Source of the DNA: a virus
IMG/VR virus record: IMGVR_UViG_3300006071_000030
DNA: 39,019 nucleotides
Reading direction: 5' to 3' (one strand)
The notes beneath the pieces are model-generated. The model saw only the letters and a list, made by a program, of their open reading frames with translations. It ran no database searches and was not told where the DNA came from. Shown here in pieces: positions 1 through 39,019 of the stretch; position 1 is the stretch's first letter, and the number at the start of each line of letters is the position of its first letter. Made by a program: the position numbers and the translations under genes.

Positions 1-130
1 AACCGCCTGAACCAAGACTGTCGACCTGGTCGTATGGTTGCACTCTTGGAGTGGTAGTCGTTCCCGACATGCCTCTTTGTTGGAAAGCATTTTCTGCTTG
101 CTTAATCATCTCGTCATCAAAACGGCTCAT
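1..130 (-). CDS. hypothetical protein, partial (N-terminus in window; rest beyond window start)
   Basis: ATG at 130..128 overlaps the upstream stop as ATGA. Open frame runs to the window edge (MSRFDDEMIKQAENAFQQRGMSGTTTTPRV...). Not in the ORF track because it is truncated. Confidence 0.35.
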   Translation of the reverse strand, partial: MSRFDDEMIKQAENAFQQRGMSGTTTTPRVQPYDQVDSLGSGG

Positions 131-840
131 GATTGCTCCTCGCTAGTTTCTTCGTTTTTATTTTGTGCATCAATCTCTGCGGTGCCCTTGAGCAGGTCCC
201 ACATTCTTGTGGTACCATCCATGGCTGCATTCATTGAGTCATCTTGAAGAGCTCCAGGATTCATACCCTTTGCACTCTTCTTTTTAAGCTTCTTCTTATT
301 CTTTTCGATCTTTTGTGATGCTGGACTTAGGAAATTACGCTTGATGTTTTTTCCTACCTCAGGATCTATACCCAGGAACTTGGGTCTTTTAAATCCTAAA
401 GCTCCAGCAATTTCGTGTCCGCAGGCAGGATTTTCACAAGAACCTGACAAATCGCCCTTTTTCATCGAGTCATTAACGAATGTACGCTGCTTACAACGAG
501 GACATTCAGCCTTACCACTTGATGTACCGCTAAGGTCGAGACCTTCAAAGTCTGGTGAAACAATGTCTACAAAAGACAAGCTTCTGTAGGCAGCTTTAGC
601 ATTAGGGTTCTGCTCTGCAAGACTCTGCTGCTGCTTTACAACCTGTTGGATGCCCATCGCATCTTGCCATTCTTGAATAGCTTCTTGTACCCGAGGGTCA
701 ATATAGCTACAGTCTGGACAAATGCCATCTCTGTAACCATTACCTTGACACTGCGGGCAATCACCAAGAGGTGAAATGGATACCCTGATTACTTCCAGTG
801 CATACTTCTTAATATCGCTAGATACCTTGAGGACAGGCAT
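127..840 (-). CDS. hypothetical Lys-rich protein with two CxxC...CxxC zinc-ribbon-like motifs
   Basis: ORF track 127..870 has a TTG start. ATG at 840 sits 2 nt after the upstream stop. Motifs CPQCQG...CPDC and CPRC...CENPAC, followed by a KKKLKKK tail. Confidence 0.5.
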   Translation of the reverse strand: MPVLKVSSDIKKYALEVIRVSISPLGDCPQCQGNGYRDGICPDCSYIDPRVQEAIQEWQDAMGIQQVVKQQQSLAEQNPNAKAAYRSLSFVDIVSPDFEGLDLSGTSSGKAECPRCKQRTFVNDSMKKGDLSGSCENPACGHEIAGALGFKRPKFLGIDPEVGKNIKRNFLSPASQKIEKNKKKLKKKSAKGMNPGALQDDSMNAAMDGTTRMWDLLKGTAEIDAQNKNEETSEEQS

Positions 841-842
841 TG

Positions 843-1502
843 TTAGTAACGCTTCTTTTGCAACAACCAAGCTGATTCGTCTGCTGGCTCAAATACAAAG
901 CTCAGCTCGAAGAAGTTAGGTCTGATGCAACTTTCGAATACAAGGCTCTCAATACGCTTGCCAGCCTTGTAAACAGTAACGGTGCGTCCCTTAAGACGAG
1001 GAATGTGTGTGCAGTACTCAGCAGGCTTGCTGGCAACCTTGCCGCAGGCACTGCATTGTGTGCAATCGACGTCAGCACCCATGCTGACAGCGTTCAAGCT
1101 ACCTTCCATAATGGAGTTGGCTAGCTTAGGAAAACTTTGTGCATCTACTTCCATCAGGCAGTAAACACTTCCGTCTGTTGCACCGGAGGCGAGCTTGCTC
1201 TCACGGTAAACAGCATCGAGAATAACCCCACGAGCACGATCAGGATCTGAGTTGTTGTGCTCAACGTAGATAGGCCGACCAACAAAAGTCTTGTAGCTTT
1301 GCTTGATTTGGTCTACAGGCCAACCATCATAATTAGCGTTTACTCTGGAGGAAATGGCTCTAGAAACAGCGTAAACATAACCAGGTTCTGGCTTAAAGTT
1401 AAAATCGTCAAAGGTTACATTGTGCAGCTCAATTGGCTGACCGACGCCAGCAAGAGTCTCTCTACCTTGTAGAGCAATTGAGGGAGCACCAAATTTTATC
1501 AT
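843..1502 (-). CDS. hypothetical protein; possible HK97-family (S78/U35-like) prohead protease with C-terminal zinc ribbon
   Basis: ATG at 1502 has AAAGG about 10 nt upstream. Motif GRPIYVEHNNSDP resembles the P-[ILV]-x-x-x-H-D box of prohead proteases, and AVSMGAD is a candidate Ser box. C-terminal CTQCSACG...C.H. This is a motif-level call only. Confidence 0.35.
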   Translation of the reverse strand: MIKFGAPSIALQGRETLAGVGQPIELHNVTFDDFNFKPEPGYVYAVSRAISSRVNANYDGWPVDQIKQSYKTFVGRPIYVEHNNSDPDRARGVILDAVYRESKLASGATDGSVYCLMEVDAQSFPKLANSIMEGSLNAVSMGADVDCTQCSACGKVASKPAEYCTHIPRLKGRTVTVYKAGKRIESLVFESCIRPNFFELSFVFEPADESAWLLQKKRY

Positions 1503-1565
1503 CTTCAGAACCTTTTCTGTATTAACATATATTTTACATCGTTGTAACAATTAAAACTATGTTAA

Positions 1566-1961
1566 TTAGTGATGTAAGTTAATTTCGTCTTCGAGAGCAT
1601 CAACGAGATTGTGTACTTCTTTGCTTTGTTCTTGCTCGAGTTCAAGGATCTCATTGATCTTTACAAGCAATTCTTGGATGGTTGTAAGGCTTTCACGCAA
1701 TACTTTAGCATCTGCTCGAGTCTGCTCAAACATACTGATACCAACAACAGACTCAATGAACAGTGCCATGTAGGAAGCCCATACATTCCACCAGCCAATA
1801 ACGTTGATGTCAATTGTTCCCCAAGCAGCGCAGAACAAAGTAATAAACGTAATTGTCCCAATGAAATACCAATTACGAATAGAAAACTGAATCTTCCAAG
1901 AAATATGCTTGCCAAGACCGATGGGGTCGCCCGTAATAGGGTGTCTAAATCTCCTGGCCAT
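1566..1961 (-). CDS. membrane protein with C-terminal coiled-coil (hypothetical)
   Basis: Hydrophobic segments (FIGTITFITLFCAAWG, WASYMALFIESVVGI), then a Glu/Leu-rich heptad tail. Confidence 0.5.
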   Translation of the reverse strand: MARRFRHPITGDPIGLGKHISWKIQFSIRNWYFIGTITFITLFCAAWGTIDINVIGWWNVWASYMALFIESVVGISMFEQTRADAKVLRESLTTIQELLVKINEILELEQEQSKEVHNLVDALEDEINLHH

Positions 1962-2335
1962 TATTCCTCGTTTTCGTGCGCTGCTCTGAGTCCTTCGTGG
2001 TAGCCAAGGTGTCTATCAATAGACTGTGTAAGCTTGTCTACGTGCTGTTCGATACCCATCAAGTGGTCAACCTTTGTCTCTAGGCGATTCCACTGGTCTT
2101 TAGGGCTCGAGCCACCGTTAGTCTTGAACTGGCTGAACAAGCGTTCAAACTTCTCGTCTTGATCAATCTTGCTTTCAATGATTGACTTCTCAAGCTCATC
2201 CATCTTTTTGTCGCTATGGCGCACAATAAGCTTGTAGATGAAACGTGCCACAGTTGCAAAACCAGCTGCAGCAAAGAAGAAGTTAGAGATATAGCTAAAC
2301 CAGGTATTGCTTGAATTAAAAAACGTGCCGAGCAT
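1961..2335 (-). CDS. membrane-anchored coiled-coil protein (hypothetical), same architecture as its neighbour
   Basis: N-terminal TM segment (WFSYISNFFFAAAGFATVARFIY), then a charged helical region. Stop/start are adjacent to the flanking genes. Confidence 0.5.
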   Translation of the reverse strand: MLGTFFNSSNTWFSYISNFFFAAAGFATVARFIYKLIVRHSDKKMDELEKSIIESKIDQDEKFERLFSQFKTNGGSSPKDQWNRLETKVDHLMGIEQHVDKLTQSIDRHLGYHEGLRAAHENEE

Positions 2336-2523
2336 TATGCATCAATTTTTTCATAGATGCTATTTGACAAATCAAGCTTGTGGGCATTTCGGCACTTAAT
2401 GCCTTCTCCCTCTTTGATAATGTCAAGCTTAACTAGGGGGCTAACTACGTCAAGAAAGCTCTTCTTATTGAAGGCAGCTTTTGGTAGAAGACGAGGAGTC
2501 TCATTATTAAAAAGAGTGCTCAT
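2335..2523 (-). CDS. small hypothetical protein (62 aa)
   Basis: GGAG Shine-Dalgarno upstream of the ATG at 2523. Packed between neighbouring genes. Confidence 0.35.
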   Translation of the reverse strand: MSTLFNNETPRLLPKAAFNKKSFLDVVSPLVKLDIIKEGEGIKCRNAHKLDLSNSIYEKIDA

Positions 2524-2581
2524 GGATGTCTCCGTTGATTAAATATTACACGTTCTACTAATTAGTGCAATATCTATTGTG

Positions 2582-4963
2582 TTATAAATCTTCCTTTGGA
2601 AGATCTGGGTGATAATCTCCGCTAATAGCAGGTGCACTGATCGCACTATCTCCACCCATACTGTTGCCACCGGCCATATCAGCGATAGGGTTACCAGTAT
2701 CTTCAGGGTTAGTAGGAGTAGGGATCATTGAGCTATCACCGTCAAGAGCATTAGCAAGATGTTGCTTAAATGCCTCTTCGTCAAACTTCTCATAGCTATT
2801 GTCAACAATAACCTTCATACCAGTAGCAAGCTTCATACGCTTACGCTTCTTCTGCTCAAATGGTACAGCGAACTTCATACGGTCACCGTATTCAACGCGA
2901 CCACTAAAGTCATCGTAATCATCTTCGTCCCAACCAGATACGGATGCAGTCTTCTTCTTAGGTCCATTCTTAGGACCCTTCTTAGAAGGCTTAGGTTGGC
3001 TCTTACGCTGTTCGTAGCTTTCTTCTGGACGTTGACGTTGCTGAGCAGCTTCTTGGTTGATGCTTGGGTATACTTGTGCACCAGCAGCAGCGTCACTGTT
3101 GCCTGCGGCATTACCAGTCATATTGGGTGCGCTAGGTGGAGCTACAAGACCAGCCATAGCACCTGGGGCAAGCTGTGCACCAAGCGATGGGTCTTCCATC
3201 ATCGCTAGGTAGGCCTGGTATTCCTGTACATATTCTGGTGGTACTGGCAATTGCAGAACCATCAAACGGTTGAACAGTTCCTTCTTGAATTGCTGTTCAG
3301 CAACAACCGTCTTAATCTTCTCTTCCTTACGTGCATCAATCTCGTCATCGAAGTCGATTGGGATATTGACAGCAAGTGTGCTGAGGGAGATGGGGAAGCC
3401 TGAGGCGCTGAGCTGCTGGAGGAACCCACGCTCAACTGTCTCATCTCTGAGGTTCATCGAACGGAATCTTACCTCTGGAATGGCCAGCTTGGGTCGTTCT
3501 TCAACATATTCAGCACCAGTCTCTTCATCAACCATGAGAACAGTTTCCATAACAGGTACCATTTGGCCACCCACGTTACGCATCTCATAGTGACCTTGTC
3601 TTTCTGCTACTGGCTCCATACGGGAACGGATAAACTTCTCGATCTTGTGCTGGTAAGTACTAAGCATCTGAGTAATAAGCTCTCGGTTCAAAGCACCTGA
3701 AGCATAGGTACCACCCTGGCCACCCTGAATAAGGTCAGCACCGATACCGAATACACCCATGAGGTTTGTCTGTACACGCATGAAATCTGTGTCAAGACGA
3801 GGCATGCTTTCACGTCCAAAGGCGTTCTGGATCTGCAAACCGTGGTGGTATGTCATCAGACGGAAGTCTGAGTTAATAGCCATGGCCAAGTCGTCACGCA
3901 AAGACTGGAGCTCCATAGCATCTGGGATCCATGGACCGTCCTGGTCTACGTCAGGAAGTCCCAAGGTAGCAAGGATAAGGGGAGAATACAGACGGTCAGC
4001 AATAGCGTCTTGAGCGGAGTTGAGGGACTCCTCAAGCATAAGAGTGCGAAAGGCACGAAGAAGAATAGGAGTACCATGTTCGCTCCACGGGTTGGTAGAG
4101 AACTTGATCTGCTTCATGATTACATCAGAAACAGGGATTTCCTTATCTTGTCTAGCCCAAGCCACAACGTCTGGATAGAGCTGCATAAGCATTGCATACT
4201 CTTGTGGAGGATCACGACGTTCGATAAGACGCTTGATCTCTTCAGGTACCTTAACGTGGAACTGGTATGTTCTAAGAGCACGGTTCTTAGCGACGATAAC
4301 GTCGTTAGGGTTGATGATCTCATCTTCTTCCCATGCACCAATACCATCGTGCCAAGAACCCATGGCGAACACTTCACCAACGGTCCAGTGCTCACGACCA
4401 AGGTCATAGAGGAAGTCTTGGTAATTAAGACCATCAAAGAACAACTCATTATAGAAGTCAGAGATGCGCTTGTCGGGGTGTACTAGCTCGATGTCCAGCA
4501 AGGGGAAACGAGTATAGATGTCAATAAGACCAGGTACCAAGTGGTGAGTGGTGTAAAGAAGGCGAGCCCAGTCACGTATCTTACGAGTCTGCTCATCTGG
4601 GTCTTCCATGTTGAACCACCACGTGCGCTCACGCCAGTATTCAAATGGGTCGTGTAGCTTAGGAAGTGCCCACTGGGCATCTGATCCTGTAGCAGCAGCA
4701 GTTCTGCGGTTAGACGTTCTAGCCATGCCGTTCTCAGCAAGGAAGTCAGAACCTAACTTATTAAGACGTTGTCTACCCTCTGGAGGTCCACCCATTGCAG
4801 TAGCCATTGGACCAATGTCATTAAGCATTGATCCTGGCGTAGAAGCCCTATTGAGCATGTCACGTGCAGCGACACGCCCAGCAATAGGGTTCTTAGGAAG
4901 GGTGATACCAGATGTCTTCATGCGGCTAAATTCCGCAGAAGCACTCCAGTCGTTGGTAGCCAT
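2582..4963 (-). CDS. large hypothetical virion-associated protein (794 aa); portal is one possibility
   Basis: Long ORF with a structured N-terminal two thirds and a low-complexity Gln/Ala/Lys-rich C-terminal third. ATG at 4963 (the ORF track begins one codon earlier at TTG). No Walker motifs. Confidence 0.55.
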   Translation of the reverse strand: MATNDWSASAEFSRMKTSGITLPKNPIAGRVAARDMLNRASTPGSMLNDIGPMATAMGGPPEGRQRLNKLGSDFLAENGMARTSNRRTAAATGSDAQWALPKLHDPFEYWRERTWWFNMEDPDEQTRKIRDWARLLYTTHHLVPGLIDIYTRFPLLDIELVHPDKRISDFYNELFFDGLNYQDFLYDLGREHWTVGEVFAMGSWHDGIGAWEEDEIINPNDVIVAKNRALRTYQFHVKVPEEIKRLIERRDPPQEYAMLMQLYPDVVAWARQDKEIPVSDVIMKQIKFSTNPWSEHGTPILLRAFRTLMLEESLNSAQDAIADRLYSPLILATLGLPDVDQDGPWIPDAMELQSLRDDLAMAINSDFRLMTYHHGLQIQNAFGRESMPRLDTDFMRVQTNLMGVFGIGADLIQGGQGGTYASGALNRELITQMLSTYQHKIEKFIRSRMEPVAERQGHYEMRNVGGQMVPVMETVLMVDEETGAEYVEERPKLAIPEVRFRSMNLRDETVERGFLQQLSASGFPISLSTLAVNIPIDFDDEIDARKEEKIKTVVAEQQFKKELFNRLMVLQLPVPPEYVQEYQAYLAMMEDPSLGAQLAPGAMAGLVAPPSAPNMTGNAAGNSDAAAGAQVYPSINQEAAQQRQRPEESYEQRKSQPKPSKKGPKNGPKKKTASVSGWDEDDYDDFSGRVEYGDRMKFAVPFEQKKRKRMKLATGMKVIVDNSYEKFDEEAFKQHLANALDGDSSMIPTPTNPEDTGNPIADMAGGNSMGGDSAISAPAISGDYHPDLPKEDL

Positions 4964-4975
4964 CAATTAGTCTTT

Positions 4976-5158
4976 CTATAGCCCGCATCCGCAAGACTCA
5001 ATGCCAGGGATTGCTTGGCAACCACATGCATAGTTGACGCTTCGGGTAGACTTAATGATACCACCAGATTTGTTCTGAATGATAGGGTTTCCGTTAAAAT
5101 CAAAGTTGGCACCAACGCGGCGGATAGATGCCTGTCTAATGTTTTGCTGTCTTTCCAT
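4976..5158 (-). CDS. small Cys-rich protein (60 aa), C-terminal CGCQ...SCGCGL
   Basis: AAGGA Shine-Dalgarno 7 nt upstream of the ATG at 5158. Sits between two giant genes. Confidence 0.4.
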   Translation of the reverse strand: MERQQNIRQASIRRVGANFDFNGNPIIQNKSGGIIKSTRSVNYACGCQAIPGIESCGCGL

Positions 5159-5167
5159 AAGTTATCC

Positions 5168-8100
5168 TTAAGCTTGAGGTTCGTTCCAAGAGATACGACC
5201 CAAAAGCTGCACACCAACACCATTAAGGTTCTGGGCAACTAGAGTCAATGTATCTGGACCATCTGGGTAGATGTTCTTATCAGGTGTAGCGAGTGCTGCA
5301 ACAGTAGAAGTACCACCGTTGAGGACACTGTTACCAAGGTCGCGGACACCGGCAACGTTAACTTCCTGTGTGGTGTCTACAAAGAAACCACCGGTAACTT
5401 CACCAGCAGCCAAACCACTAGCAACCGTAACACCATTGGGTACAGAAGAGTAGTCAGCAATCTGGCTAAGCGATGAGTTCGGGCTGTTTGTACCAGCGAC
5501 GACGTTTGTCCACTGTGGCAATGTTCCACCATTGATAAGCTGTGGCACGCCATTCAAGTAAGCCTTGATAAGCACGTTACCGGCACCAACCCCCTGTGTA
5601 CCAGTAACCGTAACTGACACGTCAAGCGTCTGCAGCTGCAACTGAACTCGGTTAGCCAGTTCGTGTGATCCAAGGATAGAACTTGTTTGGCTGTTGTCAA
5701 CGCTAGGGGCAATACGAATCGACATCAGAGCCTTGGTCTGACCAGAAGCCAACGTAATTGGAGTAGTCTGACCATAGGTGAACAAAAGGTTGGCGTCAGG
5801 CGAGAAACCACCATCCATTGTTACTGCAGTACCCCAGTGGCTAAAGTATGGGCTGTGCGTAGGCATTGCCAACTCAACCGTAGTGGGTGCGGTAGCAGAG
5901 TATGAGAATGCAGTTCCTGCAAGTCCCATAGCCTGCACTGGAACCGTTGCGCTGGCGTTAGTCGATACAGAAGCATTGCTAAACGTAATGAAGTTACCGC
6001 TGATGGAAGCAACGTATGTGTTGTCGGGGAACAACGTCGGTGCAGTAACCTTAGAACCAATTGCAACACCGGTAATAGTTCCGCTACCAATTGGGCTACC
6101 AGACGTTAAAGAAAGCGTCAGGGAAGCAGGGGTAGCAATACCACGTGTCAAACCACCGAAGCTGCTAGCAGTTACAGTTGTGTAATTAACGTATTCAACA
6201 CCAGTCGTGGCGTTCTTGATCGCAAGAGTGCCTGATGCAGGGAATGCGCTATTGCCAGCTGGATTCAGCGTATTGTTAACATAGATTGTGGTGTCTGTTG
6301 CACCGATGCCAGATGTGGTAGTGGTAATTGGTGGGATCGTAGATGTTTCGTAACGACCCGGCAAGTTACCAGAGCGCATGTAGGCAGTGGTGTTGATGTT
6401 GTTGTTAGCCAGCTTGTGGCAGAACATGATGTTACCATCAGTAGTTCTCAGGCCCCAACGCACGAAACCAGCTCCGTACCACGAGTAGTCAAGGTACCAC
6501 ATCTGCATCTTGGTAAGGTCAAGCTTGTAACCGCTAGGTCCAGTTCCATCAAGTTTGTCGATGTTCCATTGCGACTGTGGCACACGGTTGTCGACAGTGG
6601 CTGTAACAGTCACGTAGTTGGCAGTAATACCACGGTAAGCAGGGCTAATGGTGATCTGCGTATCGCTAGCGATATCAGTAACACGGTAAGAGCTACCACG
6701 GATAACAATGTACTGACCAGGGGTCAGCTGCTTGCTAAAGATGGTTGGGAAATTGCCATCGGTTGCAGTAACCGTTGTGCTACCGTTTGTTACAGTTGCA
6801 CGACCAGCAACCTGCTTAATTGAGCTACGAAGAACAGCGTAAAGCTGCTGACCATCGTACTCGAAGAACATGCCATTTTCTTGGTTGAAAAGACCCATTC
6901 TCTGTACAGCACCGTACCAACCATTAACTGTGCAAATAAAGTTTGCAGGATAATCAGATGGTGAAGTATTGCCAAGAGTACCAGTAGCAGTAATAGTGAA
7001 CTGAGTGGCATTAAGAATGTTGGCAATAGGGTATGTGCCGTTGTAACCACTAGTAATTACACCAGCGATATTTACACTTGTACCAGGGGTAAGGTTGTGC
7101 TGTTCACGAGTTGTTACGGTGATCGTCGAACCAGGAGTTGTGCCAGTGGCAGAAATACCATCAACAGTGAATGCAGTGTTAAGGATCGTACCGGTGGCCA
7201 TTTCAAGACCCTTACCAGACTGGTAGTGGAAGTTACGACGGGTTTGACGAATAGCAGATTGGTGGTTGCTCAAGCTTTGTGGTCCGAACAGCACACCACC
7301 GTCAAATGGACGCTGAGCGAACAAAGATTGGTTGCGAGGAGTGATTGAACCACCGGTAGGAGTACCACCAGGTGCGCTCAATGCATAGTAGGTAAGACCG
7401 CTAGCACTGGTAATACCAGTTACATAGAAGTTACCATTCGCAGCAGATTGGCTAGTACCGCTAACGCTAATTTCATTACCAATGCTCAGGCCATGAGGAA
7501 CGGTTGTCGTTACAGTAATCAAGTTACTTGAGTTGGTAAACGTTGGTGTACCGCCGATAGCAGCACCGGTGTAGTACTGCTGCTGCCAGACCTGAGTCTT
7601 AAATGGGTCAAAGAAACCCGAAGTACCACTAGGAGTACCAAATGTGTTTACTGTCTTGGCAGAGTAAGTGAACGAGTTTGTGCCGCTTGTTTCTACGATG
7701 AAGTTACCGTTGGCTGGAGCGAAGAAAGCATCTTGCACAGAGAATGGTGTGCCTGTGGCAAGGCCGCCACCACTTGTAAGAACAGTCACTGTCTTGCTGT
7801 TGGCACTCATAGTCATACCAGTTACGGTAAGACCATTAGTAGCCAGCGAAATTGGTGGGTACATGTTATAACCAGCAGGGTGCCAGTTAGTTGTGCCGAG
7901 AGCTTCCCACTTAGAAGTCTGGTTACCATACTCAAAGTCGGTGTCAATCATCGACTGAGGTGTAGAGACGCGTTGCTTACCCACTGGGTCGTAAAGCTCT
8001 TCCACAGGAACTGTGCGTTGAGCATATTCATCAACTGTGATAGTGATCTTGTCGGTGGCAAGCATGCCAGATGTACCGCCGTTGAACACAACAGTAGTTA

Positions 8101-8332
8101 CACCCTTGCTAGAAGAAGTAGGAAGATTAGTAGTGCTAGAAACCTGGTTAGAAACTGTAGCAGTAAAACCAGCTAGAGTAAATACAGGGTCACCAATTTT
8201 AAACAATGTTACGCCACGTGTAGTGTTTACTACGGATACAAGACGTTCCTGTGGAATATACTGGTTGATTACGAGAGTTGAAGTACTCGGTGTAAATACG
8301 TAATTATCGTAGTACGATGTTGTTTGTGCCAT
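5168..8332 (-). CDS. large Thr/Ser/Gly/Asn-rich structural protein (1,054 aa); fibre/tailspike-like composition
   Basis: Uninterrupted 3.2-kb ORF with beta-rich low-complexity composition typical of fibres or receptor-binding proteins. No enzymatic motifs seen. Confidence 0.65.
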   Translation of the reverse strand: MAQTTSYYDNYVFTPSTSTLVINQYIPQERLVSVVNTTRGVTLFKIGDPVFTLAGFTATVSNQVSSTTNLPTSSSKGVTTVVFNGGTSGMLATDKITITVDEYAQRTVPVEELYDPVGKQRVSTPQSMIDTDFEYGNQTSKWEALGTTNWHPAGYNMYPPISLATNGLTVTGMTMSANSKTVTVLTSGGGLATGTPFSVQDAFFAPANGNFIVETSGTNSFTYSAKTVNTFGTPSGTSGFFDPFKTQVWQQQYYTGAAIGGTPTFTNSSNLITVTTTVPHGLSIGNEISVSGTSQSAANGNFYVTGITSASGLTYYALSAPGGTPTGGSITPRNQSLFAQRPFDGGVLFGPQSLSNHQSAIRQTRRNFHYQSGKGLEMATGTILNTAFTVDGISATGTTPGSTITVTTREQHNLTPGTSVNIAGVITSGYNGTYPIANILNATQFTITATGTLGNTSPSDYPANFICTVNGWYGAVQRMGLFNQENGMFFEYDGQQLYAVLRSSIKQVAGRATVTNGSTTVTATDGNFPTIFSKQLTPGQYIVIRGSSYRVTDIASDTQITISPAYRGITANYVTVTATVDNRVPQSQWNIDKLDGTGPSGYKLDLTKMQMWYLDYSWYGAGFVRWGLRTTDGNIMFCHKLANNNINTTAYMRSGNLPGRYETSTIPPITTTTSGIGATDTTIYVNNTLNPAGNSAFPASGTLAIKNATTGVEYVNYTTVTASSFGGLTRGIATPASLTLSLTSGSPIGSGTITGVAIGSKVTAPTLFPDNTYVASISGNFITFSNASVSTNASATVPVQAMGLAGTAFSYSATAPTTVELAMPTHSPYFSHWGTAVTMDGGFSPDANLLFTYGQTTPITLASGQTKALMSIRIAPSVDNSQTSSILGSHELANRVQLQLQTLDVSVTVTGTQGVGAGNVLIKAYLNGVPQLINGGTLPQWTNVVAGTNSPNSSLSQIADYSSVPNGVTVASGLAAGEVTGGFFVDTTQEVNVAGVRDLGNSVLNGGTSTVAALATPDKNIYPDGPDTLTLVAQNLNGVGVQLLGRISWNEPQA

Positions 8333-8340
8333 TGTTTTCC

Positions 8341-9096
8341 TTAGCCGAAGTAGTTATGGTTGTTGTCAACACTTGACAATGGTGTTGGGTTCTCGTTGTA
8401 GTTAGTAACAACACCACCAGAGATAGTTAGTTGATCAGAGTCAGCAATATTAGGTTGACCAATACTACCATCAACCCATGTTGCTTCTTGGCCAATACTA
8501 ACGGCGCTAAGGTCAACAAACAATCCAGGCAATGCCCAGTCAATAATACCTGTGCCACCTGATGCTGTCAATCTATAAGCAGTATAAAATAAACCATCTG
8601 CGATCGGAATAGAAATCAGTGTTGGTGTAGAAGCAGCGGTAATGGTTGTTGTGGCTAAAGTTGCCCAGTTTGTTGAGCTGTATGAGCTAGCCGACGATGT
8701 GTAGTAAGCATTGGGCGTATAACGGTCATATGTGCCTTGCAATCTGATTGTTGCTGTACCAGTCCAACCAGCTTCTGCGCTAAGCACAGCAGTAATTGAT
8801 TGCAAGTCTTGAAGTGTTACAGAAGCATCAGGTGCGCAAATGATACTAATATCAACTGCACCATTGCCATTAACATTAAGATTAAGACCAGGGTTAACTG
8901 AGCCAGGTTGCGCGTATGCGACATTACCACTCGTTGTCATGTAGCCAACTGCTCCATTGCTGAATTGAGCAGCGTAGGCCACTGCAGGAGGGTACACCGC
9001 ACCAGGTGTCCCATCATTACCATAATTGGTAACAAATTGACCCAATGGCCATGTCTTCTTTTGTTGCTTTGGGCCTTTACCTTCTGCGATGTTCAC
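8341..9096 (-). CDS. Thr/Ser/Gly/Tyr-rich structural protein (251 aa), fibre-like
   Basis: Composition similar to the 1,054-aa neighbour. 8-nt spacing to the downstream gene. Confidence 0.55.
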   Translation of the reverse strand: MNIAEGKGPKQQKKTWPLGQFVTNYGNDGTPGAVYPPAVAYAAQFSNGAVGYMTTSGNVAYAQPGSVNPGLNLNVNGNGAVDISIICAPDASVTLQDLQSITAVLSAEAGWTGTATIRLQGTYDRYTPNAYYTSSASSYSSTNWATLATTTITAASTPTLISIPIADGLFYTAYRLTASGGTGIIDWALPGLFVDLSAVSIGQEATWVDGSIGQPNIADSDQLTISGGVVTNYNENPTPLSSVDNNHNYFG

Positions 9097-9105
9097 AATG
9101 TCTCC

Positions 9106-9786
9106 TTAAAGACTCATATAATCTATGCCTAGATCCGGCGTATCTGATTGCTGGAGAAACTTCATAGCATTCATGCTAATGTCATCATCTGCAACGCTCA
9201 TAGCCGGTGCATCAGCCATTGGTACTGACTGAACTGTCTGTGGCCTTGGAGCAGGAGCAGCTTGCACAGGAGTTTGTGCTGGTCTTGCCGTAATCGCCTT
9301 GTCTAACTTACCTTCAAGGTTCTTAAAGGAGTTAGCAACTGGGTTCAATGAGTTCTTTATTGCTGATTCAATTTTGCTTATTGCTTGTTCGATCTGTGGA
9401 CCAATTGGCTCTTCAGCCTTAGTTGACTCCGGCTTGATAAAGTACTTGTGTAGGACATCATTGCAAAGGTCCCAAGTTAACTTATCAACTCTTTTGCCAA
9501 CAAGACGCATGATCCTTTTTGCCTTGTCATCCCATTGGTATTCATATTGATTGCCATCGTAGTCAATCAACTTTCCCCAACGGAACTCATCCTCAACCTG
9601 ATCAAGGGTTAAGAACTCTATGTTAGCAATCTGATAAAGCTCGGGCTCTTCGTCTTCCCAGACTTCTTCCCAAGGGTCTTCATCTTCCCAATCCTGATCC
9701 CATGTGGGCTCAAACATTGGCTCTACAACCTCAAGGACCTCTTCTACAGGAGTAGAAACGATCTTAGTTTTTCTAGATCTGAACAT
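9106..9786 (-). CDS. acidic Trp-rich hypothetical protein (226 aa)
   Basis: Run WDQDWEDEDPWEEVWEDEEPE, then an Ala/Pro/Gln-rich tail. Confidence 0.55.
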   Translation of the reverse strand: MFRSRKTKIVSTPVEEVLEVVEPMFEPTWDQDWEDEDPWEEVWEDEEPELYQIANIEFLTLDQVEDEFRWGKLIDYDGNQYEYQWDDKAKRIMRLVGKRVDKLTWDLCNDVLHKYFIKPESTKAEEPIGPQIEQAISKIESAIKNSLNPVANSFKNLEGKLDKAITARPAQTPVQAAPAPRPQTVQSVPMADAPAMSVADDDISMNAMKFLQQSDTPDLGIDYMSL

Positions 9787-9789
9787 GAG

Positions 9790-10353
9790 TTATTGGGCAA
9801 TCACCAATTCGTAGTCGCCCTTGCGCTCTACAGAGGCAGTGCGGTCGTCCCAAACAACAGCGAACTCAGCATCACCAACGGCAATAACCGTACCGGCGAT
9901 CTTCGTAGTGGGTGTCTCAGCAACGACTCGAGCATTGACCAAAGAACCAGTCTTAGCGTTAGCTACAAGACCAAGTGTGAAGTCAGGGTGAGCTTGGTTG
10001 GTACGGAAGCCACTGGCTTGGCTAGCAAGCTTGCTGGCAGCCTTAGCAGGGGCAAGTTGCAAGTCTTGTGTGCCAGCAACCTCGGGCTCCATAACCATGA
10101 GAGCACGGTCCTGAGCAGGGTTAGACAGGTCATTGCCCTGCATACCTTCATCAACATAACGCTGGATCTGGTCGCCCAGGCCCTGACGCTGCTGCATGTA
10201 GGCGTCCATGTTCTTCTCGAAGTGGTTGCTGTCCTGGTCGATGAAGTCACCAATCCATTGCTGGCTAGGGTCCATAAAGTTAACATCGGGGTTGGCATCG
10301 GCTGCTGTCTTGTCGAACAGTTCAGCTACTTTAATATTCAAACGGGGTTCCAT
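9790..10353 (-). CDS. hypothetical protein (187 aa); candidate abundant virion protein (scaffold/decoration?)
   Basis: AGGAG Shine-Dalgarno upstream, and preceded by a hairpin at 10373..10394. Confidence 0.55.
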   Translation of the reverse strand: MEPRLNIKVAELFDKTAADANPDVNFMDPSQQWIGDFIDQDSNHFEKNMDAYMQQRQGLGDQIQRYVDEGMQGNDLSNPAQDRALMVMEPEVAGTQDLQLAPAKAASKLASQASGFRTNQAHPDFTLGLVANAKTGSLVNARVVAETPTTKIAGTVIAVGDAEFAVVWDDRTASVERKGDYELVIAQ

Positions 10354-10372
10354 TGGTTTCTCCTGTGCGTGG

Positions 10373-10394
10373 ATACATACACTACGGTATGTAT
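10373..10394. other. hairpin ATACATAC-actacg-GTATGTAT (8-bp stem) in the intergenic region upstream of the 187-aa gene
   Basis: Perfect inverted repeat read directly. No U-tract follows on the gene strand, so it is more likely a processing or regulatory structure than a terminator. Confidence 0.4.
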
Positions 10395-10412
10395 TGTTGA
10401 TAATTACATTGT

Positions 10413-10901
10413 CTACTTGCTAGGCGGATTCGGCGCACCTGTGTTATCAGCGTCATATTCCTCTGATTTATTAACACGGCTTGCTTCTTCTACAGCAGGC
10501 GATTTCTTCATTTTTGTTAAGCCATTTGGCTCTGGGTGAGCAAAATAACGCATTTTCGATGCAAAAGCCCAAACATCATCATCTTCTTGAACGCTGGCAG
10601 TCATCACAGGCTGTTCAGTGTGTGCAGATAAATTATCTGAGTATGGACTACGAAGATCTTTGGTAAGCAAATTCTGCAATGAGAAGTCATAGTTATCTTG
10701 CTTAGCACCACCTGAGTTCATCAGGCAATATCCGTGTGAGTACAGTGGGCGCCTACCATCGACTGCAGTACCGTCCACAAGTACCTTACCCAAACCATCA
10801 GTGAATGATGGCATATCACAGAAACGGCAAGGTACTCCTGCAGGAGCGTCTTTTGGCTCTACGTAGCTTCTTTTACGGTTCATGTTATCCCTCGTCTTCA
10901 T
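10413..10901 (-). CDS. hypothetical protein (162 aa)
   Basis: ORF overlaps the upstream 801-aa gene by 17 nt. Contains a CRFC motif. Confidence 0.5.
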   Translation of the reverse strand: MKTRDNMNRKRSYVEPKDAPAGVPCRFCDMPSFTDGLGKVLVDGTAVDGRRPLYSHGYCLMNSGGAKQDNYDFSLQNLLTKDLRSPYSDNLSAHTEQPVMTASVQEDDDVWAFASKMRYFAHPEPNGLTKMKKSPAVEEASRVNKSEEYDADNTGAPNPPSK

Positions 10902-13290
10902 CTTCTACATCAAACCCAGCAGCTCTCATACCACCATTGATGTGACCTTCGTTGTGGATGCCATCCGCAACATTCTCTTGCTCTTCGTGGCTCATGTTAC
11001 GGCCATTCTTCTTAAAGAATTGCTTGTTGACCGTGTCAACCATGCCATCAACGTCTCTATCTGAAATCTCTGGTGCTGCGCCACGGTTGAGTCGACCAGG
11101 CATTTGTGCAGACATTGGTGCGTCAAAGCTAGGACTTTCAACAGACTTCTTGTAAGGAGCATCAGCAATGATAAATCTCTGCTTGTCCTTCTCGCTTACA
11201 TTGCCTGATGGGATACTGCGTATTTCTGGTGGAATCAGGTTGTAAGGGTGGTGCTCTGGTACTCCATACGTGTCTTCAAACTCGTGACCAAGACTTCTAA
11301 GTCGTCGTCTAGCTTCATTGTTAGGCGTAGTGAGCATGTGGTGCTTGATACCCTCAGTGCTCAATCCTGTTGGCTTAACGTGCTTAACGATAACCTGGAC
11401 CTTTGATTCTGGGTTGCTAACGTAATTGCGAGTACCATCTGGGTTTTTGCTGTCGCTTGTTAATAGATCTTTCTTTTGCATAGTTGTCTGGACATCGCCC
11501 ACAACTTGAACGTGTTGTGAGTTAAGACGGTCCATTCTTGCAACCTGGCTAATGTGACAAGCGAAAGGAACTGCAGTTGTTCTTCTTGCGGTAGATCTTT
11601 CACCAACGATTGGTTGAATGCTATCAAGCGCATCAGAGATGTGGTTCTGCAAAGGTCCTCGGACAGCTTTGTCACGCTGACTACTGAATGTACTGTTTAC
11701 AGTTGCGCCCTTTGAGAACATGGTCTTACGACGACCGCCGTATTGCCCCTTAAGCTGTTCTCTGAGGGCATCACGCTCATCTTTAGCAGTGGTTCCCCAG
11801 TGAACACCTTCGACGTATTGCCCATCGTGGCTAACGTTTGTGACAACACCAAATACGTGCTTGCCTTGGAAACCACCACTGCTAGCAGACTCATCACGCT
11901 TGAGTCTTTGTCTGTTCGGGCTCTTTGTAAAGTTCTTTTGTTCACGGATATTATTAGCAGCTTCTACCTGGTTTGTCCAGTCTTCGTAGTCCTGCTTAAA
12001 TTGCTCATCGTGAGCACCATTCTTGTACTTAGAATCACCAGGAGTAGGCATGCCTGGCACGTGCACGGTTGCACCCCATTGAGGTGCCTTATACATCGTG
12101 TTAGGGACAGCCTTCTCACCAGGTGCTGTCTCGTATGCAGAATCTTGAGGCTGCTCAGCATGTAATGCGGCATTTGGCTCATTCGTATCCCAACCAAGGT
12201 GCCAGATAGGAGTACCACGTCTGATCTCTTGTCTAGGGTGACCACCCATAATCTCCAAGGCAGGAGCGATGTTATCCTTTTCACCAACCACTGCTCTATA
12301 GGCAGCAAAAGCCATGGTATTTGGGCTTGACTTGCTACCCGCGAACGCTACGTGGCGTGGGATCTTAGGGTCTGTGCACTTTTCGCAACCATTAGTACAG
12401 TCGCAGTTATCACGAACAGAATCAACATACTTGCCACGTTCAATGTCAGCAGCACCCATTGGGCCGCCTTCACCGGTCTCAAAGTCACCTTGTCCTAAGT
12501 GGTGATCACAACCTGATTGACAATGCCAATCCTTGCCTTCATCGAATGTTTGTTCGTGTCTACAATTAAAGTCGGTGCATTCACTCTCAGGGTGGCAAGC
12601 CTTCTCTACGATGTTGCCATTCTTGTCTTTTTTATCTTTTTTGTGATTAAGAACTGCCTTATTAACAGGACAATTAGTATCGCACATTCCAGCCAAGCAG
12701 TGAGTGTTGTGCCAGTTAACAGCATCATTGTGGCGCCTAGTCTCTTCGTTGACATTTGTCATTCTATCGAAGGTGCCAGCATGTTCTCTTGGCTCATGAT
12801 AACCTAAGTTGCCACAAGTAATGCATTCAATCTGATCGTGAGATCTATCTGCTGGAGCCTCTGGGAAGCCGCCGTGCATCTTGCCCTTACAAGTAGGGCA
12901 TGGGAATGCTGAGATTGCTGTAAGCACAGGAATCTTCATAGCTGCTTTGATGTAATTACGGTTGCTCAAATGGTCGCTTGGTACAACTGCAGTCTCCTGC
13001 AACTTTCTTGACTCTGGTGAGTTCTCAACGAACTTAACCTTCTGGCCCTTTGGGACTCTGATGCTCTTTTTGTCCTCAACGGTTCCTGGAGTGTGATACG
13101 TAAGGTCGCCAAACTCTTCTTGCTTCTTAGTCTTCTTCTTTTCCTTTTCCTTGCGCTGTCTAGCAACAGGCTCAGGCTCATAGGAAGAGAAGCCAGAATC
13201 ACCGAGCTGTTCAGGGGTCAATGCACTGTATTCACCATACTCATCCTCGGGGAAAGAAGCAGTCTTTGAGTTGAAGATTGGTCTATTCAT
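10885..13290 (-). CDS. large Cys/His-rich hypothetical protein (801 aa), possible internal virion/metal-binding protein
   Basis: Central region packed with CxxC, HxH and CxC motifs (CPTCKGK, CITCGN, CDTNCP, CRHE, CQSGCDHH, CDCTNGCEKC). Start overlaps the upstream stop as ATGAATAG. Confidence 0.65.
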   Translation of the reverse strand: MNRPIFNSKTASFPEDEYGEYSALTPEQLGDSGFSSYEPEPVARQRKEKEKKKTKKQEEFGDLTYHTPGTVEDKKSIRVPKGQKVKFVENSPESRKLQETAVVPSDHLSNRNYIKAAMKIPVLTAISAFPCPTCKGKMHGGFPEAPADRSHDQIECITCGNLGYHEPREHAGTFDRMTNVNEETRRHNDAVNWHNTHCLAGMCDTNCPVNKAVLNHKKDKKDKNGNIVEKACHPESECTDFNCRHEQTFDEGKDWHCQSGCDHHLGQGDFETGEGGPMGAADIERGKYVDSVRDNCDCTNGCEKCTDPKIPRHVAFAGSKSSPNTMAFAAYRAVVGEKDNIAPALEIMGGHPRQEIRRGTPIWHLGWDTNEPNAALHAEQPQDSAYETAPGEKAVPNTMYKAPQWGATVHVPGMPTPGDSKYKNGAHDEQFKQDYEDWTNQVEAANNIREQKNFTKSPNRQRLKRDESASSGGFQGKHVFGVVTNVSHDGQYVEGVHWGTTAKDERDALREQLKGQYGGRRKTMFSKGATVNSTFSSQRDKAVRGPLQNHISDALDSIQPIVGERSTARRTTAVPFACHISQVARMDRLNSQHVQVVGDVQTTMQKKDLLTSDSKNPDGTRNYVSNPESKVQVIVKHVKPTGLSTEGIKHHMLTTPNNEARRRLRSLGHEFEDTYGVPEHHPYNLIPPEIRSIPSGNVSEKDKQRFIIADAPYKKSVESPSFDAPMSAQMPGRLNRGAAPEISDRDVDGMVDTVNKQFFKKNGRNMSHEEQENVADGIHNEGHINGGMRAAGFDVEDEDEG

Positions 13291-15739
13291 TTGCTGGCTC
13301 TTCTACCTTCGCTGGGCTAATGGACCAGCTATCCGTTTGGTGTGTTGGGAACTTAGAAACAGATTGCTTAAAAGTTTCTTTTGCTGCGGGGCCACTGAAA
13401 CGTTCAATCTGTTCAGCTAACTTATTTGATGCCTTTGTAGCTTCTTCCATGTTTCCATGAGAAATGTGCTTGTACAATTCATCCTTAGTTTGATTGTAAC
13501 GTCCAGTTGATGCATCTGGCAATGAGTTAACAGTCTTTTCTACAGAAGATACACCTTCACGCATGTGCTCCGGGAATGCTTCAGGGTCGTGCTGGAACGT
13601 GGGCTGAGCAGCTCTCATCTTACGCTCGACTTTGTTGCTCATGTATGGAGGCAGCAAGTCAGGGAATGTACCGAACTCTTTAGACACTTCCTTAACAAGA
13701 GCAAGGTCTTTTGATGGTGCTGTGTAATGAGCATTCGGTGCTTTCCAGTGCTGCTCACTTTGACGAACAATCTGGTTCATACGCTCTTCAGGAATGTCAA
13801 TACCATTCTTCATCATTCCGCTAACAAGGCGCTGATCAAGTGGTGCATCGCTCTTCATGTCTTCTACACTTGAACCAAGCTTGCCCTTGTATGTTTCCAT
13901 AGTGGTCTGGCCAGTTGATGGGTCAATGTAATTAGGGAAGTGATCAAAACTGTGAGGGTTATCTGCTGTTCCTAGGCCACCGTATTGATTAGCAAACACT
14001 GCTTGTACGTGTCTCTTAGGCAAGTAGAACCCTGGTTTGCCACCCTTTGTCCTAGCACCATGGATGATGCGAGTGCCTGGGGGCAATGTGTTTGGGTCTG
14101 CGGCGCTTCTGATGTGACATGGGCATGGCAAGTTAGTAGGTTTGCCATCCTTATCGAACATCTCCTGGTCGTCATGCTCGCAGTTCTTGCAATCATCACG
14201 TCTCAAGTGTGAATAGTGGTCAACACCAGTATTACCAACACCAGTACCAGAAAGTGGCATGTTGATCTCTGCGTTGCCATAGAAATCATCTGCGTATCCG
14301 TGCGTAGGAGGCTTCTTCTTCTTAATTACCTTTGGACCATCTACTGTCTTATCGATCAGAGTACCATCGCAGTGTGGGCAAACGTTATCAGGTGTCAAGG
14401 CAATGCTTGAGTCATCTGAGTGGCAGTTGTCGCAACTGATAGCGGAAGTATCATGTCCAGTAGCGTTGCAAGCAACACATGGGGTTGACTTTGCACCATC
14501 TTCGGTGAACTTATCACCCTTGCAAATCTTGCAAAGAGGTGCATCTTCTGGATTAACGTACTTTTGCTTACCGCCACCAAGGCCAATAGTGTGAGGTACC
14601 AAGATGGGGTTACCAGCACTGTCCGTGCTTTCCTTCATGTTAACATTGCCCTTGAAACAGCAACGGCAACCTACGATGTTATCATTCTGGTTGGAATTGA
14701 TTTTACCATCACCACATGCGCACGAAGGGTGCTCCTCATGTGTAGTAGTTTCCCAGTCTCCAACAGTCTGCTGACCAGCTTTAAGCGTCTCATATCTGGT
14801 GTAACGCTTTACATGATCTCCGCCAGGCGTAAAGTGGATCATAGGCATATAGGTGCCTTCTGGGCCACCTTCATCGAATGCATGAGCTAGCTCTACACTC
14901 TTTTGACCCTTGCCGTTATCTACTTCACGATATGCTTTAAGTAGCGGGTTCTGCAGGAGTCTTTCCTTGTAGCCGGGTGTTGTGCCATGAACCATCTGTG
15001 GCAGCTGCTCTGGTTCCTTGCCTTTAGGACCGTGTGGGACTTCACAACCGTTCTCTGAGTCTCCGCCACAAACACAAAGGCTTCCACCTCTTTTGTATGG
15101 ACCGGTGCCGAGAGCCATTGACATAAGGTGGTCGATTGCATCACCCTTGTGTGTAGCAATCGTATTTGCTACCGAATCAGGGTCTAGACTTTCAGTTTCT
15201 GCTCCAACACCACGTGCTCTTTGCTTCCTACCTTGCGCATTGGCACGTAATAGCTTATCAGTAGCAGTGCTAATGTTTTCGCCTTTTGCTCTGCGTCTGA
15301 AACCAATCATGCCATGCGGAGCAAGCTCGAGAAGCTTGTCAGCGTTTTCGTGTTGTGAGTACTGTGATCTAGGAATTCTAATCATCTTGTATTCACCACT
15401 GCGCATCAAGTCTTGCTTGAGCTCACGGGCGTAGTCACCACCACGTTCATTTTCACCTGAATACTTAGGCAAGTCTTTGTGGATGAATTCGTAACGCTTA
15501 GGTTCTGCAGTTGGGTTGTTAATGGGGTGGTAGTCGTTGTCACCAAATTGGATAGCAAAAGGGGCGTCATTGAATTCTTCAGCCTGGGTACGTCGCTTTT
15601 CGACAGACTTGCGCTTCTTTCTTGCTTCACTCTCAGCCTTTTGATATTCTCTCTGCTTCTTGTTTACAAAGATGCGATCATCGTTACTGGCGGAAGTCTT
15701 AACGTATTCTATGTTCTTATTAAAAACAAACTTATTCAT
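13283..15739 (-). CDS. large Cys/His-rich hypothetical protein (818 aa), paralogous in style to the 801-aa neighbour
   Basis: Dense CxxC clusters (CVCGGDSENGC, SCACGDG, CRCC, CKICKG, CVACNATGH, CDNCH, CPHCDG, CKNCEH). Basic N-terminus. Confidence 0.65.
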   Translation of the reverse strand: MNKFVFNKNIEYVKTSASNDDRIFVNKKQREYQKAESEARKKRKSVEKRRTQAEEFNDAPFAIQFGDNDYHPINNPTAEPKRYEFIHKDLPKYSGENERGGDYARELKQDLMRSGEYKMIRIPRSQYSQHENADKLLELAPHGMIGFRRRAKGENISTATDKLLRANAQGRKQRARGVGAETESLDPDSVANTIATHKGDAIDHLMSMALGTGPYKRGGSLCVCGGDSENGCEVPHGPKGKEPEQLPQMVHGTTPGYKERLLQNPLLKAYREVDNGKGQKSVELAHAFDEGGPEGTYMPMIHFTPGGDHVKRYTRYETLKAGQQTVGDWETTTHEEHPSCACGDGKINSNQNDNIVGCRCCFKGNVNMKESTDSAGNPILVPHTIGLGGGKQKYVNPEDAPLCKICKGDKFTEDGAKSTPCVACNATGHDTSAISCDNCHSDDSSIALTPDNVCPHCDGTLIDKTVDGPKVIKKKKPPTHGYADDFYGNAEINMPLSGTGVGNTGVDHYSHLRRDDCKNCEHDDQEMFDKDGKPTNLPCPCHIRSAADPNTLPPGTRIIHGARTKGGKPGFYLPKRHVQAVFANQYGGLGTADNPHSFDHFPNYIDPSTGQTTMETYKGKLGSSVEDMKSDAPLDQRLVSGMMKNGIDIPEERMNQIVRQSEQHWKAPNAHYTAPSKDLALVKEVSKEFGTFPDLLPPYMSNKVERKMRAAQPTFQHDPEAFPEHMREGVSSVEKTVNSLPDASTGRYNQTKDELYKHISHGNMEEATKASNKLAEQIERFSGPAAKETFKQSVSKFPTHQTDSWSISPAKVEEPANE

Positions 15740-15741
15740 TA

Positions 15742-16524
15742 TTAACTTTCGTCTTCCTCGAGGTCATTAACATCGAACATTCTTTGTACCTTTGCCCCAG
15801 GTATATTAACTGTTGGTGTATTAGATGGTTGGTTACTTGGTGGCGTAGCTTCAGGAACTGTTTGAACCTTACGCTCTCTTCTCTTTGGCGTAGGTGTTTC
15901 ATCGACTGGTGTCGTTGATTCCTCAGAGTTATAACCCTTAACCTTTGACTTCGGCATCTTAATATCATGCTTTGGTGCTTCATCATCGGCAGATAAATAA
16001 GTAACACCTGTAGTTACTGTCTGATATGGTGTTGGTGTTGTAACTGGAGCATCGCTGTCTTGTATACCACGAGTTCTAGAACGTTCTTTGTTCCTAACAA
16101 CTCGTCTCTTCGTTTCGCTCTTCAAGCTACTTACAGCACGCTCAGTCTTGTTAATGTTCCTATTTTCAATGCGTTGATCTGTCTTACCAGATTCGCCTGG
16201 GTTCAGACCAGATGGACGCTGGTTAGCAACAGCATGTTCCATCTCAACGATTTCATTACCAACAAAAAGAGCATGGTTTGCGCATGTGTGAACCTGTGTC
16301 ACTCCAGATGGAGTGTAAATGAATTCACCATCTTTGTTCTCTGCTACGCCACCACGCTCGTAGCTCTTAGCACCTTTTGCTCTAGCTTTCAAAGCTTTCC
16401 TAGAAGAACGCTGGATGCTATCGCACGGGCCCAGAGAATCATATTTCTTCGCTTGTTCTGGAGCTAAGCTATCTCTAAGATCAGCTATGCAGCAACGCTT
16501 TCCCATATTAACATGCGTATCCAT
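15742..16524 (-). CDS. basic Thr/Pro-rich hypothetical protein (260 aa)
   Basis: ORF packed between neighbours with a 1-nt start/stop overlap at 16524. Confidence 0.55.
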   Translation of the reverse strand: MDTHVNMGKRCCIADLRDSLAPEQAKKYDSLGPCDSIQRSSRKALKARAKGAKSYERGGVAENKDGEFIYTPSGVTQVHTCANHALFVGNEIVEMEHAVANQRPSGLNPGESGKTDQRIENRNINKTERAVSSLKSETKRRVVRNKERSRTRGIQDSDAPVTTPTPYQTVTTGVTYLSADDEAPKHDIKMPKSKVKGYNSEESTTPVDETPTPKRRERKVQTVPEATPPSNQPSNTPTVNIPGAKVQRMFDVNDLEEDES

Positions 16525-17753
16525 TATTGATCTCCCTTGCAGCGGTAAGACTCAGCAATAAATTTGTCAACACGGTCAAATTTATTGCCAGGGTAGCTAT
16601 CTGGAAATGGAGCGGTTTTGATTTTAGCGATGCCACTCTTGTAATCATCACTTTGCTTAATCTTGGAGATGTTTTCTGGTGTTTCAAAGCCTCTTCTTTT
16701 TTCACAACCACAAAAGACGTGTGACTCTTGCTTAGTAGGCGTTGAGGGTGTAGACGCAGGAAGCAATGCTTGCTCTTCTCTTTTTTGCCTTATTTGCTTT
16801 ATTTCGTCGAAAGTGTCTTTGAAGGCACCTGCGTAACCAGTACCTTCTTGCTCTCCGCGTCTTACAAGCATCTTATTGATAGATTCAATGTTTTGACGAC
16901 CCTTCATTGCAAGCACTCGGTCTTGACCCTGCACACCGTGTTCGGGGATAGCAATGGTAGTCTTACGTGATGGTTTGCTAGCAGGCACTCTAGAAGTTCC
17001 AGAAGACGCGCTTGAGTCATCGTCTTCAAAGTCTTCTAACTCTGGTACGTGTTCTTCTGGGGTTTCATCAGTGGGAGCAGACTTTGTCTTATTGAACTTC
17101 TTATTGACAGGTGGCAATGCCTGGATAGGAATACCCTTATCTTCTTCCTGATCACCTTCATGTTCTTCTTCGTGAGAAACATTCTCTGGGATTTCTTCTT
17201 CAGCTTCTTCAGCTTCGTGAGGAGATTCTTCTTCTGGGTGTCCAGGAAGCGTTTCAGGATCGTAAGTGAACTTACCTACTTGTTCTTCTTCAGCTTTCTC
17301 TTCATCATTGGGTTCTGTATCAACTTGTTCTGGCTCTTTGTCTTCAGTTGCATCAGACCATTCTTCCTGCTTGCCTTCGTAGTCATCAGGATCGTAATCG
17401 TCGCTAGAAGCGTTGAAAAGCATTTTGAATGTGGCTGTCTTGCCCAAAGATGGCAATGCAATAATATTTGCTTTTTTCAAGAACTCAATAGATTCAGGAG
17501 AATATTTGATCGTGCCAGGCGTTTGGCCCTGCTTATTCAAAATGTCTTTAAGAGCGTCTTCTTCGCTGGTATAAAGCTTTTTAGGCGTTGAAACTGACGT
17601 AGGAGCAGTAGGGTGCTCTGTTCTCTTATATTTTCTAGGCCCTGGTTCTTTTTGCCCTGATTGTGTGTTATCTTTTCTCAAATACCACTCAGGGTCTCCA
17701 TTACTAATGGCACCCGTACCCGAAGAGTACTTAGAATTAAATGTTTTAGCCAT
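16524..17753 (-). CDS. highly acidic low-complexity protein (409 aa); scaffold-like or internal protein
   Basis: Long Glu/Asp-rich stretches (EEEQ, EEESPHEAEEAEEE). Confidence 0.6.
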   Translation of the reverse strand: MAKTFNSKYSSGTGAISNGDPEWYLRKDNTQSGQKEPGPRKYKRTEHPTAPTSVSTPKKLYTSEEDALKDILNKQGQTPGTIKYSPESIEFLKKANIIALPSLGKTATFKMLFNASSDDYDPDDYEGKQEEWSDATEDKEPEQVDTEPNDEEKAEEEQVGKFTYDPETLPGHPEEESPHEAEEAEEEIPENVSHEEEHEGDQEEDKGIPIQALPPVNKKFNKTKSAPTDETPEEHVPELEDFEDDDSSASSGTSRVPASKPSRKTTIAIPEHGVQGQDRVLAMKGRQNIESINKMLVRRGEQEGTGYAGAFKDTFDEIKQIRQKREEQALLPASTPSTPTKQESHVFCGCEKRRGFETPENISKIKQSDDYKSGIAKIKTAPFPDSYPGNKFDRVDKFIAESYRCKGDQ

Positions 17754-17783
17754 ATCAACCTAACGATTCAACAAAGGTTGATA

Positions 17784-18389
17784 TTACTTGTTGTATTGAT
17801 CTGGGTAGTTCTTGTGAAAAGGATTGTGCTTCATAGGGCTCGTAAACTTGTCGTGCTCTTGAGTGGGCTCAGGGTTGTTAAACTTCTTCCTGGAGTCATC
17901 AATGCCCTTGTCAACTCTGCTACCAATGCAATTGTGAAGGCCACTAGCACCACACTTCTTACAACGATCATCCTCACGTGGCTCATAGTGTTTGTGGTAA
18001 TCGTTAGGGCCAGACTTAGGATTGTACTGTGGAGGAGTCTTCTTATTAGCATTGTTGGGGTCATCACCATTACCACCAGCAAATGTGGTTTCAGCAGCAA
18101 TCTTGCAGAATTGGCAAGATGCGTGACGGAGCTGCCACTCTTCGTGTACAGCGCGTACGAGTTTAGCCTTGGAGTCACTGACGTTGGCGAGTCTGCGGTG
18201 TGCAGTGCGCTCGATGTCCTCTTCGACCATTTGCATGCGGAAAGCAAGCTCCTTATCGCTGTGAGCCATGAACAAGAAATCACCTGTGTTGGTAAGCAGC
18301 TCGTGCTTAGCAGTGACAAGCTTCTTACCAGCAAGCTTGGCATCAAATGCCATATTTACTGAGTCATCGTAATCGAACATCGAGGTCAT
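17784..18389 (-). CDS. hypothetical protein (201 aa) with CxxC...CxxC motif
   Basis: Motifs CQFCK ... CKKCGASGLHNC. It is the first gene downstream of the tRNA cluster. Confidence 0.55.
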   Translation of the reverse strand: MTSMFDYDDSVNMAFDAKLAGKKLVTAKHELLTNTGDFLFMAHSDKELAFRMQMVEEDIERTAHRRLANVSDSKAKLVRAVHEEWQLRHASCQFCKIAAETTFAGGNGDDPNNANKKTPPQYNPKSGPNDYHKHYEPREDDRCKKCGASGLHNCIGSRVDKGIDDSRKKFNNPEPTQEHDKFTSPMKHNPFHKNYPDQYNK

Positions 18390-18481
18390 CGTGTTACTCC
18401 TTATACTGTTCCCTTAGGAACGCTGGACAGTAGGCAATATATGCCTAATACCTGTTATAAGATAGAGCATGTTTTAAATGG

Positions 18482-18562
18482 TCGATGGGGAGAGATTCGA
18501 ACTCCCGTACCCGAAGGATCTGGTTTACAGCCAGACGCGATTGGCCACTCCGCCACCCATCG
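18482..18562 (-). tRNA. tRNA-Tyr (GTA), long variable arm, no encoded CCA
   Basis: Folded by hand: acceptor CGATGGG/CCCATCG, D-arm GCGG/TCGC, anticodon stem TCTGG/CCAGA with loop CTGTAAA, a 12-nt variable arm, and T-arm GGGAG-TTCGAAT-CTCTC. Confidence 0.75.
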
Positions 18563-18567
18563 ATTTG

Positions 18568-18638
18568 CTGAGGGAGAAGGACTCGAACCTTCAACAAAAG
18601 CTCCAAAGGCTCCCGTGTTGCCATTACACCATCCCTCA
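18568..18638 (-). tRNA. tRNA-Gln (TTG)
   Basis: Acceptor TGAGGGA/TCCCTCA, T-arm GAAGG-TTCGAGT-CCTTC, anticodon loop CTTTGGA. The anticodon stem has two G-U pairs. Confidence 0.6.
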
Positions 18639-18660
18639 ATGTTTATTGCATGGCATGCAG

Positions 18661-18747
18661 CGGAATGAGTAGGATTCGAACCTACGGAGGCTTTGATACC
18701 TCGCCGGTTTAGCAAACCGGTGCTTTCGACCACTCAGCCATCATTCC
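18661..18747 (-). tRNA. tRNA-Ser (GCT), long variable arm
   Basis: Acceptor GGAATGA/TCATTCC, anticodon stem CCGGT/ACCGG with loop TTGCTAA, long variable arm, T-arm GTAGG-TTCGAAT-CCTAC. Confidence 0.75.
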
Positions 18748-18752
18748 TTATG

Positions 18753-18824
18753 CTCCCAGGGTAGGGATCGAACCTACGACCGAGCGATTAACAGTCGCTT
18801 GCTCTGCCGCTGAGCTACCTGGGA
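18753..18824 (-). tRNA. tRNA-Asn (GTT)
   Basis: Acceptor TCCCAGG/CCTGGGA, D-arm GCTC/GAGC, anticodon stem AGCGA/TCGCT with loop CTGTTAA, T-arm GTAGG-TTCGATC-CCTAC. Confidence 0.75.
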
Positions 18825-18832
18825 TTGTAAAA

Positions 18833-19192
18833 CTAGTCTCCTTTGACCACTCTGATACTATCATAGTCGAAGTGTTGGGTAGAGAACTCAAATACGCGTG
18901 AATTCTCTAGACCAATGATTCTGTGACGTAAACCGACAGGTACGTGGAAAAGGTCTCCCGCATTAAGCACCTTTTCCTGTGCGAGCTCGATATCGTCTGT
19001 CTCACCGTAAAGTACGATGACCTTACCGTTCTCTACGTAGAAGGTTTCGTCCTTGATGTTGTGATAATGGTAAGAAAGCTTCTTACCCTTATTCATGTGC
19101 AAGATCTTGGCGCAGTACTTCTCAGAGTTACAAAGAATCTCTTCATAACCCCAGCCCTTTTCTACAAATTCCTTATTCAAAGAAGTCATCAC
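18833..19192 (-). CDS. cupin-domain protein (119 aa); candidate sugar(-phosphate) isomerase/epimerase
   Basis: Small cupin core (GWGYEEIL ... HYH ... FYVENG ... HVPVGLRH) with a typical metal-binding His pattern. Sits at the end of the sugar operon. Confidence 0.45.
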   Translation of the reverse strand: MMTSLNKEFVEKGWGYEEILCNSEKYCAKILHMNKGKKLSYHYHNIKDETFYVENGKVIVLYGETDDIELAQEKVLNAGDLFHVPVGLRHRIIGLENSRVFEFSTQHFDYDSIRVVKGD

Positions 19193-19490
19193 TGTTTATT
19201 CCTTTGTCATCGATGTAAAAATCAGCAGAAGGTTTACCCATGATTAGATGATGGTACTTACAACCCCATTGCTTAAGCTGACGCTCCGTAATGTCACGGA
19301 AAAGTATTTCTACAAGCTTTGGGTCATTATTTGTCCTATGCATACCTCGAGCCGTAAAATAAACGACTGTATGACCCTCTGAATAAAGCTTGTTTATCTG
19401 ATCAATACGTTCTTGAACAGGCAGTGCATTTTCATACTTACCATCAGTAAGTGTGCAGATGGTGCCATCAATATCTACAACGTATCTCAT
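19173..19490 (-). CDS. HAD-superfamily phosphatase (GmhB-like heptose bisphosphate phosphatase candidate)
   Basis: HAD motif I VDIDGT, motif II Thr in FTAR, motif III GKP, motif IV YIDDKG. Only 105 aa. Confidence 0.55.
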   Translation of the reverse strand: MRYVVDIDGTICTLTDGKYENALPVQERIDQINKLYSEGHTVVYFTARGMHRTNNDPKLVEILFRDITERQLKQWGCKYHHLIMGKPSADFYIDDKGINSDDFFE

Positions 19491-19876
19491 CGTTCTAAGA
19501 TCCTAGTGGTTGAATAAGGCTCAAGTCTAGTGAAATAATCAATCTTCTTTGCGTACTCTTTACCAGGGAAGTCCTTGCCGAACCAGTCAGCACCAGCAAA
19601 CCAGATATCTGGGGATAAAGCCTTGACGATATTGATCAGTTCTTCATCTGAGTCAAAGAGTAGCGTTTGATCAACATACTTAAAAGCATCAATAACAAAT
19701 TGTCTATCATACTGATTATGGAAAGGTCGATCAGAGCCTTTCTTCTCTTTTACACGCCTATCAGTGTCGATAGCAACAGTTAGGGTGTCACCATGCGATT
19801 TGGCATGTTTTAGAAGTGCTACATGGCCTTTATGAATGACATCAAACGTGCCAGTTAAAAAGATCTTCTTATCCAT
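19487..19876 (-). CDS. cytidylyl/adenylyltransferase-like nucleotidyltransferase (HldC / RfaE domain II-like)
   Basis: N-terminal GTFDVIHKGH (H-x-G-H nucleotidyltransferase motif). 129 aa. Confidence 0.6.
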   Translation of the reverse strand: MDKKIFLTGTFDVIHKGHVALLKHAKSHGDTLTVAIDTDRRVKEKKGSDRPFHNQYDRQFVIDAFKYVDQTLLFDSDEELINIVKALSPDIWFAGADWFGKDFPGKEYAKKIDYFTRLEPYSTTRILER

Positions 19877-20654
19877 TTAGATACTCGTCTACAGTCTTGA
19901 ATTTGTAGTCACCCCACTCTGGCTTAGCACAGGTATACGTCTGATACTTGCCAACCAGGTGTTCTGGGAACGGTACATATTCTATAGCACCGTTATAAAG
20001 GTATGCAACTGACTCAGCAACGTCTTTAAAGCTAATTGGGTTGCTTGTGCCAAGATCATAGATGCCAGAAGGCTTATCGTTGTTGAGAACGATTTCAACA
20101 AGGTCATCAACGCAGACAAAGTCTCTCTTGAAGTTCTCTGAGCCTTCAAACAGCTTTAGAGAGCCTGTCTCTTTAATTTGGGCTGAGAACTTGCTAACAG
20201 GGCTTGCCTGGTCACCTTTACGGCCTTCATAATCACCATATACGTTGAAGTAACGAAAACCTTGGATAAGAGAGAACTTATCCATGTTATCTTGCACCCA
20301 GTAGTCAACTGTCAGCTTTGACATAGCATATTGGTTCTTAGGGTTAGGAATACCCTGCAAATCGCCATAAACGGAAGCAGAAGAAGCATACTTAACAGGG
20401 ATACCAAAAGAGATAGCAATCTCAAAGAGGTCTATCGTGTATTCAACGTTCCAGGCATACAGTTTCTTAACATCCTTTTCAGTAGTGCTGGAGATAGCAC
20501 CCTGGTGCAAAATAAGATCAACTTTATCCCATTCTTTAAAGTTATAAAGGAAGTGATAAGCATCTTCTTTATCAATAGGCAATAAAGGCTTGTTAGAAAG
20601 AACCTTGCTAAAGTTTCTACCAATGAAACCTTCTGAACCAGTCAAAATGATCAT
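19869..20654 (-). CDS. NAD-dependent sugar epimerase, extended SDR (HldD / ADP-L-glycero-D-manno-heptose-6-epimerase-like)
   Basis: N-terminal MIILTGSEGFIGRNF (GxxGxxG Rossmann fold). Catalytic YxxxK in NQYAMSK. Confidence 0.6.
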   Translation of the reverse strand: MIILTGSEGFIGRNFSKVLSNKPLLPIDKEDAYHFLYNFKEWDKVDLILHQGAISSTTEKDVKKLYAWNVEYTIDLFEIAISFGIPVKYASSASVYGDLQGIPNPKNQYAMSKLTVDYWVQDNMDKFSLIQGFRYFNVYGDYEGRKGDQASPVSKFSAQIKETGSLKLFEGSENFKRDFVCVDDLVEIVLNNDKPSGIYDLGTSNPISFKDVAESVAYLYNGAIEYVPFPEHLVGKYQTYTCAKPEWGDYKFKTVDEYLNG

Positions 20655-21379
20655 ATCGTTGTAACCCCTCTATGCTTTACCACTTCAGAAGCGCATTTAT
20701 TAGCATACTCAATGCTTTTGATGATATTGCCGCAATTAGCATACTCAACGACAAGTGCTGCCATGAAAGCATCGCCTGCACCTGAGGAGTCCTTGACTTC
20801 TACCTTGTCAACGTGATAACGGTTACCGTTGTACTCGCAACCATCTCCACCCATCGTATGGATGATCTTCTTCTTGAAAGATTCTGTAACTTTGGGGTCA
20901 GAGTTCTTGTATTCGTAATCGTTGATCTTAATGATGAAAGCCTTTTTGGCCCACTTCCCTAGCTTCTTCTTAGTATCGAGGAATACACGTGGGTGTGACT
21001 TACAAATATCTTTGATGTCGTCTTCTGTTAGATAACCTTTGTTATAGTCAGAAATAACTACAATGTCATATTCGCTGTAATCGATATCGTTTTTAAACCT
21101 ACCATAGTTTGGCTCTGTATCGACTCTAATAAACATGTGGTTAGTTGCTTCATGAACGTATCTTGTCTTAGTAATAGACCGCCAATTATGGTTGGTTCTA
21201 ATGTTGACGTCATCCGCAAACTTTTTGATGTTGTTTAACACGTTCAGTGCCATACCAGGATTCTTTACCTCATGCATGGCGTTTAGCACAGGTACTGGAA
21301 TATCGGGTGCAAGACGCATTGCATCACAATAAACAAATACGTCCATGCAACTTTCACCTATTACTAAAATTTTAGTCAT
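20651..21379 (-). CDS. PfkB-family sugar kinase (HldA / RfaE domain I-like heptose-7-phosphate kinase candidate)
   Basis: C-terminal GAGDAF (the PfkB DxxGAGD signature). N-terminal ILVIGESCMDV glycine-rich motif. Confidence 0.6.
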   Translation of the reverse strand: MTKILVIGESCMDVFVYCDAMRLAPDIPVPVLNAMHEVKNPGMALNVLNNIKKFADDVNIRTNHNWRSITKTRYVHEATNHMFIRVDTEPNYGRFKNDIDYSEYDIVVISDYNKGYLTEDDIKDICKSHPRVFLDTKKKLGKWAKKAFIIKINDYEYKNSDPKVTESFKKKIIHTMGGDGCEYNGNRYHVDKVEVKDSSGAGDAFMAALVVEYANCGNIIKSIEYANKCASEVVKHRGVTTI

Positions 21380-21861
21380 TAGAAAATAGGTAAGCCATCT
21401 TTTTTAAGATAGATCATGGCAGGGGCCTTGATCAAATATGCATCAATCATAGCCTTTTCTGTAGCTTCACGGCTAGTAGGAAAGTAACTTTGTACATTTT
21501 TGAATACCGTAGCTAAGCGTTCAGGGTTGAGCGGACGGTGAGTAGGACCATGCGTTGGATAATCAGAATAACCAACCAACATAACAGGCAAGTTTTGTTC
21601 ATCAATATCAATTTTGACTTGCTCATAAGGTCGTTCGATTACAAAAGGAGTAATTGAATAAACTACTGGACGAAACCCATCGATAGCAAGACCAGCAGCC
21701 AAGCTAGTAATTGATTGCTCAGTGAGACCAAGGTTGAAGAACCGTTCAGGAAACTTTTCTTTGAACTCAGTCATCTCTTGCTCTACGTCGCCTGTAATCA
21801 ATACGATGCGATCATCTTTTTCAGCGAGCTTAACGATTGTCTTACCGAATGCTACTCTCAT
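21379..21861 (-). CDS. transketolase C-terminal subunit (pyrimidine-binding domain only)
   Basis: MRVAFGKTIVKLAEKDDRIVLITGDV ... FFNLGLTEQS matches the N-terminus of transketolase C-terminal subunits. Start taken as ATG 21861, just after the upstream stop (ORF track starts at 21918). Confidence 0.6.
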   Translation of the reverse strand: MRVAFGKTIVKLAEKDDRIVLITGDVEQEMTEFKEKFPERFFNLGLTEQSITSLAAGLAIDGFRPVVYSITPFVIERPYEQVKIDIDEQNLPVMLVGYSDYPTHGPTHRPLNPERLATVFKNVQSYFPTSREATEKAMIDAYLIKAPAMIYLKKDGLPIF

Positions 21862-22610
21862 GCCAGTTCCTCCAATGCTTGCTTTTCTAGGTCTCCACCT
21901 AGCCAATTTGAGTGCCATTTAGGTTGGTTTTCCATAAAGCTTACACCCTTACCCTTGATTGTGTTTGCAACAATCAAAGTAGGAGATACTGCAGCTTCAA
22001 AATTGATGTTGATAAGATCATCGTTGTGACCATCAATTTCATGCACTTCCCAACCAGCAGCTTGTGCAGCAGCAATAAGAGCACGGTCTACGGGCATGAT
22101 TTCGTCAACGTACCCAGAACCCTGGATCTTATTGTTATCTACGATAACAACCAAGTTATTGAGCTTTAGGCGTGCAGCAATAAGAATTGATTCCCAAGTA
22201 GTGCCTTCTTGGCATTCGCCATCACCCATAAGAACAAACACTTTTTCATTTGAGTTGTTGAGCTTACGAGCAAGAGCCATCCCCATAGACACTGGGAAAC
22301 CATGTCCCATGCTACCTGCGGTGCAATAAATGCCATTCTCAGGCTCATAATGAGGGTGACCTTCAAGGGTGGGGTTATAACCTTGTTCACGCAAAAGCAC
22401 ATAGTATGACCAGCAGCTGTGCCCCTTGCTCAAAACAAAACGGTCATTCTTTCCCATGATTTTATCAAAAAGATTGATCAGAATTTCAGTACAACTAAAG
22501 CTACCGCCATAATGATAACCACCATTAGCTTTGCTAATCTCAATAGCATCTCTGCGTACTTGCTTTGATCTTTCGTTTAACATTAATTGGCCTTTCCAGA
22601 TAGATTGCAA
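21858..22610 (-). CDS. transketolase N-terminal subunit (TPP-binding)
   Basis: GGYHYGGSFSCTEIL, KGH, GSMGHGFPVSMGMALA and VLMGDGECQEG are classical TPP-binding motifs. An alternative ATG at 22583 would make a TAATG overlap with the upstream gene. Confidence 0.65.
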   Translation of the reverse strand: MQSIWKGQLMLNERSKQVRRDAIEISKANGGYHYGGSFSCTEILINLFDKIMGKNDRFVLSKGHSCWSYYVLLREQGYNPTLEGHPHYEPENGIYCTAGSMGHGFPVSMGMALARKLNNSNEKVFVLMGDGECQEGTTWESILIAARLKLNNLVVIVDNNKIQGSGYVDEIMPVDRALIAAAQAAGWEVHEIDGHNDDLININFEAAVSPTLIVANTIKGKGVSFMENQPKWHSNWLGGDLEKQALEELA

Positions 22611-23149
22611 ATTAGAATTTTTTTATCTTCATCGTAATCAAACTCACATGCGTTGTCATACTCTTTAATATAGTTAATTAATTTTTGCTTTGTAGTTTCT
22701 TCATCACCAAAATCAAGAGCCATACCACTAGAAGAATCACCAAGCAGATCAATATCATCAATCAGAATAGTGTGAGCTTTGCGAGGGCGAGCAAAGATTA
22801 CGTTTAACTCATCCATCAAAGGAACTGCTGGGTGTTCTACATTCGGGTCACCGCTTGCGCTGTGAGCATCGAGCCAGAAATCTAGCGGGACATCATAAGG
22901 CTCAATCATCTCTGATAATTTTTCTTTTGAGTCGCCTAGAAATAACACTACTCTGTTGTCATTATCAAACTTGCTACAACAATTATCGTAGAAAGATTTA
23001 TTGAACTCAACAGTTATAACCTTTTCATAACCAAGACCAAGTGCTATTTCTACTGTATAGCCATGTTGTGTACCAGTTTCTACAAAGATATTATTTCTCT
23101 TATATTTAGAGAACATCAATGTCATTGCTTCTGTGCTTCTATCTGCCAT
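22583..23149 (-). CDS. class I SAM-dependent methyltransferase (FkbM / sugar O-methyltransferase-like)
   Basis: Motif I FVETGTQHGYTV (VxxGxxxG). 188 aa. Acidic C-terminus. Confidence 0.45.
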   Translation of the reverse strand: MADRSTEAMTLMFSKYKRNNIFVETGTQHGYTVEIALGLGYEKVITVEFNKSFYDNCCSKFDNDNRVVLFLGDSKEKLSEMIEPYDVPLDFWLDAHSASGDPNVEHPAVPLMDELNVIFARPRKAHTILIDDIDLLGDSSSGMALDFGDEETTKQKLINYIKEYDNACEFDYDEDKKILICNLSGKAN

Positions 23150-24159
23150 TATTCCATCTCAATCATTATTCTACCGGCAATGCCGCTTCTAAGTGTATCA
23201 AATGCTTCATTTACTTCGTCAAGTTTATATCTGTGAGTAATGAACTCATCAATATAAAGCTTCCCAGCCTTCTCGAGCTTAACATAACGCAAGATATCGT
23301 TAGAAGGATCTGTCTTGCCACCCTGGGTAGCCTTGATACTAAGACCATTACCATTAAAGAAGCTGAGTGCATTGACGATTTCAAGTGACGTTCCTGGCTT
23401 GGGTTGACCCACAAGAATCATTCGGCCATTGTTAGATAGATAGCCAAAGCTCTTCTTAATAACATCGACGTTTCCAGTCGTATCAATAACAACGTCTACT
23501 TTACCTTCAAACTCTGTTTCTGAAGTGTTGTAAAAGAAGTCAGCACCAGCCATGAATGAAAGGTCGCGCTTGCTTTCATTGTTGTCAATAGCAACAATTG
23601 GGCTAAGGCTACGCATAGCTGCACCTTGGATGAGGTTAAGCCCTACACCACCCGTACCGACAACTGCAACGCTTTCACCAAACTTAAAATCGCACTCATT
23701 GTCGATAATACCTAGTGCGGTAGTCAAACTGCATCCAAGGAGCGCAGCGAGGTCATTAGGGGTCTCTGAAGGGACTGTAGTGAGTCGGTTCTCTGACACG
23801 ATAGCCCACTGAGCAAGAGTATTTACCTTGCCACTACTAAAAGTCTTGTCACCAAGGGTGTACTGAGGAAACGCAGCATCGATACCAGTACCTGGTCGCC
23901 AGTGCATAACAACCTTGTCACCTACTTTAACAGTGGTTACTCCAGGGCCAATGTCTTCTACAATGCCACAACCCTCATGACCCATAAGGTGAGGAAGGAA
24001 CTTGCCATTACCCTTGTTGCCATTGATCTCGTGTAGTTGTGAGCCACAGATACCGCTGACAAGGACACGAACCTGTACTTGACCCACTTGGAGCTCAGTA
24101 AGGCCAACATCTTCAATAGAAAGAGGAGCGTTGAGCTCTTTGAGAACGGCAGCCTTCAT
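23149..24159 (-). CDS. Zn-dependent medium-chain dehydrogenase/reductase (ADH / sugar dehydrogenase)
   Basis: GICGSQLHE and GHEGCGIVEDIG (catalytic Zn site). Rossmann motif VVGTGGVGLNLIQG. Confidence 0.7.
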   Translation of the reverse strand: MKAAVLKELNAPLSIEDVGLTELQVGQVQVRVLVSGICGSQLHEINGNKGNGKFLPHLMGHEGCGIVEDIGPGVTTVKVGDKVVMHWRPGTGIDAAFPQYTLGDKTFSSGKVNTLAQWAIVSENRLTTVPSETPNDLAALLGCSLTTALGIIDNECDFKFGESVAVVGTGGVGLNLIQGAAMRSLSPIVAIDNNESKRDLSFMAGADFFYNTSETEFEGKVDVVIDTTGNVDVIKKSFGYLSNNGRMILVGQPKPGTSLEIVNALSFFNGNGLSIKATQGGKTDPSNDILRYVKLEKAGKLYIDEFITHRYKLDEVNEAFDTLRSGIAGRIMIEME

Positions 24160-25007
24160 TAGATCAACTCGTACAATGACTTGACGGTGCTGAACTTCTT
24201 ATTGATGTCAAATGTTCTAGCCATATCACGGTAAGGAACATTTGTATTAACTCGGTCAAGCAGAGAGATGAACTCACCAACCGTTTCCATGCTCCACTTG
24301 TTAACAGCAGCAATGAAAGGTGCATTTGGTACGCCAACAACTGCCTTACAACGCTTAGCTAGCTTACCAATATCAACCAAAGTCAAATTGTGATCTTGAG
24401 TGCTGCGGTAGCCTTCCACCTTGACAGTAGTAATGACTTTCTTACCCTCATCGGTCAAGTATTGCAGCAATGCAGCAAAGTTCTTGTCTTGTTCTTCTCT
24501 AGACATAAGAAGGACTGGGCTAACAGGGTATCCATTAATTACTAGGCAGTCAAACTCTTCGCCATCGAGTACATCCTCGGCAAAGCACTCTTCATCAAGT
24601 ACAACATCATCAATAGAGTTGAATGGCTTGTTTAGGTGAGGCAAGTTGTACTGGTGCAGGTAGTTACCCATTTCATATACCCACATTGAGTAGCTGCTAA
24701 GGGTGTTGTCCTGCTTCGAGTAGTGGATAGGATCATAAATGCTATCGCCAAGCAAAGCGTGGCACCACAAGTCAATTGAATAACGTGGGTGTGGTGCATC
24801 AATAAAGCTTACGTTTGTATCTTGGATCAGCTCAACAAGTTGAGAACGATACTGAGCAGGAATTAAGATGTTGCATTTAATTTGTTTGTTGTTTTCACAC
24901 AACTTCTTCAAAACATGCAATGCAACAATGCAATCACCATGGCCTTTATCACAATGGAAGTAAAGGTCGTTAGTCATTAACATATCTAAGTTAATTGATT
25001 TATTCAT
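24159..25007 (-). CDS. putative glycosyltransferase, GT9 (heptosyltransferase)-like
   Basis: N-terminal GDCIVALHVLKKL resembles GT9 s-MGDvlhtlP, and C-terminal LVDIGKLAKRCKAVVGVPNAPFIAAV resembles GT9 sL.e.a.l..aklvVs.DtG..HlaAA. Start taken as ATG 25007 (AAGG Shine-Dalgarno); the track start at 25043 would overlap tRNA-Asp. Confidence 0.4.
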   Translation of the reverse strand: MNKSINLDMLMTNDLYFHCDKGHGDCIVALHVLKKLCENNKQIKCNILIPAQYRSQLVELIQDTNVSFIDAPHPRYSIDLWCHALLGDSIYDPIHYSKQDNTLSSYSMWVYEMGNYLHQYNLPHLNKPFNSIDDVVLDEECFAEDVLDGEEFDCLVINGYPVSPVLLMSREEQDKNFAALLQYLTDEGKKVITTVKVEGYRSTQDHNLTLVDIGKLAKRCKAVVGVPNAPFIAAVNKWSMETVGEFISLLDRVNTNVPYRDMARTFDINKKFSTVKSLYELI

Positions 25008-25009
25008 AG

Positions 25010-25083
25010 CGACCTTGATGGGACTCGAACCCACGACCCCCACCGTGACAGGGTGGTGCTCTAACCAACTGAGCTACAAGGCC
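25010..25083 (-). tRNA. tRNA-Asp (GTC)
   Basis: Acceptor GGCCTTG/CAAGGTC (one G-U pair), D-arm GCTC/GAGC, anticodon stem CCACC/GGTGG with loop CTGTCAC, T-arm GTGGG-TTCGAGT-CCCAT. Confidence 0.7.
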
Positions 25084-25092
25084 TAAACTGCG

Positions 25093-25407
25093 TTACTTCT
25101 TAGGCGTAGCCTTCTTGACAGCAGGAGCCTTCTTAGCAACGGGTGCTGGCGTAGGTTCTACGACAACAGCAGCAGTCTTAGGCTGAGGAAGGGTACCAAG
25201 CAACCAACCAAGATTGGGGTACTTCTTCTCCAAGGCAGTGATAGCCGTGTAGTACAGGCCAGAAGCGACAGGTGTCAACGCAGCGAACGTACCGGTGTTG
25301 AACTTACCCCACTTGGTTGCACCCCAAGCGATAAGAGCACCAACGATAGCAGCAACAAAGGCACGGCCTATAGCTCTAGTTGTTGTTGTGTTAATTGGAT
25401 CTGACAT
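25093..25407 (-). CDS. small membrane protein with Lys/Ala/Pro-rich C-terminal tail (104 aa)
   Basis: Two hydrophobic segments, then PTPAPVAKKAPAVKKATPKK. AGGAG Shine-Dalgarno upstream. Confidence 0.55.
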   Translation of the reverse strand: MSDPINTTTTRAIGRAFVAAIVGALIAWGATKWGKFNTGTFAALTPVASGLYYTAITALEKKYPNLGWLLGTLPQPKTAAVVVEPTPAPVAKKAPAVKKATPKK

Positions 25408-25409
25408 TA

Positions 25410-25577
25410 TTTATTCTCCTTGTTGTTTTGGAACTTCACCGACACCTGTACGCCATTAACTTGGGTTCGCAAGCTATTCAAAAGACCAGCCATTGTTTCA
25501 CTGATTTCTTGGCTTGCAAGCTCATCGCTCTGAGCGTCACGAGGGTCATAACTGATTGTAATGACTGCTTTTTTCAT
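25410..25577 (-). CDS. possible small ORF (57 aa), not in ORF track (<60 aa)
   Basis: Translated by hand as MKKAVITISYDPRDAQSDELASQEISETMAGLLNSLRTQVNGVQVSVKFQNNKENK. Its stop overlaps the next start as TAATG. No clear Shine-Dalgarno, so it may be leaderless. Confidence 0.25.
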
Positions 25578-25589
25578 AACTTTATGATA

Positions 25590-25606
25590 TATGCAATATT
25601 TGCATA
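25590..25606. promoter_or_regulatory. 17-bp inverted repeat TATGCAA-tat-TTGCATA (operator-like), inside a weak sigma70-like promoter context
   Basis: Perfect 7-bp arms around a 3-bp centre. On the minus strand it is flanked by TTGATT (-35-like) and TATCAT (-10-like). Confidence 0.35.
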
Positions 25607-25619
25607 AATCAAGCTATTA

Positions 25620-26168
25620 TCAATTATTTGGCAATTCTGTCAAAATATTGAAAGAAGCAGCAAGATCAGCTGGCATCATTTGGTAAGGGTTGCGGTCGAA
25701 TACAATGCCGCCTGCCCACAAGGATTGTGCTACTACGGCACTACAAATCATGGTGTTGCTATTTGTGAACTGCATCTTAATACCAGTCAGCAACTCCAAG
25801 GCAATACTCAAGATGGTTAGGAAACCATACTTATCCTTAATGAAGCTCTTGCAAGCAGAAACCGTTTGATCACGGCTTTGCTTGTTAAGCTTTGTTGTAA
25901 CGTAGTAATACTCTACGTCTTTGTATTCACTAATGTTGCTTACGATAACACCACGGCCAACAGCCTCAACGATGGTTCCACCTTCATCGATGATCATAGC
26001 TGCATGGTTCCAATGAGCAAAAGGCTTCATCTTTCCGTGGTAACGGATGAATTGACCAAAACGAATGAACTTAGCTAGAATGCCCTTAGATGAAACCAGG
26101 ATGAAGTCACCTGGTACATACTTTGTTGGGTCTTGTCCTGCGGCATATACCTTATATGTCGTAGTCAT
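25620..26168 (-). CDS. hypothetical protein; possible permuted papain-fold (NlpC/P60-LRAT-like) hydrolase/acyltransferase
   Basis: His-His region (HWNHAAMIID) precedes a candidate Cys (NTMICSAV), the order seen in LRAT-like permuted NlpC/P60. Motif-level call only. Confidence 0.3.
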   Translation of the reverse strand: MTTTYKVYAAGQDPTKYVPGDFILVSSKGILAKFIRFGQFIRYHGKMKPFAHWNHAAMIIDEGGTIVEAVGRGVIVSNISEYKDVEYYYVTTKLNKQSRDQTVSACKSFIKDKYGFLTILSIALELLTGIKMQFTNSNTMICSAVVAQSLWAGGIVFDRNPYQMMPADLAASFNILTELPNN

Positions 26169-27213
26169 CTACATCACCTTCATATCCATATGTTTCATTC
26201 AAACCAAAGTGATTACTGGCGAACCAGCCCTCTACTGCACCACCATCTGGCACAGACTGACCACCACCACGTGCTTGTGGCAGGTCAACAGCACTTTCAA
26301 CGTCTTCTTCGATTGGCTCATCTACAGTTCTGCTACCAACGGCAATGTTCCCGAATGGAGCAGCTGAAGCATCGCTTTTGACTCGCTCAGTACCCAAATC
26401 TGTACCTTGTTCGTTCCCAGGTTGCGTTACGTACCAGCTAGCACCACTAATTGGAGCTCCACCACCAATACCAGTAGCTGGAGTGGCTTCTTGGTGAAGC
26501 CCACCGTCTCGAGGAGCATCATTGACACTCTGGAACTCGTTTGGTCGGTTAAGAGTGAAAGCACCACCAGTATCGCTGTCAATAGCAACGATCTTGAAAC
26601 CCATAAACAGTTTTGGGTGATTCTTAGCTGGTGCACCACCGTCTAGAGGGGTAGCTCCATCACTATCCATGTCAGTAATGTCACTTGGGGTGTCTTCGTC
26701 AACAGGTTGGCTTTCTTCAGCACCTGGACCATAGACAGTTGGCAAGATTTCACTGGTTGGGTCAGCGTAGTGTACGCTAGCATGCCAACCAAGCGATCCG
26801 TCTTCATTAGGACCGATCGTGTATTGTGGATCGTGGTCTAGTGGTACGTTAAGCTTCTCATCAACACCAGAATCACTGCCGTGTGGCCCCCAGGCGCCTA
26901 CGGTGCCCTCATTCTCTTTGCCAGCCTTAGGTAAACGGATGATTTGTATCTTACGGATGGCATCAGCAGCAGTTACGCTCTCTACGAACTGGTTCCAGAG
27001 AATCTTGTCTCTTGCCATCGTAGCTGAAAGGTTATCACCAAGTTGAAGAGATAGGATAAACCCATCATCCATCAAAGTAACTTCAGGATCAGCAAAGTAT
27101 CCTTCGAACTGCGACATGATTGAACGAACGACTGCGTCCTTGTTATATTCTGAGACATAACGGTTAAAGACGCAGCGAAAGTTCTTGCGCTGAGGAGTAT
27201 TTGCAGATGCCAT
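26152..27213 (-). CDS. acidic Gly/Asp/Pro-rich hypothetical protein (353 aa)
   Basis: Long ORF; disordered, acidic C-terminal half. Confidence 0.55.
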   Translation of the reverse strand: MASANTPQRKNFRCVFNRYVSEYNKDAVVRSIMSQFEGYFADPEVTLMDDGFILSLQLGDNLSATMARDKILWNQFVESVTAADAIRKIQIIRLPKAGKENEGTVGAWGPHGSDSGVDEKLNVPLDHDPQYTIGPNEDGSLGWHASVHYADPTSEILPTVYGPGAEESQPVDEDTPSDITDMDSDGATPLDGGAPAKNHPKLFMGFKIVAIDSDTGGAFTLNRPNEFQSVNDAPRDGGLHQEATPATGIGGGAPISGASWYVTQPGNEQGTDLGTERVKSDASAAPFGNIAVGSRTVDEPIEEDVESAVDLPQARGGGQSVPDGGAVEGWFASNHFGLNETYGYEGDVDDYDI

Positions 27214-27216
27214 ATA

Positions 27217-28083
27217 CTACATACGCGGATACTTGAGCTTTTTAAACCGTTCGAGGCTCATTCCCTCATATCTACGGCACAAAGAGTCAAGTGAAATCTG
27301 CTGGATGTCATAACTACCGTTTTGGACACCATGCTTAACGACAATACCTCTAAAGTGAGCATTGCCTTGTGGTCCCTTGTAGTTTTCATCGTGCAGGTAA
27401 CAAGCACCGGCTACAAGGCCATGCTGTGAGAACGCATCATTCTCATCTCTTCCACCATTTACGTAACGCATGCCATAAAGGAACGTTTGTTGGTGACCCA
27501 TAGTAAATGAGTGGCCGATATTCTTCAGACGAGCATCAATCGTACCACCATAGGGGTTTCCCGTCATAGGGTTATAAAAGAAGTGACTGTAAGCTACACC
27601 ATCAAGCCAAAGAATGTGCTTGAATGGGCTAACTCTCCAACCGCTACGGGCATAGTCAAGGTCATCTGTGCTAAATAGGCCATCAATCTGTGCATCCATC
27701 TCTGTTGCACGGTTGATACGATCTTCGTGGTTACCAAGAAGAATGTGACGCTCTGGGTTCCAGATAGCATGCTTAGACTTACGCTTGTTTTCGTTATAGT
27801 CATAAAGAGGCTGGTTTAGGATGTGCCAGTGTTCATTGGCAGCTTCAATGTCTGCTTTGACACGACGACCCTCCATGCTCTTCTTACCCTTATCGTACAT
27901 TGAAAGGGCTGGCATATCAGCGTGGTCACCAAGGTGAATGATCTTCACATCTTGGTTGTGGAACTCTTCTACAATATAGTTACCGATCCAAGTGAGGTGG
28001 TCGGTTGGGACCCCATCTTTAGCTTGGGTGTCCGGGATAACGATGTGTGTTGCTGGGTCTTTCTCGACAGAGCTATTCGTCAC
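27217..28083 (-). CDS. calcineurin-like metallophosphoesterase
   Basis: LGNHEDRI (GNHE motif) and IHLGDHAD (GD-x-x-D-like motif). 288 aa. Confidence 0.5.
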   Translation of the reverse strand: MTNSSVEKDPATHIVIPDTQAKDGVPTDHLTWIGNYIVEEFHNQDVKIIHLGDHADMPALSMYDKGKKSMEGRRVKADIEAANEHWHILNQPLYDYNENKRKSKHAIWNPERHILLGNHEDRINRATEMDAQIDGLFSTDDLDYARSGWRVSPFKHILWLDGVAYSHFFYNPMTGNPYGGTIDARLKNIGHSFTMGHQQTFLYGMRYVNGGRDENDAFSQHGLVAGACYLHDENYKGPQGNAHFRGIVVKHGVQNGSYDIQQISLDSLCRRYEGMSLERFKKLKYPRM

Positions 28084-28091
28084 ACTATTCC

Positions 28092-28292
28092 TTAGTTCTG
28101 GTCCTCTGCATCAAGATCCTGCAAGTCTCTATAGTTCTCGCTAGGCTTATCTTCATCATTAAGACCAGCTACGTCCTTAGTTGTCTTAATTGTTGAAGTA
28201 GGGCTATCTGTGATGACGCGGGCATTCTTATCTGGCTTGTTGCTGTATCTAATCATTGCTATGCCTTTCCTTGTGTTTATCAAGTTTTGCAA
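28092..28292 (-). CDS. small hypothetical protein
   Basis: ORF-track entry overlapping the upstream gene by 44 nt. The true start may be the internal Met (MIRYSNK). Confidence 0.3.
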   Translation of the reverse strand: MQNLINTRKGIAMIRYSNKPDKNARVITDSPTSTIKTTKDVAGLNDEDKPSENYRDLQDLDAEDQN

Positions 28293-28545
28293 TGAGAGTC
28301 TCGTTGATCATTTTTATGCATCTAACGCGATCCTTTGGCAAAACGTTCTTCCACAGGATAATTTCACTAGGTAACGTTTTTACGATACCTTCGTGCTTGT
28401 TATTAATTGTAACGAGTGAAGCTTGAAAATGCAAGTCACATACGTTACATTTTGTATCATTTACAACTTCGTTTACAAATTCTAGTTCTATTTCGTTAGA
28501 AATATTATCGTTGTACGTAATACCTTCAGGTAATTCTAATGCCAT
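28249..28545 (-). CDS. small hypothetical protein (98 aa) with CxxC
   Basis: ORF between tightly spaced neighbours. Contains CNVC. Confidence 0.45.
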   Translation of the reverse strand: MALELPEGITYNDNISNEIELEFVNEVVNDTKCNVCDLHFQASLVTINNKHEGIVKTLPSEIILWKNVLPKDRVRCIKMINETLIAKLDKHKERHSND

Positions 28546-28547
28546 AT

Positions 28548-28778
28548 TTAGTTAGCTTTGTAAGCTACAAGTGCCAAGTTCTTTAGGCACTCTTCTGGGG
28601 TGATCCCATTTACGCTTGATAGTTTATTGATAAACACCATCATAACACCAGCAAGTGAGCTGAAGAGTTGGATGGGATCACTCTCGAGGACCATTTCATA
28701 AGCTAGTTCCTCTTGGCCGCTGATGATTGCTGTCATCAAAGCGACTACGTTGCCAATGTTCTCTGTTACAGAATCCAT
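28548..28778 (-). CDS. small hypothetical protein (76 aa)
   Basis: Start chosen at ATG 28778, giving a TAATG overlap with the Dps-like gene stop. The track start at 28814 would overlap by 37 nt. Confidence 0.4.
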   Translation of the reverse strand: MDSVTENIGNVVALMTAIISGQEELAYEMVLESDPIQLFSSLAGVMMVFINKLSSVNGITPEECLKNLALVAYKAN

Positions 28779-29299
28779 TATGCCTCGGTAGACGCCTTCA
28801 AGAACCAACTCCACTTTTGGTGTTGATCAATGCGTTCAGCAATGAAGTTTGCAATACCTTGCTCGTTATCTTTGTCAGCAAGAACAAAGACCTTTTTAAT
28901 GTGATCAATGTATTCGTTATTCATATCTAAGAATTGCTTAGCAAGATTACGTGCATCATCATCGTTAGAACCTACTTCTTTAATTCTACTAAGTCCAGAC
29001 AATTGGCTCATTACAAAAGGAGCTTTAGCATCAAGCTTTCTGATGTTTTCTGCAATTGGGTCAATGTTTTCGTAGATATCATCTACGATCTCATCAAAGA
29101 ACTTGTGATATTGATAGAAGTCATTACCAACAACATTCCAGTGGAAACCATGAATAGTGTGATAGAGAACGTATGCTTCAGCAAGCATTCTTTTCAGAGC
29201 AGTGACCAAATCACTAACATCTTCTTCATATTCTGGGTTTCTAGTGTCGTCTTCTACTTCTGTTGCACTGACGACTCTAAAGCCATTCCAATTGTCCAT
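28778..29299 (-). CDS. dps: Dps / ferritin-like DNA-binding iron-storage protein
   Basis: LYHTIHGFHWNVVGNDFYQYHKFFDEIVDDIYE matches the Dps ferroxidase-centre signature HWNV.G..F..LHE.FEE.Y. 173 aa, typical Dps length. C-terminal WSWFL resembles Dps FLWFIE. Confidence 0.7.
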   Translation of the reverse strand: MDNWNGFRVVSATEVEDDTRNPEYEEDVSDLVTALKRMLAEAYVLYHTIHGFHWNVVGNDFYQYHKFFDEIVDDIYENIDPIAENIRKLDAKAPFVMSQLSGLSRIKEVGSNDDDARNLAKQFLDMNNEYIDHIKKVFVLADKDNEQGIANFIAERIDQHQKWSWFLKASTEA

Positions 29300-29301
29300 T
29301 G

Positions 29302-30036
29302 TTACAGCCAGTTAAGGCCATCTCCGAACGACTCATCAATTGATTGCTCAACAAGGCGAGCAGACAGCTTGTTTGCGCTAGCACTCTTGATGCTGCGGAA
29401 GCCTGCACCCTCGTTCTTAGCACGACGGCAAATCTCTACATTGTCAACAAAGTTTTCAATGATAGATGCACGCTTTACAGTGTCAAGGATAGGAAGCGTC
29501 TTACGCTCTACGTAGTAAACAGCAGCTTCACGTGTGTCAAGCTGGCTGCCCAGAAGGCGGTTGTGTTGGTCTTCGACCCAAACCTCAGCACCAGCGGTAA
29601 CGAAGTTGATCCAGTCAGCTGACTCAAACTCGTTCTCAATGCCAGCAGCTGTACGGTACAAAAGGCTGCCATCGTCTTCGCCAAGGTCACTTGTGCCAGC
29701 ACTGCTAACGCGATATTCCTTAGCAATTGTGCCACCAGGCAAGCTATTGAGGTAGTCCTCAGTGTCAAAGTCAACGTACTCTGAAGCCAGCTTCTCGAGC
29801 GATTCCTTCTCAGCACCAAGCTCGGTGATGATGTTAGCATAGCGCTCGATCTCTCTTTGACCAACGTTAGGGTTGCTAGCAGCCATACGAGTCTTGTCCA
29901 GAATGTCCTGCAGCCTGTCAAGACGTGTCAAGATGCTCTCTGAGGTACCATTAAACCAGCGTGCATCAGCAGCTGCGGTCTTGGCTTCAATCTCAATATT
30001 TTCGTAGTTCATAATGGAATCTTTCTTTTTCCTCAA
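29302..30036 (-). CDS. hypothetical protein (236-244 aa)
   Basis: Long ORF. An alternative ATG at 30012 gives MNYENIEIE. Confidence 0.55.
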   Translation of the reverse strand: MRKKKDSIMNYENIEIEAKTAAADARWFNGTSESILTRLDRLQDILDKTRMAASNPNVGQREIERYANIITELGAEKESLEKLASEYVDFDTEDYLNSLPGGTIAKEYRVSSAGTSDLGEDDGSLLYRTAAGIENEFESADWINFVTAGAEVWVEDQHNRLLGSQLDTREAAVYYVERKTLPILDTVKRASIIENFVDNVEICRRAKNEGAGFRSIKSASANKLSARLVEQSIDESFGDGLNWL

Positions 30037-30039
30037 ACA

Positions 30040-30690
30040 CTATTGCGCGTTACGGCTATGATTACATTCATCGTGTGTCATATGTTCTGTGCAAAAACTA
30101 GGGCCCAACTCTTCTGAAAGCAACTCGGCTAGCTTCTTGCTAGCAGTAGTACCACTATTCAATGGGTTAGCACCATTCAGCTCACCGGGTTGAAGGTCAT
30201 TGGGAGCAGTAGCTTGGCCAATAGGACTTTGGTTAGTGGCAGAAAAATCTTGTGATTTTCCCGAAGGAGGAGCTGGGTTAGGACCGTTGTTGGCAAAGTT
30301 CTGTGAGCTTGCTGCCTGTGGGACAATCAGATCGGGAGCACCTTCAAAATAAGCAAGTGCGTTAACGATCTTTGATGCACCCTTGCGGTGTCTCCAAGAG
30401 TAAACTGAATCAGCTGCCTTATCAAGTGCATCTTCTTCACTTTCCTTTTGACCAGGCTCGTATGGGTGACACTTGGCTCTGTCTCCAGGACCCTTCCAGC
30501 CAGGCTTAGTGCCTTCTGCAGTTTCAATAGTGCATTCTCTCAGCTCGTTCTTAATATTGGCAGCAGTGATGCTAAAACCAAGATATGAGCTAAGAATTAC
30601 GCGGCGGCAACCATTGCAATAGATTTCTGGGCCAGCCTTGCTAGATGTTCTAACAAGCTCACCCTTTCTGCATATAAAACATTTTTCCAT
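30040..30690 (-). CDS. hypothetical zinc-ribbon protein (216 aa)
   Basis: Start placed at MEKCFICRKG...CNGCRR, 1 nt after the upstream stop. The ORF-track start at 30807 would overlap the upstream gene by 116 nt. Confidence 0.5.
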   Translation of the reverse strand: MEKCFICRKGELVRTSSKAGPEIYCNGCRRVILSSYLGFSITAANIKNELRECTIETAEGTKPGWKGPGDRAKCHPYEPGQKESEEDALDKAADSVYSWRHRKGASKIVNALAYFEGAPDLIVPQAASSQNFANNGPNPAPPSGKSQDFSATNQSPIGQATAPNDLQPGELNGANPLNSGTTASKKLAELLSEELGPSFCTEHMTHDECNHSRNAQ

Positions 30691-30691
30691 A

Positions 30692-31975
30692 TTAGAACCT
30701 AAAGAACTTTTCGAGAACATCAACGGGGAGACCGATAGATGAAGTTCTTGCAGCAGGTGGGTTCGTTGGGTCTTTTGCCCAAGCTGCTCTAGAAGCAACA
30801 TCTGCATTGTTTTTAGCTTTGTTGTAGTTCATGCCAGTTCCAGGAGTCGCTATAGCTTTTCCATGTGCTTCTGCTGCATCCATGTGTGCGAAGTAAGCTT
30901 CTCTGTGATCAGGGTTGTTACCATGGAAAGTATCAGCACCATGAAACTCTGGAGAACCATCGGAGTTTGTTCTTCCTGTCCATGGAGTGTTACCCTGCAA
31001 CTTGTTAGCAGCATTGAGGTGATTATCACGCAAAGTTGCATGATAGTTATTGGTATCATCCTTTTGGGAGTCTTTACGATCCATGAACATGTGTGCAGCA
31101 TCATACATACCGGCTTGCTTGGATGCAGTGGCGTGACCAAAACCATCAGTCAGCTCAAGAGGACCACGATCAGCTTCGCCAGGTGTCATATCGTGTGAAC
31201 GAGGAATTAAGTTGCTATTTGGTTTAATGTCATACAAGCTTTGACCTTCGCTCTGCTGAGGGGTCTTGTTGTAGAACTTGTATTGTGTGTAACCGTTGTA
31301 GTAGTCCTTGCTCAAGAGGGCAAGATCCTCGTCCATTGGCTTACCGGCTTGTGCATCGCCGTAGCCTTGGTAGTAAAGCTCACTGTCGTTAGCTTCTTTG
31401 AACATAGCGTAGAAAGCACCAGCGGCACCCATCTTGGCTTCTTCCTTAACGATGTCACGCCCAGCATCAAGGTCGCCAGCAGTAGGGCCTTCTACTGTTG
31501 TAAGGCTCTCACCCGAGAAGTTATTTTCGCCAATGCCGTGGTCATTAGCAGGCTGGTTGCAACCACAATTTGTGCATGCAATGCGTGTTCCTGGGAAGTA
31601 TGTCTTTTCGCAGTGATTACAGAATGGCTCACCATTCTCCATCACGTATGCAATTCTTGCATTCATGCTCATGTTTGCTCCAATAATTGTTGATAGCGAT
31701 CCTGGAGATACGCTAGAAAGCCCTTCATTGCTTACAACTGGTGGTTGCCCCTCGAGATCAATTGTATCCTTAGGCTCATCGCCCAAAGCAGTCAATCTCG
31801 TAGAGTTTTCGTCTTCGTTACCAATGTCTGCAAATCTAAAGTGGCCAACAGTACCGACTTGGCTTTGTCCTGGAAGGCCAAACCCTGCATCGTCTTCTTC
31901 GGTAGCGTCTTCAATGCCTCGTAGCGAAGCATCGTCTCCGTAATTACCGTTATCCTGCGTAGCGTATCTCATCAA
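30692..31975 (-). CDS. hypothetical protein (427 aa) with CxxC...CxxC zinc ribbon
   Basis: CNHCEKT...CTNCGC. Low-complexity Asn/Gly/Asp-rich regions. Confidence 0.6.
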   Translation of the reverse strand: MMRYATQDNGNYGDDASLRGIEDATEEDDAGFGLPGQSQVGTVGHFRFADIGNEDENSTRLTALGDEPKDTIDLEGQPPVVSNEGLSSVSPGSLSTIIGANMSMNARIAYVMENGEPFCNHCEKTYFPGTRIACTNCGCNQPANDHGIGENNFSGESLTTVEGPTAGDLDAGRDIVKEEAKMGAAGAFYAMFKEANDSELYYQGYGDAQAGKPMDEDLALLSKDYYNGYTQYKFYNKTPQQSEGQSLYDIKPNSNLIPRSHDMTPGEADRGPLELTDGFGHATASKQAGMYDAAHMFMDRKDSQKDDTNNYHATLRDNHLNAANKLQGNTPWTGRTNSDGSPEFHGADTFHGNNPDHREAYFAHMDAAEAHGKAIATPGTGMNYNKAKNNADVASRAAWAKDPTNPPAARTSSIGLPVDVLEKFFRF

Positions 31976-32007
31976 TGACTAGTGCGCCTTGGGGGCTATT
32001 TTAACTC

Positions 32008-33087
32008 TTATTCCCAGCTGGTTGGTTTGTCATTGTTAGTTGAATTGAAACGATCTTCATTCAACAAATCAATTAATCTATTGCTGCTACCAGTGATTGG
32101 TCGAGCTGGCGTTGGGAAGTTAGATATAGTTTGTGGGAAATTAAGCTCAAGGTTAATTCCTGCTCCAGGACCAGATGACCCTTTTTCTGGCGTTTGCTTT
32201 GTAGGCATTGGTTCTTGACCAGTTTCAAGCTTAGTTTTCTGTTGTGGTGGGTTACTAGTCTCTTGCTCACTCTTAGTAGAAGTTTCTTCTTCAAGAGAAG
32301 GTTCTGGCATAGCTTCTGTTTTATCACCAATTGTTTTAGGAGCTGGCTGCCAAGTTGTGGGAGATGGTTGTGGTGTGCTAGGAGGAGTCTTTGATGGCTT
32401 ACCAGGAACAGTGAAAGGTGGAACTGTGATTGGCTTAGTAGGAGCCAATGGGTGAGTCTCGAGAGGCATGATGCTACCAACTACGGGGTTAGCAGGGCTT
32501 GCAAAGCTCTGTCCACCACCAGAATCTGGCGTATTGTTGATATCATTGCTATTGTCGCCATTTTCATTACCGCTTGAGTTGCTACTAGGCAAGTTCTTCA
32601 ATGCATCGCTAAGGCCACCACCTTCTGCACCTGCAGCGGCCTCTCCAGCGCCAGCGACTGCTTCTCCAGCACCAAGAAGCTCTGGGATAGCAAGAAGAGG
32701 ACCAGCAGTCACAATTGTGCTTGCTGTGACCATGCGAAGTTCCTTAGCAGCGAACCCCTTACCAGCTTCTGACTGGTAAACTTGGTTATCTGTCAATGCA
32801 TAAGGAATAACGTTAACAGTTGCGTGCGCTTTGCGCAGCATTTCTGTTGCAATGCCTTGGTTTCGGTATTCTGGCTCGACGTAAACACCATCCATGATGT
32901 AGTTGCCACTAGCTTGCTTTTCAGCAGTGAAATAACCGATTCTTTCGTCTCCAACCATTGCTTCAACAAGAAGACCAGAGAACGTGCCACCAGTCTTGTA
33001 TTGCATTGGGCCAACGTTAGCAACAATTCGAACCTTGTCACCTTGTTCTTCAAGGATCTCATTAAGTCTTGGTGGGATAGTAGCCAT
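32008..33087 (-). CDS. GNAT-family N-acetyltransferase domain fused to a Pro/Thr/Ser-rich linker and a C-terminal region
   Basis: GNAT motif A YRNQGIATEML (R-x-x-G-x-A). C-terminal roughly 200 aa is Pro/Thr/Gln-rich and disordered. Confidence 0.55.
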   Translation of the reverse strand: MATIPPRLNEILEEQGDKVRIVANVGPMQYKTGGTFSGLLVEAMVGDERIGYFTAEKQASGNYIMDGVYVEPEYRNQGIATEMLRKAHATVNVIPYALTDNQVYQSEAGKGFAAKELRMVTASTIVTAGPLLAIPELLGAGEAVAGAGEAAAGAEGGGLSDALKNLPSSNSSGNENGDNSNDINNTPDSGGGQSFASPANPVVGSIMPLETHPLAPTKPITVPPFTVPGKPSKTPPSTPQPSPTTWQPAPKTIGDKTEAMPEPSLEEETSTKSEQETSNPPQQKTKLETGQEPMPTKQTPEKGSSGPGAGINLELNFPQTISNFPTPARPITGSSNRLIDLLNEDRFNSTNNDKPTSWE

Positions 33088-33815
33088 TATAGTTTTCCTA
33101 GGTCAGTAGTGAGGTCTTCAAGGCGCATATCGCCATATTGACCCTTTTCAACAATCTCTGGAGTGATGAGAGCCCAGCTCTCTTCCATGTAGCTTTGCAG
33201 CCATCTCCACGTTACCTTCTGCACTTTACCCCAGGTAATACATTCAGCGTAGTCCTTGTCGTAACCTACGAGGATGACACAGTGGCCACCTTCGATCTGA
33301 TTGTCAGCAGGAGTGCCTGTAAGGTCCCATGGCTGGTTGTCAAGGAATTGCTGCTGGAAGGTGACTGGGAGCTTTACACCAATGTATACAAGCCCATATG
33401 AGGCAATTACGCTACGGAGCTCATCAAGGTCAGCATGGTCAGTAGGGGCGAACGCAGCAAGCTTTGTGTTGAACAAGCCGTTGGTCTGCCAGTACTTTAG
33501 TAGGTCCGCCTCGACCGCTCCAGCATCTTGTCCATTCGTATAATTGAGATAACTTTGCTCGACTTCGGTGTCAGAAGGGAATCCTTCTGTAAGTTGTAAG
33601 AAAGCAGCGTTAGCCATTCTGGCGTGAACAATACCAGCAAAAGTACAATCCCCATATTTATCATTTCCTAACATTCCCCAATTATCTACGTTTGGCACTG
33701 CTACGCTCTCTGGTGCAGCTGGCAACGGGTTGCCCTGATAGAAAGCAAGCATGTGCAACCCAGCAGGGCGCTTAGGATCTAGCTTACCTAATTTACCAAC
33801 AATACGATCAGTCAT
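33087..33815 (-). CDS. papain-like (C1-like) cysteine peptidase candidate
   Basis: Candidate catalytic Cys in KYGDCTFAG and His in EGGHCVILVGYD, about 137 aa apart as in papain, followed by ITWGKV. ATG at 33815 immediately follows the upstream stop. Confidence 0.4.
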   Translation of the reverse strand: MTDRIVGKLGKLDPKRPAGLHMLAFYQGNPLPAAPESVAVPNVDNWGMLGNDKYGDCTFAGIVHARMANAAFLQLTEGFPSDTEVEQSYLNYTNGQDAGAVEADLLKYWQTNGLFNTKLAAFAPTDHADLDELRSVIASYGLVYIGVKLPVTFQQQFLDNQPWDLTGTPADNQIEGGHCVILVGYDKDYAECITWGKVQKVTWRWLQSYMEESWALITPEIVEKGQYGDMRLEDLTTDLGKL

Positions 33816-33817
33816 TA

Positions 33818-34186
33818 TTATCTCCCATAAACATCTTTCCATTGACTAAAAGTCAAACCAGTTTTGCCTGCAAGGAACGAGTGAGTGTTGCAATATGGCC
33901 TTGGCACTGAAGAATCAGACCAATGCATGTATTTTGCTTCGTACTTCTTACCTTGGCAGTCGCCATGAGCACATGCAGCCATACCCTTGCGGTCTACGTA
34001 AGGTGCTTTCCTAGTTTTCTTAGGAGGCTCTGGCTGTGGGTTCTCTGCTAAGTACTTCTGCGTGTTCTCGCAATCGGTAGTGTCTTTGCACCTACCGCTG
34101 CTAACGATTGTGTGGGTGCCATCATCTGATGCACCACAGAGCTGACATTGGTCAGGACGAGCAGCGTAACGTTCTGACCAAGACAT
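33818..34186 (-). CDS. Cys-rich hypothetical protein; member of the N-terminal W-x-x-RYAA motif family
   Basis: Begins MSWSERYAAR. Contains CQLCGA, CKDTTDC, CAHGDC. TAATG overlap with the upstream gene. Confidence 0.55.
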   Translation of the reverse strand: MSWSERYAARPDQCQLCGASDDGTHTIVSSGRCKDTTDCENTQKYLAENPQPEPPKKTRKAPYVDRKGMAACAHGDCQGKKYEAKYMHWSDSSVPRPYCNTHSFLAGKTGLTFSQWKDVYGR

Positions 34187-34641
34187 TAGAAGTATTTCTG
34201 TCGTTCTGACGGAGTCATCTTGCCTGATTTTGCTACAGCAGCATCGTGGCTCAGCGGTGTTGGGTTGGGGTTATGACGTCCATTGACTATTGTTTCTCCA
34301 ACTGATCTAAGCAAGCTATAGTGATTGGGAATAACATTTTTGTTGAGAGCGTCAATCGCTTCATCATGTGTAGCTAGCAGTCTGGGCTCTAAAGCTTCTG
34401 GGCCACCAAGCCATGGATCATTGCGTGCACGTGCACTAACATATAAACTGATATTGTGACCCTGGGTATAGGCATGCATCATTTCGTCTTCGGTAATACC
34501 GTGTCGCCTAGCATCATCAACATGCTTCTTTTGAATAAGCTTGGGGTTGCCTGAGTTGGCGTGATCAATCAGCTTCTCAAAGTAGTGTGGATCACCATAA
34601 CCAAAGGTATCTTCAGCTGCGTATCTTCTTTTCCAATTCAT
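34186..34641 (-). CDS. hypothetical protein; member of the N-terminal W-x-x-RYAA motif family
   Basis: Internal Met gives MNWKRRYAAED. TAATG overlap with the upstream stop at 34641. The ORF track extends to 34662. Confidence 0.5.
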   Translation of the reverse strand: MNWKRRYAAEDTFGYGDPHYFEKLIDHANSGNPKLIQKKHVDDARRHGITEDEMMHAYTQGHNISLYVSARARNDPWLGGPEALEPRLLATHDEAIDALNKNVIPNHYSLLRSVGETIVNGRHNPNPTPLSHDAAVAKSGKMTPSERQKYF

Positions 34642-34832
34642 TAATCTTCTCCAAGGATCCAATCGGCTACTTCTTTACTGCGTGAGTGTTCTTGTCCAAT
34701 AGATGGCCCTTCTTGTCTACTCAGTTCAGAAATAATGTGTTTTTCTGCTTCAGTAGTGTTAGGGCATTGCAGTTTAGGCCAGCCATGGCATGAACAGCTT
34801 TCTGCTGCGTATCTTTTAGACCAATTACTCAT
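34641..34832 (-). CDS. small hypothetical protein (63 aa); member of the N-terminal W-x-x-RYAA motif family
   Basis: Begins MSNWSKRYAAE, followed by SCSCHG...C. Confidence 0.45.
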   Translation of the reverse strand: MSNWSKRYAAESCSCHGWPKLQCPNTTEAEKHIISELSRQEGPSIGQEHSRSKEVADWILGED

Positions 34833-35251
34833 TTGATGAGTCCTCTCACGTATTTTGCTGCCTCAAAGTCACTGTAAGCTGTGACGTGTTTGCCACCATG
34901 ACCTCTGTGGTGGAAAAGGCATAGCCATTCCAGGTTTGTTGCGCTCTCTACCCATGCACCAACGGTGTCTGGGTCGCTAACGCCGGGGTAATCGACTTCG
35001 AGCCACTTAAGATCGACGCCATTCTGCAATGAGAACTCAATATGAGTGTGGTGAAGCTCCAAAGGGTGCTCAGAGTCGCACTCACTGAAGTCATTGCGGT
35101 GTTCACCGATAGCACATTTAGCTGTTGCCTTCGTTTTCTCACGGAAATGGTGAAAATCGACGTAATGTGGGTCATCTTCACGCTCTGGGTGAGGTGGATA
35201 GTGAACGGTGTAATGATGAGTGATGTTCTGGTCGTGTTCTTCGACGGTCAT
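34829..35251 (-). CDS. His-rich protein with HNH-endonuclease-like motif
   Basis: LELHHTHIEF ... NG ... NLEWLCLFHHRGHGGKH fits the HNH pattern HH-x(n)-N-x(n)-NL..LC...H. Includes CAIGEH and C..SEH. Confidence 0.4.
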   Translation of the reverse strand: MTVEEHDQNITHHYTVHYPPHPEREDDPHYVDFHHFREKTKATAKCAIGEHRNDFSECDSEHPLELHHTHIEFSLQNGVDLKWLEVDYPGVSDPDTVGAWVESATNLEWLCLFHHRGHGGKHVTAYSDFEAAKYVRGLIK

Positions 35252-35643
35252 TAGTCTTTTTCCCTTCTATCTTGCTGAAGGTAGTCAATAACTTCGTCTA
35301 AACTGCCAAAAACGCGTATATCATCTTCATATTCGTCGTTATCTAGGTCAAAATCGTCTTCATCTGACGAAAAAAGCTCTTCCATGATCATCTGGAAAGC
35401 AGAAAAGGTGATTTCTCTTGAATATTCTACAAAAACACCGTCATGCTGACAGTATTCACTTACGTTAATACGATAAGTGTGGTCTTCATCGTCATCTTTT
35501 GGCTTATCGATGGAGAAATCATCTGAAAGAGAGGAAATCTGGGCAATACTCTCCTTAAACCGGGAGACATATGCACTTTTCTCTGTAGTATCACTGTACT
35601 TTGCTATGTTCTTGCAAGTTTCACAGTCACAGTTGTTTGACAT
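35251..35643 (-). CDS. strongly acidic small protein (130 aa, about 28% Asp+Glu)
   Basis: First gene after a near-consensus sigma70 promoter. AAGGA Shine-Dalgarno. Sequence DDDEDH...SSDEDDFDLDNDEYEDD. Confidence 0.6.
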   Translation of the reverse strand: MSNNCDCETCKNIAKYSDTTEKSAYVSRFKESIAQISSLSDDFSIDKPKDDDEDHTYRINVSEYCQHDGVFVEYSREITFSAFQMIMEELFSSDEDDFDLDNDEYEDDIRVFGSLDEVIDYLQQDRREKD

Positions 35644-35649
35644 GTTTTC

Positions 35650-35715
35650 CTTAGTTATATATATAAGAGGATTTTTTAAATTTTGTCAATAGATTTTAAG
35701 ATAAAACTTTAAAAT
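35650..35715 (-). promoter_or_regulatory. sigma70-type promoter with A/T-rich UP-like element
   Basis: Minus-strand reading: ATTTTAAAGTTTTATCTTAAAATCTA-TTGACA-(18 nt)-TATATA-...AAGGAAAACATG. -35 on plus as tgtcaa 35684..35689; -10 at 35660..35665. Confidence 0.5.
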
Positions 35716-36831
35716 TTATTCGCCAGAGTAGCTATCATCAGCGTGAACAGCTCTATTTATAGCTGTTGAAGGACTGTAAAGGTGAGAAACACCCTCTCCA
35801 CCTCTCGCACGATGACGTACTCTTGGTGCAACTACAGCTGCATGGTTGTCTTCGTCCTGTCTAAAGTTGACATGGTGGTTGATAATGGTCTGTTCAGCCT
35901 TCGTACCATACAAAACACGGTGGTGTGAACGTCTTCCGACCTTACCAAACTCTCCAGCTTCCTTAGAAACGGGGAAACCAGCGAAATAAGCGGCTCTAAT
36001 CTTGGGATCTTGAGTTCTTTTGGCTGCTTCTTCGTGGTGTTGCATGTCCCAAAGCTGGTTTGTGGGGTGAGTACTGTCATTTACAACGCAGTATGGGCAG
36101 AAACACTTAACAAAACGGGCAGTTTTACCCTGATCGATGACATTTTGCTCAACAGGATCGATAGCATCGTGCGTATTGCACATGTTATTGATGGTGTGGT
36201 TGAATGCGTGGTGCACTGCAAGGTCACCATGGGTGTGATCACTGACAGTTTTCATGGCATCTCGGTAGAACTTAGGGTCCTTGATGCCATTACGCTTACC
36301 CTCGTTGAATGCCATGATCGTTTCAATGTGCGATTGGCCCAAAGCTGAGAGTGGGTGGACCATCAAACGCTCACCAGTCTTTGCATTCACGTGTTCACCG
36401 GCACGGAAAGCACGATCATCCAGGTGGCCCTCTTCGCTGGGAGCAATCATCATAGTAGGTTGATGGATACCCTGCTCGAGCTTGTAAGGCTTACCAGTGG
36501 TCTTGTTGCGAACAGCAACGGTCATGTAGTCACTTGCGGTTTTAACGTTGGCAAGCTGCGAGTGAGCGCGACTGTGATACCAGTCGCCCTTTTTGCTTTG
36601 CTTCAAGCCAAACAAACGCACTGCGTCAGGATTGGGCTCTTCGCCCTCACCAAGGCTACCTATGTAGTGATTAGCGGCTTTCTCAGCAGCATGAGGCACA
36701 TGATAGTACTCAGGGTCTTCCTTGTGGGTGGCGTAGCCAGTACCCTCTTGGAAGATAAGCGTCATAGCGTTGGCAGGTCCGCCAGTCTTGAATTGCTTAT
36801 CGTGTTTTGCAGCTTCTCTGCTGTTGAACAT
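35716..36831 (-). CDS. His-rich hypothetical protein (371 aa)
   Basis: Long ORF. Many HxxH/HH motifs and a CFCPYC motif. Confidence 0.6.
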   Translation of the reverse strand: MFNSREAAKHDKQFKTGGPANAMTLIFQEGTGYATHKEDPEYYHVPHAAEKAANHYIGSLGEGEEPNPDAVRLFGLKQSKKGDWYHSRAHSQLANVKTASDYMTVAVRNKTTGKPYKLEQGIHQPTMMIAPSEEGHLDDRAFRAGEHVNAKTGERLMVHPLSALGQSHIETIMAFNEGKRNGIKDPKFYRDAMKTVSDHTHGDLAVHHAFNHTINNMCNTHDAIDPVEQNVIDQGKTARFVKCFCPYCVVNDSTHPTNQLWDMQHHEEAAKRTQDPKIRAAYFAGFPVSKEAGEFGKVGRRSHHRVLYGTKAEQTIINHHVNFRQDEDNHAAVVAPRVRHRARGGEGVSHLYSPSTAINRAVHADDSYSGE

Positions 36832-36937
36832 AAGTTGTACTCCTAGTTAAGTTAAAACAGGCACCGCGCGTCACCGGCCCTAGACCCGATTCCGAATTTT
36901 CTTTTACCCTTATGTTATAAGGGGTTTAGACTCTTAG

Positions 36938-37603
36938 TTAGCAACCACCACGGCAAATCCATCCAGTACCGTATTCTTGACTTGGGTCCCAAACAATGTC
37001 TTGGGTGTTTCCACAGTTGTAGCAGTAGCGAGAATTGCCTGGGATGTGCCCATCCATAGGCTTATTTTCCCCCATTGAGTTATCGTTGGCGTAACGCTCA
37101 GCGAAAGAAGCACTCTTAGGCTTAAGTGGTGGCACATCGCGAACGTGCTTGTAGACTTGTGGGTCGTACTTAGTGTCTGGGTCTTGCATCATTTTCACTC
37201 TTGAATTAAGAGGAACGTTAGGATTTGTTACTTCTTTGCTAATGTTTGTCTGAGGAGCCTTGCTCTTTGTGCTTGTCTGCTCTGTGGGGAAATGCTTTTC
37301 CATAAGATCACTATAGTGTTCCACAAGGCTCTTTTGGTTAACGCCTGGTTGTGTGCGCTTCAGTACTTCTTGGTGCATCTCATTAATTTTGCCAACGCCT
37401 TGCTGGAACTTCCCAATGCTGTCCATAACGTCATTGTGGTTATTACGGACTTCATCAACCATTCTTGCATTAGGGACGTTAGGCTTGTTCTTTTCGTATT
37501 CATCACGCGTTTGGTATCTATTCTCAGCGATTCTAATCGCCGCCATTTTTGCATTGCCAAGTGAGTTCTGGTAGCTCTTTGACCAGTCGTTGAATTGTGC
37601 CAT
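36938..37603 (-). CDS. hypothetical protein (221 aa) with C-terminal zinc ribbon; first gene of the leftward gene block
   Basis: MAQFNDWSKSYQ... ; CYNCG...WICRGGC. A non-coding region lies upstream. Confidence 0.55.
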   Translation of the reverse strand: MAQFNDWSKSYQNSLGNAKMAAIRIAENRYQTRDEYEKNKPNVPNARMVDEVRNNHNDVMDSIGKFQQGVGKINEMHQEVLKRTQPGVNQKSLVEHYSDLMEKHFPTEQTSTKSKAPQTNISKEVTNPNVPLNSRVKMMQDPDTKYDPQVYKHVRDVPPLKPKSASFAERYANDNSMGENKPMDGHIPGNSRYCYNCGNTQDIVWDPSQEYGTGWICRGGC

Positions 37604-38156
37604 GGTGTAGCCCTTTGTAGATAGTAGAACGATTGCTATCCCCTATACCAAGAACTATATGTATTTACATTATTCTCTCTTTTTTTCTATCTACTTTAGT
37701 GCACCTAGTATTTCATACGTGGCCAAGGCCTCCGGCATTTTTAATTCTTACCAGTACGATCTCAACGCCTGCTCTATCGAATACCCCATAGGGCTGCCCG
37801 CCATTTTTTAAAGGCGTTTCTATACGCTCCCATTGGGACCCCTATTGGCGAGCCTTACAGAGCCTTTTAGGCCCCTCTCAAGGCACTCCTCTAAAACCCT
37901 TTAGTTCTGGAAATGGCAAAACCTACCATCCTATTTCACGCCTTGGATTGCGTGTTAGTTACACGCTAGCAAAAGATTATGAACTTCTTTGCGTCCTTGG
38001 GCACAATGTCCAAGTGAGGCTGAGAACTCATGGTCCTAGCAATCACCTGTATGTTGCTGAACTACAGCACCGTACAGCTGTGTGCGCAAACGTACTACTC
38101 AGTAGTGCGCGAACGTACGCAGCAACCCAACACCTATGCATTAGAAAGAGATTAAA

Positions 38157-38342
38157 ATGAAGCGTTTTCAGCTGATTTCCCTGCTCCTTGGTAGCTTTGC
38201 GTTCACGTTCGCAGTATCGTTCGTGAACACAATGATCTCGTGGTACACACCCATGGGGCAGGCACAGACCGTACTCACGGTCTCGTTGTCGTTCACCTTC
38301 GTGGTGTTCGTGGCTGCAGTCCTGTACACAGCCAAGAAGTAG
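38157..38342 (+). CDS. small two-TM membrane protein (61 aa)
   Basis: Two hydrophobic helices. AAAGAG 6 nt upstream of the ATG. Local GC is higher than the bulk of the window. Confidence 0.45.
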   Translation: MKRFQLISLLLGSFAFTFAVSFVNTMISWYTPMGQAQTVLTVSLSFTFVVFVAAVLYTAKK

Positions 38343-38424
38343 TACGCAATGCCGAAATCATCACGTCGGGAGATGTTGTGGTCGTCGTAGGGTGATGCCT
38401 ACGGCCTGATGATGGCAGTCAGCT

Positions 38425-38472
38425 AACTAAACCAGTCCTGAGGAGGACACTATGAAGGAAGTAACAACGATC
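38425..38472 (+). repeat. 48-bp direct repeat copy 1 (RBS + ATG + first 7 codons)
   Basis: aactaaaccagtcctgaggaggacactatgaaggaagtaacaacgatc, identical to 38873..38920. Confidence 0.9.
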
Positions 38473-38820
38473 GACGCTGCTAAGGCTTTGGTTGAGCACT
38501 ACGCTGCTGCGGCTGAGCTCATGACTGCTGAGGCTAAGGCTGAGTACGAGGCTGCTTTGGCTGCGTACGAGGCTGTTGAGGCTAAGTACGAGGCTAAGCA
38601 GGACGCTGCTTGGGCTAAGCGTGACGCTGCTAAGGCTGAGTACTACGCTGCTCAGGCTGAGTTCAAGGCTGCCGAGGCTGAGTTCGACGATGCTTGGGCT
38701 GAGTACCACGCTGCTTTGGCTAAGTACGACGCTGCTTTGTCTAAGCCTGAGGTCAAGGCTGCTTGGGCTAAGTTCTACGCTGCTATGGCTGAGCTCAACG
38801 CTGCTCAGGCTGAGCAGTAA
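38452..38820 (+). CDS. Ala-rich (about 40% Ala) helical repeat protein with periodic aromatic residues
   Basis: GAGGAGG Shine-Dalgarno 7 nt upstream. The sequence is built from degenerate GCT-GAG/GCT-AAG codon repeats. The N-terminus MKEVTTI is shared with the next gene. Confidence 0.6.
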   Translation: MKEVTTIDAAKALVEHYAAAAELMTAEAKAEYEAALAAYEAVEAKYEAKQDAAWAKRDAAKAEYYAAQAEFKAAEAEFDDAWAEYHAALAKYDAALSKPEVKAAWAKFYAAMAELNAAQAEQ

Positions 38821-38872
38821 CAGCTCGGTTCACAAGGGGTATGAGCTCCACCCCACCCAACGGGCTCAACCC

Positions 38873-38920
38873 AACTAAACCAGTCCTGAGGAGGACACTA
38901 TGAAGGAAGTAACAACGATC
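38873..38920 (+). repeat. 48-bp direct repeat copy 2
   Basis: Identical 48-mer. Flanking bases differ. Confidence 0.9.
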
Positions 38921-39019
38921 AGCGGTTCCGTCTACCTCATCAATGAAGATGAGCAGATGTGGTGCCGGAAGTCAACTGCCCCTGTGCGCAAGTACGATAA
39001 CGGGGAGTACGTCGACACC
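38900..39019 (+). CDS. hypothetical protein, partial (C-terminus beyond window)
   Basis: Same 48-nt leader, RBS and first 7 codons (MKEVTTI) as the preceding gene, then it diverges (SGSVYLINEDEQMWCRK...). Confidence 0.5.
   Translation, partial: MKEVTTISGSVYLINEDEQMWCRKSTAPVRKYDNGEYVDT

Follow-up and report, generated by a model that had tools for sequence, protein, structure and literature searches.

The ten-gene block on the minus strand of this viral record (IMGVR_UViG_3300006071_000030 in IMG/VR; the window, that is the whole stretch analysed, is 39,019 nucleotides long) raises the question of which sugar it makes, and whether its split transketolase feeds that pathway or acts on its product. 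Judging from sequence comparison, we propose that the operon probably makes a nucleotide-activated glycero-manno-heptose without relying on the host and passes it on to an acceptor, with a trio of alcohol dehydrogenase (ADH), ThDP enzyme and methyltransferase-like protein decorating the sugar.

The ten ORFs occupy positions 18833-25007, abutting or overlapping, between tRNA genes on the same strand: the first gene, encoding a GT9-like protein, has its start codon 2-3 nt after the end of tRNA-Asp (GTC; 25009..25083), and an array of tRNA-Asn, tRNA-Ser, tRNA-Gln and tRNA-Tyr (18479..18824) lies directly downstream. There is no intergenic DNA between the ten genes, each junction overlapping by 1 to ~20 nt, as in TAATG at 22583 and ATGA at 21861/21858. 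Upstream of the block, the best match to a promoter is TTGACA-16-GATAAT (11/12) at 25616..25643 on the minus strand, a possible operon promoter; promoter-like sites around the block number 17 against 15.2 expected, which is not above chance. The earlier note, made from the letters alone, had described a phage-borne ten-gene module. All of its ORFs are present, the motifs it quoted recur in the translations (MGHEGCG in the ADH, SGAGDAF in the kinase, YAMSK in the epimerase, FDVIHKGH in the nucleotidyltransferase and DIDGT in the HAD protein), and a phage origin is confirmed by genes elsewhere in the window for a cluster-C-actinophage-like portal, a large virion protein and a prohead-protease-like product. 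Most likely the ten genes form one co-translated operon, and the phage is an uncultured one from an aquatic setting; the relevance of ADP-heptose to innate immunity, raised in the same note, does not apply to such a phage. Module GC is 5 points below that of the flanks, suggesting horizontal acquisition. Profile searches matched eight of the ten proteins to families, and the 188-aa and 282-aa proteins have no match in Pfam, NCBIfam or PHROGs.

It is proposed that the core of the module consists of five steps, one-to-one with the bacterial ADP-L-glycero-beta-D-manno-heptose route. Homology is strongest for the last, in which C-6″ would be epimerised by an HldD-type ADP-heptose 6-epimerase homologue (261 aa, 19869..20654). 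This protein matches E. coli HldD (1eq2) at E 2.7e-45, with 39% identity across HldD residues 1-297 and the four catalytic residues HldD S116, Y140, K144 and K178 all kept, and heptose_epim (TIGR02197) at 2e-60, under the cut-off. Its beta2-beta3 connector is ~24 aa shorter than that of HldD, a deletion common to all phage homologues; in HldD the missing segment contributes NADP 2'-phosphate contacts, so that its loss counts against the assignment. Phosphorylation of O-1, the HldA step, would by homology fall to a compact PfkB kinase (242 aa, 20651..21379) resembling HldA and HldE domain I, which matches rfaE_dom_I at 1.5e-27 (cut-off 345 bits), HldA (4e84) at 4e-7, residues 5-303 of E. coli HldE at 3.5e-7 with 23% identity, and phrog_8133. 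Also by homology, the HldC step to an NDP-heptose, probably ADP-heptose, is assigned to an HxGH nucleotidyltransferase of cytidylyltransferase fold (129 aa, 19487..19876) resembling HldC and HldE domain II. It is 31% identical to E. coli HldE domain II and matches rfaE_dom_II (1.2e-28) better than g3p_cytidyltrns (1.4e-20); in the PDB, TagD (1.6e-16) is marginally closer than HldC (5x9q, 5.7e-15). TagD is a CTP:glycerol-3-phosphate transferase. Every core enzyme scores below its curated NCBIfam equivalog cut-off, and all three of these enzymes score best in heptose families, ahead of such families as ribokinase, PPAT and GalE: the kinase at 96.6 bits against 35.9, the nucleotidyltransferase at 99.8 against 73.7/41, and the epimerase at 204.6 against 41.7.

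For the two remaining core steps the module has unusual candidates. The GmhB step, removal of the 7-phosphate, may be carried out by a minimal capless HAD phosphatase (105 aa, 19173..19490) of the EcbF/BcbF family (TIGR01689, 6e-12), which matches 9iqw at 4.6e-13 and also 1xpj and conserves the DxDxT, TAR, GKP and IDDK motifs. Identification of this protein as GmhB itself was rejected, since it has no similarity to E. coli GmhB, and no GmhB homologue occurs in the window; we propose a functional analogue. The SIS-type isomerase GmhA, which the earlier note had named as the one unseen step of the pathway, is indeed found neither in the window nor in any of the 11 heptose loci from IMG/VR. A small metal-binding cupin (118 aa, 18833..19189; Cupin_2 1e-7), suggested there as its replacement, accompanies the pathway in 10 of the 11 full heptose loci and resembles a type-II phosphomannose isomerase (PMI): it matches MannoseP_isomer at 0.0019, GMP_PMI at 5.8e-4 and residues 368-444 of the ManC PMI domain in hhalign (E 0.0035), its KGWGYE, HYH..E and RH motifs are invariant, and it has a full HxH-E-H metal site. 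PMI chemistry is that of GmhA, ketose to manno-aldose. [quoted passage not shown]

Transfer of the sugar is assigned to a putative heptosyltransferase (282 aa, 24159..25007). Fold comparison shows it to be a GT-B enzyme, with none but GT9 heptosyltransferases among its nearest folds; it fails the PF01075 profile and has no counterpart of WaaC D261. Its small family, in which an hLGD motif is invariant, has members down to 36% identity in the same kind of locus. The earlier note had staked its heptose assignment on the families of the three core enzymes and on this protein, listed there at 283 aa, being a glycosyltransferase; the best heptose-family scores and the GT9-type fold uphold it on both points. 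Candidate acceptors are a virion protein and a glycoconjugate of the host surface.

The other four genes appear to form a separable, exchangeable sub-module. The Zn-dependent MDR ADH (336 aa, 23149..24159; ADH_N, ADH_zinc_N) is class I/III-like, has no structural-zinc lobe and is 90% identical to its orthologue in locus L006 (dN/dS 0.048); adjoining the N subunit of the transketolase in 40 of 50 viral loci, it is the constant partner of the ThDP enzyme. The 188-aa protein (22583..23149) had been called an FkbM-like methyltransferase, an assignment that failed. It is a remote class-I SAM-methyltransferase-like protein, whose family profile matches the YrrM O-methyltransferase (5zw3) across SAM motifs I and II (7e-5), with Methyltransf_24 touched by 8 of 50 relatives; the family recurs in S-SM2, S-T4, L014, L063 and L070-72. 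The split transketolase-like enzyme is genuinely encoded by two genes. Its N (PP-domain) subunit TK-N (241 aa, 21858..22583; Transketolase_N 3e-28), which has over 7900 homologues in environmental data, begins with the ATG at 22583 and not with the TTG at 22610, the same call as in more than 100 homologues; the Pyr-domain-only C subunit TK-C (160 aa, 21379..21861; Transket_pyr 1e-18) starts at the ATG at 21861, not at 21918, and is coupled to the TK-N stop through the ATGA overlap. We propose that the sub-module most likely remodels the sugar instead of feeding the pathway. The ADH would interconvert a primary alcohol and an aldehyde, or reduce a ketone, the ThDP enzyme would transfer a two-carbon unit, and the product may then be methylated. 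As the ThDP enzyme here is of transketolase type, that unit would be glycolaldehyde, not acetyl.

The earlier note had instead let the transketolase make sedoheptulose-7-phosphate. Such a supply enzyme, boosting this precursor as an AMG like cyanophage talC while the ADH and methyltransferase modify the finished heptose, is in our judgement unlikely. TK-N is clearly of the transketolase family (split-transketolase N component 6yak at 9e-45; NF004559 at 182 bits), the ThDP-binding and catalytic His residues are conserved (TK-N keeps H26, H66, H100, D155, N185 and H261, and TK-C the R358 equivalent, E411 and H473), and the PfkB kinase gene comes right after TK-C at 20 of the 50 viral loci, which would suit precursor supply too. 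However, the canonical acceptor and phosphate-binding positions of TK-C are altered family-wide (H461 and R520 lost, D469 replaced by His, the S385 loop shortened), and the C-terminal (TKC) domain is absent across the whole family. Moreover, sister phages that are collinear on both sides, with an ADH 90% identical, carry a fused pyruvate-dehydrogenase-E1-like enzyme in the exact transketolase slot, the cassette being swapped at boundaries 23149 and 21366. In those phages the unit would derive from pyruvate, as hydroxyethyl or acetyl; it is conceivable that the E1-like enzyme there carries out a transketolase-like reaction. The five-gene core does without any ThDP enzyme gene in P-SSM2 and S-SSM7, and the transketolase travels with the ADH even in the 28 of 50 loci that have no heptose genes nearby.

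A product other than heptose is a more doubtful proposition still: an octose or higher-carbon ketose-derived sugar (cf. the lincosamide GDP-octose), built by the ThDP enzyme and activated by the kinase, phosphatase, nucleotidyltransferase and epimerase set, or a CDP-linked polyol phosphate. The sub-equivalog scores of the core and the nearness of the nucleotidyltransferase to TagD as much as to HldC would be in keeping with this, as would the occurrence of the ADH, ThDP enzyme and kinase without nucleotidyltransferase or epimerase in L019-21, L037 and L041 and the membership of the HAD protein in a capsule-locus family with no assigned substrate. Against it, the epimerase, which still has the HldD-specific second base K178, is unambiguously related to HldD, the core occurs without a ThDP enzyme in the two cyanophages named above, and the nearest glycosyltransferase folds all use ADP-heptose. 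That the block is non-functional cargo or a decaying acquisition, as in the stuffer-DNA possibility raised for cyanophage LPS clusters by Sullivan et al. 2010 (PMC3037559), might be read from its lower GC and from the truncation of all enzymes relative to cellular homologues. The trimmed lengths, however, are family traits conserved in many phages, every protein has intact catalytic motifs, translational coupling is perfect, and dN/dS against L006 is 0.04-0.10 in all comparable genes, the mark of purifying selection; by this selection analysis the cargo explanation is effectively refuted.

The proposed decorated-heptose pathway can be compared with known systems. Its resemblance to the bacterial route with the GT9 enzymes WaaC and WaaF extends from the five chemical steps to homologous PfkB kinase, cytidylyltransferase-fold nucleotidyltransferase and extended SDR epimerase (S/Y/K plus K178), and to the GT9 fold and N-terminal hLGD motif of the transferase. 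Unlike that route, the phage has a PMI-like cupin for the SIS isomerase, a mini-HAD for GmhB, kinase and nucleotidyltransferase as separate proteins where HldE joins them, a transferase outside PF01075 with no D261 equivalent, shortened enzymes below the equivalog thresholds throughout, and the additional ADH, ThDP and methyltransferase-like genes.

The module is less novel than had been implied: annotations of its core in cyanomyoviruses date back to 2005-2010 (PMC1079782, PMC3037559, PMC7378029), with the nucleotidyltransferase, kinase, HAD, cupin and epimerase as T4-GC 304-308 (PMC3037559). The five genes occur together in P-SSM2, S-SSM7, S-SM2 and P-TIM68, as well as in the 11 IMG/VR loci. 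The cyanomyovirus "LPS gene clusters", including that of SynMITS9220M01, have orthologues of all five at 35-63% identity and adjoin tRNA genes (PMC3037559, PMC1079782, PMC7378029), and the gene order of S-SM2 and P-TIM68, like that of the present module, runs ADH, ThDP enzyme, kinase, epimerase, nucleotidyltransferase. The database names "phosphoheptose isomerase" (HAD) and "cysteine dioxygenase" (cupin) in cyanophages look like mis-annotations. In contrast to the present phage with its cluster-C-actinophage-like portal, the cyanomyoviruses are T4-like, their ThDP enzyme is fused and E1-like, and their clusters, besides being larger, hold many other glycosyltransferases and no GT9-like gene.

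For the sub-module there is precedent in the two-carbon branching of nucleotide sugars by E1-like or YerE ThDP enzymes, with a ketoreductase acting next (PMC4753412, PMC9306805). The systems with AviB1/AviB2, Pau11/Pau12 (both E1 alpha/beta-like pairs) or YerE, and with the ketoreductase Pau7, likewise combine a ThDP enzyme with an NAD(P)-dependent reductase in a sugar cluster, and the sister phages carry an E1 alpha/beta-like enzyme beside the ADH; in the present phage, however, the ThDP enzyme is of transketolase type, the reductase is an MDR Zn-ADH and not an AKR, and there is no dehydratase forming a 4-keto sugar. The split-chain transketolase of Carboxydothermus hydrogenoformans (6yak/6yaj) shares the two-gene architecture and is the best structural-database match of both subunits (9e-45 and 1.8e-16), whereas the phage C subunit is 160 aa long against 341 aa, lacks the C-terminal domain and is altered at the equivalents of E. 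coli H461, D469, R520 and the S385 loop. Finally, the TibC/AAH protein O-heptosyltransferases have the GT9 fold and modify autotransporters; TibC, iron-binding and dodecameric, is larger than the phage enzyme, and the group provides a precedent for GT9-fold heptose transfer to protein rather than to LPS.

The ten genes of the block lie on the minus strand and encode, from 25007 to 18833, a GT9-like glycosyltransferase (GT), an ADH, a 188-aa methyltransferase-like protein, the two subunits of a split transketolase-like ThDP enzyme (TK-N and TK-C), a kinase, an epimerase, a nucleotidyltransferase, a HAD protein and a cupin; the block was confirmed, and every motif quoted for it in the earlier note was found in the translations. 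All junctions are overlapping or abutting. One base is common to each of the GT/ADH, ADH/methyltransferase-like, methyltransferase-like/TK-N and TK-C/kinase junctions, ATGA-type overlaps join TK-N to TK-C, the kinase to the epimerase and the nucleotidyltransferase to the HAD gene, and the overlap is 8 nt at epimerase/nucleotidyltransferase and about 17 nt at HAD/cupin. Two of the proposed gene starts had to be moved: TK-N (241 aa) begins with the ATG at 22583, the same start being called in more than 100 homologues, and TK-C (160 aa) begins with the ATG at 21861, overlapping the TK-N stop codon. The tRNAs described at both ends of the block are present on the same strand, tRNA-Asp directly upstream and tRNA-Asn, Ser, Gln and Tyr directly downstream. 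These five tRNAs are all that Rfam gives for the window, with no TPP riboswitch or other RNA element, and promoter and terminator scans gave no excess above chance. The GC content is 41.3% in the module and 46.4% in the flanks on both sides, which suggests that the module was acquired horizontally as a cassette.

The 3ˊ end of tRNA-Asp (25009-25083) is 2-3 nt from the ATG of the GT gene (25007), and the sole Shine-Dalgarno-like AAGG before this gene is within the acceptor stem of that tRNA. Translation of the first gene may therefore need tRNA processing (a near-leaderless mRNA) or an unprocessed precursor. A gene at 25093-25407, placed after the best promoter-like site and before tRNA-Asp, encodes a protein of 104 aa whose core is hydrophobic and whose tail is rich in lysine (KKAPAVKKATPKK); this protein shows 88% identity to its counterpart in the sister phage L006. 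Two long ORFs of 409 and 353 aa (16524-17753 and 26152-27213) flank the module region; their products are highly acidic, apparently of low sequence complexity and without a family match.

The predicted epimerase is unmistakably HldD-like in sequence. It matches E. coli HldD (1eq2) with an E value of 2.7e-45 and 39% identity over HldD residues 1-297, has the extended-SDR fold with a TGSEGFIG motif, and in the alignment to 1eq2 keeps S116, Y140, K144 and the second base K178, the last being HldD-specific. Its score of 204.6 bits is below the TIGR02197 equivalog threshold (274.6 bits) because about 24 residues after beta2, matching HldD 28-51 (the beta2-alphaB segment), are missing in this protein and in all phage homologues. 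The kinase is a PfkB protein (4e-17) with an SGAGDAF motif whose best PDB match is HldA (4e84). It scores 96.6 bits against rfaE_dom_I and 35.9 bits against ribokinase, the former below the equivalog level of 345 bits, and is 23% identical to domain I of E. coli HldE in a length of 242 aa versus about 315 aa. The placement of both enzymes in heptose families, for the kinase rather than among the ribokinases, thus held. For the nucleotidyltransferase the two databases rank the families differently: rfaE_dom_II ranks above the TagD type in NCBIfam (99.8 bits, under the 181.5-bit cut-off, versus 73.7 bits), whereas in the PDB TagD (1coz, 63.5 bits) ranks above HldC (5x9q, 58.5 bits). Since TagD is as close as HldC in the PDB, the product may be ADP- or CDP-linked.

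The 105-aa HAD protein possesses all four HAD catalytic motifs. Its best family is TIGR01689 (EcbF/BcbF, "capsule biosynthesis phosphatase") and its best PDB matches are 9iqw and 1xpj, while tblastn gave no match to E. coli GmhB. Membership in the GmhB family is ruled out on these grounds; by its generic motifs the protein is a predicted phosphatase other than GmhB, and it may replace GmhB functionally. As the earlier note had stated, GmhA is the unseen step: neither the 39-kb window nor 62 of the 63 related phage loci contain a match to E. coli GmhA, the SIS-type enzyme. In the cupin, the HxH..E..H metal site is invariant and accompanied by a KGWGYE motif of the N-terminal PWGxY type and by FEFSTxH..DSxR..GD motifs; the protein's sole functional likeness is to type-II phosphomannose isomerase. 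It matches PF01050 at 0.0019 (18.8 bits, cut-off 23.6) and TIGR01479 at 5.8e-4, and hhalign aligns it motif for motif with ManC residues 368-444 (E 0.0035, probability 9%); its profile gave no alignment to GmhA. Phosphomannose isomerase converts a 2-ketose phosphate to a manno-aldose phosphate, which is exactly the chemistry of GmhA, one carbon shorter. We infer that the cupin acts as a heptose-7-phosphate isomerase in place of GmhA.

The one phage locus of the 63 with a true SIS-type GmhA is L062 (IMG/VR 3300028920_001945, at about 4175 and about 5689; 33% identity to the E. coli enzyme, 2e-11). It also has a mini-HAD gene and a distant TK pair, and it has no cupin, a hint that the cupin and GmhA stand in for each other. 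In public annotations of S-SM2 (L001), P-TIM68 (L002), P-SSM2 (L003) and two further loci (L004 and L005), the mini-HAD is named "phosphoheptose isomerase" and the cupin "cysteine dioxygenase", labels repeated in the PHROG names of phrog_1238 and phrog_7851. Both appear to be misannotations, which mask the probable isomerase.

Nucleotidyltransferase, kinase, HAD, cupin and epimerase genes (T4-GC 304-308) occur together in the cyanomyoviruses P-SSM2, S-SSM7, S-SM2 and P-TIM68, and 10 of the 11 IMG/VR loci holding kinase, nucleotidyltransferase and epimerase also have the cupin (GmhA in none of the 11). The strongest argument for a self-contained NDP-heptose pathway is the match in number between its five necessary steps and the five conserved genes; the route would include two non-homologous replacements, the cupin for GmhA and the mini-HAD for GmhB. 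The possibility that such clusters are "stuffer DNA" was raised in 2010 (PMC3037559). It was set aside here: dN/dS between the window and L006 is 0.04-0.10 for GT, ADH, kinase, epimerase and HAD (the comparison is limited to these five, dS being saturated for the other genes), catalytic motifs are intact throughout the block, and the reduced protein sizes are conserved family traits.

The 282-aa GT gave no match in any profile library and has only seven close relatives, with which AlphaFold reached a pLDDT of 55. An exhaustive profile search revealed 289 remote relatives, and the confident model (pLDDT 93.8, pTM 0.92) was obtained with 70 relatives from this search. The top 17 PDB matches of that model in Foldseek are all GT9 enzymes (WaaC, WaaF, TibC and 3tov among them), and the invariant G24-D25 belongs to an hLGD motif, which in the alignment falls on the N-terminal catalytic motif of GT9 enzymes. 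Family members of 78-36% identity, together with one in a T4-like contig (L012), are all encoded just upstream of ADH in a similar locus. At the sequence level PF01075 does not match the window GT, only one of the 70 relatives reaching 0.007, and WaaC D261 of the C-terminal DTG motif is not conserved (WaaC VSVDTG aligns to GVPNAP). The earlier GT9 assignment thus stands for the predicted fold and the context and fails for sequence membership. For the 255-262-aa proteins encoded beside TK genes in two other phage loci (L024 and L029), also considered as GT9-like candidates, hhalign shows no relationship.

The best matches of TK-N and TK-C are the two chains of the split transketolase of C. hydrogenoformans, in agreement with the split enzyme first proposed. 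A frameshift or sequencing error behind the split is ruled out by the ATGA stop/start overlap, by the natural C-terminus of TK-N, conserved in more than 100 homologues, and by the same 160-aa length of TK-C in the loci L012-L015. The pair keeps the ThDP-binding GDG/N motif, the catalytic H26, H66, H100, H261 and H473 and the cofactor-activating E411; TK-C consists of the Pyr domain alone, the C-terminal domain being absent. At the acceptor site (R358, S385, H461, D469 and R520, E. coli numbering) only the equivalent of R358 is kept. Across the family H461 is replaced by Ser or Asp and R520 by Lys, Gln or Tyr, the S385 loop is shortened, and D469 is fixed as His (YPTHGPTH). Judged by these residues, TK-N/TK-C is a non-canonical transketolase. 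It is widespread, with more than 7900 close subunit homologues in metagenomes and 50 IMG/VR loci carrying TK-N, and relatives of the module are also present in several cultured cyanomyoviruses. Separate genes for the transketolase N-terminal part and B subunit have been reported in Micromonas virus MpV-SP1, a prasinovirus of eukaryotic algae (PMC5454428).

The earlier note had assumed that this transketolase makes sedoheptulose 7-phosphate (S7P) for the pathway. Such a simple supply role is argued against by the exchange of the TK genes in sister phages, by their frequent presence without heptose genes, and by the five-gene core of P-SSM2 and S-SSM7, in which there is no ThDP enzyme. Nucleotide identity between the window and the collinear sister phages (L006-L009 and one further contig) is 75-81% on either side of the swap, and protein identities are 90% for ADH, 85% for the epimerase, 77% for the kinase and 74% for the GT. 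Similarity is interrupted precisely from 23149 to 21366, where the window has the methyltransferase-like gene, TK-N and TK-C, and the sister phages have a 399-aa fused pyruvate dehydrogenase E1 alpha+beta-like enzyme (TIGR03182 3e-24; PRK09212 9e-20), a type also found in S-SM2, P-TIM68 and the loci L070/L071. Of the 50 IMG/VR loci with TK-N, 47 also carry TK-C and 40 carry ADH, and 28 have no heptose-type kinase, nucleotidyltransferase or epimerase within 8 kb. In L024 (2585-12685), ADH, TK-N and TK-C directly follow an HK97-like major capsid gene (DUF6260/Linocin_M18) and have as further company an SDR, a sulfotransferase and a methyltransferase of 555 aa, with the unassigned 255-262-aa proteins interleaved and no heptose genes; the same arrangement is seen in L022, L028/29 and L048-50. 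The 188-aa protein, first called FkbM-like, did not retain that name: PF05050 (Methyltransf_21) matches neither it nor any of 50 relatives, the weak matches being instead to Methyltransf_24, RrnaAD and YrrM. With a profile built from its family, similarity to O-methyltransferases of the YrrM/Methyltransf_24 type (7e-5) is confined to the SAM-binding motifs. Members of this family occur alongside either ThDP type, and a bacterial homologue in Moorena (L011) has sulfotransferases as neighbours and neither TK nor heptose genes nearby.

The window also encodes a portal (2582-4966), an adjacent 1054-aa virion protein (5168-8332) and a prohead-protease-like protein. The portal shares 39% identity with the portals of mycobacteriophage myoviruses of cluster C, and the virion protein shows 39% identity over 96% of its length to proteins of the cyanomyoviruses S-PM2 and S-RSM4, pointing to a mosaic origin of the structural genes. 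A T4-like cyanomyovirus, an idea raised by the sugar genes matching S-SM2 and P-TIM68 best, is ruled out by the cluster-C-like portal, and an actinobacterial host was dropped because the structural genes are mosaic and the virion protein is cyanomyovirus-like. The phage is uncultured and, to judge from these genes, a mosaic, its portal and virion protein pointing different ways. Identical proteins are also present on a 131.9-kb contig, and the sole match in a DNA-level search for close phage relatives was a tRNA fragment. All sister phages (L006, at 6345-6827, L007, L008, L009 and L070) conserve a ferritin-like gene (PF00210) that lies upstream of the module at a distance of a few kb.

TibC is a GT9-fold enzyme able to heptosylate proteins. 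As to DNA hypermodification, another target considered, the GT9 fold is, to our knowledge, unlike that of any known DNA glycosyltransferase. The module has no flippase or polymerase. Cyanobacterial LPS is without Kdo and heptose according to a review (PMC4390846), so that in a cyanobacterial host a self-contained pathway would be needed and the canonical GT9 acceptor would be gone. Virion glycosylation is documented for mycobacteriophages in work cited in PMC12619734. A cytoplasmic acceptor, a virion or host protein, is weakly favoured over LPS.

That phages encode heptose-pathway genes is already known: such genes near tRNAs were listed as "LPS genes", uncharacterised there, by Sullivan et al. 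(2005, 2010) and in PMC7378029. Our literature searches on phage ADP-heptose, transketolase with heptose or capsule, cupin heptose isomerase and virion glycosylation found no characterisation of the module. The present analysis adds the proposed mapping of five genes to five steps with its two replacements, the predicted GT9-like fold for an orphan GT family, a widespread, apparently non-canonical TK-like enzyme and its clean exchange for an E1-like one next to a conserved ADH, and the occurrence of the module in a non-T4 mosaic phage. The lead as a whole is sound and testable, and not surprising. If it is true, many aquatic phages hold a miniaturised, host-independent route to activated heptose, in which the cupin and the mini-HAD may represent new enzyme activities. 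Given the reported lack of heptose and Kdo in cyanobacterial LPS, the name "LPS gene", in use for 20 years, may be mistaken; whether the true target is the virion, a host surface protein or a polysaccharide matters for how phages and hosts recognise each other in the ocean.

The swap and the separability of the ADH and ThDP pair, together with precedents in nucleotide-sugar pathways, suggest by analogy an exchangeable sugar-remodelling cassette, which would point to sugar chemistry new for viruses. In its fullest form, a novel and widespread viral cassette that extends or branches a sugar by two carbons, fed by the cupin and serving a GT9-like enzyme that glycosylates proteins, this proposal is a speculative one that we consider rather unlikely to hold in all its parts. 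ADH would make or reduce a carbonyl, and the ThDP enzyme would add a glycolaldehyde or hydroxyethyl unit, giving a nucleotide sugar new to science, derived from heptose and either branched or higher in carbon number. A non-homologous cupin-type heptose-7-phosphate isomerase would feed the pathway, and the minimal GT9-like enzyme would glycosylate virion or host proteins in a host whose envelope has no heptose of its own. Among characterised systems, the logic nearest to the ADH and ThDP pair is that of the E1 alpha/beta-like proteins AviB1/B2 and Pau11/12, and of YerE, which join a two-carbon unit to nucleotide sugars in a ThDP-dependent reaction before a ketoreduction step (PMC4753412, PMC9306805).

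Follow-up and report, generated by a model that had tools for sequence, protein, structure and literature searches.

A peptide of about ten residues heads at least 54 otherwise unrelated protein families in a clade of uncultured phages. It is best described as a short N-terminal address peptide on highly variable accessory genes, and both the scale of its use and the phage lineage are unusual. We came upon it in three adjacent genes of a 39,019-nt stretch of viral DNA, which was analysed as a whole (the window). We read it as a modular address tag and, at a probability of about 0.4, as one which would direct many unrelated accessory proteins into the capsid in a T4-like manner. Nearly every accessory gene of an uncultured phage is an orphan lacking annotation, and the tag would group more than 50 families of them into one functional class. 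Further, it would mark loci of hypervariable exchange and thereby help to select possible effectors, injected or co-targeted, e.g. anti-defence proteins.

Three adjacent genes with one N-terminal peptide

Nearly all genes of the window are on the minus strand. A PHROG search located the portal gene at 2582..4966 (phrog_2833); its product is at most 39-40% identical to the portals of Mycobacterium Bixzunavirus myoviruses. A 1054-aa virion protein and five tRNAs are encoded as well. A DNA search of cultured phages with the 4.7-kb region around the tagged genes gave no match. By these comparisons, i.e. the missing DNA match and the distant portal, the window therefore derives from a large phage that is uncultured. 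In metagenome assemblies of JGI and ENA, identical or nearly identical contigs turn up repeatedly, with lengths of up to 50-200 kb.

The tagged genes, P1, P2 and P3, lie in tandem on the minus strand. P1 (34832..34641) codes for 63 aa, MSNWSKRYAAE followed by a small Cys/His-rich body. P2 (34641..34186) codes for 151 aa counted from its ATG and starts MNWKRRYAAE. P3 (34186..33818; 122 aa) starts MSWSERYAAR and continues into a Cys-rich body. The tag-coding DNA occupies 34800..34832 in P1 (codons 1-11), 34612..34641 in P2 and 34157..34186 in P3 (codons 1-10 in both). The gene starts and gene coordinates are as a preliminary description of this DNA had given them, and so are the P1/P2 and P2/P3 junctions, which are TAATG one-base overlaps. 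The 140-aa gene 5' of P1 overlaps P1 by ATGA, and the next ATG begins 2 nt after P3. In a six-frame translation of the window W..RYAA occurred three times, each time at residue 3-4 after the ATG of P1, P2 or P3. The DNA pattern TGGNNNNNNMGNTAYGCNGC was found three times in the window compared with 0.00 expected from 100 shuffles.

The internal ATG at 34641, from which P2 had been read, is the start in use: gene calling at JGI and at ENA, done independently on identical contigs, yields the 151-aa product, and P2 orthologues start at the equivalent Met. In the orthologues this Met directly follows the stop codon of the 140-aa gene, which leaves no room for a longer frame on the 5' side. Behind the tags the bodies of P1, P2 and P3 differ, as had been noted; similarity among them was not detectable, and none of the three matched Pfam or PHROG. 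The cysteine counts are 3, 0 and 7, respectively, and the body of P3 is probably zinc-binding. P1 recurs unchanged in 29 blocks of the contig collection; the 23 contigs that were read share the gene layout of the window. A word-indexed search returned two homologues each for P2 and P3, all from the same phage clade; the P2 orthologue P0002 has 75% identity.

Spread of the tag and the proteins behind it

Contigs with orthologues of P2 or P3 (L001-L008) hold further genes with the same start, for example a 192-aa protein with MNWSRRYASE, a 72-aa protein with MSWNNRYVQD and a 214-aa protein containing ..MNWVVRYALQ. To cover the clade 80 loci were fetched from IMG/VR via the conserved 140-aa neighbour of P1 (34829..35251, minus strand; weak PHROG match to HNH). 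These are the best 80 of its 119 IMG/VR relatives, at 65-84% identity. In addition, IMG/VR and a metagenome collection were scanned for ATGAAYTGGAAYNNNMGNTAYGC. Only loci with at least two tagged ORFs were kept to exclude chance matches; this rule removed single matches in high-GC contigs, which are due to chance or to unrelated N-termini. The start of a Dps-like protein, MDNWNGFRVV, was also rejected, being a different and orthologue-specific N-terminus. This left 79 loci with at least 143 distinct tagged proteins. With the tag removed, they fell into at least 54 BLASTP families (E <= 1e-3) of 43-514 aa with a median of 128 aa. The family-weighted consensus is M-N-W-N-x-R-Y-A-x-E/D (M 87%, N 84%, W 95%, N 70%, R 96%, Y 100%, A 82%, E 46% or D 22%). 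Across the 54 families no conservation extends beyond position 10, and when 42 representatives of the families were aligned, conservation was limited to W, R and Y.

The tagged genes are densely arranged. Tandem arrays reach eight of them within 10.6 kb (L224). Distinct tagged starts number 162; in 50 of them the start overlaps the preceding stop codon by ATGA, in 24 the overlap is a single base, and another 46 begin no more than 15 nt after the stop. The motif is also tied to the beginning of reading frames: when 89 sequences (88 fetched loci and the window's own region) were translated in six frames, 48 of 69 distinct contexts of W..RY[AIVSN] were located 2-3 codons after a start codon (45 ATG, 3 GTG). 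Literature text searches brought up no earlier account of the motif, in agreement with the preliminary description, and no member was found in cultured phages. In GTDB, with one genome per bacterial or archaeal species, a stricter pattern matched twice against about 4 matches expected by chance, a figure which we calculated for a 38-bit pattern in 596 Gb. The matches are not above chance; therefore the tag belongs to phages, not to host genomes. The clade-wide spread, the exchangeable cassettes and the tag DNA as a junction, see below, were not part of the preliminary description.

The codons used for the conserved residues demonstrated that the tag is maintained by selection on amino acids, not on DNA. 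At the conserved Asn, AAC (19) and AAT (15) are used; at Arg, AGA (20), CGT (12), CGC (7), CGA (4) and CGG (1); at Tyr, TAC (26) and TAT (18); and at Ala, GCT (17), GCA (9), GCC (8) and GCG (1). Even within the window the P3 tag has CGT and GCT, whereas those of P1 and P2 have AGA and GCA. The DNA 5' of the tag ATG is not conserved among tagged genes. Codons thus vary freely and the upstream DNA is unconserved, which argues for selection at the protein level and against a DNA or RNA element. An Rfam search gave no match. A DNA or RNA element was rejected since nucleotide-level conservation is absent, yet the tag DNA does serve as a recombination junction.

What follows the tag is diverse. Pfam, PHROG and NCBIfam matches in the tagged proteins were single and heterogeneous: Cupin_2, a DnaJ-type zinc finger, zinc ribbons, ParB/Srx-like and HTH/HNH-associated domains, and phrog_2859, phrog_3684 and phrog_2579. 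In all cases examined the match began after the tag, at residue 9 to 70, and often it corresponded to an internal stretch of a longer profile. The body of P2 is an uncharacterised helical repeat of about 32 aa, ATHDEAIDA..G..L..Y..AR. According to an HMMER search it is present in 8-12 copies in large untagged proteins starting MAWY... and also in the tagged relatives P0005 and P0009. An AlphaFold2 model of P2 had a mean pLDDT of 50.7, below 50 in the tag region, and was uninformative on the tag. The domain matches, which lie behind the tag and stem from different families, demonstrate that the tag is independent of the fold that follows, and they contradict the view that the motif is merely the start of a common globular domain. 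Of the shared targeting or interaction tag that had been proposed, the modular peptide tag was thus borne out. The secretion signal, which had been listed as one option, was not: the tag is of polar character, without a hydrophobic region behind it; a hydrophobic 16-of-19 window exists in only 7 of 143 tagged proteins. An Arg-Arg pair is present in a minority of tags. Sec, Tat and lipoprotein signals were rejected on these grounds, i.e. a polar tag, absence of a hydrophobic core and an inconsistent twin arginine. A RiPP or bacteriocin leader was discarded likewise: there is no GG motif, the cargo has 43-514 aa with globular domains, and no transporter was seen.

Larger proteins carry variants of the tag. 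The 221-aa first gene of the block at 36938..37603 (minus strand) starts with MAQFNDWSKSYQ. This had been called a weaker echo of the motif and is real, as orthologues keep the variant, e.g. MPTFNDDNWSKSYNN in L003. A second variant, F-N-S-[KR]-x-A-[AS], is located a few residues from the start and has the spacing of W-N-x-R-Y-A. It is carried by a 371-aa protein (35716..36831, minus strand; MFNSREAAK), by large orphans of 409 and 801 aa, less clearly by an 818-aa orphan, and by relatives. The three orphan genes are encoded on the minus strand within 10885..17753, directly upstream of the head module, with an untagged 260-aa gene (16524..15742, minus strand) between those of 409 and 818 aa. 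None of the three orphans matched PHROG, Pfam or, by tblastn, cultured phages. A comparison of the 801-aa and 818-aa proteins showed that they are not paralogues. Hybrid forms connect the variants: MKRTFNSRYAHG is one, and MSVKFNSRHQSWTQRYSKD has both. W-to-F variants of the small-gene tag exist too, e.g. MNFNERYAKEK.

Cassette slots and their junctions

P1, P2 and P3 fill a slot between the 140-aa HNH-like gene upstream and a 242-aa protein downstream (33087..33815, minus strand; phrog_19005), which has 222 homologues and borders the slot in most clade members. The AlphaFold2 model of the 242-aa protein (pLDDT 88) identified it as a papain-fold, C1-like cysteine protease; the best Foldseek match was xylellain (6.7e-9), followed by Legionella Lpg2622 and cathepsins. 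A C39 leader peptidase or an endolysin-type hydrolase was rejected because the fold search gives papain/C1; the Pfam match to C39_2 had only 14 bits (E = 0.07). PDB sequence searches with this protease, with the head protease and with the HNH-like gene gave no match. A conserved small acidic protein of 130 aa is encoded at 35251..35643, two genes upstream.

The slot holds 0-5 genes and measures 0 to about 2.1 kb. It is empty (0 bp) with the protease kept in L009-L012, has one gene, a P3 orthologue, in L001, two genes in L003, three in the window, four in L040 and five in L042. In L249 it is filled by one 483-aa fusion protein in which the tag occurs three times. P1 is missing from the 140/152/124/242 layout of a close relative of the window.

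The borders of the exchanged units were evident when the window and L003 were compared at the DNA level. Both are near-identical through the end of the 140-aa gene and the first tag, ATGAGTAATTGGTCTA[A/G]AAGATACGCAGCAGAA, diverge at once after it (codon 11), and regain homology after the window's second tag. Accordingly, the tag DNA of P1 is near-identical to the start of the L003 P2 orthologue up to codon 11. The likeness of the P1 and P2 starts, which had been noticed in the proteins, was confirmed in the aligned DNA as a 27-nt direct repeat, 81% identical, with 188-nt spacing. As divergence and resumption of homology both occur at tags, the inserted unit consists of one body and one tag and is bounded by the repeat. 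The gene right after the 140-aa gene starts MSNW whatever its body, that of P1 in the window, of P2 in L003 and of P3 in L001. Conversely, the same body is found behind other tags. P3 orthologues carry MSNWAQRYANR (L001) or MNWNERYAATR (L016), and the P1 body recurs behind a different tag in L144, where bodies stand behind remnants of other cassettes. In L015 and L017 the P3 body forms the rear part of an in-frame fusion, with another domain ahead of it; in-frame fusions with an internal tag retained were seen in L015-L017, L223, L003 and P0009. These comparisons of related loci demonstrated that the tagged genes are cassettes which lie close together in hypervariable slots, and that they are gained, lost, fused and re-tagged via recombination inside the tag-coding DNA.

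This resembles polymorphic toxins, whose diversity arises by recombination where a conserved N-terminal part meets the variable bodies (PMC3482391). In those toxins, however, an entire trafficking domain is conserved and every toxin comes with its immunity gene, whereas here the conserved part has 10 residues. A pairing of toxin and immunity genes was not seen among the tagged cassettes.

Possible functions of the tag

Peptide-level selection and a free choice of bodies suggest that the tag docks all its bearers onto one common partner. Most likely this would be the scaffolding core of the prohead during its assembly; tagged cargo would be packaged and then delivered with the DNA, as with the capsid-targeting sequence (CTS) of T4. 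In members with an A-x-E end this could be a cleavage site of the prohead protease. The window encodes a candidate for the enzyme which may remove the tag, a head maturation protease at 843..1502 (minus strand; phrog_18299 at 4.4e-25; no match in Pfam). On L250, which extends beyond the window's left end, this protease is called with 219 aa and is accompanied by a Cys/Lys-rich 237-aa protein and a very acidic, scaffold-like protein of 486 aa; a decoration protein and a 336-aa capsid protein come next. The phage thus encodes both the maturation protease and an acidic protein resembling a scaffold, and the genes of the large FNS[KR]-tagged orphans lie directly upstream of the head genes. All this is in favour of capsid loading.

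The sequence of the T4 CTS is MKTYQEFIAE. The CTS is an N-terminal propeptide of 10-19 residues found on internal proteins that differ in all else; targeting depends on residues 4 and 7 and cleavage on residues 8 and 10, and targeting tolerates an Asp at position 10 (PMC9026906; PMC3012670). The general format is the same here. As in IPI, IPII, IPIII and Alt of T4, a peptide of about ten residues at the N-terminus is all that unrelated small proteins have in common, and as in the IP locus of T-even phages the gene locus differs between related phages. Both peptides contain aromatic residues, and the x-E ending of the CTS at positions 8-10 recurs in part of the families here (PMC9026906, PMC3012670). 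In contrast, the sequences are not similar, so the resemblance is one of format only. Our lineage has a Bixzunavirus-like portal, its repertoire is far larger (at least 54 families, up to 8 genes per 10 kb, up to 514 aa), and Glu10 is not universal; the cleavage motif in T4 is L/I-x-E. Because similarity and a T4-like lineage are lacking and Glu10 is not universal, membership of the T4 system is not claimed.

Other capsid systems offer partial parallels. In the giant phage SPN3US head-protein propeptides are cleaved at A-X-E (PMC7411985). In about half of the families the tag ends in A8-x-E10, which would fit this motif. Similar to SPN3US and phiKZ is also the setting, with large orphans bearing a related tag beside the head genes. 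Their propeptides, unlike the tag, are long (111-130 residues in the quoted examples) and do not share a short motif, and homology to their ejection or inner-body proteins was not detected. Cargo-loading peptides of encapsulins are likewise short terminal peptides, sufficient to send diverse cargo into an HK97-fold shell. They are usually C-terminal and have another consensus. In addition, the present case concerns a real phage with portal, tail and DNA packaging.

Several observations do not sit well with capsid loading. The tags of P1 and P2 end in A-A-E, yet that of P3 ends in A-A-R, and in the families Ala8 is at 82%, Glu10 only at 46% and Asp10 at 22%. Similarity to the T4 CTS is absent and the phage is not T4-like, as its portal match to Bixzunavirus at 39% indicates. 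The head proteins on L250, i.e. protease, scaffold-like, decoration and capsid protein, do not carry the tag, and AlphaFold2 gave no confident structure for it. Some cargo, such as HTH/HNH-associated and ParB-like proteins, has no obvious need for packaging. Lastly, the conserved papain-fold protease beside the slot is an alternative partner. If the tag is a capsid-loading signal, an actinophage-like lineage would have evolved the strategy of T4 on its own and on a larger scale, and the tag might serve as a handle for packaging proteins. The wider proposition, that it is a universal loading signal which defines the whole packaged or injected protein set, with more than 50 cargo families, exchanged as cassettes and readable from sequence, is at present somewhat less likely than not. 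If true, the tag would constitute an independently evolved, much larger counterpart of the T4 capsid-targeting system and would be ready for use in bringing foreign proteins into a new type of capsid.

A different possibility is that the tag is a short linear motif for one common partner outside the virion and that packaging is not involved. The partner might be a host factor, e.g. a protease adaptor which would turn the tag into a timing degron, or a phage chaperone or regulator such as the acidic 130-aa protein encoded nearby. The evidence for protein-level selection and modularity applies here as it does to capsid loading. The conservation of the Met-Asn start (84-87%) suggests that a free N-terminus is read. 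However, internal tags are kept in fused proteins, which is awkward for a motif read at a free N-terminus, and no particular partner is indicated. As the tag is not above chance in bacterial genomes (2 matches in GTDB, about 4 expected), there is also no signal of host mimicry. We consider a non-virion partner somewhat less likely than capsid loading; even then the tag would define a new phage interaction hub that could be fished with a 10-residue peptide.

The tag might also be the recognition or cleavage site of the adjacent papain-fold protease, which would remove the tag or release fused domains. Papain-type enzymes favour a bulky hydrophobic residue at P2, and Tyr7-Ala8 would satisfy this preference. 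The neighbour is a confident C1-like fold at the slot border in most clade members, and multi-cassette fusion proteins do exist. On the other hand, the protease is retained where the slot is empty, and some tagged genes are tens of kb away from it. In smaller phage contigs protease homologues (about 37% identity) stand beside the same HNH-like gene, and no tagged genes were detected in the stretches fetched; the pair of protease and HNH-like gene is therefore not dedicated to the tag. This makes a protease site improbable.

That the motif is kept only as a patch of DNA homology for cassette exchange, the peptide itself being without function, would explain why the tag-coding DNA is the site of insertion junctions and of tag swaps. 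Yet synonymous sites vary (AGA versus CGN) while the amino acids are 82-100% conserved. This is the opposite of what a DNA element predicts, and a mere homology patch, which we deem very improbable, is largely refuted. Diverged paralogues with the motif as the surviving start of a domain, or in a variant a classical secretion signal, can practically be dismissed: the tandem arrangement and a CxC/CxxC just past the tag in a few bodies would agree with common descent, but the 54 families are unrelated, their different known domains all begin after the tag, the P2 repeat is found in untagged proteins too, and the tag lacks the hydrophobic core of a secretion signal.

Apart from the tag, the window was scanned for transcription signals. 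Promoter-like sites were not in excess over shuffles. Terminator-like sites, none of which lies between P1, P2 and P3, numbered 14 compared with 7.2 in shuffles, i.e. about twofold.

The protease and the cassettes of the slot

One border of the slot that receives the tagged genes is formed by a conserved gene for a 242-aa protein (33087..33815, minus strand). AlphaFold2 modelled this protein with a pLDDT of 88, and the top Foldseek match was xylellain. According to these structural predictions the neighbour of the tagged genes is a papain/C1-fold cysteine protease, an unusual protein in a phage. In smaller phage contigs, homologues of the 242-aa protease adjoin the same HNH-like gene and are located close to membrane proteins.

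The body of P2, the second of the three tandem cassette genes (34186..34641, minus strand), consists of uncharacterised helical repeat units of about 32 aa (..ATH[DN]EA[IM]DA..G..L..Y..AR..), for which no Pfam family was found. The same repeat is present in the proteins P0006, P0007, P0008, P0010 and P0013. In proteins between 376 and 1419 aa long it forms arrays in which as many as 12 stretches were matched; a protein of 5421 aa had a single one.

Internal copies of the tag are retained where two or three cassettes are fused in frame (L249 1102-2553; L016 6420-7619; L017 6420-7751; L003 10459-11037; L144). The protein P0009 is such a fusion of 483 aa with three tags, and in L144 a 22-residue leftover of one cassette is fused ahead of the next tag.

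A second N-terminal motif and look-alikes of the tag

Large orphan proteins of 371-818 aa that are rich in Cys and His carry another N-terminal motif, M-x(0-5)-F-N-S-[KR]-x-A-[AS]. The window has four such genes, all on the minus strand (35716..36831, 16524..17753, 10885..13290 and 13283..15739), and others were found at L001, L003, L013, L015, L016, L040, L101 and L112. The spacing of F-N-S-[KR]-x-A equals that of the W-N-x-R-Y-A tag, and hybrids between the two exist: MKRTFNSRYAHG. Among 57 distinct FN[SK][KR] contexts, 21 were no more than 8 residues from an ATG.

The phage Dps/ferritin-like protein (window 28778..29299, minus strand; relatives at L001 9775-10275, L003 15248-15748 and L004 15079-15594) begins with a conserved extension peculiar to it, M-[DSE]-x-W-N-G-F-R-V-V, after which comes an acidic linker. 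The extension is tag-like, yet distinct from the tag. A GNAT acetyltransferase (window 32008..33087, minus strand), whose tail is long and rich in Pro, Ser and Thr, ends in ..TSWE; ..TTWE and ..STWE are the last residues of its relatives and of a 149-aa protein (L004 11762-12727; L001 7000-7449). These endings may constitute a conserved C-terminal motif.

Two N-termini recurred among the high-GC metagenome and genome matches to the tag (L127, L181, L189, L196). MNWNDRYA[VT][DE].[YF].[YF]GT starts unrelated bacterial proteins and resembles the way in which some SAM-dependent methyltransferases typically begin; the other is MNWNRRYAI[KR]SYLLST, likewise bacterial. Both were regarded as chance look-alikes of the tag.

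Further features of the window

Five tRNA genes (Tyr-GTA, Gln-TTG, Ser-GCT, Asn-GTT and Asp-GTC) are located at 18479..18824 and 25009..25083 on the minus strand, four of them clustered immediately upstream of large FNSK-tagged genes. A block of genes resembling those of sugar and nucleotide metabolism (19173..24159, minus strand) encodes, among others, a member of the zinc alcohol-dehydrogenase family (phrog_2640) and a nucleotide-sugar epimerase (phrog_540), and may have a role in surface or DNA sugar modification.

Two identical hairpins, each with a T-rich tail behind it (GTCCTCCTCAGGAC TGGTTTAGTT; 38435..38448 and 38883..38896, minus strand), lie on either side of a 122-aa plus-strand ORF (38452..38820). 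This ORF is the one clear candidate for a plus-strand gene close to the gene block. Its product has Ala/Glu/Tyr/Lys-rich repeats (..AEYEAALAAYEA..).

What the first reader, a model, noticed from the sequence alone, without database searches (positions are those of the whole stretch)
35251..35715. Near-consensus host-type promoter (perfect TTGACA, UP-like A/T tract) driving a strongly acidic 130-aa protein: candidate early anti-restriction DNA mimic
**In the sequence.**
- The promoter has a TTGACA -35, an 18-nt spacer and a TATATA -10, preceded by about 26 nt of A/T-rich sequence.
- Next comes an AAGGA Shine-Dalgarno and the gene.
- The protein is about 28% Asp+Glu, with a net charge near -24.
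- An HNH-like gene follows immediately.

**From established knowledge.** The first genes transcribed from strong host promoters in many phages are small acidic DNA mimics (Ocr-like) that block restriction, BREX and similar host defences.

**Inference.** The promoter strength, first-gene position and charge density make this a candidate anti-defence factor.
Basis: partly seen in the sequence, partly recalled or inferred. Interest (0 to 1): 0.5.

Follow-up and report, generated by a model that had tools for sequence, protein, structure and literature searches.

The report
Acidic phage orphan with own promoter
A small, very acidic protein of unknown function in an uncultured freshwater phage has its own promoter-like element, which is conserved across related phages, but nothing found here shows that it is a DNA-mimicking anti-restriction protein.

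Summary
- Promoter-like site: TTGACA (35689-35684), an 18-nt spacer, TATATA (35665-35660), AAGGA, ATG at 35643.
- Gene: a 130-aa ORF (35251-35643) with 27.7% Asp+Glu and net charge -23.
- Downstream: an HNH-like ORF that overlaps it by TAATG.

Two claims are overstated. The -10 is 4/6 and lacks the -7 T. The gene is the third of a co-directional cluster, not the first.

Comparative data support a real promoter. In 12 related lineages whose proteins are only 26-65% identical, TTGACA and TATA are the only invariant intergenic blocks. The distance from the -35 to the ATG is fixed at 40-41 nt. The pattern occurs once per locus.

The protein belongs to an orphan family of about 26 clusters, found only in one clade of large uncultured phages, probably actinophages. 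It always lies between a fast-evolving 371-449-aa protein and the HNH-like gene. It has no Pfam, PHROG, PADLOC, PDB or fold match.

The acidity conserved across the family sits in a low-confidence loop and the C-terminal tail. The N-terminal half is neutral or basic in most members.

DNA mimicry or anti-restriction is neither supported nor excluded. My best guess, at low confidence, is a fast-evolving effector that uses its acidic loop as a decoy.

The parts
35690..35715 (-). A/T-rich tract upstream of the -35 (UP-element-like). 23 of 26 bases are A or T.
   Evidence: Read directly. The 22 nt upstream of TTGACA are 63-86% A+T in all 12 lineages but are not conserved in sequence.
35684..35689 (-). 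-35 hexamer TTGACA, a perfect match to the sigma-70 consensus.
   Evidence: Invariant in 12/12 aligned lineages and in all 13 lineages listed.
35666..35683 (-). 18-nt spacer AAATTTAAAAAATCCTCT. Its 3' part (A-run followed by TCYTCT) is partly conserved.
   Evidence: The distance from TTGACA to the invariant TATA is 16-19 nt across lineages.
35656..35665 (-). (TA)5 run. TATATA at 35665-35660 is the -10-like hexamer (4/6, no T at position 6).
   Evidence: TATA is invariant in 12 lineages. A TANNNT hexamer at a 17-19 nt spacer exists in 6 of 12 lineages but not in the window's own lineage. The site was not listed by the consensus scan.
35648..35652 (-). Shine-Dalgarno AAGGA, 4 nt before the ATG. 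If the -10 is used, the predicted leader is only about 9-12 nt.
   Evidence: The distance from the end of the -35 to the ATG is 40-41 nt in 12/12 lineages.
35251..35643 (-). 130-aa acidic protein, a member of an orphan family of about 26 clusters at 50% identity. Predicted elements: helix 8-41, beta-hairpin 57-78, helix 80-90, acidic loop 91-114, helix 115-129.
34829..35251 (-). 140-aa HNH-like protein. Its start overlaps the acidic gene's stop (TAATG). It is highly conserved: more than 1000 clusters, with the 120 listed at 70% identity or more.
35716..36831 (-). 371-aa His-rich protein of unknown function. It is the constant upstream neighbour of the acidic gene and evolves about as fast.

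Best explanation
**Shown**
- 35251-35643 (-) is a real gene for a small acidic protein of an undescribed family. The family is confined to one clade of large uncultured freshwater phages, probably with Actinomycetota hosts.
- The gene has its own sigma-70/SigA-type promoter-like element just upstream: perfect -35, TA-run -10, A/T-rich upstream tract.
- The geometry of that element is held constant across the clade.

**Inferred**
- Host RNA polymerase starts transcription about 9-12 nt before the ATG. This boosts expression of the acidic gene and of the HNH-like gene coupled to it, on top of any read-through from the two upstream genes.
- The protein has a small alpha/beta core. From it projects a flexible loop of about 24 residues, rich in Asp/Glu with embedded aromatic residues, followed by an acidic tail.
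- Its fast divergence, shared with the upstream 371-aa neighbour, suggests that it engages a changing partner.
- The mechanism I consider most likely is that the polyanionic loop occupies the nucleic-acid-binding surface of a host protein, as a decoy. Candidates are a restriction or defence enzyme, a nucleoid protein, or RNA polymerase.
- The target, and therefore 'anti-restriction', is unknown.
For: **Gene and acidity**
-.

**Family**
- Three clusters in the word-indexed search and 26 representatives in the exhaustive search, all 124-165 aa except two fragments and one repetitive 837-aa protein.
- Acidity of the C-terminal half is conserved across the family: net -12 to -21.

**Promoter**
- TTGACA and TATA are the only invariant intergenic blocks in 12 lineages.
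- The -35-to-ATG distance is 40-41 nt in 12/12 lineages.
- The pattern occurs once per locus, always before this gene.
- In L029-L031, other genes are inserted between the acidic gene and the HNH-like gene, and the element stays with the acidic gene.
- There is no conserved RNA fold.

**Fast evolution**
- Window versus L007: 56% identity for the acidic protein and 52% for the 371-aa protein, against 84-90% for several downstream syntenic genes (others 61-80%).

**Structure**
- pLDDT is 87-95 for residues 61-90 and 56-60 for the acidic loop.

**Host clade**
- The portal protein is about 39% identical to those of cluster C mycobacteriophages.
- The HNH-like family is found mostly in Actinomycetota genomes.
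Against: - No promoter activity was measured.
- The -10 lacks the -7 T in the window's lineage, and the spacer is 18 nt.
- Sigma-70-like sites are not enriched in these genomes: 11 found against 14.1 expected, and 13 against 11.2.
- The gene is not first in its cluster, and no terminator separates it from the upstream gene.
- It is a fixed core-syntenic gene, unlike most anti-defence genes.
- In other actinophages and prophages, the region just downstream (HNH-like gene, then a C39-like peptidase) lies next to lysis genes, which are usually late.
- There is no homology or fold match to any known mimic or anti-defence protein.
- The conserved acidity is in a disordered loop rather than a rigid DNA-shaped surface.
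- pTM of the model is only 0.32.
Confidence: 0.35

Rival explanations
1. Ocr-like reading. The protein is a structured DNA mimic made first after infection, and it blocks type I restriction-modification or BREX.
For: It has high Asp+Glu content and net charge -23. It has its own conserved host-type promoter-like element. It evolves fast. It lies in a cluster that begins at a divergent control region about 2 kb upstream.
Confidence: 0.12
2. The protein is a partner of the adjacent HNH-like protein: an inhibitor, immunity protein or chaperone, in the manner of the acidic Im proteins of HNH colicins or an antitoxin-first pair.
For: The stop and start codons overlap or abut in most lineages (TAATG in the window). 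The acidic family is never found without the HNH-like gene within 2 kb.
Against: The HNH-like family is far larger (more than 1000 clusters). It occurs without any acidic-family or 371-aa-family gene within 3 kb in 29 loci from other contigs and bacterial genomes. In L029-L031, 0.6-1.6 kb is inserted between the two genes. The HNH-like protein is 65-84% identical where the acidic protein is 26-56% identical, so the two do not diverge in step.
Confidence: 0.15
3. The protein has a phage-internal role unrelated to host defence, such as a replication, assembly or lysis-timing accessory or a transcription factor. On this reading the acidity is an incidental linker and tail composition.
For: Its synteny is fixed as a core gene of the clade. 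The N-terminal half is a long amphipathic helix that is often basic, and an N-terminal CxCxxC motif is common in the family. The neighbours downstream resemble the HNH-plus-lysin arrangement of actinobacterial prophages.
Against: It is among the fastest-evolving syntenic genes. It has a dedicated promoter-like element unlike the other intergenic regions of these genomes. It matches no structural or replication family.
Confidence: 0.3
4. The conserved TTGACA...TATA element is not a promoter. It could instead be an operator for a phage regulator, an A/U-rich translation enhancer, or a processing site in a read-through mRNA.
For: The -10 lacks the -7 T in six lineages. The 3' part of the spacer (A-run followed by TCYTCT) is also conserved, which a plain sigma-70 promoter does not need. 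No terminator lies upstream, so read-through mRNA probably exists. Part of the conserved block (AACTA..AGGA) is an RBS context shared with other genes of these phages.
Against: The invariant blocks coincide exactly with a -35 hexamer and the first four bases of a -10, 16-19 nt apart, with an A/T-rich tract upstream. No RNA structure is predicted or conserved. Rfam has no match there.
Confidence: 0.15

Closest known systems
T7 Ocr (gp0.3), the DNA-mimic inhibitor of type I R-M and BREX
   Same: Both are small (130 vs 117 aa) and very acidic. Both are phage-encoded and lie behind a host-type promoter-like element near the start of a gene cluster.
   Different: There is no sequence or fold similarity. 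Ocr is a dimer that mimics about 20 bp of bent DNA in shape and surface charge (PMC7261183). Here the conserved charge sits in a flexible loop and tail. The gene is third in its cluster. From my own knowledge, not tested here: Ocr is the first T7 gene transcribed by host RNA polymerase.
ArdA and other folded DNA mimics (T4 Arn; small acidic anti-CRISPRs such as AcrIIA4 and AcrF2)
   Same: Small acidic proteins of mobile elements that compete with DNA for a host enzyme. Their folds are diverse, so the lack of a fold match does not exclude a similar mode of action.
   Different: No member matches the Pfam ArdA model or any PADLOC or PHROG anti-defence family. The comparison with the anti-CRISPRs rests on my own knowledge and was not tested.
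Colicin E-type immunity proteins (Im7/Im9) bound to HNH DNases
   Same: A small acidic protein encoded next to an HNH-type gene, with overlapping or abutting reading frames.
   Different: The gene order is reversed here (acidic gene first). The HNH-like family mostly occurs without it. Divergence of the two proteins is not coupled. There is no sequence or fold similarity.
Sigma-70/SigA-type early promoters of phages (for example T7 A1-A3, mycobacteriophage L5 Pleft; named from my own knowledge)
   Same: Perfect TTGACA, a 16-19-nt spacer, a TA-rich -10 region and an A/T-rich upstream tract, all conserved among relatives.
   Different: The -10 is TATATA, without the -7 T, in the window's lineage. 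The leader would be only about 9-12 nt. The site is internal to a gene cluster. It is a single site rather than one of a set.

Membership tests
Ocr family (Pfam Ocr; T7 gp0.3) | Sequence match to the family profile | tested here: not met
   The Pfam scan of the window protein (E up to 0.1) and of all 25 family members (E up to 1) listed no Ocr model. PHROG scans found no shared family.
Ocr family (Pfam Ocr; T7 gp0.3) | Fold: a dimer whose monomers mimic B-DNA in shape and surface charge | tested here: not met
Ocr family (Pfam Ocr; T7 gp0.3) | First gene expressed from strong host promoters at the leading genome end | tested here: not met
   It is the third gene of its cluster, 72 nt after a 371-aa gene with no terminator-like site between. 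Expression timing was not testable.
ArdA (Pfam ArdA) | Sequence match to the family profile | tested here: not met
   No ArdA hit for any of the 25 members at E up to 1. No PDB sequence hit at E up to 10.
Sigma-70/SigA-type promoter | -35 hexamer close to TTGACA | tested here: met
   TTGACA at 35689-35684. Invariant in 12/12 lineages.
Sigma-70/SigA-type promoter | Spacer of 17 +/- 1 nt | tested here: met
   18 nt in the window, 16-19 nt across lineages.
Sigma-70/SigA-type promoter | -10 hexamer TANNNT (A at -11, T at -7) | tested here: not met
   The window has TATATA, and no TANNNT at a spacer of 15-20 nt. Six of 12 lineages do have TATATT or TATAGT at 17-19 nt. The site was not listed by the consensus scan.
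Sigma-70/SigA-type promoter | Transcription initiation in vivo or in vitro | not testable with these tools
   No transcript data were available. Only phylogenetic footprinting was possible.
HNH (beta-beta-alpha-Me) nuclease, for the downstream 140-aa gene | Profile match, plus the His...Asn...His core with Cys/His metal ligands | tested here: inconclusive
   phrog_8048 'HNH endonuclease' at E = 0.004 is the only hit. Pfam, and PDB by sequence, found nothing. Invariant residues C46, H51, C58, H67, H68, H70, N106, C111, H114, H115 and H122 fit the motif by eye. No structure was predicted for it.
Nuclease-immunity or toxin-antitoxin pair | Obligate co-occurrence of the two genes | tested here: not met
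   The acidic gene always has the HNH-like gene nearby. The HNH-like gene occurs in 29 loci with no acidic-family ORF within 3 kb.

The most novel reading that the evidence does not exclude
The family is a new class of actinophage counter-defence or host-takeover proteins. On this reading it neutralises a host DNA- or RNA-binding protein with a flexible loop rich in Asp/Glu and aromatic residues, rather than with a rigid DNA-shaped surface. It would be expressed from a dedicated, rigidly spaced SigA-type promoter with a near-leaderless transcript, and it would co-evolve with the equally fast-evolving 371-449-aa neighbour as a two-gene module.
Probability: 0.2. Interest if true: 0.6.

Novelty: new member of a known kind. 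Interest (0 to 1): 0.35.

Why it matters
If the protein proves to be an anti-defence or takeover factor, it would add an undescribed family from a large clade of uncultured freshwater phages, probably of Actinomycetota. Almost nothing is known about defence and counter-defence in that group.

The promoter footprint has practical value on its own. An invariant TTGACA, a TA run and a fixed 40-41 nt to the ATG would give a rare sequence-level view of a promoter used in these uncultured hosts.

As it stands, this is a well-delimited orphan gene with a credible promoter. It is a reasonable but unproven candidate, not a discovery.

Tried and rejected
- **Cultured relatives.** megablast of the 6-kb region and tblastn of the acidic and HNH-like proteins against 50,697 phage records found no match.
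- **Known families.** Pfam, PHROG, PADLOC and PDB sequence searches with single sequences and with the 25-member alignment found nothing consistent.
- **Repeated phage-specific promoter motif.** Rejected. The pattern occurs once in the 39-kb window and once per related locus.
- **RNA element in the intergenic region.** Rejected. RNAalifold predicts 0 pairs over 12 lineages, the single-sequence fold has z = -0.10, and Rfam has no hit there. A 4-bp UCCU/AGGA pairing that could mask the SD in read-through mRNA appears in the minimum-energy fold but is not significant.
- **Immunity or antitoxin for the HNH-like protein.** Considered and down-weighted.
- **The upstream 371-aa protein as a clue.** Its family is also restricted to this clade and unannotated.

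Full report
**1. What is in the sequence**

The feature is on the minus strand.
- The 371-aa ORF 35716-36831 ends with TAA at 35718-35716.
- A 72-nt intergenic region follows (35715-35644). In order it holds:
  - a 26-nt tract that is 88% A+T (35715-35690);
  - TTGACA (35689-35684);
  - the 18-nt spacer AAATTTAAAAAATCCTCT;
  - a (TA)5 run whose first hexamer is TATATA (35665-35660);
  - AAGGA (35652-35648);
  - four further bases, then ATG at 35643.
- The ORF 35251-35643 encodes 130 aa with 36 Asp+Glu (27.7%), 13 Lys+Arg, net charge -23 and pI 4.09. It is the most acidic ORF in the window.
- Its TAA shares a base with the ATG of the next ORF (34829-35251, 140 aa).

Two descriptions are not.
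- The -10 is only 4/6 and lacks the T at its last position. The consensus scan requires that T, so it did not list the site.
- The gene is not first. Two co-directional ORFs (221 aa and 371 aa) precede it, and no terminator-like site is listed between the 371-aa gene and the promoter-like element. The strand switch, and presumably the main control region, lies at about 37.6-38.2 kb.

**2. Where the window comes from**

- Nothing similar exists among 50,697 deposited phage records at the DNA level. The acidic and HNH-like proteins also have no tblastn match there.
- The window carries a portal protein about 39% identical to those of cluster C mycobacteriophages.
- It also carries a large virion protein, five tRNA genes, a ferritin-like gene and a set of sugar-nucleotide genes.
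- The exact acidic protein is found on freshwater metagenome contigs of up to 131,916 bp.
- The HNH-like protein has relatives in 27 GTDB genome assemblies. Twenty-two of these are named as Actinomycetota, including Mycobacterium, Streptomyces, Kitasatospora and Catenulispora.
- I infer a large uncultured phage with an actinobacterial host. No host was identified directly.

**3. Is the promoter-like element more than chance?**

- Within the window, TTGACA-N15-20-TATATA is expected 0.03 times in shuffles. It marks only this site, in two registers, plus an overlapping accidental match on the other strand.
- The longer motif is unique in the window.
- Across 15 related loci, the pattern occurs only at one site per locus, always in front of the acidic gene.
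- The strongest evidence is comparative.
  - I collected relatives by protein search, by look-up of encoding contigs and by a scan of viral contigs.
  - In 12 non-redundant lineages the acidic proteins are 26-65% identical to the window's. The only invariant intergenic blocks are TTGACA and TATA, with near-invariant bases in the Shine-Dalgarno.
  - The spacer sequence varies, but the two blocks stay 16-19 nt apart.
  - The distance from the end of the -35 to the ATG is 40 or 41 nt in all 12 lineages.
  - The 22 nt upstream of the -35 are 63-86% A+T but are not conserved in sequence.
- In L029-L031, other genes are inserted between the acidic and HNH-like genes. The element stays with the acidic gene.
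- RNA-level explanations find no support. RNAalifold predicts no pairs, the single sequence folds no better than shuffles (z = -0.10), and Rfam has no match there.
- Caveats:
  - Six of 12 lineages, including the window's, have no TANNNT hexamer at a usable distance.
  - The 3' part of the spacer is partly conserved, which a plain promoter does not require.
  - Sigma-70-like sites are not enriched in these genomes overall.
  - Part of the conserved block (AACTA..AGGA) is an RBS context shared with other genes of these phages.
- I conclude that this is very probably a real, gene-specific promoter of the host-sigma type. It has a perfect -35, a non-canonical TA-run -10 and a leader of only about 9-12 nt. 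'Near-consensus' overstates it, and its activity is untested.

**4. The protein**

- An exhaustive profile search of 1.84 billion representatives found 26 proteins at E up to 0.001. Apart from two fragments and one repetitive 837-aa protein, all are 124-165 aa and match end to end.
- The 25-member alignment shows these features:
  - an N-terminal CxCxxC that is frequent but not universal;
  - a helix with a conserved FKEN motif;
  - a hairpin-helix unit, YRIxLxE...DG...EYSKEI..F.F..LL.E.FG;
  - an acidic stretch of variable length with an embedded aromatic residue;
  - a conserved VFxSLDEVIDFL helix;
  - an acidic C-terminus.
- Net charge across the family ranges from -8 to -26.
  - The C-terminal half is always acidic (-12 to -21).
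  - The N-terminal half is neutral or basic in most members (+9 to -6).
  - The window's lineage is the acidic extreme because its loop 42-56 has also become acidic.
- AlphaFold2 with this alignment gives mean pLDDT 74.3 and pTM 0.32.
  - Confidence is high for residues 61-90 (87-95) and 111-130 (84-87).
  - Confidence is low (56-60) for the acidic loop 91-110.
  - By my count, about half of the 36 acidic residues lie in predicted coil.
- No known family matches:
  - Pfam
  - PHROGs
  - PADLOC
  - PDB by sequence
  - PDB by fold
  - BFVD
- The protein is thus neither an ordinary enzyme nor a recognisable mimic.

**5. Context**

- In every lineage the order is 371-449-aa protein, then acidic protein, then HNH-like protein.
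- The acidic protein and its upstream neighbour are the fastest-evolving conserved genes of the region.
  - Window versus L007: 56% and 52% identity, against 84-90% for several downstream genes, including the HNH-like protein (84%); other downstream genes are 61-80%.
  - In deeper comparisons they are 24-35% identical, against 62-84% for the other conserved genes.
- The 371-aa family is also clade-restricted and unannotated.
- The HNH-like protein belongs to a very large, highly conserved family: 1045 clusters, with the 120 listed all at 70% identity or more.
- That family occurs in 29 other loci with no acidic or 371-aa relative within 3 kb. There it often sits directly upstream of cell-wall hydrolases.
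- The acidic protein therefore needs the HNH-like neighbourhood, but not the reverse. This argues against an obligate immunity or antitoxin relation.

**6. Mechanism**

Shown:
- a real gene;
- a real family;
- conserved promoter geometry;
- fast divergence;
- conserved acidity of a flexible loop and tail.

Inferred:
- Host RNA polymerase initiates just upstream of the SD and raises expression of the acidic gene and the coupled HNH-like gene.
- The protein uses its polyanionic, aromatic-studded loop to occupy a nucleic-acid-binding site on a partner, most plausibly a host protein.

I put this at about 0.35. The specific Ocr-like reading is a subset, at about 0.12. The rivals are:
- a phage-internal role, about 0.3;
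- a partner of the HNH-like enzyme, about 0.15;
- separately, that the element is not a promoter, about 0.15.

**7. Comparison with what is known, and novelty**

- Ocr is a 117-aa dimer that mimics about 20 bp of bent DNA in shape and charge. In that study, several other DNA mimics failed to inhibit BREX, so DNA mimicry alone is not enough (PMC7261183).
- The present protein shares with Ocr only its size, its charge and a host-type promoter-like element. It fails the sequence, fold and gene-position criteria for membership.
- It is best described as a new, undescribed family of a familiar kind: a small acidic phage orphan protein with its own promoter.
- Interest is moderate to low until a partner or a phenotype is found. 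The promoter footprint is the most solid result.

Noticed in passing
window 38350-38424 (+); L007 5738-5799 (-): Type II hammerhead ribozyme matches lie in intergenic regions of the gene cluster that diverges from the acidic-gene cluster. L007 scores 40.0 bits (gathering score 37, E = 1.8e-5). The window copy scores 31.5 bits, below the gathering score (E = 4e-4 to 1.5e-3), but keeps CGAAA, GUC and CUGAUGA. Other intergenic regions of that cluster are long and G+C-rich and appear hairpin-rich by eye.
   Followed up: partly
window 34829-35251 (-); L016, L017, L033, L042: The 140-aa HNH-like protein belongs to a very large family (1045 clusters; the 120 listed are at least 70% identical) found mainly in Actinomycetota genomes. 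In several loci it sits directly upstream of cell-wall hydrolases (NlpC/P60 plus GH25, or GH25). In the window the next conserved gene is a weakly C39-like peptidase (33087-33842, phrog_19005). An HNH-plus-lysin association of this kind is unexplained.
   Followed up: partly
window 34641-34832, 34186-34662, 33818-34186 (all -): Three consecutive small ORFs share an N-terminal W-x-x-RYAA motif (MSNWSKRYAAES, MNWKRRYAAED, MSWSERYAARPD). L007 has no comparable genes at this position; only a weak (26%) match to the 63-aa ORF lies elsewhere in that locus. So they look like a variable paralogous insertion between the HNH-like gene and the peptidase-like gene.
   Followed up: no
window 19487-24159 (-): A cluster of sugar-nucleotide or carbohydrate-metabolism genes: cytidylyltransferase-like, NAD-dependent epimerase, PfkB kinase, a split transketolase (N-terminal and pyrimidine-binding parts as separate ORFs) and a zinc alcohol dehydrogenase. 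Such a cluster might serve DNA or virion glycosylation.
   Followed up: no
window 18479-18824 and 25009-25083 (-); 28778-29299 (-): Five tRNA genes (Tyr, Gln, Ser, Asn, Asp) and a ferritin/Dps-like gene.
   Followed up: no
window 38452-38820 (+) and from about 38900 (+): Tandem paralogous ORFs begin with MKEVTTI. The first is a 122-aa Ala/Glu/Lys-rich repetitive protein. Each is preceded by the same repeated stretch of about 48 nt containing GTCCTGAGGAGGAC.
   Followed up: no
window 36832-36937 (-); L007 8601-8700: By eye, the intergenic region upstream of the 371-aa gene is much better conserved between the window and L007 than the flanking proteins (about 52% identity). Its fold is no better than shuffles (z = 0.50) and Rfam has no match. 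The reason for the conservation is unknown.
   Followed up: partly
L007 intergenic regions 1571-6133 (-); window 36832-36850 and 35648-35660: Many genes of these phages share the RBS context AACTAGTAGGAG or AACTAAGGA directly before the start codon. Part of the conservation near the acidic gene's SD is therefore a genome-wide feature.
   Followed up: no

Follow-up and report, generated by a model that had tools for sequence, protein, structure and literature searches.

A probable portable translation-initiation module in a hypervariable family of Ala-rich genes from uncultured phages

An identical 48-mer, AACTAAACCAGTCCTGAGGAGGACACTATGAAGGAAGTAACAACGATC, occurs exactly twice in a 39,019-nucleotide stretch of viral DNA (IMG/VR record IMGVR_UViG_3300006071_000030; the whole stretch is hereafter called the window), at positions 38425–38472 (copy 1) and 38873–38920 (copy 2), both on the plus strand. 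We conclude that this sequence is probably a portable translation-initiation module of a hypervariable gene family, and that it also supplies homology for recombination within a hyperplastic region punctuated by ribozymes. If correct, the shuffling of hyperplastic regions can use translation-initiation modules and self-cleaving ribozymes, not promoter–terminator cassettes alone. Recombination within the first codons would then yield in-frame chimeras, and an unrelated gene would inherit a ready-made, tuned start. The locus also defines a hypervariable family of small, acidic, Ala-rich predicted coiled coils at the head of a plus-strand operon by the strand switch.

Each copy of the 48-mer comprises the strong SD sequence GGAGG (38442–38446 in copy 1), a 5-nt spacer, and seven codons that begin with the start ATG (38452 in copy 1 and 38900 in copy 2) and encode MKEVTTI. 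Codons 2 through 7 of copy 1 read AAG GAA GTA ACA ACG ATC. The exact repeat described in the original prediction was confirmed, and no third copy was present in the window when as many as three mismatches were allowed; none appeared in 100 shuffles, and none is expected by chance. Neither a promoter-like site in or beside the 48-mer nor a T-run after its plus-strand hairpin was found, and terminator-like calls at this place were made only on the minus strand.

Copy 1 opens a gene on the plus strand for a 122-amino-acid, Ala-rich, acidic heptad-repeat protein (38452–38820; MKEVTTI...AEQ), which we call Ala122. Copy 2 opens a second plus-strand gene, not Ala-rich, of which the window holds only the 5′ part (MKEVTTISGSVYLINEDEQMWC..., 38900–39019) before it is truncated by the window end, 99 nt past copy 2. 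The complete gene encodes 86 amino acids and lies at 7058–7318 of contig L001, which reaches 3.3 kb beyond the window. A BLASTP comparison of the 86-aa protein with Ala122 revealed no similarity past the first seven residues, and the proposal that one SD, ATG, and MKEVTTI start serves two otherwise unrelated proteins is therefore upheld. Searches of Pfam, PHROGs, and PDB sequences assigned no family to the 86-aa protein. A 40-aa fragment gave a marginal match to the Pfam family Vault_4 (23.9 bits); full-length 86-aa proteins scored 21.6, 21.7, and 17.7 bits against a cut-off of 22.9, with 26 residues aligned. The AF2 model of this protein is of low confidence (pLDDT 52).

Homologues of the 86-aa protein form just two clusters among 5.8 billion proteins, and the contigs of these clusters define a sister lineage, B (L007–L016), which is only ∼76 to 91% identical to the lineage of the window (A) in shared genes. 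The lineage B genomes (L007–L016, L024, and L027) carry three leader copies, on the 86-aa gene and on the genes for Ala-rich proteins of 98 and 71 amino acids (Ala98 and Ala71), each gene having a near-identical leader and ATGAAGGAAGTAACAAC at its start. Their order is the 86-aa gene, a hammerhead, the Ala98 gene, the Ala71 gene, and a small membrane protein gene. A scan of metagenomes with a relaxed leader pattern added 12 further loci. Over all loci there are at least 15 distinct Ala-rich proteins of 30 to 182 amino acids, as many as three per genome, and leader copies number two in the window genome and up to three in its relatives. Three lineages were found together in a single sample, Ga0208744. 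The proposed family of paralogue cassettes with a fixed leader and N-terminus is thus borne out by these counts, as is the view of the locus as a fast-evolving accessory one.

All 15 family proteins begin with MKE[V/A]T and most end in ...AEQ, their Ala content is 33 to 38%, and 14 of the 15 carry a negative net charge (from −18 to +2 across the family). Hydrophobic residues co-occur most often at lags of 3, 4, 7, 10, 11, and 14, and Ala residues at a lag of 7, a combined pattern that constitutes a coiled-coil signature. These proteins, which are predicted coiled coils, make up a previously undescribed, unannotated, and fast-changing family of phage proteins. The 86-aa gene is the sole non-family gene found with the putative start module, and from these counts alone (15 members versus one outlier) we infer that it was the recipient of the family start module.

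The nature of the conservation was assessed by comparing codons 2 through 7 with the gene bodies in 16 distinct family genes. The sequence ATG AAG GAA GTA ACA is invariant at the nucleotide level in all 16, despite SD contexts upstream of the starts that are of four types. Moreover, the codons used at the start oppose the genes' own codon bias. Glu is encoded by GAA in 15 of 15 cases in codons 2 through 7 and by GAG in 202 of 212 cases in the bodies; Val is GTA in 15 of 16 start positions and in none of 31 body positions; and the Thr codon ACA occurs 16 times in codons 2 through 7 and never in the bodies. A occupies the third position in 50% of the start codons (2 through 7) but in only 1% of body codons. 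Because of this opposition, we place the constraint on RNA or DNA rather than on a peptide tag. A-rich, weakly structured sequence around the start favors initiation, and at the RNA level the module would equip every cistron alike with an efficient start region of this kind. Against this role, a small leader hairpin that holds the SD is not thermodynamically unusual (z −0.73) and shows no covariation.

The original prediction had instead regarded MKEVTTI as a fixed N-terminal tag, and one alternative is indeed that MKEVTT(I) is a functional peptide for targeting, packaging, or processing, the nucleotide identity being secondary. Seven residues are common to two unrelated proteins and MKE[V/A]T is kept in 15 of 15 family members, much as the internal proteins of T4 carry a capsid-targeting sequence, which is a short conserved N-terminus on unrelated, hypervariable small proteins of a plastic locus. 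However, in this genome the identity also covers 27 nt of the 5′ UTR, and the synonymous sites of codons 2 through 5 are invariant in favor of codons that the gene bodies avoid. The residue changes that do occur among family members (V4A, E3G, and T6M/V) fall inside the tag itself. Furthermore, the genes lie on the arm opposite the structural genes and show no link to head genes. We therefore consider the tag quite unlikely as an explanation of the repeat.

Equally improbable in our judgment is that the module is an operator for a RegA-like translational repressor of phage or host origin, or for a small antisense RNA, through which all its carriers would be co-regulated. The nucleotide invariance of the start region across divergent genes would suit such a role, as would a small hairpin, GUCCU-GAGG-AGGAC (38435–38448 in copy 1), that holds the SD and is kept in most leader copies with changes confined to the loop. 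However, there are family members with quite different SD contexts that have no hairpin. We found no candidate regulator or complementary RNA; the sole partial complement, an inverted match at 37225–37256 (72%), lies within a minus-strand gene and was judged to be due to chance.

The portable initiation module stands beside ribozymes. Copy 1 starts directly 3′ of a predicted type II hammerhead ribozyme (38350–38424, plus strand), a full-length match to RF02276 with 31.5 bits and an E value of 0.0013 to 0.012, which is below the gathering threshold (GA) of 37. Related copies score 27.9 to 36.7 bits, every match again being full-length. In the window copy, stem II pairs GCC (38351–38353) with GGC (38414–38416) and is followed by GAA (38354–38356); stem III spans 38357–38382, stem I 38384–38405, the CUGAUGA core 38406–38412, and the 3′ tail GUCA 38418–38421. 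In the three-stem test, loops cap stems I and III, and stem II is open. The A15.1–U16.1 pair (A38357...U38382) and H17, which is C38383 (C17), are present, and cleavage is predicted between 38383 and 38384. Two other copies in this lineage have U15.1–A16.1, and hammerhead variants of this kind cleave more slowly (PMC3088659).

Among 10 distinct hammerhead copies from these phages, the catalytic core (C3-U4-G5-A6-N7-G8-A9 and G12-A13-A14) is invariant except for N7, which is U or C. Alignment of these copies gave 96.7% of cells paired and six compensatory pairs, a level of pairing matched by none of 500 shuffles and compared with 27 to 57% in slid controls. Stem I is 100% paired, with four of its eight pairs covarying. 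Four pairs are possible between loop I (UGAU) and the 3′ tail (GUCA), corresponding to the pseudoknot described for type II hammerheads (PMC3088659); both elements are invariant, and hence covariation is blind to this interaction. The next hammerhead after the window lies at 7323–7385 of L001. Cleavage at 38383/38384 would set the 5′ end of an RNA carrying the Ala122 and 86-aa genes, and the L001 hammerhead would cut its 3′ end. Ten covarying hammerheads placed before identical leaders offer a natural test set for asking how cleavage affects the downstream mRNA, both its stability and its translation.

Copy 2 is preceded not by a ribozyme but by a conserved trailer (TR; 38836–38868, plus strand), whose 33-nt core, GGGGTATGAG[C/T]TCCACCCCACCCAACGGGCTCA, is invariant in seven gene contexts, one of them after a non-family gene. 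The TR has no Rfam match and its folding gave no thermodynamic signal; a pseudoknot of GGGG/CCCC and GAGCUC/GGGCUC may form in it. It is the putative 3′ boundary mark of the cassette. The feature as first noted began at 38413, which falls within the hammerhead ending at 38424. The first reading had missed the hammerhead upstream of copy 1, the trailer, and the character of the second gene as an outlier with a captured module.

Comparison of close relatives indicates how these elements act at the DNA level. Copies of the leader, the TR, and the hammerhead alternate with genes of 30 to 182 amino acids that belong to no known family, and the breakpoints of replacements and indels coincide with these repeats in L002, L022, L020, and lineage B. 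In L002, identity to the window lineage is 99.93% across 5.7 kb up to a switch point at the 5′ edge of copy 2, after which a different RBS and a gene for a 47-aa basic protein follow. L022 and L020 carry the trailer-plus-leader junction of the window's copy 2 (98.8% identical), but there it leads into the gene for a 121-aa Ala-rich protein (Ala121), which places the crossover that created the window's second gene at the 3′ limit of the 21 coding bases in common. The 182-aa protein of L020 is chimeric, combining Ala122 with a 112-aa paralogue, the 30-aa form in L017 is a repeat-mediated deletion of the 100-aa form in L019 between two AELKAAWAKYDAAEA repeats, and lineages A and B have their genes in permuted order. 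Leader variants (loop base, SD–ATG spacing, and upstream bases) cluster by genome rather than by gene, and the leader of the 86-aa gene is that of the co-resident Ala gene, lineage by lineage; note that this concerted evolution is based on only the two genomes that have several hairpin-type leaders.

These comparative breakpoints show that the module, the TR, and the hammerheads are short islands of identity at which related phages that occur together trade small gene cassettes, as well as duplicating, fusing, and deleting them. The duplication in the window would have arisen when recombination in the shared first 21 coding bases put the module on the unrelated 86-aa gene downstream. Because two perfect 48-bp repeats now bracket the Ala122 cassette, this 448-bp unit is open to loss or amplification.

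The same observations bear on the possibility that a very recent rearrangement left the 48-bp identity as a neutral scar, with no function beyond that of an ordinary ribosome-binding site. Recency is suggested by the perfect identity over the full 48 nt, even in the 5′ part (AACTAAACC) that varies otherwise, and by the near-identical genome L002, which is without copy 2. Nevertheless, a core of 15 to 17 nt is invariant, against the codon bias, between lineages that are ∼76 to 91% identical elsewhere, and the sister lineage has independently kept three copies. We consequently hold a neutral scar to be slightly less probable still than a tag or an operator. An assembly artefact from collapsed or chimeric reads, for which one could cite the end of the window so soon after copy 2 and the high strain microdiversity at the locus, can be dismissed with near certainty, because five independent contigs (L001 and L003–L006, among six JGI and ENA contigs with this locus recovered by exact-protein look-up) from separate assemblies carry both 48-mers at identical spacing with the same genes downstream.

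The duplication itself is real. The expectation that more copies lie beyond the window end failed for this lineage, where none occurs in the next ∼4 kb; the idea of an array of paralogue cassettes accordingly holds across the phage population but not in the form of further copies in this genome. Beyond the 86-aa gene, L001 carries in order a gene for a protein of 98 amino acids, a tRNA-like gene, genes for proteins of 298, 54, and 47 amino acids, and an HNH endonuclease gene; folding of the tRNA-like pieces showed no thermodynamic signal. On the other side of the locus, the first clear plus-strand gene past the strand switch (38157–38342) encodes a predicted small membrane protein of 61 amino acids, with a hydrophobic sequence and a GC3 of 0.76, and the ribozyme lies downstream of it. 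Searches of Pfam and PHROGs with this protein returned no match, and searches of Pfam, PHROGs, and PDB sequences gave no family for the neighbors of Ala122 and the 86-aa gene.

The window is phage DNA, as its minus strand holds a portal gene, a gene for a large virion protein, and five tRNA genes. The portal is 39% identical to the portals of ∼155-kb mycobacteriophage myoviruses, and the source phages are uncultured, distant kin of actinobacteriophages. Near and distant blastn searches of GenBank phages found no relative of the locus, and the window is without a close GenBank relative. Scans of IMG/VR for the 48-mer, the relaxed leader, the trailer, and the 86-aa protein likewise found nothing.

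The region had been described as richer in GC than the minus-strand genes and different from them in codon style, which is correct: the GC content is 0.546 in 38157–39019 versus 0.454 in the minus arm, and GC3 is 0.71 to 0.82 in neighboring plus-strand genes versus 0.42 in minus-strand genes. The further suggestion of a compositionally distinct, recently acquired segment does not hold. More than 83% of the two-fold codons end in G or C in every plus-strand gene of L001, and GC3 is 0.46 to 0.82 in all 20 plus-strand genes over 10 kb of L008, against 0.27 to 0.45 in its minus arm. Because the style covers the whole plus arm (20 genes, at least 10 kb), including that of the sister lineage, it does not mark an acquired islet and looks like a property of the transcription unit or of an expression class. 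Likewise, we rejected a moron, since no promoter or plus-strand terminator consensus flanks 38425–38872. The Ala122 cassette sits in a same-strand operon, behind the ribozyme.

Ala122 itself is Ala-rich as first described, with the figure being 36.9% rather than about 40%; GCT accounts for 42 of the 45 Ala codons, and the protein has a net charge of −10. The repeat unit is not the GCT-GAG/GCT-AAG hexamer initially proposed. TRF gave a period of 21 nt, and thus a heptad, with 3.0 and 9.8 copies and 71 to 80% matches, and the degenerate tandem array (38533–38814, plus strand) encodes heptads of the form [Y/F]-x-A-A-x-A-[E/K]. The recurrence of an aromatic residue at about every seventh position does hold across the center of the protein (Y32, Y39, and Y46; Y64, F71, F78, Y85, and Y92). 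Two alternative-frame ORFs, at 38576–38878 (plus) and 38419–38709 (minus), were discounted as by-products of the GCT-GAG repeat because, across all paralogues, the conserved SD/ATG and the AEQ stop are retained by the Ala frame alone.

An AlphaFold2 model of Ala122 is all-helical with a pLDDT of 87.8 and three helices (residues 2–21, 26–96, and 99–121). Type I antifreeze Ala-rich helices have an 11-residue periodicity with Thr at regular spacing. The antifreeze-like helix raised as a possibility at the outset was rejected, as the period is 7 rather than 11 and Thr is almost confined to the N-terminal MKEVTT. Foldseek with this model returned only non-significant, generic coiled-coil matches (E ≥ 0.77), and no family was found in Pfam, PHROGs, or PDB sequence searches. 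An exhaustive HMMER search of 1.8 billion representatives gave five weak matches, mostly generic coiled coils, and no family. A word-indexed protein search with Ala122 was empty and missed even the query itself; because local phmmer detects its paralogues, we attribute this result to failure of the index on such a composition. A literature search on Ala-rich heptad early proteins of phages found nothing relevant.

Loci that behave in this manner are the usual home of anti-defence and host-takeover genes, and from this context the Ala-rich proteins are most likely early-expressed effectors of host interaction or anti-defence that are under diversifying pressure. A bolder extension, to which we give only a small chance, is that the start module, the conserved ...AEQ-stop-TR trailer, and the ribozymes jointly make up a dedicated cassette system with which co-infecting phages reshuffle and resize early coiled-coil effectors. 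This would amount to a recombination-based "antigenic variation" by which the phages escape a host defence that recognizes these effectors or match a variable host target, and the start module would owe to exaptation a role as a universal in-frame splice point, able to drive unrelated genes as well.

Several parts of the locus have counterparts in known systems. Multigene families of Ala-rich heptad proteins exist, such as Plasmodium MSP3 (PMC5209848), which shares with the phage proteins the conserved ends and variable repeat core of a multigene family and, like Alacoil-type coiled coils, heptads in which Ala supplies the small residues and a single seam is hydrophobic or aromatic. The two groups show no homology in sequence, the family described here consists of phage cytoplasmic proteins of 30 to 182 amino acids, and its aromatic (Y/F/W) "a" position is unusual. 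The capsid-targeting sequence of the T4 internal proteins, whose loci are hypervariable too, resembles MKEVTTI as a short conserved N-terminus on unrelated, hypervariable small phage proteins. It differs in that the conservation seen here is at the nucleotide level, in the 5′ UTR and at synonymous sites, with no link to head assembly.

The ribozymes agree with type II hammerheads (PMC3088659; RF02276) in their CUGANGA...GAA core, capped stems I and III, open stem II, possible pseudoknot between loop I and the 3′ tail, and occurrence of U15.1–A16.1 variants. Moreover, type II hammerheads flank genes in phage and prophage DNA, with several copies around a single gene in phages (Perreault et al. 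2011, PMC3088659), and here too one gene or a short run of genes is enclosed by multiple copies on the coding strand. The copies in these phages, which are predicted ribozymes, differ in falling just under the Rfam gathering threshold, in having an extra U between A9 and stem II, and in consistently preceding the family initiation module.

The nearest precedent is the modular shuffling that PeSLs mediate in T4-type phages (Arbiol et al. 2010, PMC2839356; Comeau et al. 2014, PMC4122927), whose "mobile regulatory cassettes" consist of an early sigma-70 promoter and a terminator stem-loop. In both systems, short conserved regulatory repeats flank small ORFan genes in a hyperplastic region, the insertion, deletion, and replacement breakpoints of close relatives lie at the repeats, and direct repeats around a gene permit its loss or transfer. 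Membership of the 48-mer in the PeSL class was nevertheless rejected, as neither an early sigma-70 promoter nor a terminator stem-loop is present at it. The phage here is akin to large actinobacteriophages rather than to T4, and in place of terminators its partner repeats comprise hammerhead ribozymes and a trailer of no known class. Most distinctively, the repeat is a ribosome-binding site together with the first seven codons, and recombination at it therefore also swaps N-termini and makes in-frame chimeras.

Several small-gene cassettes of the plus-strand operon carry a conserved trailer (TR) at their 3′ side. This 33-nt element, GGGGTATGAG(C/T)TCCACCCCACCCAACGGGCTCA, lies on the plus strand at window positions 38836–38868 and is invariant in seven contexts among the related loci L001–L028. 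Genes located 5′ of TR include those for Ala-rich proteins and also one non-family gene of 49 aa, and the element is followed either by the leader, which is the 48-mer initiation module, or by a gene for a 47-aa basic protein. TR could form a pseudoknot through GGGG/CCCC and GAGCUC/GGGCUC pairings. A comparison of TR with Rfam yielded no match.

The operon also carries tRNA-like elements. One tRNA-like gene resides on the plus strand of L001 (7724–7794), a contig of the window lineage (lineage A), about 700 nt past the window end, and has an orthologue in L008 (9115–9185), a contig of sister lineage B, such that it has been kept in both lineages. These genes score 55–57 bits against the Rfam tRNA model, but the anticodon loop called by ARAGORN is 6 nt long ("anticodon ta"). 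The element could represent a non-canonical tRNA, or else a signal for RNase P/Z processing inside the operon. Furthermore, some cassettes have a weak tRNA-like minihelix (T-arm plus acceptor) immediately 5′, as seen on the plus strands of L008 (7005–7054) and the related locus L021 (4500–4548), although these score only 22–29 bits against the mascRNA model, below its GA of 42.5. Given the placement of these minihelices, each cassette may have an RNA-processing element of some kind ahead of it, be it of the hammerhead, TR or tRNA-like type.

Predicted type II hammerhead ribozymes, in ten distinct and covarying variants, punctuate the plus-strand operon. Copies are located at window positions 38350–38424 (plus strand), L001 7323–7385 and 9190–9252, L008 7358–7432 and 8276–8338, and L021 3392–3466. 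All copies have one extra U separating stem II from A9, and two carry the rare U15.1–A16.1 swap.

Codon usage is sharply unlike between the divergent arms (window 1–37603 versus 38157–39019; L008 whole locus). GC3 is 0.46–0.82 in the plus arm and ~0.27–0.45 in the minus arm, and CAA accounts for 10% and 54% of Gln codons, respectively. All phage tRNA genes reside in the low-GC3 minus arm, on the minus strand: a cluster of Tyr-GTA, Gln-TTG, Ser-GCT and Asn-GTT (window 18479–18824) and a separate tRNA-Asp gene (25009–25083). In lineage A, the high-GC3 block is closed by a plus-strand HNH_3 homing-endonuclease-like gene of low GC3 (0.41; L001 9448–9867, past the window end), which is absent from the corresponding position in L003 and L004, two other contigs of this lineage. 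Between the arms, a 56-nt intergenic stretch containing …CCCTTTAGTTCTGGAAATGGCAAAAC… (window 37888–37943; L008 6684–6739) is 89% conserved between lineages, whereas the remainder of the strand-switch intergenic region aligns poorly. This stretch may be an early promoter, a regulatory element or an origin element.

Synechococcus phages have a tRNA-Asn gene 92.6% identical over 54 nt to that of the window. AAWAEY-type heptad arrays closely resembling those of the Ala-rich family occur in P0004 and P0007, two matches from the exhaustive search that are encoded on unrelated contigs (see also L029 285–791). In both proteins the array is preceded by an N-terminal domain and followed by a C-terminal CPNCPWDGKTIF motif. 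The N-terminus of P0004 even reads MKETTI, and the resemblance of both proteins to the family may reflect shared ancestry or convergence.
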